DNA of 54,825 nt, counting the filler, from Sphacelaria rigidula (taxonomy: Eukaryota), in the NCBI GenBank assembly GCA_964200075.2. It is 5 parts of 5 records of this genome, joined end to end, with 100 filler letters (N's around TTAATTAATTAA, not from the genome) between each part and the next. Parts side by side here need not be neighbours in the genome. Positions count along the whole stretch, not along the records: positions 1 to 10,885 come from CAXNAA020005735.1; 4 more parts are not named here. The stretch is one strand, 5' to 3'. The notes beneath the pieces were generated by a model. It was not told the DNA's origin. It saw nothing but the letters and a program-made list of their open reading frames with translations, and searched no databases. The translations under genes and the position numbers were made by a program. Shown here piece after piece: positions 1 to 54,825 of the stretch. Numbering within the stretch: position 1 is the first letter of the stretch; each line of letters starts with the position of its first letter.

Positions 1-290
1 TCGAGAGACTGGCTTTATCGATGTTACCAGCATATGCCCAATTTTCCATGTGCCGAAACACCGAGCTGCGGAGAGATTCCGTCGTCTCTTCTTGCTTGTC
101 GCCAACGCGAAGATCGATTTCTCTCTGCCTCTCCTTTTGAACAGGACGCGCCTCTGTGCGCTGAAGAACATGTCGTTGAAATAATAGGGCAATGTTCCCG
201 TCACCGTTACTACTGTTCTCTGCCACACACATGCCAGCAAGGGCGGTGCTGCGGCAATAACAGATATATCCAATTTGAACTTAGGGGGTG

Positions 291-430
291 TTATTCATCG
301 TTGATTTTTGCCGACCTCCCCGTACCCGGGTGTCCGACGAGAACAGCCTGCCACACGCCAGCTGAGGGGGTTGTATGAGAGATCAAACACTTGTAGAAAC
401 CTTTTCGACATGCGGAGTGAAAACAGATAC
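291..430 (-). pseudogene. Possible degenerate P-loop NTPase fragment (Crinkler/RHS-type-like)
   Basis: Minus-strand translation ...RKGFYKCLI...QAVLVGHPGTGRS resembles a hydrophobic strand plus Walker A (GxPGxGKS, here K>R). The frame ends in a stop and no downstream motifs are recognisable. Confidence 0.25.
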
Positions 431-749
431 CTATGGTGGTGACCCAACTGTTGTTAGCGTGGCGCAAAGGCAATGTGCAGCACACGCTGGTCGCGTGAAC
501 AGCTCGGTACAGTACGAGTAGTTTCCCATAAGTAATAACTATTCCGATGTCAGGAGGACGTGGTCACGGTAACAAACTGCATCGAAGTCGCAAGACCTGT
601 GAGAGCTAGAGAGTTTGACTGTTATGATCTGCATCCATAAAATTATAACGGTTCTGAAAACCTGAGGGAAAACGGCTTCCCTGTCCCCCAGCCAGGCATC
701 GATGAACGAGGAAAGACTTTTAAATCTGGCGTGAAGGTCCATAAAGTAC

Positions 750-1026
750 CACAAGATTGCTAGGGTCCCAAAGGTGCCCTGGAGACAGTTAGGACACCAG
801 AGGTTTGATGTAGTGCGAACTCCAGAGGTAAATTTACACTCTGGAGAGTATCGTTTCAGAAAATTTCCCCAGAGGCACCTTTAGTAAAATTATGCGCTCA
901 AGGGAATCATGTGCCCTCTGGCGGCTTCGTCGATTGTCTACTCCAGACGCATCATGAACCACCGGCGGGTATTTAATCCTGAGGGCCGTTTTCCCTCCAG
1001 AGGATGAAAATCACGATAGAGGATTT
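750..1026 (+). mobile_element. Terminus of a TIR DNA-transposon family with CCTC(C/T)(A/G)GAGG sub-terminal repeats
   Basis: Starts CACAAGATTGCTAGGGTCCCAAAGGT, an inverted match to 8207-8232. Contains CTCCAGAGG-type motifs. 976-1026 aligns in direct orientation with 6763-6817. Confidence 0.55.
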
Positions 1027-1059
1027 CCAAACAGGAGCCGGATGGTCGCAAAAAAAGGG

Positions 1060-1322
1060 ATTTTGATAACTGAAATGTTGGGGTCTTGGGTGAAAAAACA
1101 GTTTTGGCGTAAAATCCCTCAAAATTGGTTTTTCACCTAGGTCCCCGACATTTCGGTTGTCAAAATCCAAATTTGTACGGCGTGTAGTAGTTGCCAATAG
1201 CTACCAGCAAGTGAAGAAATGGAAGCATACTTCGAAGATTTGGCGTGGATACAACGATTTCATTTCTCCGGGTTTTCATTCCCAATAAAAGATTCATCCC
1301 CAATTTGTAAAATCCCGTGTTT
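1060..1322. mobile_element. Truncated copy of the foldback MITE at 8600-9061
   Basis: 1130-1322 is clearly homologous to 8866-9061 (TCACCTAGG...AAATCCAAATTT...ATCCCGTGTTT). 1065-1105 matches the inner part of the left arm. Confidence 0.8.
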
Positions 1323-1334
1323 ACAGTAGAAACG

Positions 1335-3750
1335 GTTTCAGCTCCGACTACTCTCGACTGCTTCTTCCCATCCACCGGCGTCCGCACTATGGGGTCTGAA
1401 CTCCTCGCGCTTTGGTTTCCCTTTCGTCAGCCGAGGACGAGATAACCCGGGCATCGAATCCTCGGAAGGGTGAATCGCTTTGCCCTGTCCTGTTGGCACC
1501 AGAAAGAGAAGTACCTGTCCGCCCTAATCGCTGACCAAACGCGGGGCAGGCAACGACGTACGCTTCCACTCGCTGCTGCCACGCTCGCAGTTGTCCTTCC
1601 CCCCGACGATCAGCTTCCAAGGCGACCATATAGGTCTGTCTCTTCGGACATGGTGCGCCTACCTGCGCGGCTGAGACTGCGGCCTGCTCGGTGAGACACC
1701 CAGCTCCGCTTAACAACGGAGCAACGAGCTCCTTCCAAGCAGGAGAGCTCACCAGTACAGCAGTACTCTCCAGGATCAGCGTTGTCAGAGAGGTTGATGA
1801 GAAGAATAACTCGACCAACTTCTTTGGCGACACTGGCTAATTCCGACTCCAGTGTAACCCGATCGATTGGCACAACCCAACTTGTATCCCCTACCAACAC
1901 TTCTGGTTGCACTTCTCCCACGAGGTTGTGGAAAGAACGGCGCCCCGGACACGTACATACCAGCCTGACTCCATTTCTAATCTGGTTTACTCCAACACAA
2001 TCCAACGCCTTCCAGTCCGTATCACCGTATCACCTCTACGAGCTCTTTGGCTGCCAAAATACGTCCTCCACCTGCAACTGGAAAAAGCTATTCGCTGACT
2101 CAACACTCGTAAAGTACTTGGATTCTGCTAGCCCACTATATATGGTCTGCATATCCCTCAAACCGCCGCTGTATGACTCTAGAAGTTCGTTCAGTCCACG
2201 ATAATCTTGACATAGTCGTGAACTACCGTCCGTTCTTCTTTCGAACCGTGATGCAGGCGGCTGCCCATGCTGGCGTCGATCGTACGTGGACCGGGACTAG
2301 CTTGCTAGCGAAACCTTCTAACCTTACGTGTTCCGTTAGATGCAGCGGTCATTGAAGCGTAGCATCGTCTTCCCACGCCACCCCAAGGCTTTTCCACACC
2401 TCATTCAATGCTGCCAGTTCGCTCCCAACAGACAACATCCCCGTCGAGCCGTCTGTGGGCGCGCTTGGCTTGACAGCACAGAAGAGGTCCCACGCTGCCG
2501 AGTCTTCTTGGATCTTGAGGTGGTCGATGTCAACAGCTCCGAGCTTTGGGGAACCGTTAGACACCAACCGTACGCACGGCGCATCCGGCGTAGGCCGAGA
2601 TCCTGATCGCCCTTTGATAGATAGAGTACTTTTTTTTCTCCTGAAAAATTAGCTCCCGAAATAAATTTATAGGATAATCCATCGACCACCCTGACCCATA
2701 CCTTATTTACCCTACACTCTGGGTGGAAACGAGTCAAAATTACCGTTGATCCTAGGATCTTCATCGTAGGTATCCTACTGTCACTAGGGTTAGCAGCCTT
2801 CGAAAATCCTGTTCCTTGTCGTTGTAACTTATTTTCTACATTACCCCGCGTCACTAAAGACCTTCACCAAAGCTTCGATACGTAGCTCCCCCCCCCTGCC
2901 CGGTTGTCCAGTAACACCGTTACTGGTAGGCGGTGGCTACTCTTGCTGCGGTGCCAGATTTAGGCTCATATCCACAGCTGCTGCGCATCGCCCTTCCTTG
3001 CTTCAGCTAAAATGACATTCAATCCCCTCCGATGGTGCCAAAATCCCCTTGTTACGGTATCAACACTTTTTCAAGACTAGATCCCTGGCGGGATACAGCT
3101 TGTGTCGGAGTAGGTTGGACCAACGTTGATCGAACATGACTCCTCGGTGCAGGGCTGCATAATGGCAGCGTGCTCGGCAATTTGTTCACCCTCGCTTGCG
3201 TAGCAGGGGTGGCCCCGGAGGGGTGAAATGACCCATACAATGAACTTGCATGCGTACCCACTGGGTTAGGTGGAACCTAGTATCTGGATCAATGCTAGAG
3301 AGGCGGCGGCAGCGGCGGCAGCGGCGGCAGCGGCACCGGGTATGCACCCTGCTGGTTGCGCCTTGCCTGGGATGGATAACGCTAACGGAGACCCAGATAC
3401 TGGAAGTATCTGCTAAAAGAGCGGAGGAACTACCGGTTATGAAAACTGTTGGTCAAAAGCGATAAGCATTTTTATCTGCGACGCTTGAGCAGCCTGTTGT
3501 TGCTAAGGCGCAAAAAGACTGTTGCTATTGTCGCGGCGCAGAAACACTACTGCAGTTGCAGACGCACAAAAGACTGGTGCTGCGGAGGAGGTGCGGCAAC
3601 ATGCTGCTGCATGGAAAGGCGCGGCAATCTGCTGCTGCATGGGAAGGTGCTTTGACGGGAGTTTGTTGGACGAATCCCGCCGTGTAAAAGGACTGGGCTC
3701 AAGGATTCCAGGGCTTTCCACTCATTTTTCACCGATTTGGGGTTAGCTAT
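1335..3750 (-). mobile_element. Decayed, internally deleted Ty3/Gypsy retrotransposon fragment (protease, RT N-terminus, DNMT-like domain)
   Basis: Protease: VTVLLD/(T)GAGGSYVS (frameshifted, ~2875-2925) and ...KILGST...VRVVDGLSYKFISGANF. RT N-terminus (~2065-2290): RSTPAWAAACITVRKK/DGSSRLCQDYRGLNELLESYSGGLRDMQTIYSGLAESKYFTSVESANSFFQL. Many frameshifts and stops. The 5' boundary is approximate. Confidence 0.8.
1340..2060 (-). pseudogene. C5 cytosine DNA-methyltransferase-like domain (degenerate)
   Basis: Motifs in DNMT order across frameshifts: ELVEVI/DTDWKALDCVGVN (motif II-like), QPEVLVG (motif IV strand, PC absent), TLILEST (motif VI, ENV-like), GCLTEQAAVSAAQVGAPCPKRQTYMVA (motif VIII GxPxxR-like), then KAIHPSEDSMPGLSR...FRPHSADAG (variable-region-like). 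Motifs IX-X are cut off at the MITE. Confidence 0.6.
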
Positions 3751-4094
3751 GTGATACTCGAAACGTTAAACCTGCACGCACGTACCCCATGAATGTAACG
3801 CCAAATTGAAAGAACTACGAATGATTCGTGGCAATGTGTTACAATCTCCATGATTCAAGAGTCAAGAGGGCGGTGTCTGGCGGAAAGTGTTATCAGCCAT
3901 CAACGGATGTGAAGAGCGATGGAACAAGCAACATGGACAGCAGCGCTCCACCGGCGTAAAAGGATAGTGGACAGAAGAAAGGGGAAGAACAAAGGGAACA
4001 GTAATATGACCGGGCAAGACAGGTTCGCGCGTGTGCATTTGGACAGGGTATCACGTGTCGGGACTACCCAGTATAATTTCCTGGACTCCGACCC

Positions 4095-4300
4095 CTTTCA
4101 AACTGTTTGGATACGCATGGGAAATCTTGGCCCCTGTCAACCTGTTCGAACACGCGTGAGAAATCCTGGCCCCCTGTTAACCTGTTCGGACACGCGTGAG
4201 AAATCCTGGCCCCCTGCGAACCTGTTCGGACACACATGGGAAATCCTGGCCTCCTGTCAAGCTGTTCGGGCACGCATGGGAAATCCAGCCTCAGTGTCAA
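4095..4300. repeat. Minisatellite, ~40-bp unit, about 5 copies (further partial copies at ~4550-4610)
   Basis: Recurrent AACCTGTTCGGACACGC(G/A)TG(A/G)GAAATCCTGGCCCCCTG. Confidence 0.85.
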
Positions 4301-6499
4301 CGAGCAATACTACGGTAGAGGTGCACTTTTTGCGCGAAATCTTGTCTGATTCAGGAGCTCCTGAAGATTCTAGATGCACAAGAATATGGGTTAGGGTTTG
4401 CAAATTTATTCGGGATATCCCTAGCACATTGGAATAGTTATCCTGGCGTATTCTCACATATTTCACAAGTCGTGTTGGGCATGAAATAGAGGGCTCCTAA
4501 CATTTCTAACCTCGGAAAATATTTGTGCACCCCTACCGTAACATCCCTCCAACCTGTTCGGACACGCATGGGAAACCTGTCTCCCTGTCGACCTATTCGG
4601 ACAAGCATCGTCTTGGCACCTTGAGCATTCCTCTTCGCCCATTTTCCTGCATGCCATCAAATCCTGCTTGTTCGCTGTGTGGTGCAAGTGTATTTATTTT
4701 GGTTTATACAACTTTCTCTTTCATCCACTCAATGTCCGGCTTGTATGTTAATAAGTTCACAGTATCCACAATAATCATACGAGTCGTTCATTACAAGCCA
4801 GTAACCCTCGTCGATATATTCCCGGTGTAAATATCGGCAAAGGAATAAGTGAAACCCATCGACATCTTGAGATCAGAAGAATGTAGCCCTGCCCCGGGGA
4901 CGATCATAGCGCGCACAGATAGACGGTCATCTTCGAATGGATTGTCAGAGCATGTACACGCGGACGGTCATCTTCGAATTGATTGTCGGAGCGTGCACAA
5001 GTATAGACGGTCGACGGGAACTGACGGAGCATCCGTCTGGTGACCTCATGCAAACACAGTAGCATGCAGCTTCACTCGTAGCCGCTCAATCGTTGTGGAT
5101 TTGGGTTGATTAGCACATTCATGAGTAGCTACATAGTAATTGACAGACTGGTACCCGTAATAATTGTCAACAGACAACTGTTGCCGGCGTCATGCAGTCC
5201 AGTGATCCACCCCTGCGGGTCATAGTAAATAAATTATGGTCAGTTCAGCAGTGCACCTGGACACGATCACCCATGTACTGATAGTCGTGAAATAAACTAA
5301 AAGTACACGGTTGGGTATGATTTCTTCAAAATCAGAGGAGATATCACATAGCCCCGAAGTTGCATACATGTATGGCTCGCCCATACCCTTTGGAGCTATT
5401 CAGCAAGGGCCAAACTATGAAACAGGGGGAACCACTTTGAGGTTACATTCAATTTCCATGACAAAAAAAACATTTCACGCACCAATGACATGTTTCCCCC
5501 CCGACCGGGGTAGGGTAAATACCTCATGCATGCGTTCATTCAAGCTTCCCAATTTCCGTTCACGACAAATCGGCTCACATGGTATCGTGCCTTGTAGCAT
5601 GTGTGCACGACCAGTATGGCACTACGGTTACACAAACAGTTTTCGCGCATTGGCGGACGGCAGCGTAACAATGCTATTCTCTCTTAGTTGCATACACGGT
5701 CATGTATGAGATGCGGTTAGTAGGTGGCCCTCAATCCCAAAGGCATGATCTATCGATCCGGCATTAATTTTAGCAGATGAAATCTCGGGAGTCCCTTTTC
5801 ATCTCTTTCACATGCGACAGCAGTTCATTAACTCACGTCTGCTGGTTAAATACTGCGGTCATAGTTTCACTCATGCAGCACGATCACTACTCCTATAATG
5901 CATGTATGTGTCCTTACACCATATATACTCGAATTAACAGTACATGACAGAGTTGATCTGGGCATCTTCCGCTAGCATAGTCCGATATTTGATGTTCGAT
6001 GGTGATTCGCTACAGTTTGTCCCTACAGTTGGGGTTTTATTAGACCGAGTACACAGTTGGGGTTTTAACGAGGAGATAGTGCAGCCCGTATATATTCAGT
6101 ACAGTTGTCTTGTACAGCCGTCCTGTAACAGCATCACAATCAATAAAACGGTAGCATGTCGTAGAACCGAAGGGTGACATCGTAACCTAATGTGCTGAAA
6201 CACAAGCGATTTTTAATCCAGTGGGTCGCGTCGAATTGGAGTATGTATGGAACAAGCATTGCAGTGTTGCTTCATTTGAGCGTTACTGCAAATTCACGTG
6301 TGGCAAATAGTGTAACAGCAGGCGTGATGTGTGGAGCAGCATAGCGTGGTTCCATTTCAGCTGCATCACACTACCAAATCACACCCTATAGGAACAGCAG
6401 CGCCAGTTGTGAACGAGCCCAACGTTACTCCGTCCCGCAGCAACACACGCGGCCATTCTACGCCCCCCCCAAAATACTCTGTTCCGGTTAACTTTTCGA

Positions 6500-6820
6500 G
6501 TCTCCAGAGGAATTAAACGCCTCTAGAGGGTGCGCGGCCCTCCAGAGGGGTGGGATCGAACGCCTCCAGAGGCTTGCTTTGCCTCTGGAGCGCCGCGCAC
6601 CCTCTGGAGGATCTTGGAGGATGCGCAGCCCTCCAGAGCACCATTTGTTTTGTTACTCTCGAGGGATTCAGACCTCAGAAGTAACTGGAGCATCAGATGC
6701 CCTCCAGAGGGTTTATTTTATGACCGGAACTGAGTATGAAATATCCTCTAGAGGGTAGTTTTATCCTCCGGAGGGTCACTTTACCCTCGAGAGAAAGAAA
6801 ATCGAGATAGAGGATATTCA
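6500..6820 (+). repeat. Cluster of ~10 quasi-palindromic CCTCCAGAGG/CCTCTGGAGG motifs; same family as 750-1026
   Basis: Motif seen repeatedly (e.g. ~6502, 6520, 6539, 6564, 6582, 6601, 6629, 6701, 6745, 6765). The 3' part aligns with 976-1026. Confidence 0.7.
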
Positions 6821-7674
6821 TGGGGGTAGCCGAATGGCCGCGTGTGAAACGCCGAGAGCTTATACTTGAATTAGTAGGAGTTTAACTGATATTTAATGCC
6901 AACCTCGGCTGTATACACCATCCCCCTTCTGGCGTGCGAACGTAATGCGCTGATTTTGGTGCCGACAGTGAAAGCAAGTCATTCGCTACAGACAGGTCGT
7001 CATGTGATCTCGGGGTTGATAAACATAACATTCAACAAGAATGCATGTCGTTTACCTAACAGCCATTCTCCCTAACATCATTACCCATCACACGGCAGCG
7101 TTGTGAAGCTGCGGGGGCATCATGGCCAGCAGGTTCGTGGTAACAGCAATTTCGAGCCCAGCTGGCGTTGGTAAACCAGCCTGAAAAAAGAACACCGTGG
7201 TTTTTCTTCAGTTGAACTGCACTGCAAACTCCCGTGTGGTGAATACAGTAAGCACAAGCTTGACGGGTAAAGGCGGCATAGTGTTGCGTCGCACAGCAGG
7301 AAGCGGACGTACAGCAGCTGTTGCATGAAAATATATAGCAAAGCAGTATAGAGAGTCATGCAATCCTAGCATCCACCGTGACTTCTCTCAACCAGGTCTA
7401 CACGCCAATATTTGACCCTTATGTAGTAACAGTATCCAATCGGACTGTGCACGCATCATCGCCGTTGCTACTTAGCTACTTCCATTTGTATCACTGCTTC
7501 TCTTTCCCATTTGAGCCGCCCTCGGACGCGAGAGTGGAAAATACAGTTGGTAACGTTATATAGATGTTTGGTATATGCCGCTATCACAGAATTGACTTTT
7601 GTAGCGAGTAACGGCGGGCGTACGGGTTAGGAACAACCACACACACGTGGACAAATATAGCACCTTGTGGGGCA

Positions 7675-7850
7675 CGTCTACAGGGTTCAGGGAAACTGTG
7701 CAGTGTTTCTCGCGGGGATTTGACTGTAGGGTGTTTTTTGCGCCACACAGGACGCTGCACAGAGTTTCAGGGAAACTGTGCAGTGTTTCTCGCGGGGGTT
7801 CGGCTGTAGGGTATTATTTTGTGCCACACGGGACGCTTTACAGGGTTTCG
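7675..7850. repeat. Tandem repeat, ~80-bp unit, about 2 copies
   Basis: TCAGGGAAACTGTGCAGTGTTTCTCGCGGGG...CTGTAGGGT...GCCACAC occurs twice. Confidence 0.85.
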
Positions 7851-8149
7851 TCACTCCGTGTGTGTAGTGTTTATTGCTGTTAATATGCTGTACAGTATTT
7901 TTACGCACATACAATATACTCGACCTTGCAGCGCGGGCACAGTACTGGCGAGAAGACAGTCCAATCGTGACAGGGGTGGATGTCGAACTCGAACTGTAGT
8001 GGTCGGGATAAGAACGCACTGAGCATTGAACCACCTATAACGTGTTGTTAACGTGAACATTATGTTTGAATTTCTAATGGATATGTCAAGCAATATAACT
8101 TCAGAAACGAAAACATGAGCACCCTTATTTTGTAATTTAAAATGGTTGC

Positions 8150-8232
8150 CTGTTGGCAACTTTGGGGAAAAGTGCTCTCCCGGGTGTAATTTACCTCTGG
8201 AGTTTGACCTTTGGGACCCCAGCAATTTTGTA
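8150..8232 (-). mobile_element. Inverted terminus of the CCTCCAGAGG-family element
   Basis: Reverse complement reads TACAAAATTGCTGGGGTCCCAAAGGTCAAACTCCAGAGGTAAATTACAC, matching 750-775 and 818-840. Confidence 0.6.
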
Positions 8233-8599
8233 CTTCAATTCACTTATATACTATATAGTATAGACCATGACCCGAGATCCACGCAAATCACCCATAACAA
8301 TAACACTTTTGTTCCCAGCTATACCGCAAAACCCTATATACTGTCTGTAGCAAAGAGCCCGAGGTGGGCATAGGGCTATAGATATACACTGCCGTGGTTG
8401 GGTATGAGGTATTTCTTGTTGCTCCATGGAAACTTGAGCATCTTACACCGTTCCTTTCAGATCCCACGGAATGTCGTCAAGGGACGGGTGGTTTTTGAGG
8501 AAGCAAATCGTCATTTGTAACAGGTGTAAGCCGTTCAAGCAAGAAAATTTCGATTCCGAACAGGGGAGGATGTACTGCTGTACTCCTGAATACTGTTTT

Positions 8600-9061
8600 A
8601 AACACGGGATCTTACAAATTGGGGATGGATCATTTATTGGGGATGGAAACCCGGAGGATTAAAATCTTCGTATCCGCACCAACTATTCGAAATATGGTTC
8701 CATTTCTTCACCTACCTACTGATAGCTATTGACAATTGCTACACGCCATAGAAATTTGGATTTCGAACACCGAAAATTTTGGGGTCCTAGGTGAAAAAAC
8801 AGTTTTGTGGAATTCCGGGTGTCCGAGCGGACGCCAAAATAGTACCGAAATGGTTCCGAAATGATTTTTTTCACCTAGGACCCCAACATTTCGGTGATCG
8901 AAATCCAAATTTCTATGGCGTGTAGCAGTTGTCAATAGCTACCAGTAGGTGAAGAAATGGAACCATATTTCGAATATTTGGTGCGGATACGAAGATTTTA
9001 ATCCTCCGGGTTTCTCATCCCCAATAAATGATCCATCCCCAAATTGTAAGATCCCGTGTTT
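8600..9061. mobile_element. Foldback MITE with ~200-bp terminal inverted repeats
   Basis: AAACACGGGATCTTACAAATTGGGGATGGATCATTTATTGGGGATG... at 8600 and its near-perfect reverse complement ending at 9061. The arms pair from ~8600-8800 to ~8866-9061. Non-coding. Confidence 0.9.
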
Positions 9062-10885
9062 CTACATGTTCTATTTCCAGCCATATTCTGCAAAATACGG
9101 TGTAATTGTTTCTCGTCATATCTAAGCAAGACCATGCCAACGCTTTCCCTGACTGGTTCAGAGTCCCTTTGTATGAGAGAGATTTTATATGCTTCGAAAA
9201 ATTGTGCGATGACCGCCAGCATAGTGTTGTATTGCACTACGAGTGTTAATAATGAGAGCTATAGGATTTCCAGGCAAGAGGCTCACCTACCTGGTGGAAG
9301 CCGCTACATACAGTGTGCAATAGATGGAGCCGTGTCTCTCCCGCACATCTTCTCCTACGAAATGCTGAACACTACTGCAAGTAAGTGATAAAGCGCATCT
9401 TCTGCATGATGTATATACATAGCTGTGCAGAGGTACAAAATGACGCGGGGTGGTTGTATCTGCTGTTGTTTTTGCTACCCCATCAGAAGATGCGGGTTGT
9501 GAATTGAAGAAAACACGGGTTGCACCCACGCAGTACAGCCCATGCACCCCAAAACCAGTTGCCAATTCTACCAGGAAGAAAGTGACCATACAAGGCGTGA
9601 TAGCTGCTTCAGGCTGGATGAAGCACCTCTCATGGGCGCTACTGGCGAAACTACCCCAAGCGTGGGAGTTTTCACCGTCTCGTTGTGTGTGTGTCCAGTT
9701 TTCTTTTTGTCTGTTGCACCCAACTGACTGTATTTCCTCCCAGGGCTGCCAGGAGCTTAGTAGACGTTACAGAAGTGCGGTAGCTCACGCTCTTGTCTGC
9801 GCACCAGGCGAGTATCTCGCTGCTACATTTCTCCTGCTCTTCACTTCGAAAATATGCATGCATGCAAGCGGACAGCACCGTACTTGCGTCGGCGGCAGTT
9901 GCGGGACACGGACGTCGCCCTGTTACGTGTTATGTAGCGCTTAGAGGCACGTCCTTTTGAGAAAACGTCGCACCATGGCGACGGTGGTTTTTCTTTTGAA
10001 CTGCTTATCATCTTGCTTGGGCTGCCGTATAGAAACGTCTGGGTTAGGGTTACATGGCCGAAACTGCTTGCGTATTTCGAGCCAATTGGACCAAACAAAT
10101 GAAATTTCGATGGCGACTTCAATCTCTCCCAAATGATGAACCTCAAATTTGATTCCACGCTGTTCATAGCTACTATTCACAACTGTAGCACAGTAGAGCA
10201 GAACGGGTGTCTTGCCGTCGCGTGAAAACATTTTTTTCAAACTGTCAGCGGACCTTGTCAACCGAAAGATATTTGTCATACGCGCACATAATCTGTGTAT
10301 TTGTGAAGCGCAGTGCTACTTCATCTGAGCTGACTTGCACAGGAGGGGTGCGTACACCCAGCACCCGCTGCGTAGCTTACAAAGCTAGCATCAAGGTGTC
10401 TTACCTCACAGCACAAGGGTGGTGTATAACGATATCTGCGCGGTGTGTGCAGTAAGCCTAGAGCCGCTTCATCACGCGATGCGGAGACGCTGTCAAACAT
10501 GTTGCAGCAAATCGTGCTTGAAACAACTCTTATCTACCCATACACGTGGCTACTCACGGTAAGGGATGACTCTTCAAATACCCGTTATACTTCAAAAAAC
10601 ACATATAAGGCACAGCGATCATAGCTGCACCCCAAACATCGAACTCAGTCGGTTAGCAATAATCGCTGCGCTAAAGCTGTGGACACGCATCTTCGGGTGT
10701 CGTAGGATACGCACAGCAGGCAGCGACTCCAAGCGTACACGGGATTGACCGAGGACCATCTCGTTCCGTTTCACATTTACAGACAGAAAAATGCGTGAGT
10801 CATCCTACGATAGGGGGGGGGGGGGGGGGGGGGTCGGATATCATGGAAGCTGAGGGAGGTGCGTGGCCTGTAAAACACATGCGAT

Positions 10886-10985
10886 NNNNNNNNNNNNNNN
10901 NNNNNNNNNNNNNNNNNNNNNNNNNNNNNTTAATTAATTAANNNNNNNNNNNNNNNNNNNNNNNNNNNNNNNNNNNNNNNNNNNN
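10886..10985. other. Artificial contig spacer
   Basis: 44 N + TTAATTAATTAA + 44 N, identical to the other three spacers. Confidence 0.98.
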
Positions 10986-12029
10986 GTCACGAGTCGATTG
11001 ATTATACTAAAACCAAGTAATTTCCAGACGAATCATTATTTGTCCGACCCTTGCATAGTTTCGAACTACCGCATCTCGTCAAGACACACTCCGGCCAACG
11101 GAATCTTTGTCGTAATGAGCGGGCTTTTTTGCTTTAGAGGGGAGCGAGCTTGAGGTCTCTCAGAACCCGAGGCGACGTACTCTGCAACCTTCCTTATGCG
11201 TGCCGCATGATAAGAAGTAACTTTCTGGGGCATGTTCAGTGTACTCCAGCAACTTTGAAGGTCTGTATTGCATCAACCGAGGTCATCGATCATCAGTACA
11301 TATTCGACTGACCAGGTTTGACCCATTCGGGATCAATATACCTGTAAACAGGTAGTTGTAGTTCAAAACGGCTTCCTGGACACATTTTGTATCCAGCAGT
11401 TCCGCTCTGCGTGTTTTTTTCTTCACAGAAACTTGTTACGAAAAATCTTCAATCATATTTTTGGACCCGTTCAGCCGACATATCCGACAGCACCCGACCA
11501 GTACTGAGAGTGTGGTTGGCGGATATGAAAGTTGACTATATTTCGCCATGATTCTAGGTGTCGCGAGCGTGAAAAGGTGCCGAATATTCCAACAGACATT
11601 TCTACATAATTTTTCCCCTCTCACAGTATCCGCGGCAGCATGTACTGTTCAAGTGTGAAACCACTGCAAACATAAGTCTTGTCATTAGGCCGCTCTTGAG
11701 GAAGAAATTCACATATGAAACTATTTTGAAACGCAAATGACTGACCAAGAAATAGCAGTAGCAAGTTAACTTGTGATTCGTACTGCACAAGCCACGCGGT
11801 CACAGTTCGTGACACGCCATTGAATCATATTTGGTTCACAAGACAAACTAACACACACACACACACACACACACACATGTTGCCGTGTATGTCTTTCACA
11901 TCCTCTCGTCAAAACACAAAACTCCAGTACGTTAACGCCGATCGATGTTACTGTTGTTTCACTTTGTGAAACTTTCACCATGGTGTAATACTGACTTGAG
12001 AGCATCGCTTAGGTTTTCATCACATACAC

Positions 12030-12380
12030 GCCGGTCGCCCCGGTGGCTCAGTTGGTAACCTCGAGACCTTCTGACGGTCAGATCGTGGGTTCGAATTTCG
12101 GTGCAGTGACAAGATCTGGATTTTTTCTCGCACTATGCCCGACAGTGAAGAGCGACCATGTCGTGGGTACACACTATTCGACTTCACGGTTGACGAGAGA
12201 AAGGAACCGCTGAACTCCGTTTGCGATAAAAAAAAAAGGCAAGCACCGCAGAAGGATCGTGGAGAACTAAAAATAAAAATCCTGTGTTGGCCCTCCTCTG
12301 TGACCCCGGCTGATGCACCCACATATACCGAAAGGTGTAAACTGGCGTCGAGAATAGATGGGATGACAACACACAACACA
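12030..12380 (+). mobile_element. tRNA-derived SINE
   Basis: Head GCCGGTCGCCCCGGTGGCTCAGTTGG (A box) ... GGTTCGAATTT (B box), non-tRNA body and simple-repeat tail (ACAACACACAACACA). A homologous copy lies at 29380-29640. Confidence 0.8.
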
Positions 12381-12748
12381 CATGGGTACTGTCGATTCGA
12401 GAGTATCGCTCAGTTCGCCATCAGGTCTTGACTGGAACGACACCGCTTCCTGATTACTGCCGAGATAGTCCCCCCCGAAGCGGCCAAAAAAGTGCACGGA
12501 GGCATCATAACTGCCGTTAAAGCTGGTTTCGTGCTGCGCAACGCGACTCATTTGGGCGCTATAGCTGATTTCGGACTGTCACATGCCTCTCATGTGCGTG
12601 TTATAGCTGCAAAAGAGCCAAATAGTGGGATCGCAGCCGGTTAGTCGGACGGTCTCCGGTGGACTTTTTGTGGGAAGCTATCTTAGCATTAGTCTCCTCT
12701 CTTGTAAGTGTTTCTCTAATAACTGTCGCATCACGCTGTGTGACGCAC

Positions 12749-12880
12749 CTCGTCGTCCTCATCCATATCACCCGTCTCACTACTCCTGTCTTCGTCTTCT
12801 TCCCAGCGCCCCTTGGCAACCGCCCCGGCATTGACGGTGACGAAGTCCATGGAATCCCGCTCGGGCAGTTCCTTCATAAC
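12749..12880 (-). CDS. GNL3: GNL3/nucleostemin-like GTPase, last visible exon (VMKELPERDSMDF...DMDEDDE)
   Basis: CAG acceptor, in phase with the previous exon, acidic C-terminal character. Ends at a GTGCGT donor, or reads through to the TGA at 12731. Confidence 0.7.
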
Positions 12881-14045
12881 CTGTGTTCGGAAACATGAAA
12901 CAACCAACGAAGAAATTGACAGAAAAGACGGAACGTCACATTTTCGACACATCAACAAAATCGGTCTGGATAGGTCCTGTCAAAAATCCTCCGGGAAGCA
13001 ATAGGAAACAATAAAAAAAACAGCACCAGTTGATTTGAACAGGTAGATTCCAACATGCAGAAGAGAAACGCTGCGTCTTTTTGTTTTGTTTTTTTTATTG
13101 GGGGAGAGGGCATGCGCAAGGGTTTCCAAATGATAAATCTCGCAACCAAAAATGACGGCCCATGGTTCGGCTTCGAGGGCTGTGAGTGCAATGGATGTCC
13201 TCTGTCGGTGCCCGCCCTATACGGTCCCCCGGTGGAGTGCAGTACTCCCCAACCGCCCGGCAATGATACTGGAATAGTGAACGAGTGGGATACCCTTCAA
13301 CTCTCTTCTCACAGCACACTTCTCTCCTATGCAGGCGATCGATCCTGCCTGCCGTGTACGAAATACCCCCCCCCCCTCCCCCCCCGGCCCCTCTACTGTA
13401 CAATAATCAATAGGTACGAGAGTAGTGAAGAGGCGTTATCCAAATCAGTCCCGTCAGCGAGGGGTTTGGTGAAGTCACGCGTGACCCCCTCCCCCCAAGT
13501 CTCGAAATCTCGAGGAAAAAAAAACGTTGGCAGTTGGAAACGGGACCACTAGACTAGCTCACCGATTGGTAGTTTGTGAAATCTATCCAATGCCGCCCTT
13601 GCACTGGTGGAAATTATCCCGCTTAATGATGGATGCGTCCTGCTTCCACCTTCACCCCGCCATCCCTTGTTCTGAGGTTGGGCCGAGGGCCCCGGGGCAC
13701 GTCTTACACAATACCTTCCCCCCGAACAACTCCACGCGGAGGGTATGATCGTACTACGCAGTGTTTGAATAGTGGGACACCCATGAGACAGCGTAAGCCA
13801 TGGCTGTTTGGGGAAATGGCGATATCAGAAAACGAAGCGACTCACTCGAGGCTAATCCATGGCTACGTTGTAGAATACTGTTTTCGGACATCTTGAACCA
13901 GAAGCTCCGCATGCATCTAATCACGTACTACACTTCCGCACAAAGCCCCTTGCCGGGCTTCGTGGGGATGCGACACCAGCGGTCTTACGACTACGGCATG
14001 AAAAAAAAAAAAAACATCATGAGTACACCTCCCCCCTCGTCACAC

Positions 14046-14327
14046 CTCAGCATCCCCCTTATCGACATCGAAATCCTCGCCGAAGCCTTCCACGAACATC
14101 GCCTCCGCTGCTTTGGCGCCTGCAGCGCCCCCGCCGGACAAGGCCCCCTTGTCCTCGGGGGGCAAGGTGTAAAATGGCACCCTGCCGCAGTTCCAATCCC
14201 TCAGAACCACCTTCGCCGCCTGCACGCGATCGGGCAGGCCCCCCTTCCTGAGCTTTCCAATTTTCCTAGCGACAAGCGACAAAAACGCCACTGGGTCGTC
14301 CGGGTCGAAACGCGGGATGCTGTACAC
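14046..14327 (-). CDS. GNL3: GNL3/nucleostemin-like GTPase exon (VYSIPRF...GKLRKGGLPD...VLRDWNCGRVPFYTLPP...)
   Basis: Conserved C-terminal motif KGGxPD...DWNxGxxPxYTxPP of the GNL3/Nug1 family. AG/GT boundaries, 282 bp. Confidence 0.92.
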
Positions 14328-15391
14328 CTGTGCGCAGATAAAGGTAGGGAGGGGGTGAGCAAGGTGGACGGGTTTAAAACGTGGCGTGTCGGCGGGGTAA
14401 CGGGTGGACGGGGAAACAGGAGACAGGGCGCAGTGGCGTAGTGGGGGGCAGGTAAACGGGGTAATAGGTGGCGGGTCGACTAGCTCCACGATGACCTTCA
14501 GACAAGTTGTAGTTGGGAATGCTAGTACGAACGAATCATCAAGGATCAACTATTTTCGATGTCGGGGTGACAGACCCACCGACCGATTGACTTGACAAGA
14601 GCTTTCCGGAATGAAAAAAATAACCAAAATCACGTCAAACACATCAATCCACGCCTTAATACGCCTCAACACCACCAGCACCACCACTCGCCCCGCCCCT
14701 CCCCCCAATTTGTAGACCACGGACAATATGCACAAACGTCAAGGAGGAGCAGGGAGACTGCGCAACGGGGTGTCTTCCCATCTTTCCTGCCGACACGCTT
14801 TACGGTCTATGTATATGACACAAGTACTGTACCACGACATACAAGTCGAGAGTAGGCTACGCAGTAAAACTCGTATCATCGTCTCTTCTTTTCTTGGCAT
14901 CTACCTACCGTTACACGTCGAAATACGCACACAACACACAAGTCACGCAACCACGAAACTGTGCTCGAAAACAAAAAACGATTATGAATAAAAATAAAAA
15001 ACAAAAAGGGTGTGAAGTAATGTGATCGACAACGTCACCCCCACAATCACAGATAATTGTGAAGCGACATCATCGCACGCTGAATATCAAGACATGACAA
15101 CACCGCAGGGGGAATGTGAAGCAAATGATAAGTCTTCAACACAAACAACAAACAATCCGAAACCTCCTACGATACGAAAAAATTTGCCCACAATCATCAT
15201 CACCATCCCCATCATCCTCTCATCATCCATCAAGCTAGGGTACGCCCATGACTATAAACAAAACTGCCACACCTCCAAAACATGGAGAAACTCTCGACAG
15301 ACACATATGTACTTGAGGATGTACATTTTCAAGACTCAGCTAACGTGGACACAAACACACGTGACTAAGGACTGTATTCACAAGAGCTCGC

Positions 15392-15544
15392 CTGCATAAG
15401 CTGTGCGACCTGGCATCGCTTGAGCACAGCCGCCACCGCCGGAGTTGGATCTTCCATAGCTTCCGCGTTCACGCAGTTTCTCAACAGCGTGGCCCCAGCG
15501 TCAGAGTCGTCGAACACGATACCCGGGCAATCCAACAGCTTCAC
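15392..15544 (-). CDS. GNL3: GNL3/nucleostemin-like GTPase exon with G3 motif (VKLLDCPGIVF...LMQ)
   Basis: DxPG G3 motif, 153 bp, CAG acceptor. The donor is probably non-canonical GC (CAG|GCGAG). Confidence 0.9.
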
Positions 15545-15702
15545 CTGACACCGCGCGTTTGGCGTTGAGCTCCAGGATTTCAGCTTCTTAGTTTGTTTTT
15601 TTTTTGGGGGGGGGGCGGGTGTGGATATGTGTTTCACGCACAAGGTTACGGTATGCGTGCGAAAGGTTCATTCATTTAACTTCGTTATTTCTAGGTTCTG
15701 CC

Positions 15703-15740
<38 letters not shown>

Positions 15741-16119
15741 GCTCTGGTGGTGGTGAGTTTTAAAATTTTTACCAACTTTTGCACCCCCACCCGACCCGCA
15801 TGTGGCTGAATCGGTGTACTTACGGACCTGCACTGCCCGACGATACTACACGATTGTGGCGGGTCACCTTGCCTCAGCGAAATTCGTCACACAAAATATA
15901 AATTATGTCAGATCAGATCAGACCAGATCAGATCAGATCGGAATGAAAGAGACCAGATGAACATTGTCGAGCAAAGTAAAAAAACAAAGGAAAACGAAAA
16001 AAAATCCGAGACCGGATTTACTTCTTCTGCTGGACGACTTGCTTTTCGTGCAGAACTACGCCTGCAGCGCAATCAGTGTAACCGCAACGACTCGTGATGT
16101 CACCGTGCAAAGATCTCAC

Positions 16120-16192
16120 CGTTTTGTCGAGGTGAATTTCCTGCATGGACTTCGTGAACCCCGGGGTCGATGATACACCCACTGCTTTAGAC
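16120..16192 (-). CDS. GNL3: GNL3/nucleostemin-like GTPase exon with G2 motif (SKAVGVSSTPGFTKSMQEIHLDKT)
   Basis: PGxTK G2 motif. 73 bp, completing the phase-2 codon of the previous exon. AG/GT boundaries. Confidence 0.93.
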
Positions 16193-16534
16193 CTGATCAT
16201 ATTTCAGAGGCAGCAAGCAGCATACGGGTACAAAATGCCGATGAATATAATCACATATATGTTTTACTCCAACGACAGCAGGCGTGCGCGCGGTAAAACT
16301 CAACACCACAGAAATGGATCTCGATTGAGGTCGCGGTCGAGGATTATGCATAATACTGAGTGCTGACACACGATGTCGAGTACTACTGCAGACAACACGA
16401 TTCACCACACACCCTGCTCCACTGCACTGCGAGTACACACAGAGACGAGCTGTACAGTTAGACGCCAATAGATAAAGGAGACAACACGCGGCAAAAGAAC
16501 AAGGTTCCTTCTTCTGAAATTTACTGCTTTTCAC

Positions 16535-16713
16535 CTCTTCAGAGAGTTGATGAGGGAAGATTTTCCGACATTGGGGTATCCGATAACGCCCACAGTGATG
16601 GCCGTCTTCAGGTTGAGGCTGCGGCAGTAGTTCTTGAGCACTCCCATCAACGCCTCCGTCCCTACCGCACCCGAGCGGTTCAGCATTCCGTCTGCAGCCT
16701 TGTCGGCCGAGCC
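16535..16713 (-). CDS. GNL3: GNL3/nucleostemin-like GTPase exon with G1 P-loop ([19 protein letters not shown])
   Basis: GxPNVGKSS G1 motif preceded by LKNYCR..., AG/GT boundaries. Confidence 0.95.
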
Positions 16714-16781
16714 CTGCAGAATGGGGGGGGGGAAAACGTAGTAAACGAAGAAAACCAACAAAAAGATAATTAAATGAACGG

Positions 16782-16818
<37 letters not shown>

Positions 16819-17511
16819 CAATGGTACGAAGACGCAATGACTTGTTCCATTGAATGACTGAATGATTGAATAACTGAATAAATTTGATTTGAACAATGAA
16901 TGCATGAGACCACGCCTGGACCCCTGGGGGGTTAGTCAAAGTGCGACAATCAATCACTCAATCAATCGATGAAGCAATGGAATGAATCAGTGGGAGCTGG
17001 GCTGGACTGTATTGTATCGTTGACATGTGATCATTCCGGCCGGGAGAATGAATCCGCTTCCGTCCACCATTGTCTGCCTCGAAAATGATGAAAATATTTA
17101 GGTACGACGTCGTTGGAATATATATTTTTAATCTTCACCACTCTTCCTTGGCTAAGGCTTCCGATACACGAGCACTACTCACCGGGTCAATAACAGCCCC
17201 GACGACGTTTGTCATGCATACAACATGAAATTAATATACCTGAATTGACTGCATTCGCAGAGAGTAAAATACCGACACGGCTTCGTTCGTGATGCAGTCG
17301 AATTCTGCTTCAGCCAGAGTTGTCATTCATTGAAAACATCCCATTCATCACTCGGCTTCTATTTATTACGCTAGCACGGTTTCACAAAATAATAATGACC
17401 CATTATTATTTTCAAGACAAACGATTATTTTCAAAAACCGTGCTCGCACAATAAGCAGAAGCCTACTTATTCATCACACCATCACATCAGTGGAACATGA
17501 CCATATACCAC

Positions 17512-17631
17512 CTTGGTTTGCTTGATGGACGAGGCGTTCTCCTGCGTAGACGCCTTGAAGGCGATGGCCGGGAAGGACCGCCTGAGGTACTTTAGCCATT
17601 TCGCTACCGCTTCTTTGGGTACCAGGTCTAC
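17512..17631 (-). CDS. GNL3: GNL3/nucleostemin-like GTPase exon (VDLVPKEAVAKWLKYLRRSFPAIAFKASTQ...)
   Basis: Completes the G4 motif NKxD and the WLxYLR...FKAS motif. 120 bp, phase 0. Confidence 0.93.
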
Positions 17632-18775
17632 CTGTGTTTCGGGGTCACACACGAATGAATCCATACAGATAGAGACAAAAGGCAGACGGGGAAAAAACAG
17701 AGACAAAAAATAAAAATAAATACATGGAGAAAGACAGGCCAAGTCGGTAATGTTGTCAGACAACGTAGAGTTTGGCAAAACAATATTGAGAATAGGAAAG
17801 CATACACATACACATACACATACACACACATACACACAAACCGTAGATGAACAGACAGGCGAGGAAAGACGAATACATGATACACGGATCCGGGGCGACA
17901 AAAAAACAACAACAAAAAACGTTGTAAAACCACAACAGCTTGTCTTCCCCCCAAACGGTCTCGAAAATACGTACAGTGTTACTCTTGAAGCCACCCGAAA
18001 AGATCTTACTGGATAGTATATCGGGGGAGAGATCGGTTGATTCCTTCACACCATTAGACAACGGACTGTCCCAAAGGACGGGAGGAGTTAGAAGTGAGGA
18101 CCAATATATACATAGATATGATGAAGCTCGTCACATCGACACATCGAGGTTGTGATTGACGACACACCAGAAACCAAAGCAACTACTACTACTGTAGCCA
18201 GCACTTGACGCACCAAATACATACAACAAAAGCGTAAGTGTTGGGTTGGGTTTCCTCCTTCCATCAAGGAAAAAAAAAAAAAAGCGTCAACACCCAACTC
18301 TTCGGTTATCATTTCCTCGAACCTCGACTTTTCTCTTGTCACCCTGTGACCAAGGTGGAGTATCTATTGAATAAGCATGTCCACCCCGGAAATGAATGAA
18401 TTCGAGACTCAGACGACTAACCCATCCTTGCGGTCGAAAGGTCAAAACATGATCGAAAAGGTGAAAGCAAAACAAGTCGAACGGGAAACGAGAGACAACA
18501 AGCGATATTAAAAATGATTAAACCCCAGCAGTACGACAAAAAATAATAATAATCAGAAAAGTAAACAAATACTAAAACAAATAAATGAAGGAAGGAACTG
18601 ACAGAACCATTTGATCATCAGAGACCAACACCAAAAGCATGTAAATCCGAAAAAAGTACAAGTCAAACAAACAAAACAAGAGGTTGCGAGAAAGAAAAAA
18701 AAACAAGAAGAAATAGGACGCCAACAGTCATCACTTCCATACCGTACACGATGAACAGCCTCCTCTCCTCGTCAC

Positions 18776-18904
18776 CTTGTTAAGAACCAGGACAAGCTTC
18801 TTCCCCGGCTTGGACAACACAGCACCCTCCACGGACTCCGCACGACTGCCCAAGGGATCGCGGGCATCCAACACTTCAAGAATCACGTCAGCCGTCTCCA
18901 CCAC
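18776..18904 (-). CDS. GNL3: GNL3/nucleostemin-like GTPase exon ([21 protein letters not shown]...LVLVLNK)
   Basis: Translated by hand (not in the ORF track). DARDP and LNK motifs of circularly permuted GTPases. 129 bp, TAG acceptor, GT donor. Confidence 0.93.
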
Positions 18905-20760
18905 CTAATCAACACACACATACACACCAGAAGAATGAGGCCGCACAACAACACGCATCGTACATACATTCATGACATACAGATTCGGTCAAGCGGTGGA
19001 TGTCCATGTTGGCGAAAAAGCTTTAATACGCCCCCGTCCGGACAGCCTATATGTAACAAAAAAAAAAAAAACAGGCCGGTTGTTTCGAGCGAAGGTGAAG
19101 CATTTCTAGTCGTGATTCTTTTTCTTGCTTGCGCGAGAAGCTCACTCGTCTGAACTGCGAAGGAATCTTTTCGAGTCCATGGTGTCCATGGACCATGTCA
19201 CTTCGTTTCGTTTTCACGACTGCTCCTTCAAAGCCTTGCTCTTTTTTTATATTATGGAGGCGTTTTACAGCGATAATAATTCATCATCTGCGACGTCAAT
19301 CGGAGACGGTCATCCTCTAACCCTTGGACAGCGAAGAATGGATCATCTGCTGAATCGGCATCATTTTCACTTGAAAAGTTGATGCGTAGACCAGATGGCC
19401 TACCCTCGCGGTCGAAAGGTTATGGCCTAAAATATGCTGGGACCAGAGGAACAGACGTCCTTGGGGAGAGAGGTTTGCACGTCAGCACGGATACGTGGCG
19501 CTACAGACCAGTCACCGCGCATTTGGCAGCCGGATGGTGAAGGATGCAACATCACTGCGGAAAAGAGAAGCGTTTACTGCATCATATGCATTCCGTCACG
19601 GCAATACCCGACCAAGTTAACACTTTGTATGTTCCTAGTGGCAGTGCAACGAGTACTGTAGTATACTGACTGTACGGTGCGAACCCCGCCTGGGCAGGGC
19701 TAGAATACCCGCGATCCATCCGTGAAAAAATACATCAAGGTGCAACTTGCACTCTGTCCTACGTTCTGGAACCAAGGGAAAAAAAAAACTCGGCAAAAGG
19801 ACGATCACGCGCCTGTCAGAGAAAGGTGAATATCTTCACGTGGGATTATGTCACCGAATAATACCCGGTTAATATCCAATTGATTCTGATAGTAAAAAGT
19901 ATGGCAACCGCTCCTGCCAACATCAGACCGTCGTGGTAACCTCCATGCCAAGTCTGGCCCTGTGAGGGAGGAGACGTTGCCCCCTGCCCGAACAGGTCTG
20001 CAGTGGTCCTTGACGGAAGACACTCTTCTCTTTGGCTACGTTATGCGGCCACGTCTTGATCGACACGGCCTACAAGACCCGAGGGCATCTGCCTTCAACA
20101 TATGGAGAACCTTAACTGGTGGTTATTTCCCGTCTTGGTGCCAGCCTCGACCGACAGGGGGCCGACTTTGACAACAAGGATGGCAACATTAACCCCTGCC
20201 TCCGCGCGGATTTGACATCATTACTCTCTAGAATTGTCATTGGAAAATGTTCTAGTTTCCGGAATCACCGCAGCATCGTGCATAATCATCATTTGTAAAC
20301 CACGCAGCGCACAAAACGCCTTGGGTCGCCGGAAACTGCTGCATCAACACCGACTACCTGCGGCTTCAACCCACACATACGTCAAGTTTCAACATCATCA
20401 GACGCCAGGTATGCTGTGGTGGGGCGCCTAATCTATAAAAATACCGCCTCCATATTATTGAAACGGAACAACCCCGTTCAGGTCAGCATAGATCCTGGTC
20501 GTTTTATGTAGCCGAAGCGCTACATGACAGTGTGCTAGCCGACTAGCTCACTGTGTCGGGGACCCCGTGAATGCGTACCAACATCTCCAAAACGAGGACC
20601 TTTTTCGAAAGAAGGCCGGAGCTGGAAATACCAGGATAGTACACAAATATTTTTCGAGCTGAAACTTGTCTTGTAGAATGCACACGTTAACGTACACGTA
20701 CAGAAGGTGCAGTGAATCGGGGTCCCATGACTCACTCTACTGTTGAACGAACAGGCACAC

Positions 20761-20838
20761 CTTTTTGAGTTCTCGGAAATACGCTCGCCTGGAGCTCTGG
20801 CCGTGCCGTACGTGCTTATCTTCGTCCTGGTGTTCCTC
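20761..20838 (-). CDS. GNL3: GNL3/nucleostemin-like GTPase, first visible exon (EEHQDEDKHVRHGQSSRRAYFRELKK); N-terminal exons not found in this segment
   Basis: RAYFRELKK joins VVETADV to give the family motif (Y)xxExxKVxxxxDV. 78 bp, AG/GT boundaries. Confidence 0.88.
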
Positions 20839-21870
20839 CTGTGGTGGATCATGACGAGAAAACACCAATAAATGGAGAAAAATCCAAAGCACGGAATTTT
20901 GTGATGGATCATGACGCAACACCACACGAAGCGAGGCAGCCGGAAACACGAGCGAGATGAAAGGCGAAACACGGGGAACCTTTGCGATGAATCGTGACAA
21001 AAAATAGAGATATGCAGAGAAGACGGACAGATGGAGCACAGAGCGTAATTTAGTTGGCGGCGGAGGGGAGGGTAGGGTTGACGGAGGTGGTAAATAGTGT
21101 CGATGTCACCCCTGAACACTAAATGACAACGGTAGAAAGTGTACTATGAGGGTCTGTCGGGAAAAGATTTCACGGTTAGGACAGATCAAGATTTATACGA
21201 GTTGACTCCTCACGACATGACAGGGGTCTGTCTACCTGTATTCAAGTGTTGGTCCCGCATGTACCCAACGGTGAATAATATATGCAGCACAGTCATCTCA
21301 ACCGCATACATACTGGGAGAAAAGTACGACCGATGCAAAACCCATGTCGTGAGAGGATTCAACCATGTGCCGACTCTTTGTCCCGCACGGAGACATACGC
21401 ATGACATAGATGTAGATATCATTCACGCCTCATGGTAAGTGTGGCTGGCATGTACAACCGATCCATTCCGCATTTTTCTACAGGGGGTCAGCATGTGTTC
21501 ATAACCTACCCCCTATGACCCAAAGGGTAGGAAACAGGTACTGTTGACAGTGTGCTGCACGACAAAAGAGCTCGAAACCTGTACGAATTACAAATGATGT
21601 ACGACTCGTATGGTTTATTCGTTGGGATGACGAACTTGATCCCATAAATGTATTCATGGTGAGTGATGAGCTTGGGGGGGGGTGGGGGGGGGGGGCGTGT
21701 CCACCATCTAACCGGTCTCCATGCCAAGGATCGTTGCACACGGCAGCTGACCGCATCCGCCAACGCCTCGGCAATAAACTAAGGGACAGCAGGCTGGGTG
21801 TCCCCCCCACCCCCCCCCCCCCCCGCACAAACCATTTCCTTATAAGGCACACGCGCCTCATGCCGTACCT

Positions 21871-21970
21871 NNNNNNNNNNNNNNNNNNNNNNNNNNNNNN
21901 NNNNNNNNNNNNNNTTAATTAATTAANNNNNNNNNNNNNNNNNNNNNNNNNNNNNNNNNNNNNNNNNNNN
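21871..21970. other. Artificial contig spacer
   Basis: 44 N + TTAATTAATTAA + 44 N. Confidence 0.98.
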
Positions 21971-22450
21971 CGGTTTGTACGGCCTGATCGTGGCGAAAGC
22001 GGCCTCGTGTTTCTCGTGTCCAACGCTTGATCGAGAACATGCATGCGACCAGCGATGGTGGCTCACCACCATAGAGAGAGGGGTAGCACAACGTTGCCAA
22101 TCTTCGCTTTGTGATGCAATCATGCATGCCCGGAACTCAATGCGCCCACGTCGGGTTTCGATCATCCCCTGCTGCACAACGATACCGGTGAGTTGCACTC
22201 GACGCGCTTGTGTCCCACCATGCATGCGGTCGTCGAACCGTGACACCGACCCCTTTCACCGCTTCATTACAGCACGAGCGCCTCCTGGGGGGGACCCAGT
22301 GACTTCGTGGTTTCCATACGTGGTCCGCCGAAAACGTGACGCAACCCTTCAAATCTTCGCATACATGAGGTCTACGAAGGGTGCCGCTTGTCACGTGGCC
22401 GATAGCGATCGGAATTTGCATATCCTCGACACTCTTTTCTGATATCTGAG
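21971..22450 (-). pseudogene. Probable Crypton-type (NDC10-II-like) tyrosine recombinase relic
   Basis: Collinear pieces across frameshifts: IAIGHVT...R...EDLKG, LGPPQEALVL, MVGHKRVECNSPVSL, IEF...EDW, LCYPS..., SIKRW. Their order matches Crypton YR motifs as I recall them. Runs off the contig end. Confidence 0.45.
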
Positions 22451-24215
22451 TTTTCAGCGCCCGTGTCATGCTCGCGGTCGTACAAGCGGGGGGACTCGTG
22501 GTCGTGCCGTACGGCGCGTACTCAAGATGATCATGCCTACGGGAAGGGTGCGGTTGGGGGGAACGCACCTCGGCAAGTGTTGGAAACACAGCAAGTTCCG
22601 GCATCGCAAGCGACGCCTCCGCCATCGCAGCCTGTGCGGGGTGAGCGGATGCAGCAACGACGATTGGGGGGAACAGACCAAAAACAGACGAGGTTTAGAG
22701 GAGAAGCGTGATGGTGGTCATGATCGCCACGGGACGAACTCGGGGTGTCGACGCTCCCATCTCGGGGCCGGTGAAACGAATCCAATCCCCACCGTTGGAT
22801 ACCAGGTATCAAGCGGCAAGCGGCAGTCGCACCGAAACACCGAGTCAAAAGCTCTTCAGCAGATTCAGACGGAATCCGTTTGATGGGCATACCTGTTAAC
22901 TGACACTTCAGGTCGCCTCCCTGAGGGCCGTTGGCGTTCACGCACTCTCTGCCGGCGCAGCACTCGTCTTCAGTAACAGGGGTGGTTCTGATCTGACACG
23001 TTTGCGGCCCGTCGATGCAAGCTGCGCATGCACAATGTACGCGATACATTTTCAGGCGTACAGCCGCCCAGAAAATTTGTATTAGTGAACGACCAACATA
23101 TTCGCCATGCTGACCACTGCCCGTGGCACGGGGGACAGATTGTTCGAGTTACTGTTTTTCGCGGTGAAGACTTGTCATGGTTGTACGGGACAGCCGCACG
23201 CCTGCGCGGTTGGATCCGAGAATGATGGAAATGAGCGATCAACTTTACACCGAATCTTCACGTCGAGTGTGTTGAGGTGAACAGCCTTTCAGTGTCGTCT
23301 ACGGTACTGATCAGCCACGGTACAGAGGTATCCGTCTTCACGGGTTGTGACAGTTACATGCGGTGGGATTTGATGTCATAGCAGGCGTATGTCTTGCACC
23401 CACGTACGTGTTTGCTTGTCACGGTGTTGGTCGGAGTAGCCACTCTCAGTCACTTCTTTTCCTTCCCTGACTTGCTTAGTCAAGCTATTATGTAATACTA
23501 CTCTTCTACAACATGATCGGCTCAGCCGTGTTCTCTGATCGACTTCATCAGTCGTGTGTAGCTATCCCTGTTTACGGATCACGTATCAAGGAACAGAGTG
23601 TGCGTACCTCCACATCTTTGATTGATCCCCATAAAGCGACATACTTCGGGAGGCGTGCATCCCGTGAGCGGCGGGCCAATGTTCTGCGTGCACACTGTTC
23701 AGTACGGCCGGGTGACGCGGAACGCACACGCACACAGTGAGACGTTAGCGTTAGATATTCAATCGTCACGAGACGTTCGTGCTTCTGTGTCCGTTGATCC
23801 AAGTAGCTTTGACTACCGCATCCCAATACTTGAGGGTGTCCGTGCAAGGCGCAACAGCGATACGAGAGGACAGCGGTGACTTTGACGATGACACCGCCTT
23901 GCACACCATCAGACGCAAGTCCAACGGACATGGACCATAACCCTCCTAACGGCGGTTGAAGGATACCCGCAACACAACACGCAGGCAAGAAAACATCGAT
24001 TTCTCCGCGTTTACCCACGGCACCAAGACACGCGCAGAGAGGGCATGAGATGGTGAAAGTGCGACGCACAGTCATGGAACCCTCACACTGAACCGGAGCC
24101 TGCAGCAACGAGCCGAGATCTTCATCAACGAACAAAGCTTTGGTTGTTGTTTGGCAAGCACGGCCTATGCGTCACCATTTTCGTGTGTCTTCGCCGCCCG
24201 AGCACGACTGGTCGG

Positions 24216-24441
24216 CTCGGAAAGGAACACGTCCGTCGTATCACTCGGTAAGAACGGCTGCAGAAACCAGTCCTCGGGGGTTCTCATGGGGTTTCATAGA
24301 ATGGCGTGAGCATCCACAGTCGACGAAACTCGGAAAGGAACACGTCCGTCGTATCACTCGGCAAGAACGGCTGCAGAAACCAGTCCTCGGGGGTTCTCAT
24401 GGGGTTTCATAGAATGGCGTGAGCATCCACAGTCAACGAAA
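24216..24441. repeat. Near-perfect 113-bp tandem duplication
   Basis: CTCGGAAAGGAACACGTCCGTCG...CATCCACAGTC(G/A)ACGAAA at 24216 and 24329. Confidence 0.92.
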
Positions 24442-27400
24442 ACCTCACCTTGGGCTTGTTGGCCCATGGCCGTGCCCATCATCCCGACGGCACAGAGGCC
24501 GATGAATGTCCCGGAAAACATCGTCCCCTGCGAACGCGGTAGGAAGAGAGTAAGGCGCAGAAACACGCGAAGGTGTGCAGGGCTGTGCAACAGGCAGCGG
24601 GTGCGACACTCGACTGGCATTCCACGTTGCGGTCACTCCACGGTAACCTCGCGCAACTCCGCAGTCGTGAAAATTCTCCGCGAGCCCTCGCGCGAAGGCA
24701 GTGCGTTCTCCAGTAGTGAAAATGTTCGTGGGCATTCTCATCATTTTGCGATGGACCTCGACAGTGACTACAGCGTATGCAAAGTGTGCATGGGGCATCA
24801 TGGTGTCGAACGCCCTGTCCCTTAACGGGGACCTCGTGCTACTTCATCCACCCCAACGTTTCCGTGAGATAGTGGCTTCGATCATCCGCTTCAACTCGGC
24901 CAGGTTTTTATCCCGTGTGCGATGTTCGGGTGCCTCCATCATTGGCGTGTGCTCGACGCTTTTTACGTTGCCCGCCCCCCCCCACCAAAACCAGCCAAAC
25001 GTGTCACGAAAAAAAAGGCCATACATCGCCTGATGTTCGGGTTCAGGCTGCATGAAGCGCCACATATTGGCGACATTGGCTAGAACGGACCCAGGCGTGG
25101 GAGTTCCCAGGTTCTCGTTGTGCTCGGCTTTCCCCGTTTCGATTCACGTGAAGATTTCGCCTCCCGAACCCATGCACTGGAGCTATCGTAGAAAGTGTCG
25201 CTCACAGCCACCACAGCAAGCATATCGGGTCTTGCAGATGGGAATTTCGGAACTGTAACAATTCATTTACTACTTGCCCCTGCTATTCACTTTCGAACGT
25301 ATCCTCTACTCTCAAGTTCACGAAAACGATGTTCACGTTAGTCCGCGATGACGATCGGTAGCGGTTCATGAAACTGCGTTACACGCGCTCAGCGCAGTGA
25401 TGTTGCATACGCCACAAATACGAGACACAAAAATCAAAAACTGATCCCGACGGCATGTACTCCCCAGACCTCCGGCCGTGACCACCGTTTGATCATGTGT
25501 GCGGGGTGGGCGCACGGTTTTCTCATTCCTGCATTTTGACGGCGCGACCATGACTGCTGGTGTAGAGAGGCGTATGCTAATGGGATATAACGGCCGTTCG
25601 GTTCCCAATGCGTTGCGTTCTTCCTTCATGTATGGTTTCCACCGTGAAACGTGAGGACGTGAGTTGGCGCGGTGCGGGAGTGCTGATCCAATCCGCGAGA
25701 TCAAAATAAAGGGCACGTGCCGGGGGAGAGATGGGATGATCCCTCGAGACCACGGACTCCTCCCGAGGAAGGGGACGGGTTGGGGCAAAGTGTGGGGAAA
25801 ACAAACATAACATGACCCTGAGCGCCATCACAGCTTCGTAAGGTTATGCAGCATACTGAGCCGATCTCACTGAGAACTCATGTACCCTGGCCCCGTGTCC
25901 TCCAAAACAGAACCCAACATGCGACGGCAAGTGTCGGCACGGCCGTGGGGACCGCTGGAACCTATCCTCACACGAGGCAGAGAGAAATGAACGTTTGGGA
26001 GTCACGTGCGCCGATGAAATTGATGGCAAGTGGAGATTTGCAATAGGACGGGTGCTTCAGATGATCCGTCCCATCGGGAGCAAGTGGACAACGGGGCCTA
26101 GAGAAGGCATACAAAAAACACGTGAAACAATGTCGCGAGTCACGCTACGATGAGGGCGGGGTGTTCTATTCCACGAAAACGGATAATGGTCATGTCAGGC
26201 GACTCGACACTCTCGCGGTGCGCTTGTATCTAGGTGCAAACGGTGTAGCAGGATGAATTGAGCATCATTTGGCGGAAACACGGGTCGGAGTGAGGGATGA
26301 CCCCTACTACTCCCCGACCTACCCTAGCGTGATTGGCGTGAATGTACCCCTTCACGATTTCCTCGCCTCGTTGTTAATGGGATCCCCGACATCAACATCT
26401 CCCCGTAGGAACGCGTGGACGATGGGCGCTGGGAATTGGAGTGACTCACCCGTAGATTACATTTCACAATCTTGTGGCTGTTGGAACGCATGGAATGAAG
26501 CTCCGTTCTTCGAGGTCGTGGTGTCGAGGGCGTAAGGCCCACAGACACGTCTCGTCCGTTGTACCCCGATGAATACCGAGAAAATAGAAGAGTGGAGAGG
26601 GGGCGTACTCCTCCATTGCCCGCCGGAGTCGTTTGACCTCTGACCACGCATCCTTTTCGACATCAAACAGGTTTCGGGGTGTGTATGGAAGGAGGCGGTG
26701 ATCGTCCCAAAAGCGATTTCATGTTTCATGTCGTGCTTTTGTGGAAGGAATGGACTGAGGTGACCCCGCTTCCCGCTGTCGTAGGGTGATTACGTTTTGA
26801 ACCACGCGGTGCACAGGACGGCACACTCTCCCGCGGACGACACCAGATCCAAACGGCAACACGCTGTCGACACTTCGGCAAGACCGTAGGCCCAGCTTTG
26901 GGCACCAAAAAACATGACCTGCTAATGATCGAATGGTTCGACCGCCAATGTTGACTCGGAAATTTGACCAACCTTGGTGTTTGCCGACGAATACAAGCTC
27001 GCTGGATATATGTGGTACTGCCGATATTGTACGTGTTTGCTGCAAATCGTAAGTGATCAGCTGATGCACCCAGCTGCCGCGTCGTGCATGCGCTCGTTCA
27101 AATTGTGGGGTTTTTTCGTCAGTCTCCTCGTATCCCAAGACCGGCACACTGTCCACGGGTCTCGGAAGAAGATTTTCGGGCACGCAACCCCCCCCCTTCC
27201 CCAGTGCTTAGCCTGGTCCGGCGAGAATCCGGCATGCTCCGTCCCGGCTTTGTAGGGGCGGACCCCCGATGGGGTTGGCGTCGGTTGCTGATGTTGCTAT
27301 GAAACACGTCTCATCACGTAGGCTGGGCAAACAGGTCACCGCTTCGTTTTGCGCACTTGCGTTATTTTTCGCGGTAACCATGATGGTGGTCGAGCTAGAT

Positions 27401-27915
27401 AATGTTGTGCGGCGTGGGAGAACCCCAACTCCGTACAATGCGGATGGTCGTTGCATTTAGTGCTGACATGCTGAGGCACCTGTGAGGCAGTGTATAAGCT
27501 GTGGCTGTCCCAGGGGTGACAATATCAGAAAATAAAGCAACCCATTGGAGGCTGTCATCCAAATGCAAGATAGTCAGTAGGCTTTGGGTCGAACAATCTG
27601 AGCAGGATGCAGTTTACCTTTCATGCGACTGGCCGAATATACCACGGCGCTTCGCGCTTGGTGGTTGAGTGCGAGCCTGGTCGGGCGACAACCCGGCGTG
27701 CTCCGTCTCGGCTTTGTAGGGATGCGAGGTCAACGGTCTGATGACTGTGGCACGCATAATCACGAGTACACTCCCCCTGCACAGCGCCCGGGGCACAATT
27801 CTTCGACTACTGTCATGATTCCGTTGGTTCAAGACTCCATATTGTCATGATCTCGTTGATTCTCGTTTTTTTCTTCCCGTCCATGTTGCTGAAGACGACA
27901 TCGATCGATATATCC

Positions 27916-28136
27916 GTGATGCGTGAGAGGACCGCGTGCTTAGAGGACCGCGCCGTAGTTCAAAATACCTCAGTATCGACGTTCTTCAAAGCCAATCGGG
28001 TCAGTCCCTGCAGGTACCACGCCCCTGACCCCAACCGCAACACTAACACCAACACCAACACCAACCCTAACCCTGACCATCGGGATGTTCTAATTCAGAT
28101 GCGGTCCTCGAAGCACGCAGTCTTCTCACGCATTAC
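27916..28136 (+). mobile_element. MITE (~220 bp, ~35-bp TIRs) with internal (CCCTAA/CACCAA)n-like tract, copy 1
   Basis: GTGATGCGTGAGAGGACCGCGTGCTTAGAGGACCGC ... GCGGTCCTCGAAGCACGCAGTCTTCTCACGCATTAC. Confidence 0.85.
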
Positions 28137-28328
28137 AATATCGACAGAAATTGAAAGACCTGGTGGACTTTGCGAAGTTCGTATTCTTGCTGCTACTCCT
28201 TGCCCGCCCCATCCCGATAACTTCGGATGCCGACCATGTTTACACACAGGGACGCAGTCAAGCGCACGGTAGCAACAGCTCAAGCGGCAGCGTCATCTCA
28301 CGCTCCGTCAAACTCGCCCGGTGTAGTT

Positions 28329-28530
28329 CGTGAGAGTACCGCGTGCTTACAGGACTGCGCCGCAGCCTAAAACACCTCAGGATGGACGTTTTGCAAAATC
28401 AATCGGGTCAGTCCCTGCAGGTACGACGCCCCTGACCATGACATCAACACCAACACCAACACCAACCCCAATCCCAACCACGGGGATGTTCAACCTCTGC
28501 TGAGGTCCTTCAAGCACGCGATCCTCTCGA
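28329..28530 (+). mobile_element. Same MITE family, copy 2 (more degraded)
   Basis: Shares AATCGGGTCAGTCCCTGCAGGTAC..CGCCCCTGACC, the hexamer tract and partial TIRs. Confidence 0.8.
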
Positions 28531-28947
28531 AATCACACCCGACTGCTAGGTACTCGGGGGACACGACAGGAAACGTGATCCGATAAAAATGCAGTCATGG
28601 TAGTGACGAGCTAGGTAGCGGGGGGGGGGGGGGGGGGGGCTTTCCGCCGTATCCACGCGTCTCCATAACGAGGGTCTCTGTACACGGTAGCTGACCGCAT
28701 CCGCCATCGCCTTGGCAAGGGACTAGAGGATAGCAGACTAGGATTCCAACCCGCCTCCGTTTCACCCTTCGCGACCTCAAAATTTTCAATCTTGGGGTAT
28801 ACGTGTCGAGAAATCTTCGCCTCCTACGGACCCTCGCAATATCGTACAACCAGTAATCGACGTGGGTGCAGCCATCGAGTTCAAGTGGACATCCATGTTT
28901 GACTTCATCCGGTTGATGGGTGTACTGAATCAAGGAAGGGCAGACTT

Positions 28948-29155
28948 GTCACGCGTGAGAGGATCGCGTGCCTACAGGACCGCATCGGAAATTGAACATC
29001 CCTAGGGATGGGGTTAGGATTAGTGTTGGGGTTGGGGTTGGGGTCAGGGGCGTGGTACCTGCAGGGATTGGCCCGATTGGTTTCGGAAAACGTCATCGTC
29101 AGGTGTTTTGAGCCTCAGCGCGGTCCTCTAAGCACGCGGTCCTCTCACGCATTAC
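28948..29155 (-). mobile_element. Same MITE family, copy 3 (inverted)
   Basis: GGGTCAGGGGCGTGGTACCTGCAGGGA core in reverse orientation, with both TIRs present. Confidence 0.85.
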
Positions 29156-29379
29156 AAGAAGCAACATTTGTTTGTGAGGCGTGACAATGAGCACAGGAGG
29201 CGTCACTTTGTGCTCGTGCTCGGTCCGTGTGTATGGCAACGAGTCGAGAAGCGCGGGGAAACTTCGATCTCTCAACTGTTGCCAGTGGTATCCAAAAGTT
29301 AAGTGTTCAATCGCCGGATCACGTGCGTTTTTCGCAGAAGAGGGGTCTACTACAACGTATTTCCCTCTATATCTCGTTC

Positions 29380-29640
29380 GCCGGTCGCCCCGGTGGCTCA
29401 ATTGGTGACCTCGTAACCTTTTGATGGTTGAGTTGTGCGGTTCGATTCCCGGAGGTATCTGGGAGTTTTGCTTACACCATACCCAGCAGTCGAGGGCGAC
29501 TATGTCGTGTGTACACAAAATTCGACTTGGCGGTGAACGAGGGTAAGGGACTGCTGAACCCCTCTCGCGATAACAAATGAAAGGCAAGCACACATCCCGA
29601 AAGGGGTAGACTGGCGCCCAGAGGGAATGGGACGACGACC
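29380..29640 (+). mobile_element. tRNA-derived SINE, second copy
   Basis: GCCGGTCGCCCCGGTGGCTCAATTGG ... GGTTCGATTCC head. Body homologous to 12030-12380. Confidence 0.8.
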
Positions 29641-31264
29641 TCAGGGTCCACATACTGATTTTAGGGACATCGGGCGAGCTCACAGCACATCAGTGACACC
29701 TGCCGAGCTCGACACAACCGCTACGTGACTTTGGTGGACACGTCGACCCCGTCGTTCGCTTCAAACGCGGCGTCTTGGATACGCAACTCATTTTAAAAAA
29801 CTCGAGCTCCGCGCTGGTTCTCATGTCACGTTGTTATCCGAGCCAAGAGCACACGGGTGCTGTTATATTGACGTGAAAACACCTCTCCCCACACTTCCGT
29901 AGCCTCCCGCCAACGGCCGGCCGGAGCCCATGCAATGATGTAGATGAGTTGAGATACGAGGCTTTGGTGGCCGTCTTGGTTGGGCAGACGGCATGCACTG
30001 TATATATAGGGACAACATTTCGAGCACTCATTTGCTCGAAAATTACCCATGAGTTGCGCTAACTGCAAGTTAGAGGGGATGGCGGCATCTGTCAATCCCT
30101 ACACACAGTCGTCCTCATCTGCACACACCAAGGAGCATAGTCAAAATAGGATCGGGTCGCTACCTTGTTGCCACCGCTCCATCTTCACGACCAAATCGTC
30201 AGTCCTTCAGACATACAGCAAAACAGGAGCAAAACACGCATGACCTCTTGACCTCCACACATACGGGGAAGCAACCATACCGAAATCTGCCTTTATACGA
30301 CGACGCCGCACACTCACCGTTCTTGGGGCCAAGTCAGATCACTGCTGCCTGCCTGCCTGTGTACGGCGTGTGTAGGAGATTGTGCTTGAGTGATGGTGAG
30401 GCGGAGGGGAACACACACACGGTATGCACGTGTTGGAGAATGTCCCTGCTGCGCTCTACTACCAGTAGTCCTGTACGAAGATTAGGATCTTGAACAAGTA
30501 GACCGGTGGTGTTGAACAGAACTTACTCGATGCAGCATCGAACAGGGGGCGACTCAACAGCTCGGGAAGGCCGGTCGCCGTGTTCCTGCCCCCCCCCCAC
30601 CGTTAGACCGATCAGATCGCCGTGGACAGGACACATCGAATGTTACCTCGAGCTCCCCAAAAACAAATGTTGTCAAGGAGACCCGGTATTTTTACTCGGA
30701 GGCGCAGCTGAGTCATTCCCGACCCAGATCCCCAAATACGTGGTCGACGAATTTTCGGTACCAGGTACAGTACCAGCCTGAAATGCATGAACAAGCAACG
30801 AGGCCTACCTCCTCGCCGTGCTAGCCTGCAAGAACCAGCAACGAGGCCTACTACTCCATACTGAAACGTTGATGGTGCAGATGCTCCTTGATCGATGTTG
30901 TCGGATACGTCGAAAATACAGGAAACACATGCAAACCCCCAAAAACTGCGCAGATGATAGTTTTCCCCTTCTTCTCCGCGAATATCGGGCAGTACAGGTG
31001 CTGGCTATTTGTTCGATGTGACTTGTTGAATCTTGCGACACATCGGCGCAATGAAGGAAACGTTTGCACGGTTCGGACGAATCATCACGACTACGGATAA
31101 CCAAATCCACGATTCCTTCGGCCTGAGTGCCCCAAAGGGAGAAAAACGTTGACCGCTGGTCCGAGGGGTATCCACGAAACGTTTGCGCCATTCCACGTGT
31201 CTGGGCCGCGTGTACCTGGCTTGCAACGCTGGAAGGAAATTGTAGGGATTCATTCGTACAATTT

Positions 31265-31640
31265 AAATCAATCATACTAGAACCAAGTGATTTCTAGACG
31301 AATCATTGTTTGTCCGACCATTGAAAGTTGGAGAACTTGACAAACTTGTCGGAATAGTTCTGGTCTCGAGAAGAAACGAAGCGTGCACACGTGCACCCTG
31401 GAATAACGTCGAGAACAACCGCTGGCCGTTGAAGTTCACGTGGGTTCGCAGACCCAGCACCATTGCTGGCATATAAACATGGAATATTGCACGCCCTGGA
31501 CAACATTTCATGGATAGCAGGAGCAATAATAGACAAAAATGTACTGCGTGTGGAGTATGGCAGACCTATTGCAACTATTGTCGGTACTAGGCCTATATTT
31601 CACGCAGTGCATTTTTTGTGTGCCTGTTGGAACTGTTGAC
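31265..31640. repeat. Old dispersed repeat shared with 10995-11070 and ~37085-37260
   Basis: ATACTA(A/G)AACCAAGT(A/G)ATTTC(C/T)AGACGAATCATT.TTTGTCCGACC shared with 11005-11050. CCCTGGACAA...TTGCAACTATTG...TTCACGCAGT shared with 37090-37210. Confidence 0.7.
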
Positions 31641-32562
31641 CCAATACTATATATACACATATATATTTATTATAAAAGACTTCCGGAAAACAAAATTTTG
31701 ACCCAAAAACTCGGGGATAGTTTGCGTCTTCTTACGAAAATCCAATCGAACGATAATTATCCCCCAGGTTTTCCGGCCTGTTTTTGTTTTCCGAAACTCT
31801 ATGCCCGGAGTATATATTTGTTTCTGTCAAGGATGTGATATACTTGGTTGTGCATATATATTGTCCGGAGTGTGGAATGTATACTAGTAATCTGCAATCG
31901 ACCCAAGAAAAACACGCCATCTTATATTATGGTAGACACGTGGAATATTGTCACCAAGCGAGTTTCTCAAACTGTGGCTGTACTGTATGGTCATTGCTCG
32001 TCGTCCTAAAGGAGAGGTTCGTTTGATATACAACATGTCCACTGAGCTATTAGTAAGGGCTGACTGTTTAGCTCAGTGGATATGTTGCCAGTGCTGACCG
32101 AGGCTCGTTTGCAGACCTCAGGAGTTCAGTTGAAAACTTGAGAAACTCGGGGTATCTCAAGCGTGTATTTGTGTGTATGAGTGTGTGGGGGGGGGACGCA
32201 AACCCCCGGGAAGTTGGGGAGGGATCGGGGGAGGTCTTCGTGGCCCGCGGAATAAATTTTCAGCTGACGCCGCCGACCACGTGAACCCGACGTGTTTGGC
32301 CTGGCTGCCACGCTATGAATTGTGCACCCTGTACACCAGCACAGCGCTTCCAACCAAACCAAGAGGCTGACAATTGTGCATAATAATACATGATACCCAA
32401 GCAGAGTGCAGCAGCCCCAGTGTCTCAGCGCTTGCCGGAGATAATCGAATATACTCACACTCAAGTATGATATACATGGTTGATTGGATTTGCCTGGAGT
32501 AGGTTTGTACCTCGGTTGAGGATCGGGTATGAACGGTCAAGTGCGGGTACTGTTTGCGACGG

Positions 32563-32855
32563 TTAACCCTTAGACAGCGAGCATCGCCTCGGAACAGTTG
32601 TACAGGCCGACGGTCCCGAGACATCCGGGGGTTTCCAGAGCTGGGGGAGGGTGGTTTTAGTAGACCTAAGGATTTGTACGTAAACAATGGTTGGTACTCG
32701 ATTTTACTTGATTTCAGACTGAACAAAGTTCTGAGAAAGTTCATGGTCTGGGGCAGGTGAGCAGTGGACCCAGCTCGTCCAGAACGTGTTTTGGTCCAAA
32801 ATCGGCTGAAAGGCGTCGATTTGAGCTCTGGCAACGCACACTTTGCCCAGGGAAC
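32563..32855 (+). mobile_element. Possible piggyBac-type non-autonomous element end, cut by the contig end
   Basis: TTAA followed by CCCTTAG at 32563, the canonical TTAA|CCC terminus. The other end is not visible. Confidence 0.3.
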
Positions 32856-32955
32856 NNNNNNNNNNNNNNNNNNNNNNNNNNNNNNNNNNNNNNNNNNNNT
32901 TAATTAATTAANNNNNNNNNNNNNNNNNNNNNNNNNNNNNNNNNNNNNNNNNNNN
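32856..32955. other. Artificial contig spacer
   Basis: 44 N + TTAATTAATTAA + 44 N. Confidence 0.98.
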
Positions 32956-34003
32956 ATGACTATGGCACGCATGGTCATGAGCACACCCCCCCCTTCCCTT
33001 GGATGAGTGCGCCCCCCCCCTCCCCTCTGGCAAATATACAGATCAAAACACGAAGTGTTTTGTCCCCACGAACACATCAGAATGTGGCTTCAAACGAGAA
33101 GGTCACTATCGTGCAAAACAACCCTCGCCGTCATGCAAATACCAGGAAAAACGCAAGTGCATTCTCACCCCTCGGAAGAACTACTTATGGCATCGCTTAC
33201 TGTACGGTTAAACAGAAAAGTTGCCAGGATACGACCGTATTTTTCATGCTCGAGTCATACTTCCATCGCTGTTCCTCACTAGGAACAAGCCCGTTGTTTC
33301 AAGGGATCGACACATGTCTCTCCCTATATGTAATGTGCTCCCGCTTCATATTATTCAACGTTGGGTCAAGACCCCTATAGCCTGTCGCCTTGTATTGCAT
33401 TCCGAAGGGTATGGAAATTCGGCAGCAGCACACTGTGACCAGAACAACGGTCTGTCCGCTAACGCCGCCTTTTCTCCTCTCTCGTTCTCTGTCCCTGTGT
33501 GTGTGTATGTTGTTCCCCGAACGCGACTCTGCTACTTGCTTAGTTTTTTCAAAGCACTACAATGTCATCTCCGGCCGTCGTGGGCACTCGGGTCCAGGTG
33601 AGACGCGAAAATTCTGATGTGCTTATAAGGCTGTGGTGTACTCGACGTTAAAGCGTACTGGTGAACGGTATGTGAGGGGATGAGAAAGACAGGTGTGGAC
33701 ACGGATATTATTAGCAGAAAGAACATACGCTTTTTTGCAATGCCAGCGGAGGAATGTAGAGTTCTTTGTGAGGAAAAGCCGAACATTCACGGAACATCTG
33801 AACGGAGAGAAAAGCTGCAATGCGAAACAAGGATGGTGGACGTGCTGTGCATAAAGGCTGTGCTCAACTGGCGTTTGCTTGAGGATGGGGTTCTGTGCAT
33901 GAGTGCGGCGTTGAGCTACCGAGGTCTAGCATTGAAACCGGAAGACGGATCGCACCTGCCGCCCCATCCACTACATAATGCGCGTTGTTTTTTCATCCGT
34001 TAG

Positions 34004-35158
34004 GCACTGGAGAAAACGCAGAAGGCCATCGAAGAGAAAAGGCCGTGGTACGAAGCTGTCCTCCTCCGGGTGGAGACGGCGGAGGCTGCCGCCGGGGAGA
34101 CTACCACCAAGGTGGTCATCGAGGGGTTTGGTCTACTGGTGAATGCAGCCAATATCGATGCCGTGAAGCCCGCCTGTGTTGTTCTCAGTGCTCTGTTCGA
34201 GGCTGTGAAAGGAGCCACCGCTGCACGGGAAGAACTGCTTGACCTCCTGAGCTACTGCGTCTTGATCACGAGTATCGTACTGGACAATGCCCGTGCGGCG
34301 GAGCTGCCCGCGCACATCCAGGCGGCTTTGCAACAGGTGGCAAGCGAGATCACCAACATCCATCAAACCGCGAACCAGTTCGACGCCAAGCCGAACCGTG
34401 CTTTGCCTGGGCGAGGGTTGCGCCTGCACCGCAGGCATAGGAGCAGGATCAAAACGCACAGGACGACTCTTGAGACTATATTGGCCACGGCGACGAGTGC
34501 CGCCGCACTTGCTACAGCTACGGACGCCAGCGCTGTACGCACCATGTTGACCCACTCTTCCGCGCCTGGAGGTATGGCGAGGATTCCGCTTGAAGCGCGG
34601 GCGCGACCTCGAAGTTACGTAGAGCGCACTGCTCTCGTGTCGGAAATCGTTTCTAAACTCACGGCAGCAGATACTAACAGTGCTCCGTACGCACTATTCG
34701 GTATGGGGGGAGTAGGCAAGACAATGTTAGCATCGGCAGTCGTTCGCAACCCAGACATCCTGAAGCACTTTCAGGGAGGGGTCTACTGGCTTGGCGTAGG
34801 ACGAGCTGATGGGACTCAACTTTTAGCTCTCCTGGAGCGGCTAGCCGCTAAGGTAATAGTATCTCCCACAGGTCCGCGATACTTCGACAGCGAGGACGAG
34901 GTGGTTCGCAGCTTGACTGCGGCTGTATTAGAAGATAAGCTGCCCCGCCTGGTTGTGGTGGACGATGTGTGGCAGCGCGACATTGTGGATCGGCTGATGC
35001 TTACGGGACTTCGACTGCTGGTGACCACGCGTGTCCGCGCTGTAGTTGCCATGAACGCGGGGTGCACGGAGGTGGGAAACATGAACCAGGTGGAGGCACG
35101 AGAGCTGCTGAAGTCGAAGAGCGGCGCAGTGGCACTTCCGGAGAGGGAGGCTGACCAG
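34004..35158 (+). CDS. NB-ARC-TPR (NLR-like STAND) protein, large exon: helical N-terminal domain plus NB-ARC core
   Basis: 1155-bp open exon between a TAG acceptor (34001-34003) and a CAG|GT donor. P-loop GMGGVGKT, RNBS-A-like HFQGGVYWL, Walker B LVVVDDVW, sensor LLVTTR. The start-codon exon was not identified with certainty. Confidence 0.93.
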
Positions 35159-35465
35159 GTAGGTACAAGTGTGGCGGCCACTTGTTCACGATGGAGCGTT
35201 TGAGAGGTGCAAGCCGTCCTCATCAGTCGACCGCGAGCACGGTCCTACCCATATCAATGTCTGACGCGATTGCTGATATCTTGTTCGACGCAATAATGAA
35301 CCGATTCACAGAATAAACCCTGTCGCTGTCAAAGTGAGACTGCAAGCTGTATTGTCTTGGTAGTCGATGTTTTTCTATAGTGCGAACTTCCTCTAGACTC
35401 GCCCGACTACATCCGCGGCCTGTGTTGGTATGTCGGCCTCCTCCCTCGTGATGTATCCGTCGTAG

Positions 35466-35780
35466 GTAGCTGAGGAATGCGGGCGGCTGGCGTTGGCCCT
35501 AGCTATTGTAGGATCACTTCCGTGTGTTACTGGAAGTCCAGACTCTGCTCTATCGTGGCAGCGGCTGCACATAGAGATCAAAAAGAAGAAAGCAACCCGA
35601 CTAGGTCTGCAGATGAGCAGAGACATCGCCGACGACAAGTCCAAGCGGTCACTGTATCCTGTGCTGTCCGTGAGCCTGGAAGAGTTGGGTCAAGAGGAGC
35701 AGGACATGTTCCTGAGTCTGGTTGTGCTGACCCGTGGTGTTTGGGCATCAACTGCAATGCTGGCCGCGCTCTGGAAGAAG
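35466..35780 (+). CDS. NB-ARC-TPR protein exon (GLPL-like CGRLALALAIVGS; LSVSLEEL...FLSLVVL...LAALWKK)
   Basis: 315 bp, phase 0, AG/GT boundaries. APAF1-like helical and winged-helix motifs. Confidence 0.9.
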
Positions 35781-36444
35781 GTGCGGTTCATTCGCAAGCG
35801 TCGTTGCATCGGCCACAGACCTCTTGACATACGTGCTACCTGGTGAGGGTTGCGAAATCAGCACCATTTTTACAAGCCATGCCCCATTCCTGTGTAAGGG
35901 GTGTTCTAGTCGGCATGTCCGATGGTTGACATAGCTTGATTCATGTACACTGTGAGCTTACACTTGATTCCGAGGTATCCGGCGCTCATATTTGCCTGGT
36001 ACGGTGAAGCGTTAGGTGTGCCCTCCATGTCGGCAGCAAGTTCACTTCAACGTCAGCCAAGATCAAGCTACCAGTTGTTCGCAGTTGCAATTCAAAAACA
36101 AGCTGAAGGACACCTTTGGATCCACGGCGATTGAAAAAAGAGCTTGTTTTCAATTTTGATGCCGAAGCTAGTTGATCTCAGTGTGGTACTTCTCACCTCC
36201 AGACGTTCTGGGCTTGGCGTACGTCGGTCGGGGGCATGGGTTGAACGTTGGTAAGATGCGAGTCCTCGTCCATGTAGACTATTTACAGTGGACGAGTGTG
36301 AAAAGTAAGAATTCAGGCTTCCGCAACAGCGTTGTGAAGTGATCTTACTGTAAGTAAGAGCCGTCGGAACCGTCGTTTCGTGAAACTTGTAGGATCGCGC
36401 TCGCCTAACACAGACTTGTGTATGGTGACTCGATATCGCTGCAG

Positions 36445-36837
36445 GATGACGAAAGTGCAAAGGAGAACGCTGATTACCTAGCGCAGAATGCACTGTTGCA
36501 TGAGGTGGAAGGCTCCTTTTTCGTGCACGACCTGCTGCTGGATTTCATCAAACTTGAGTGTAGAAGTGAGGAGAGGCATGGGTTGGTCGAGGATGCTGTG
36601 GGGCGCCAAGCGCAGTACTTGAGCAGACTTTCTGTGGTCTGGGAGTTTTTCAACAATGAGGGACTGAGCACAGACGTATACGCGCTGGGTCGTTTGTGGT
36701 GGTCACTGGAGGAACTGGCCGGCAATGAGCAGCTGCAGGTGGAGAGATATAGAGCCAGCCTGGGGGAGTTGGGTCGAGCCGAGTCGACGGACGTGGCCGA
36801 CGCGTATGCGCTCATCGGTACACTGTTTCACCGACAG
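36445..36837 (+). CDS. NB-ARC-TPR protein exon (MHD-like VHDLLLDF; helical linker to the TPRs)
   Basis: 393 bp, phase 0, CAG acceptor and GT donor. Ends in a TPR helix-A-like segment (DVADAYALIGTLFHRQ). Confidence 0.9.
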
Positions 36838-37342
36838 GTGGGTTCTTGGTATGGTTGTCACGGCCATTCTGGCCTTGGGTCAAACCTTTATCAGGAGATG
36901 AGACGGCTTTTGCAAGCTATTGATTTTTGGTGAAGAACGCCCACAGTACGAAAGGTGAAATGTGACCCGAGCAATGTCAAGGTGTTTCCACCGAGAAAGT
37001 GAGGCTCGTCACCACGGTGACTGCAGCCAAGTACATCGCTTAGGCTGGAGGTGTTGTCAAGATGGGTAGTGGTATTGTGAAAGGTTCACACCCTGGACAA
37101 TTCATGGTCAATAGAGGCGAAAGACGAGAAGTGTACTGCATAAAGTATAGGCCTGTTGCAACTATTGCCGTCCGATAGTTGTCGCAGTAGGCCTGTACTT
37201 CACGCAGTACGTTCTTGTGTATTGCAACCATTGACCATATATTGTCCAATGTGTGGAAAGGTTTCGTCCCGTCGAAAATATGTTGAAGCTTTGGAGTGGT
37301 TGATGAGCTATTCGCTATTGCCAATTGGTCGTCGTGACACAG

Positions 37343-37455
37343 TGTGAATACACGGAGGCTAGTACGTTCCGTGGGCCCACCCTATTCGAGAGAAAGCACT
37401 GGGTGTGGAGTATCCACACGTCGCACATATCTACTCTGATGGATCTGAAAGCAGT
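37343..37455 (+). pseudogene. Degenerate TPR pseudo-exon inside the long intron
   Basis: After a CAG: CEYTEAST.../IREKALGVEYPHVA with a frameshift. Same register as the intact 42-aa TPR exons but divergent in DNA sequence. Confidence 0.65.
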
Positions 37456-38512
37456 CCGTTCCGCGTGGTTCGATGTCACAATACTCTCCAAACGATGGTC
37501 CCATTTCGGGCACGGCCACGACTATTCGAAGACTCGAGGTATCGCTTTCCTTTGTGATGAATATTTTCAGCCAAATATCATTTTAATCCGGAAAATAACG
37601 GATTCCCGATGCTTCTGCGCAATAATACGTCGTGCGCGTGGATATCAACCCAGGGTTGCGATTTCCTGCCAAATCCTTGCACAATTCTGATTGTTTACAA
37701 ATGCACCCATATTAGCTGATAGGAAGAATGCCGTTGTCTCCAATTCTTCTCTAGCATATAGTGAAGCATCCAGTCTAACTGTAGACCAAAACGGGGTTGA
37801 GTTTTCCATCTGGCACGTCGGCTGAAGTCCGGGCACACTCTCTCATTGGACATCCAAATCTTGTCTGCCAAACCTTCAAGGTACCAACGTCTACAATCGA
37901 TGCGGCCACTTAGTACGCTCCCTAATGATGTCGGCTTCCCGTTATCGTAGTGCACATCACCCCACTACGGTAGAAGCTGGACGTAGAAGGTTTGGGGTGG
38001 CTGCTGAGCTGACGGGTACATTTTGTGGCCCTTCTGGACTTCTCGCCGTATAAAACAATGACAAAGTACGCGTTTGATTTCTGACAACATGCCATGTAAA
38101 CTGTTTTCAGCGCCCTTTTCCAGGTCGCAACTCAGGTGAACAAGTCGAGAAATCTCTAACGTAGAGCCACATGTGTACCGGCACTCCAAGCTCACGTAAA
38201 CGAGCTTTTTTGGTCCGAAGTTAGGTAATGTTGGCTATTGTAGGGAATTTAGACCGACTACACTGCAGCCAAGGTTTCAAAACTGATCGTAATACATTCG
38301 AGTAATTCAACGGACCATACTCGCCTACTCGGTTCGCAGGATGCAGGGTAGGGAAGCGGTTTCGATATCAGTAACTTAGGACTCAACAATTTTGTCAATT
38401 CTATGAAATGAGGTTGTACACTAAAATGACTTTCAAGCACAAAACACTGTTCCCCCCCCCACTTTCAGAGATGATGCCTGATGACTTTTTTGTCGGCCGA
38501 ATGCCCCCTGAC

Positions 38513-38668
38513 CGCGTAGATACGTTTTCAGCGAGTTTTTCCAACTCTTGTGAGCTAAGAGCGCTGACCGTAACCGTCATTGTCCCTGACATCGCGTAGA
38601 TACTTTTTCAGCGCATTTTACCTACTCTTGTAAGCTAAGAGCGCTGACCGAAACCGTCGTTTTCCCTT
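38513..38668. repeat. ~80-bp tandem duplication inside an intronic repeat
   Basis: CGCGTAGATAC.TTTTCAGCG...CTCTTGT.AGCTAAGAGCGCTGACCG.AACCGTC occurs twice. Confidence 0.8.
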
Positions 38669-40640
38669 ATATTTGATGTCTGAAACTTTGCACGGATATA
38701 CTATGGGTCTACATGACATTTTCGATCAACGAGTCTTGTTGACGTTATGACCTCTTACCGTTTGCCTGGGTTCCGCTGGGTCGAAGTTTTCCCAAGAACC
38801 GTTACACTCCCGAAAAACGGTGAACAAAATCAAGAAGTACAAAAGCTTCTTTCTTCTAGAGTTGCGTCGTGAGCCATGAAACATCTGTGCAAACGTTTGA
38901 GGGCGAACCAACTCCTGGAAACGTCATGAAGTTCTGTAGATGCGTATGTTTAGGCTCGATACGCGTGAGCGAGTCTGTAATTACGGTTGATATTTGGGGT
39001 GACGTATTTTTCAGTTTTGGGACGTTTGGCATGGCTTCTGCCTCCCAATTAGGGTAGATCACCATTACACGAGCTAGACACCTCGTATCATGTCACTGGG
39101 AGGCGTCTCGCCCACTTTTCCGATTCACTTGGCTCCGAGATTTGGAGGATTGCCTCCGGATAAAAACGGGTGAACATAGAAAATGTGGGCACGGTGTGGG
39201 AAAATCTAGAGATCACTTCAGCTTACTGCAGACACCGCATTTTCATGTCTGGCTGTATATTTTTCGGAGGCCATCCTCGAAACCTCAGAGCCAAGCGAAT
39301 CGGAAATTTGGGCTAGCACCCTCTCAGTGAGGTAATCTCAAGTACCCGAGACACGTGACGGCGATATTCCCTGTTTAACCGTAATGCCCCGAGAATGAAA
39401 CTAATCCCCCCAAGAAACAACAGTAAAAAACACCCCAAACGAAACGCTCCCACTCGAATGTTCGAGAGTAATATACCGTTCAGGCGGTAGATTTGTGGAA
39501 ATAATCTTTTTCGCCCATGGACAGTATAAGGCTGAACTGCGCTCTTTCTCCCGACGTATTTCAAAGGACAGGTACAGCATATATCCCCAACTGATGTGCG
39601 GAAGACTTCCCCCCCCCCAAAAAAGTGTCTGTGGTCTATTTCATCACTTTCACGATTCTGTACCAAAGGAGTACCTTCAGGGGCGCAAAACGTGATCGTG
39701 TAGCTTTTATTTACTGAGCCTAAAACTTGATCATGAGCAACGATATCTCCATCGGCACGACGCTGCTCGCGCTTGGAACGTGGGTGATGCTCAGGTCCGT
39801 GCGGTGTGGGTTCTGGGAAGCATATTGATGTCCGTTGACGCGTTGCAACGAATGTTGCTCGTCCTTTCATTTCGCACTGTATTATCCCGCGATTGATGTA
39901 AACCAATGACTGAGTATATTTGGGTGTACGTCATTCGCCAGTGTAAACCCATGAAATACATCTGTGCAGACGGTACTCTGAGACGGCGAAGAGAGGGTAG
40001 GACTTTTCGAAGTTCGCTTCGCAACGTACAACATGAACCCTTTGCGCAGTAGACTGTATCCTTACTAATACAATACCGAAGACCCACACAGGACCGTAGA
40101 CGTGCGCCAAATGATATAACTAGCAGGTTATTGCCCGGGGCGAAGGATTGGGGCGGCTATAAATGCTTTCCCGGTTTCGCGATAAACTTGAAGGTGGAGG
40201 AACATTGTCTAATGTGCAGCTGGTGTCATTTCACAAGTGGTAAAATCGTAGTTTGGAGGAATCGTTAAGACACGTCGACTCCGCTGATGCTATGCTGGCT
40301 GCTATACTGCATCCAATCCATGCAAGACTCAACGGTGCCGACCATCTACGAAACTGCTCTGTGGTGTTATCTCAGTGGGTCCTTCGCGTTTTCATCGTAC
40401 CAAGTGGGTTTGTTTGACGGTCTACGCCGTAACCCTGAAGTATGGCTAGTGCCGGATGTCCAGAAAACGTGTACGGTACAGTATAAACTTATGTCGAAGA
40501 CGAGTCCCTTGGCCTGGAGCGTCTTGATACTACCGTGCGGGTCATCGAATGGATGTCGTGATCTCTTGACTTGAATTCGCTATACTTCGGATGAGATTGT
40601 CACTGACGAACCCTGTCTCCCGTTGTCGATGGAACGCCAG

Positions 40641-40766
40641 AGCAAGTTGGCCGAGGCCGCACGCCTCTACGAGCAGTGCCAGTCGATCAGGGAAAAGGTC
40701 CTCGGCCCGGAGCACCCTGCGTTGGCCGCAACGCTCAACAACCGCGCGCGGTTGTTGCAAGCTCAG
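40641..40766 (+). CDS. TPR exon 1: SKLAEAARLYEQCQSIREKVLGPEHPALAATLNNRARLLQAQ
   Basis: 126 bp, phase 0, CAG|...|GTGAGA. Kinesin-light-chain-type 42-aa TPR. Confidence 0.92.
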
Positions 40767-41062
40767 GTGAGAGCCGGGGCGACGTTGTCGTGGTCTTGTG
40801 TGTCGACGTATGGACGAGATGGTGTGTTGTAGATGTTGTCGCGCTAGTGCGGTGTGCCGACGTTGACTGCGACTGTGCGTTCGGCCAAGCCAACCCGTTG
40901 TAGCTGTGAGCCGTCGAGATCGGGCATGGTAGTTTTGGCATTACGCACACATCGGTCGGCGGCTGCAGACGTTGGCGGAGCGGCGGCCGGAGCGTGTCGG
41001 GGCCGTTGTTGGTCCGACGTTGACTGTTGTGTGGTGGCGGCGCGTCGTGTACTACCTTGCAG

Positions 41063-41188
41063 GGCAAGTTTGACGAGGCCGCGCGCCTCTACGAGCAGTG
41101 CCAGTCGATCATGGAGAAGGTCCTCGGCCCGGAGCACCCTGATTTGGCCACAACGCTCCACAACCGCGCGGGGTTGTTGCAAGCTCAG
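41063..41188 (+). CDS. TPR exon 2: GKFDEAARLYEQCQSIMEKVLGPEHPDLATTLHNRAGLLQAQ
   Basis: 126 bp, phase 0, TTGCAG|...|GTGAGA. Confidence 0.92.
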
Positions 41189-41484
41189 GTGAGAGCCGGG
41201 GCGACTTTGTCGTGGTCGTGTGTGTCGACGTGTGGACGAGATGGTATGGTGTAGATGTTGTCGCGCTGGTGCGGTGGGTCAGGGTCGACTGCGAGTGTGC
41301 GTTCGGCCAAGGCAACCCGTTGTAGCTGTGAGCCGTCGAGATCGGGCATGGTAGCTTTGGCCCTGCGCACACATCAGTCGGCGGCTGCAGACGTTGGCGG
41401 AGCGGCGGCCCGAGCGTGTCGGGGCCGTTGTAGGTCCGACGTTGACTGTTGTGTGGTGGTCGTGCGTCGTGTACTACATTGCAG

Positions 41485-41610
41485 GGCCACTTGGCCGAGG
41501 CCGCGCGCCTCTACGAGCAGTGCCAGTCGATCAGGGAGAAGGTCCTCGGCCCGGAGCACCCTGCGTTGGCCACAACGCTTAACAACCGCGCGGGGTTGTT
41601 GCGAGCTCAG
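41485..41610 (+). CDS. TPR exon 3: GHLAEAARLYEQCQSIREKVLGPEHPALATTLNNRAGLLRAQ
   Basis: 126 bp, phase 0, canonical splice sites. Confidence 0.92.
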
Positions 41611-41903
41611 GTGAGAGCCGGGGCGACGTTGTCGTGGTCGTGTGTGTCGATGTGTGTACGAGATGGTGTGGTGTCGACGCTGTTGCGCTGGTGCGGTGGG
41701 TCAGGGTCGACTGCGAGTGTGCGTTCGGCCAAGGCAACCCGTTGTAGCTGTGAGCCGTCGAGATCGGGCATGGTAGCTTTGGGCCTGCGCACACATCAGT
41801 CGGCGGCTGCAGACGTTGGCGGAGCGGCGGCCCGAGCGTCTCGGGGCCGTTGTAGGTCCGACGTTGACCGCTGTGTGGTGTGGCGTCGTGTACTACATTG
41901 CAG

Positions 41904-42029
41904 GGCAAGTTTGACGAGGCAGCACGCCTCTACGAGCAGTGCCAGTCGATCATGGAGAAGGTCCTCGGCCTGGAACACCCTGCGTTGGCCACAGCGCTCA
42001 ACAACCGCGCGGGGTTGTTGCGAGCTCAG
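41904..42029 (+). CDS. TPR exon 4: GKFDEAARLYEQCQSIMEKVLGLEHPALATALNNRAGLLRAQ
   Basis: 126 bp, phase 0, canonical splice sites. Confidence 0.92.
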
Positions 42030-42325
42030 GTGAGAGCCGGGTCGACGTTGTCGTGGTCGTGTGTGTCGATGTGTGGACGAGATGGTGTGGTGTAGATGTT
42101 GTCGCGCTAGTGCGATGGGTCGAGGTTGACTGAGAGTGTGCGTTCGGCCAAGCCAACCCGTTGTAGCTGTGAGCCGTCGATATCGGGCATGGTAGCTTTG
42201 GCCCCGCGCACACATCGGTCGGCGGCTGCAGACGTTGGCGAAGCGGCGGCCCGAGAGTTTCGATGCCGTTGTAGGTCCGACGTTGACTGTTGTGTGGTGG
42301 TCGTGCGTCGTGTACTACATTGCAG

Positions 42326-42451
42326 GGCAAGGTGGCCGAGGCAGCACGCCTTTACGAGCGGTGCCAGTCGATCATGGAGAAGGTCCACGGCCCGGAGCAC
42401 CCTGCGTTGGCCACAACGCTTAACAACCGCGCGGCGTTGTTGCAAGCTCAG
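42326..42451 (+). CDS. TPR exon 5: GKVAEAARLYERCQSIMEKVHGPEHPALATTLNNRAALLQAQ
   Basis: 126 bp, phase 0, canonical splice sites. Confidence 0.92.
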
Positions 42452-42747
42452 GTGAGAGCCGGGGCGACGTTGTCGTGGTCGTGTGTGTCGACGTTTGGAC
42501 GAGATGGTGTGGTGTAGATGTTGTCGCGCTGGTGCGGTGGGTCGAGGTTGACTGAGATTGTGCGTTCGGCCAAGGCAACCCGTTGTAGCTGTGAGCCGTC
42601 GATATCGGGCATGGTAGCCTTGGCCCTGCGCACACATCAGTCGGCGGCTGCAGACGTTGGCGGAGCGGCGGCCCGAGCGTGTCGGGGCCGTTGTAGGTCC
42701 GACGTTGACTGTTGTGTGGTGGTCGTGCGTCGTGTACTACATTGCAG

Positions 42748-42873
42748 GGCCAGTTGGCCGAGGCCGCACGCCTCTACGAGCAGTGCCAGTCGATCAGGGA
42801 GAAGGTCCTCGGCCCGGAGCACCCTAATTTGGCCACAACGCTCAACAACCGCGCAGTGTTGTTGCAAGCTCAG
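42748..42873 (+). CDS. TPR exon 6: GQLAEAARLYEQCQSIREKVLGPEHPNLATTLNNRAVLLQAQ
   Basis: 126 bp, phase 0, canonical splice sites. Confidence 0.92.
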
Positions 42874-43169
42874 GTGAGAGCCGGGGCGACGTTGTCGTGG
42901 TCGTGTGTGTCGATGTGTGTACGAGATGGTATGGTGTTGATGTTGTCGCGCTGGTGCGGTGGGTCAGGGTCGACTGCGAGTGTGCGTTCGGCCAAGGCAA
43001 CCCGTTGTAGCTGTGAGCCGTCGAGATCGGGCATGGTAGCTTTGGCCCTGCGCACATATCGGTCGGCGGCTGCAGACGTTGGCGGAGCGGCGGCCCGAGC
43101 GTGTCGGGGCCGTTGTAGGTCCGACGTTGACTGTTGTGTGCTGGTCGTGCGTCGTGTACTACATTGCAG

Positions 43170-43295
43170 GGCAAGGTGGCCGAGGCCGCGCGCCTCTACG
43201 AGCAGTGCCAGTCGATCATGGAGAAGGTCCTCGGCCCGGAGCACCCTGATTTGGCCACAACGCTTAACAACCGCGCGGGGTTGTTGCAAGCTCAG
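43170..43295 (+). CDS. TPR exon 7: GKVAEAARLYEQCQSIMEKVLGPEHPDLATTLNNRAGLLQAQ
   Basis: 126 bp, phase 0, canonical splice sites. Confidence 0.92.
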
Positions 43296-43591
43296 GTGAG
43301 AGCCGGGGCGACGTTGTCGTGGTCGTGTGTGTTGATGTGTGTACGAGATGGTATGGTGTTGATGTTGTCGCGCTGGTGCGGTGAGTCAGGGTCGACTGCG
43401 AGTGTGCGTTCGGCCAAGGCAACCCGTTGTAGCTGTGAGCCGTCGAGATCGGGCATGGTAGCTCTGGCCCTGCGCACACATCAGTCGGCGGCTGCAGACG
43501 TTGGCGGAGCGGCGGCCCGAGAGTGTCGGGGCCGTTGTAGGTCCGACGTTGACTGTTGTGTGGTGGTCGTGCGTCGTGTACTACATTGCAG

Positions 43592-43717
43592 GGCCAGTTT
43601 GATGAGGCCGCACGCCTCTACAAGCGGTGCCAGTCGATCAGGGAGAAGGTCCTCGGCCCGGAGCACCCTGATTTGGCCACAACGCTCCACAACCGCGCGG
43701 GGTTGTTGCGATCTCAG
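43592..43717 (+). CDS. TPR exon 8: GQFDEAARLYKRCQSIREKVLGPEHPDLATTLHNRAGLLRSQ (gene continues beyond the contig end)
   Basis: 126 bp, phase 0, canonical splice sites. No stop codon before the spacer. Confidence 0.92.
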
Positions 43718-43840
43718 GTGAGAGCCGGGGCGACGTTGTCGTGGTCGTGTGTGTCGATGTGTGTACGAGATGGTATGGTGTTGATGTTGTCGCGCTGGTG
43801 CGGTGGGTCAGGGTCGACTGCGAGTGTGCGTTCGGCCAAG

Positions 43841-43940
43841 NNNNNNNNNNNNNNNNNNNNNNNNNNNNNNNNNNNNNNNNNNNNTTAATTAATTAANNNN
43901 NNNNNNNNNNNNNNNNNNNNNNNNNNNNNNNNNNNNNNNN
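43841..43940. other. Artificial contig spacer
   Basis: 44 N + TTAATTAATTAA + 44 N. Confidence 0.98.
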
Positions 43941-45791
43941 CGGGACCGGTCATGACGTGCCCGTTTATTGTGTAATATGTTGTAGATGTTTTTTTTTTTT
44001 GTCTTTTCGGTCGAGAGTTTTAGGAGCGAGCGCTATATATACCTGACGCCCCCGTCTGGTATCATTGCGCTCTTTCCCAACCGCTCCGTTCACGCATACC
44101 GCCTCCCTCTTCAGGATCGGTCGTGACGTGTCCCCTTTTTGTGTGCGTACCACGCTGATCTTTGTCTTCACATGGGCGATAGTAGCCGAAGCCGAGTGCC
44201 TGAAATGTTTTGACCTTCTTGATTGAACCTTTTGACTCTGCATGCTTCATACACACGATAACCGCTCCCGTTTACAAGGACGGTTGCCACGTGTTATTTT
44301 TCTGCTTTATGTTGCGGATCTTCGTTTTCGCTGTTGCCCAGCGTTCCCCTGGTTTTATATTTATTTTGGTTTTGGCTTCTGCGTCTATGTCGGGAATTTT
44401 GCCACGAGTGTTCCAACGTTCCTGACCCTCGAGTCTAGAACCCTTGGCCTACTTTGTTTTTGCGAGTTCTGCCGCATATGACCGACCTCGTTTATAGGAG
44501 GGTCACGGGTAATGCGGCGCGATGATTTTCACTTCGGTTATTGGTAAGTTACAACGAGGCCACCACTGGCCGCGTCGTACATGGCGGTGTTGAATAATTG
44601 GTATTGAAGTCGCGGTATGATCGGTTGCAAACGCCTCCTCACACAGGACCATTTCGTTTCATGATAAGGTAGATTGCTCTTTCGGAACTGTCCGTTCCAC
44701 CATGTCGATATTCGACCATTGGTACAGCCCTCAGGCTCAGAGTTCGCCACTCGCTATTTTTTCATGTCACTCCTACCAGTGTTTTGCGTACAATTACCCG
44801 CCCCTGAAATCGGTCGGTGGTGTTTTGTTTTTATTAGGGATTATTTGACGAAGTAACGTGACGGTACGACCGGCTGTGGGTTTTTACTCCAGTATGTGTT
44901 CGGGCCAGTCTCGTTTTAGTCCGAACGGGCAAATACTGTGAGGAGTGGGCTGCGTTGGTCATCTCTGTCCTGTGTATCTGTCGGGGTTCAGAAATGTGCT
45001 GAGCGATCCGCCTCGGAAATACGTAGTAGGACCGAAGGTTGTGTACCGTTCACTACGTTTCTTTTGACGTATACGGACACCTGACCTCACAAACCGGTCG
45101 GTTGTTCTTGTATCGTCGTGTGAAACAAACAAAATGCTGTACGGCTGGATCATCAACCAGACGTCCCAAGCAAGTCGCTGCTCTCACAAACATGTACCGA
45201 CAAGTAACTCACGTCAAACGGGTTGATTTGTCCGTGTCATGCTACTTGATTTTTTTCATCAACGTATGGTTTTCGCGGGAAACTACCATTTCCGCGACGA
45301 ATTCGGCTGTACGTTGTTAGCTTTTGCTGATTGACTGGGACGAGTGATTAGCATGAACTTGGTTATAGGAGTGATATAATGCCTTGGCAGGCTTGCTTGT
45401 TTTTCTACCAGTGCCTAAAACAAATCGGACTTTCAGAACAGAGTGAACTATTTATTCATGGTATAGTTATGGCAGGGCAGGCTTATCGTTTCAATGATAG
45501 GTCTCTAATTTCTTGCGACTATCCCGGAAATGCTCACGACATTCTGAAGACACTGAATTTTTGTGGTATATGGCTTGAATTTTTATTTGGATTTTTTGAA
45601 TTTTTTTGGATTTCCCATGACGTCGTCTGAAATGCTCACGGAACATGAGGACACTGAATTCTTGTATCGGTTCGTTTTTTTCTGGCTTTGTTTGTGTTTC
45701 TGTTTCTGTTTTTCCTGTTTTTTGTATTGGTCGCACCTCATGGTTTCCCGTACCAACGAAGACGCCATCTTCAAAATGAGTAACAGTTTTC

Positions 45792-46531
45792 TGTGGCGTG
45801 GGAGAGGTGTGGCTCGATGCAAGTTCGTCTCTTTTTGAAAAGGAACTGCACATGAACGATCCAGGATGGGCTAATGTGATGGTAAATGACTGCGTGCCTG
45901 GATCAAACTGGTTCTTTGGGATTCGCAGATGTTCCCCAGAAACGACCGGGAGGTATGGAAAGATTCTAGTCGAATGTATGCTGTATAAGGCAGGAATTGG
46001 ATTGTTTTTATTGTTGAAGCGTTGATGTTGGAAAAGGATTATACCCGATTAGCCGCGTGTACCTGCTGCTACTACAGCCTTGATTGGCTAAAAGCACGGC
46101 GTGTCACGCTGATTTGGTAGTATGACGGGGTTGTATGCGAGTCAGGATGAGGGCGAACAGTACGCTGACCCTCGCGTACGGGGTTCACTCGAACCATCGA
46201 CCAGTCTTCAGGCCTCATTGGATATAAAGAAGAACTTTTACGCGTCATCTTCCCATCGATCCCCTGTCTTCAGTGTCGCGAGTCCACAGCCTTGACGGGA
46301 GTCTTAGCTGTGCTGTACGATCACCCTCATCCACGATTGGTATTGTATACTGGCTTCGGGGCTATGTGGTTTTCCCCTTTGACAGCTGGGCTGTTGTATT
46401 GAGCGATTGAAACAGCAGTTTGAGTCTTGCAAGTCGAACCAGGATCGCTTGCTGACACCTCACAAGGGTGTGGTTTGCTTGCATTCGGCGTATACGGCTT
46501 TACTGCTTGCGGCATTGCCTATACCGCCACA
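45792..46531 (+). repeat. Putative LTR of the downstream Gypsy element (start at 45792 or 45808)
   Basis: TGTGGC(G)...(C)GCCACA terminal inverted dinucleotide-plus repeat, internal TATAAA at ~46224, immediately followed by a PBS-like sequence. The second LTR is not in the window. Confidence 0.6.
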
Positions 46532-46534
46532 TTA

Positions 46535-46551
46535 TGGGGCTTCAGCTGAGA
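46535..46551 (+). promoter_or_regulatory. Putative primer-binding site TGGGGCTTCAGCTGAGA
   Basis: Begins TGG 3 nt after ...CA. The reverse complement parses as a tRNA 3' end: CTCAG (T-stem) + CTGAAGC (acceptor strand) + C + CCA. Confidence 0.6.
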
Positions 46552-49500
46552 TAGCTTGTTACCTTAAGCTGTACGGTTTTCTCTTTCGTCGGCTGCTGTG
46601 CACGCATCACACAAGCTTTCGTTCGTTTGTTTTTTCAAGTGCTGTATTTTCGGTCTTTGATTTTCACTTGATTTTGTTGAAACTGTTCATCGAGTGATCA
46701 GCTGATTGTTTTTCAACAGGCAGCTGCCTTCCTTTCTACTTCGAGTTGACAAACCCTCCGACTCGGGCCTAGATTCAGGTCTTCGATGTGTCATACAGTA
46801 CCCACGTTGGTTACAGGCAATGGCGACCAAACCACAAGGCGCTCCAGGTATGAGCGCACACGCAAGCCCTCTTTTGCTACACAACCAACCACCTCCCGAA
46901 CACCCCGCGACCGCCCCTGCTCACAGTCCGTCGATCCGGTATCAACCGAATCGACCGACATGTGTCCCAACACACGCCGATTCATGCTTGCGAGTAAGGC
47001 GTCGCGAACGCGAACTATTTCAATCGCCGCCCGCTGCGCAGACGATTATTCTTTTCTCAAACACGGAACGTTGAGCCACCATGCGCACCGAATTATGTCG
47101 ATGCGACATGATTAACCAGGACTGAGGATGCTGTCTGTGCACGCAAGGTACACGAGCATGATTGAACACGGCGAGGCGCGAGGCTTACGTTACTTGTACA
47201 AAGCTTTCGACTCTGTACTCTTTTCACTTTCACACGGCACCAGGGTACACTACAGTTTGATTGCCGCCTCATCAACACAATCACTGCAGTACGTGCCAAC
47301 CGCCCAAAATGCGGCATACCTGCTGCGTTGAAATATTGTTCCGAATTGAGGCACTGACCACAATACAGTGCCCAAGTGGTCTCGGCAGGCAATATGTCTG
47401 CGGACGGTGAGACTCGCTACACCACGCGAAGATCATATGTACTGTACTGTGCCACTCATCATTCTGCTGTCTGGTGCTTTGTAATTTGCTGTTCACACTG
47501 CACTACCAGTTAGTTGTAGTACGGTTGTGCGTGTCCATCTTTTGATTGTCTACCTATACGAGGTACGTCACCAAGACCCCAACTCGGCTATGTTCAGCGA
47601 ATTAGGCGGCGCTGTTATGAGTATCGACAGCTGCGCTGATATTATTTTGAGATACGGCATAGTACACCCTTTTTTTTTCTCAGCCTCAACATGCTCTCAA
47701 AATAGAACTGAGCGGTTTGACGTTGCTGTTCGCTGCATCTCACACATCTATTCCTTCGTGGCAGGCAGGTCTGTTTAATGCGCTGTTGCGCTGGTGACAG
47801 CCACTGTATGTCTGTTGATTGTGACAACCTTCGTTTTCTTGTCTCTTGCTGTTACAATTTATTCCAACACACACACATACGGTTTGTTGTGTGCCTTCGA
47901 CATATTTTTTTCCCTGTCGTCTGCGCCTGATTGAAAAGGTGGTAGACCTCATGCATATGCGTAGTGCGCGGAACTACAGGTCAATCGACTGTCGACAGTA
48001 CCCTGCGACTCTATTCCCTATTATTTTGTTCACTCCGCCTCAGTCCTCAACAACTATGCTGTCTCCAACGACGAACCGTTCACTTTTCAACCCCCGCATC
48101 TCTACGTCAACGATCTGGCGCAATTGCGCAGGTATACAAGCCATGTCTGATATCAACCACCCTTCGACTTCATCGTAGCACGATGTCACGAAGGACGGAT
48201 CGCTCCGTACAGACAACGGTGAACAACCGTACAAACCGACCACGCGTTGTGAGACGAGTGACAAAAACGAACCAGAACGTTGTGACGTTGCTGATAGCGT
48301 CGTTGCAGGACGTATTTTCAGGGAAGTGAGTGTGGATGAAGACAATCCTCCTCCACATGCTCACCCTAACCCCGTTGGTGCCCACTCCTCTGTACACAGA
48401 GTAGCCACTCGAAGCGCTGATGGTGTTCCCACTCTTCTTTCTCAGATGGCATCACTCCACTTGAGCCCTGCTGCTACGAAAATCTTCCCTGACGATGACT
48501 TTCGCACCCAAACCGGTGCTGAACCCTCTGATCGCCCCACTCTGGCTTTTGATACGTCGCCCAAATTGGAACAATACCTGCCCACGCATGACGAAACACA
48601 CGACCGGCTTCGGTAAAAGCGTCTAGCCTGCATTCCCACGCGCCATTGGTACAACGTTTCAGAGGCGGAACAAACAGCGTACTGGAATCAGATCCGCAGC
48701 AACGGTCTAGCACACATTGAACTTGAGCACAGAGAGTTGGAGTTTGCCCGCCTACAGGTATCAAGTGTCCAGGAGCCCGATCAGGCCTCCCGTAACTTAG
48801 ATGTCCACCCCGAGGAGAAGCCAACGGAACAGAATGAACTAGAACGCGCGATACGCGAATCCACGAAGGCTCTGGAAATTGCGGAGAAAGAATATAAGCT
48901 GCTGACAAAAAGACACTAGGAAGCTTCGCGTCATTTTGGATTATGTTGGCAAGTCTGGCAATCACAACTACGTTCGTACGGTCGCCTGCTCCGCCTCAGA
49001 AGCGACAACTGATTCACCGCCTGACCCACCTGACCTGGCACACTTTCAACCACATGCACCGGCCCATTCACAAAACGGTAGACGTTCACACATGAGTGGA
49101 CCTAGTGCCGCGGCTGAACCCCGCCAGGGCGGTACCCACACAGCACTGATGCTCACCTCACAACTTGACAACGTTTTGGGAACGTTCTACAAGTTCCGGG
49201 AATTTCCAAATAGCATACAGTGGGGTAACCCAGGACGCGTTGTTCAGCCCAAACCCTAAGCGCCGCCACCTGCCTGTTTATTTTCTACTTCTGGAATTAA
49301 TCCCTCATGAGCTGGTACAATCCCACAATTAGAAATAAACATGACCGGTAATTCAGTGCAGAAGTATCCAACAATTTCATGTCAACAATTGTTTTCGCTC
49401 GGCCAGGTCACACACATCACACGCACGAATCAGCGGTGGCCACCGCGGGTTCAACCATGTGGTGTGGGTTCCCTGGATATGCTAACACTGCCTTGAAGGG

Positions 49501-50605
49501 TTCCAAGACAGTCGAAGCCCGTGCACCGTTGCATGGCTATCAATTGAGCAGTGATCAAAACCAACGTTTGAATCCTGAATTTGATCCCCCAGTTTTACTT
49601 TCACTAGGTACTAATTATATTCAATCGAGTCCCCTCCCTTCGAAATAGAGGAAGTCATGTCGTGCAGTTTCTCACGTATCAGGAGCCGAAATATCTTCTG
49701 GTACGGTAGACACTGCTGCCTCGACTGTTCATCGGAGAACACAAAACTCAAAGCCACGCACTCAAGCACCCCCAAACTGCTCAAGTACCCGGCTAACCAC
49801 CCTACCGAGTTCCGCAAAAACTACGGTACCTGGCTCCTTTTCATTCGATGAGCGTCGCTATTCCTTGAAGGGTCGCAACCGCGAAGAACCCATGCTTTCC
49901 GTCGCTCAGCGGGTTGGAATGGGACCCTAAGTGACAGCGACTCAGGTGGTGCGCCAAGAGCGTGACCTAGGTTCGACTGTCCGAGAACTCATTTCAATAA
50001 CTCCTGGGCTCAGACAGATGAAAACCTTACAGTGGAACAGGCCGGTACCCCCCAGATTCTGAACAGATCGTTACTGCTCCCTGACCACCCCTCGTGCACT
50101 GCGTTAGAACTCATTTCTGATGAAGCGTTGCCGTGTGTAGGGACAGAGACTTCGCCGACTCATGGACGTTCGCATCCTAGTCATGAAGGCACCCCAATCG
50201 TGTGTTCGTCACCAGGCAACCAAAGTGTTACGCAAGACGACTCGTCTCCTAACTCGCCCACGTTGGCCCCTCTCACCGACGCCGGGTTGAACAGTACAGC
50301 TTTCCCAACCCCGCGTCCTGACGAATCGTCTCCAAAACCTCCCATGTTGGCCCTAACTAGTGATGGTATTGAGTTGATTGGCGTATCAAACTCAACACCG
50401 CGCCCCGATGAATCGTCCCCCGTTCCGACCAAGCTGGATAATGTAATTGATCCCGCTTTGTACAAAGACGATTCGCCCCCTCTGTTGGCCAATAAGGGTG
50501 AAACACGACGCACAGATCAGTTGTCGGGTCCAACCACAACAACTGCCCTTCCCCGACATCGCCCCTCCGTTGCAGTATATGAGATTCAACCCTCGACTTA
50601 TGAGA

Positions 50606-50737
50606 CAAATATTCCAGGCACAAACACTGACACTCCATGCACGCACCATCCCTCCGACCAAAAGCTTGTCCCAAATATTCCAGGCACAAACACTGACACT
50701 CCATGCACGCACCATCCCTCCGACCAAAAGCTTGTCC
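50606..50737. repeat. Perfect 66-bp tandem duplication
   Basis: CAAATATTCCAGGCACAAACACTGACAC...AAAAGCTTGTCC at 50606 and 50672. Confidence 0.95.
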
Positions 50738-50910
50738 CACAGGATCATCAACGGGTGTATTTTTAGCACCTTCGTTCAAAACGCAAAGCAGGATGTGTCA
50801 GATGTCTTACCCGAATTGGGGCCCGATCTCGTCAGTGTACTGTAACCCTGGATTATGCTTCTTTTACGGCCAAGATAGGTTTACATAGTGGAGCGCGTGC
50901 AAACTGTCAT

Positions 50911-53900
50911 TTGATAGCTCTTGCACTACCAGACTCTGGTGCGCCTCAAACGTTCATTACAGCCAGTTGCTGGCAACAGATGATCAGCGCGAACGCGGCG
51001 GACGAGCATTGTCTGTCCACCGTGCACCCTCGTGTTTTTGGTGGGTTTGGTTCCTCCACGTGTCTTACGGCCAACCAATCGGTGAGACTAAGTGTACAAT
51101 TCTACCAGGATACTACTCCCACTGCTCGGTTGTCCGTATGGGCACTAGTTGTGCCCGACGGTTCCATGTCTTTTGATGTTTTGTTGGGTCGAGAGAGTTG
51201 GCTTCTTTTTCCCACACACACGTATACGACGGACACACCTGTCCCCAACCGTCCAGTCACAGGCAAACTGTCAGTGGGTCACTTCGACACTGATTCGGGA
51301 GCGCATGATTATGAGGATGACCCCACGAAAACAGGTAATGCTTTCCGTCTGTACCATGTTGGTGAACCGGTAATCTCGCTTTCTCGTGAACCCCAACTAA
51401 TCCAAGTGAACCTCGTGAGACGCAATGGATCGCCCGCCCTCACCGGACATTATTTGGTCGAATTGCTCAAACCTGACCAAGTACGGGTTGGTCCGTTTGA
51501 ACAGACCGAAGTCTTTGTCCACGAAGATAGGCAGGCCATTTACCTCACGTGCCCTGCATGTTTCGATATACTCAACGGTCATTTATTGGGTTATGCTCAA
51601 GCGCCTCTCATACGAACCGCTCTGTCAGATGTGTATCCCCCCGGCGAACAACAACTCGCCGACCGACCCCCCGAAATCCACGGGCCCCCCTCCGCTACAC
51701 ATGCCTGACCCCATGGTGGTGACAAATCCACCGGATGCACCTGACTCTCAACCCCCAACTGCATTACTGGATAGATTTTCTTCAAAACAACGCGCCAGTT
51801 TTCAAAAGTTGTTGGATGATATTCCCCCTCACTTACGGCATATGCTTTTGATCTATCTGGTGATGGTTGGACACCCACTGTAATCGATAGATTGAGATCC
51901 ATCTTGATTAGAGACTCTGAACGGTTTTCTACTGCACCCTTGGATTTAGGTCGATGTACCACGACACCGTTTAAGATCAAGATTCCTGATGGCACTCCGC
52001 CTATCGCTAAACGTCCGTACCGTACGAACCCTCTCTTCGCGGATAAGATCCAGGTTATTCTCGATGGTTACTCATCCGCCGGTTTAATTCAGCATCCGAC
52101 GTCTCCGTGGGCCTCGCCTTTAGTAGTCGTCCGTAAGAAGAACGGCAAAATCAGACTGACGGTCAATTATCAACGATTGAACGCTGTCACCAAAATCGCC
52201 CGGCTGCAACTTCCACGGATTGATGAAATTATTGACTCTCTTGGCGGGGGTAAAGTATTTTCGAACTTTGACATGCAGTCCGGCTACCACCAGCTCGTGA
52301 TGAATCCAAATTCCATTGAACTGACAGCGTTTTGCACACCATCAGGTTTGTATGAGTGGCTGGTTACACCACAAAATGCCGCCGGAGCTCCAGGTGCGTT
52401 TCAACGTGTGATGTTCCGTGTAACTGATGGATTGCCCACATGCCATATGTACCGTGATGATGCCGTGTGCCACGACTCCATATCGGCTGGACACGTCGAA
52501 CAGTTGGCATGATTCTTCAATCGGTTTGAACAACACAACTTGAAACTCGCACCCTCCAAATCCCGCATTAGCGCCACCAAGATTGAGTTCTTGGGTCATT
52601 GCATCACCCCCGAAGGTCATAGCCCAAACCTCGACGAGATCGCCGCACTCTCCGATATGCCCATGCCACGGGACATTTCTCAATTGCGTTCCTTGTTGGG
52701 AGGTCTAAGCTACTACAGACAGTACTTGCCAAACCTTGCCCAAAAGCTAAAACCCCTCACCACCCTCCTCAAAAAAGGGGTGAAATTTGTGTTCACGTTG
52801 AAAATGGAAAAACCGTCCGCCGTCTTGTCGACATCCTTTCGCGCCCGCCGATTCTCGTCTTCCCCGACTGGTCGGCCGCGGAGCAGGATTCCCGCCCTTT
52901 CCGGCTCCACACAGATTTTTCCAAAATTGGTTTTGGCTGCACATTAGAACAGGAGCAAGTCGATGCTACTGTTCGTCCCATTGTCTATCTGAGTCGCACC
53001 ACTTTTCCGACTGAACAGAATTGGTCTGTCATGGAACAAGAGGCCGGCGCAGTTGCTTGGGGCGTGCGACGTCTGCGTCAGTATTTGTATGACATCACGT
53101 TTGTGATTTGTACCGACCATAAGTCTTTGGAAAGCCTTGCCAAAATGGCGGAACAGAACGCTAGGGTCCAACGCTGGTTCGAAATCCTGTCGCCCTACAA
53201 CTTTCAACTGAAGTACCGCACAGGTCCCCAGAATGCAAACGCCAACTTTCTGTCACGCTTGCCCACATCAGCTCGACCTATCGATGAATCCCCCATGGGA
53301 CGTATCACCGATCCCACCGAAGACATTGTATATTTCATAAGCAGGAATGGATATAGAGGACCCTACACACCACTTTCACTGAGAGAAACGCCGGCTTTAG
53401 GCATGGGTGGGCTGACGACCACAGCCCAAGCATCGGTTCTAGGCAGCTTGCAACCTCAATCGTTGTACTCAGTTTGGCATGGACTGTCTACGAATACTGT
53501 TGGCTATCATTATTTTCGTGCAACTGGCCAGCGCATGGTTTTCGCACCAGGTGTAGAACCGTCCTTTGCTGACTCCGTCTTACCAGTTCAAGTTCGAAAT
53601 TTGGTTTCGAGTAGGACTCGTGGACGGCGGACCGCCGAAACGGCCACCAAATTAGCCGTATCTGGTCCTGACCTTCCCCTCCCTGCTCCCACCCCGGTCC
53701 CCGATAGTTTCCTTGCGTCCCTGCAGCCTCCACGACGCAAGGACCCCCGAAAATCGACCCCGACCGTGCCGCCCCTGCCAACCATAGCCGAAACCACGAC
53801 TACGCCCCCTTTCCTTGGTGATAATATTGCAAACACCACCACAACACCGTCCACGCTAATCGACGCAGGAATAGACGTTAACGTTCCGTCTGAGAGTACA

Positions 53901-54825
53901 CCAACTGGTAGGCTCACCCTTGATTCCGAAATCACCGCTTCGTGCAAACCCCGCCCCGAACCGACCCATCAAGAAGTAGACGCTTCAACAGATGGTGTAT
54001 TCAAGGAACGTTTGACTCTCTTCTCCCACGCCGATTGGGCCCGGGAACAACAGGCAACACCTGCTTGTAAATCAGCTATCCATTATCCATCTAAAGGTTG
54101 TCCATGTCCATTCTCAGAAACCGAATTACTTTTGCCAGTCGGGAATCTCAAAGCGCCCACACAGGATGGAGTGACTGAACTTTTAAGGAAAGGGATGCTA
54201 CATACGGATGATGATGGTATATTTCTGTTGGTCCGCCGGCCCACAGCAGCTCTCCCCAGGGGGAAGCCTACAAGTCGACATGCCCGCTTGCTAGGTGATG
54301 AACCCATCCGCATCTACGTCCCGATGCTCCTGCGCCCATGGGTTCTACACGAATGCCATTCACAGGCATCGATTCATTCAGGCGCCGTTAGGACCTCCCA
54401 GATGTTGGAACGTTTTTATTGGTGGATTTGTATGGATCAGTGTTGTCGTTGGTGGGTGAGGCGTTGTCTTTTGTGTCAGGCGCGAAAACCTTCTCGTCAA
54501 ACAGTTCGTTGTCCGATTGTTTCCATGCCACTCCCAAACGGGCCTGGTGAAGTAGTTTCGTGGGACTATTTTGGTCCTTTGCCCCTGACGGATAGTGGAA
54601 ATATGTATATTTTCTTGTCTACGGATAGATTTAGTCGACATGCGGTGATGCACGCCGTCCTCCCCAGTAATTATACCGCGGAAGGTACCGCCAACATTCT
54701 TGTCTACATGTACATCCCACTGTGGGGTGTGCCCAAACGCTTACTGTCTGACAACGGCCCGCATTTTTCAGGCAAACTTTCAGCCGCCGTCAGTGACCTT
54801 TTGGGTGCCCATCGCATTTGTACTA
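50911..54825 (+). pseudogene. pol: Gypsy pol pseudogene (protease, RT, RNase H, integrase)
   Basis: PR: ALPDSGAPQTFI...FDVLLGRESW. RT: SPWASPLVVVRKKNGKIRLTVNYQRLN...FDMQSGYHQ...MYRDD, with an in-frame TGA at 52510. RH: FRLHTDFS...EQEAGAV...TDHKSL. IN: HECH..H...CLLCQ, VSWDYFGPLP, LSDNGPHF. Frameshifts present. Confidence 0.95.

Follow-up and report, generated by a model that had tools for sequence, protein, structure and literature searches.

Results

A Gypsy relic carrying a methyltransferase-like remnant

The window, meaning the whole stretch of DNA analyzed here (54,825 nucleotides from Sphacelaria rigidula), consists of five contigs separated by N spacers, and the contig carrying the Gypsy relic covers positions 1-10885 only. 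In another piece of the window, an NB-ARC gene has TPR units of 422 bp in tandem, an arrangement typical of Ectocarpus. It fits a probable brown-algal host, as do the DNMT2-only repertoire, the lack of CpG depletion, and a Tudor-Gypsy reported to date from Ectocarpus and Tribonema.

The relic is read from the minus strand. Its 5′ non-coding region (3726..7620), either an LTR or an inter-unit spacer, includes a 40-bp tandem repeat at 4086-4325 and has homologous sequence downstream of pol in other contigs. A putative gag-like 5′ coding region follows (2993..3725); it begins with an ATG at 3725-3723, a start common to 12 copies, and the region is covered by 40 of 40 scored matches. Next come an aspartic protease region with a spacer (2280..2992), placed by alignment to fuller copies, and an N-terminal reverse transcriptase (RT) fragment (2068..2279), which is 70-82% identical in amino acid sequence to the RT of two fuller copies, L088 and L087, in frames matching RVT_1. 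By tblastn and blastn against fuller copies, both parts agree with the initial annotation, which had described a Gypsy protease and RT N terminus here. The protease is called by motif only: the frames tested gave no Pfam match, D-T-G-A was read in 7 of 27 protease-motif matches from other copies, and the window has DNRA.

Directly after the RT fragment lies the remnant of a C5-methyltransferase (C5-MTase)-like domain of pol (1353..2085, minus strand), beginning in the tail of motif I and ending shortly before motif IX. It is frameshifted and interrupted by stops, and it aligns by tblastn to P0020, the open domain of another copy, at 58-64% identity (E 5e-66). The Gly-Gly-Gly tail of motif I, part of the SAM-binding loop, is cut by a deletion (2064..2072; GGGRILAAKEL, aligned to GGGSILAAEEF of L088). 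It is followed by the motif IV region, EVLVGDTSW (1877..1903), in which the catalytic-Cys column holds Trp in place of the Arg of most copies, and by the motif VI region, LILES (1765..1779), which retains the Glu of the canonical ENV. The motif VIII region, AQVGAPCPKRQTYMVA, lies at 1621..1668, and the variable or target-recognition region, KAIHPSEDSMPGLSR...FRPHSADAG, at 1374..1481. Both segments had been singled out as DNMT-like and were found on the minus strand as described, in different reading frames. The PC of GAPCPKRQ was considered as the catalytic PC and rejected; it sits in motif VIII and is PY in most other copies.

Beside the point where the copy ends lies part of a MITE-like inverted-repeat element (1113..1323, no strand assigned); a full copy of this element is found at 8599-9061. 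All 29 of the 29 other loci share further sequence beyond position 1353, which reaches integrase where they are long enough; integrase was found in that shared sequence in 19 of 20 longer stretches from the window's subfamily.

Deletions mark the subfamily of the window copy

A DNA search with positions 1340-2060 gave at least 40 matches (40/40 scored, of 102 candidates); the relic is part of a high-copy Gypsy family. The 39 non-self matches showed 82-88% identity across almost all of the query. The junction between RT and the MTase-like domain had been placed at about 2062 and called an internal deletion. It is a deletion; blastn blocks against L088 move its position to 2068..2085, where the two sides overlap by ~17 bases. 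Relative to L088, ~1.25 kb is gone (the C-terminal half of RT, RNase H, a linker, and the first half of motif I). Between protease and RT, at 2279/2280, another ~620 bp has been deleted. The RT junction was spanned in 30 of the 30 loci of the DNA search, window included, and is thus common to the subfamily, which rules against a chimera specific to this copy. Because both segments are missing, the subfamily is non-autonomous, and it spread after the two deletions.

Fuller copies place the domain between RNase H and integrase

A protein search gave at least 150 matches (150/150 scored, of 201 candidates), some of them in subfamilies that are ~60% identical and have long open frames. We examined 20 contigs of these matches, picked mainly for long frames. 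Beside the domain, RNase H was found in 14 and integrase in 19 of the 20 fetched loci of fuller subfamilies. One copy, L083, has a single natural frame of 952 amino acids comprising RT_RNaseH, ~300 residues without a Pfam assignment, Integrase_H2C2, and rve; L088 carries RT, RNase H, the domain, integrase, and Tudor in that order, over three frames. The RT of fuller copies matches Pfam RVT_1, with the motif WLDD in 10 of 11 matches, and the Tudor domain C-terminal of integrase matches PF21743 above its cut-off (E 1.4e-7). The order in fuller copies is therefore protease-RT-RNaseH-[MTase-like]-integrase-Tudor, that is, the Gypsy order PR-RT-RH-IN, with the protease by motif only. No fuller copy examined had RNase H joined straight to integrase.

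Rebuilding the element genome-wide bore out the co-occurrence of the domain with RT, RNase H, and integrase, which the window copy had left in need of intact copies, and did not recover paired LTRs around one element; none of 34 contig stretches of this fragmented assembly contained an upstream/downstream repeat pair. The 5′ non-coding region is found again downstream of pol on other contigs, twice along with the gag start, a pattern suggestive of long LTRs and of copies that are tandem or nested. The contigs of two sequencing runs that we only guess to be RNA cover the element thinly, an observation that says nothing on transcription.

Relatives outside this genome include a Cys-retaining clade

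Profile searches recovered relatives from outside this genome at ~25-35% identity; 3 of the 16 matches of the first outside search (P0009, P0019, and P0014) were dropped from later alignments as spurious or poor. The linkage to Gypsy pol holds in these records as well. P0040 is an intact outside Pol of 1937 amino acids, with RT, RNase H, the domain, and integrase in one frame, and in three others (P0035, P0030, and P0026) RNase H is fused to the domain. Between P0040 and this genome, the domain is 29% identical over 299 amino acids, compared with 40% for RT, 55% for RNase H, and 52% for integrase.

An outside sister clade retains Cys at the catalytic column (GNACC or GNAYC), in 5 of the 14 aligned domains plus the intact P0040, and one member retains EN. 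We refer to these as the Cys clade, and to the domains with Arg at this column as the Arg clade. No close Cys-clade copy was found in this genome; two Cys-clade protein queries gave matches at 25-43% identity only. Viral contigs yielded no relative, and of 244 pattern matches in metagenome contigs none was confirmed.

The predicted fold is that of a C5-MTase

None of the eight window frames searched matched PF00145, nor did the open frames tested from this genome at the Pfam cut-off. Searches of PDB sequences with phmmer and hmmsearch gave no match at E 10, and a word-index protein search with P0020 alone found none among 3279 candidates. The direct Pfam test thus fails, and we base the C5-MTase assignment on structure, on language-model features, and on diverged relatives.

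An AlphaFold model of the P0020 domain, built from 14 transposon sequences only, had a pLDDT of 67.5, with a confident N-terminal half and a poor, low-confidence target-recognition half (residues 204-283, corresponding to the variable region). Its best Foldseek matches in the PDB were DNMT2, DNMT1, and M.HaeIII (E 1.3e-8), and Foldseek against BFVD agreed with a C5-MTase topology. A VIA search of 48,161 chains, run without Foldseek, returned C5-MTases at all of ranks 1-18 (Z 19.0-12.0, model range 1-303), among them M.HhaI (Z 17.0, rmsd 2.9, 195 aligned residues). DNMT3 structures came last among the C5-MTases (Z 12-13), and other SAM-dependent MTases scored no higher than 11.9. In the ESM Atlas, PF00145 was assigned in 30 of 30 matches at 0.95, for both clades, and the outside relative P0017 passes the PF00145 cut-off itself (E 5.3e-5). 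With a transposon profile, 8 of the 10 reference MTases scored higher than every one of 200 shuffles, in a biased set, 3 of the 10 references having been chosen as weak matches to a relative. By alignment with the 10 references, motif regions I, II, IV, VI, VIII, IX, and X occur in canonical order, IX and X weakly, as the initial annotation had noted for its DNMT-like motifs; together with the model, this shows a predicted C5-MTase fold.

The best structural matches come from DNMT2, DNMT1, prophages, and phages alike, at 10-23% identity. A phage collection gave 37 weak tblastn matches (best E 0.04); among the 20 listed, 19 lie in methylase-type loci or in unannotated copies of such loci and one in a structural gene. 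These 37 matches are too weak to name a donor, and a tree for the origin was rejected, identity being too low; a viral or prokaryotic origin of the domain would be compatible with the data.

Catalytic residues are missing from the copies of this genome

Motif residues were compared in an alignment of 10 reference MTases with 14 transposon domains covering motif IV, and were counted in 67 loci of this genome, left from 130 after de-duplication by overlap; the counts are noisy in frameshifted copies, and the motif columns come from alignments at ~17% identity, with an hhalign probability of 56% in one and 20% in another. All 10 references have PC, EN, and QxRxR. The Pro before the Cys column occurs in none of the 14 transposon domains, and the column itself holds Arg in 8, Cys in 5, and Gly in 1. 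Among the 67 own loci, it reads Arg in 59, Trp in 3, Ser in 2, and Gly in 1, with one gap, one locus uncovered, and no Cys; the motif IV Pro is likewise found in 0/67. At motif VI, 58 loci have Glu and one the Asn of ENV. At QxRxR of motif VIII, Gln and the first Arg survive in one locus each and the last Arg in 45. The glycines of motif I (HCGGG or GRGAG) are retained and the Phe of FxGxG is absent; motif X lacks the GN of the SAM site, and the acidic residue of motif II (Asp) is kept. Motif Glu, Arg, and Gly positions are conserved in both the Arg and the Cys clades. The Arg codon, at least two changes away from Cys, is CGG in 17 of 20 members of the deleted subfamily and AGG in 14 of 18 of the fuller ones, a difference between subfamilies that points to an old loss of Cys.

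Covalent catalysis by C5-MTases depends on the Cys of motif IV. In M.HhaI, Cys81 is the nucleophile, and Glu119, Arg163, and Arg165 hold the flipped base. With the catalytic Cys and its partner motifs gone, the domain of this genome is thus predicted to be unable to methylate by the standard covalent mechanism. SAM binding may have been lost too, given the changes in motifs I and X. A Cys-to-Ser M.HaeIII has been crystallized on DNA, to judge from the title of the structure entry.

We found no CpG hypermutation in 40 copies (C>T at CG 0.059/0.075, versus 0.087/0.072 at CC), and the observed/expected CpG ratio in the elements, 0.92-0.93, equals that of GpC; this decay test has little power to reveal methylation outside CG or confined to cDNA. 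Host matches to PF00145 were limited to two DNMT2 exons (2/2 candidates), in an exon-by-exon search that could miss diverged genes.

The domain is constrained, to the level of its spacers

Between subfamilies, domain dN/dS was 0.16-0.24 across all pairs and 0.20 (bootstrap 0.15-0.27) over five disjoint pairs. Its neighbors gave 0.13 for integrase and 0.10 for RNase H (three pairs), and the two flanking spacers 0.18 and 0.29. The protein has therefore been under selection after the loss of Cys, and not more so than the spacers. In the window's deleted subfamily, domain dN/dS is 0.79; this subfamily evolves nearly neutrally, and the window copy is dead.

Discussion

The initial annotation proposed that an LTR element had captured a DNMT. 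The capture stands, in that the domain is integral to a Gypsy pol; the working DNMT that it implied is not supported, with the catalytic residues gone and CpG decay absent. For the copies of this genome, we consider it fairly probable that the domain is a pseudo-methyltransferase kept as a nucleic-acid-binding module beside integrase and Tudor. A Gypsy lineage (Metaviridae-type) with a C-terminal Tudor took up a compact C5-MTase, which its Pol has kept in frame with RNase H on one side and integrase on the other. In the family of this genome the enzyme has been disarmed, as the alignment shows, by Arg at the catalytic-Cys column and altered partner motifs. Most likely the pseudo-enzyme now binds nucleic acid, perhaps flipping bases or binding SAM, and remains attached to integrase and Tudor or within the pre-integration complex, where, together with the Tudor reader, it might help in cDNA binding or in the choice of target DNA. 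The window's subfamily would have spread in trans.

Pseudo-methyltransferases of the DNMT3L type have the C5-MTase fold without the catalytic PC and act in a non-catalytic role; they are host genes and partners of an active DNMT. The domain described here resembles them in its predicted fold lacking the catalytic PC, and differs in that its host has no DNA-type DNMT match.

The main weakness of the functional reading is the spacer-like constraint. A dN/dS of 0.20 that is indistinguishable from that of the spacers means that constraint alone is no proof of a binding function, and it fits, within error, a once-active capture that persists as a folded polyprotein spacer, kept in frame without a function of its own. 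The MTase-like domain also diverges fastest in the comparison with P0040, and the window's subfamily lost the N-terminal part of the domain and still spread, though in trans. Such a passive passenger is possible if somewhat unlikely. Against it, ~300 residues have been kept at 29% identity between clades, their motif regions all in order and their fold recognizable, the same motif Glu, Arg, and Gly positions are conserved in both, and no fuller copy examined has dispensed with the domain by joining RNase H directly to integrase.

It is less likely still that the domain remains an unorthodox enzyme, methylating or otherwise modifying cytosine in the cDNA or RNA of the element. The retention of Cys by the outside clade, with EN in one member, would suit such an activity, and known retrotransposon DNMTs are described as methylating CG de novo (PMC5890265). 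Set against this are the lack of Cys in every own locus, the want of any close Cys-clade copy in this genome, the absence in all members of the Pro before Cys, and the lack of CpG decay, with the limits of that test for non-CG or cDNA-only methylation. This reading is more plausible for the outside Cys clade.

Two other explanations are very improbable. An accidental link, with a fragment of a host or viral MTase gene nested in or assembled beside a Gypsy relic, could be imagined from a window junction that is a deletion and an assembly fragmented into 27,214 contigs, but it is refuted by single natural frames joining RNase H, domain, and integrase, both in this genome and in independent records from outside it, and no relative turned up in viral contigs. 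Nor does a generic Rossmann or other SAM-dependent fold, homologous to no C5-MTase, seem at all credible: own copies do lack Pfam and PDB sequence matches, but C5-MTases all stand above other SAM MTases in a structure ranking that covers residues 1-303, the relative P0017 matches PF00145, and the profile, on its biased reference set, placed most references above every shuffle.

Links between DNMTs and reverse transcriptases were reportedly recognized early, by Iyer, Abhiman and Aravind in 2011. DNMT-bearing retrotransposons are already known; what is new here is the slot, the clade, and the disarmed state. In KnitGypsy-Dnmt3 of Klebsormidium nitens, a C5-MTase also lies inside a Gypsy Pol ORF and is under purifying selection, with a reported Ka/Ks of <0.2 next to the 0.20 found here (PMC5890265). 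According to the same source, that domain is of the DNMT3 type, with conserved key residues and in a methylating host, whereas the catalytic residues are lost here. Unlike KnitGypsy-Dnmt3, our domain is missed by PF00145, and DNMT3 structures are its lowest C5-MTase matches. SymbioLINE-Dnmt and SymbioDIRS-Dnmt3 of Symbiodinium likewise are retrotransposon-borne C5-MTases, but they belong to LINE and DIRS elements, have conserved key residues and demonstrated activity, and occur in a host with heavy CG methylation, as described in PMC5890265; the retention of key residues is reported there for its retrotransposon DNMTs in general.

EpiLTRs and the Chloro-Ochrophyta DAM-LTRs (bioRxiv 10.64898/2026.05.21.726589) are, like the element here, Gypsy-like and combine methyltransferase with chromatin-reader domains. 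The Chloro-Ochrophyta DAM is placed between RT and integrase, the slot of our domain, but is an adenine MTase and not of the C5 type. The EpiLTR DNMTs, from Cymbomonas and Euglena, are given as sister to DNMT4 and occur with DAM and a chromodomain. The words brown, stramenopile, and Ectocarpus are absent from the main text of that preprint. An opinion article (PMC6338049) treats DAM- and DCM-bearing retrotransposons together and lists Stramenopiles, naming no cytosine example in the part available. As far as these accounts extend, the DNMT3- and DNMT4-related captures they describe belong to another clade and occupy another position than the present one.

The nearest known element, and probably the lineage to which ours belongs, is Gypsy-10_Ec32 of Ectocarpus (Repbase Gypsy-10_ES; PMC12477816), matched by description only. 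Like our element, it is described as having a Gypsy pol that ends in a Tudor domain and as having given rise to numerous deletion derivatives, and a homolog is reported in Tribonema minus. It is 11.5 kb long with 636-bp LTRs, whereas the element here has no delimited LTRs. Unlike ours, it is described without a methyltransferase domain (PMC12477816); the two mentions of methylation in the main text of that paper concern a Sola DNA transposon and histone enzymes.

Brown algae have been reported to lack DNA methyltransferases except DNMT2 (PMC13076208), and the preprint by Denoeud places the loss of DNMT1 after Discosporangiales. The census in that preprint, as described, searched predicted proteomes by BLASTp and required at least 30% identity, and the survey of retrotransposon DNMTs relied on PF00145 (PMC5890265); both approaches would miss the domain found here. 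Brown-algal reports, as far as their available text goes, do not include such a domain (PMC13076208, the Denoeud preprint, PMC12344493, and PMC3145265), and we found no earlier description naming this one in the literature covered, most subscription papers lying outside that scope.

One can envision a broader history, which we put forward as speculative and rather doubtful as a whole: a Tudor-Gypsy lineage captured a C5-MTase at a time when brown-algal ancestors had CG methylation, and retained it as the host lost DNMT1; the branch in this genome became a catalytically dead DNA reader steering integration, and activity may persist in the GNACC branch, which keeps Cys. If true, the GNACC branch would give a clade reported to be devoid of them a DNA-type cytosine methyltransferase, hidden from Pfam and BLAST censuses. 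In the kelp Saccharina japonica, 5mC of 1.4% has been reported (PMC6916402); if the Cys clade is active and brown-algal, it would be a candidate source of this trace methylation. The conserved, disarmed version could serve as a natural test of other uses of such a capture, and the Arg and Cys clades would form a matched pair for assays.

Variation among copies of the retrotransposon

Between protease and RT, the copies of the methyltransferase-bearing Gypsy family differ. Residues 153-236 of P0040, the intact 1937-aa Pol of an outside relative, give a weak, below-cut-off match in Pfam to the dUTPase-like family PF04797 (E 0.0046). Loci L087, L098, and L099 have a matching region between protease and RT, and it is deleted in the subfamily to which the window copy belongs. 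This stretch is possibly a second captured domain.

The tandem arrays of the retrotransposon also vary. One consists of 40-bp units (window 4086-4325) and has grown to about 1.7 kb on contig C2620 (L237); the other, of 88-bp units, lies immediately 3′ of the pol stop in other copies. On contigs C10309 and C4529, the sequence 3′ of pol continues into a second gag start, which suggests tandem or nested copies. The retrotransposon may have a split-repeat layout like the one reported for KnitGypsy-Dnmt3 (PMC5890265).

At the break in the window copy (positions 1340-1353) there is a short inverted piece. Other copies have the corresponding sequence some 30 bases beyond this point, at the site of a small inverted repeat, so that a hairpin-linked rearrangement is possible. 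A MITE-like element whose terminal inverted repeats are long is found at 8599-9061 and, in part, at 1113-1323, and further copies lie inside or adjoining the retrotransposon in L051, L052, and L039.

Other features of the window and genome

The five contig pieces of the window are unrelated to one another and are separated by filler spacers (N / TTAATTAATTAA / N; 10886-10985, 21871-21970, 32856-32955, and 43841-43940). A second Gypsy pol (50767-54824, plus strand), encoding RT, RNase H, and integrase, is unrelated to the methyltransferase-bearing element; the roughly 370-aa Pro/Thr-rich spacer between its RNase H and integrase yielded no Pfam domain. Two exons of the host DNMT2 sit on separate contigs (L031:1273-1692, plus strand; L032:1402-1785, minus strand). 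An NB-ARC gene with TPR units (34004-43900, plus strand; PF00931, E 1.2e-16) has eight 422-bp tandem units 3′ of the NB-ARC, each with a TPR-coding stretch, and looks similar to the candidate immune receptors with exon repeats in brown algae.
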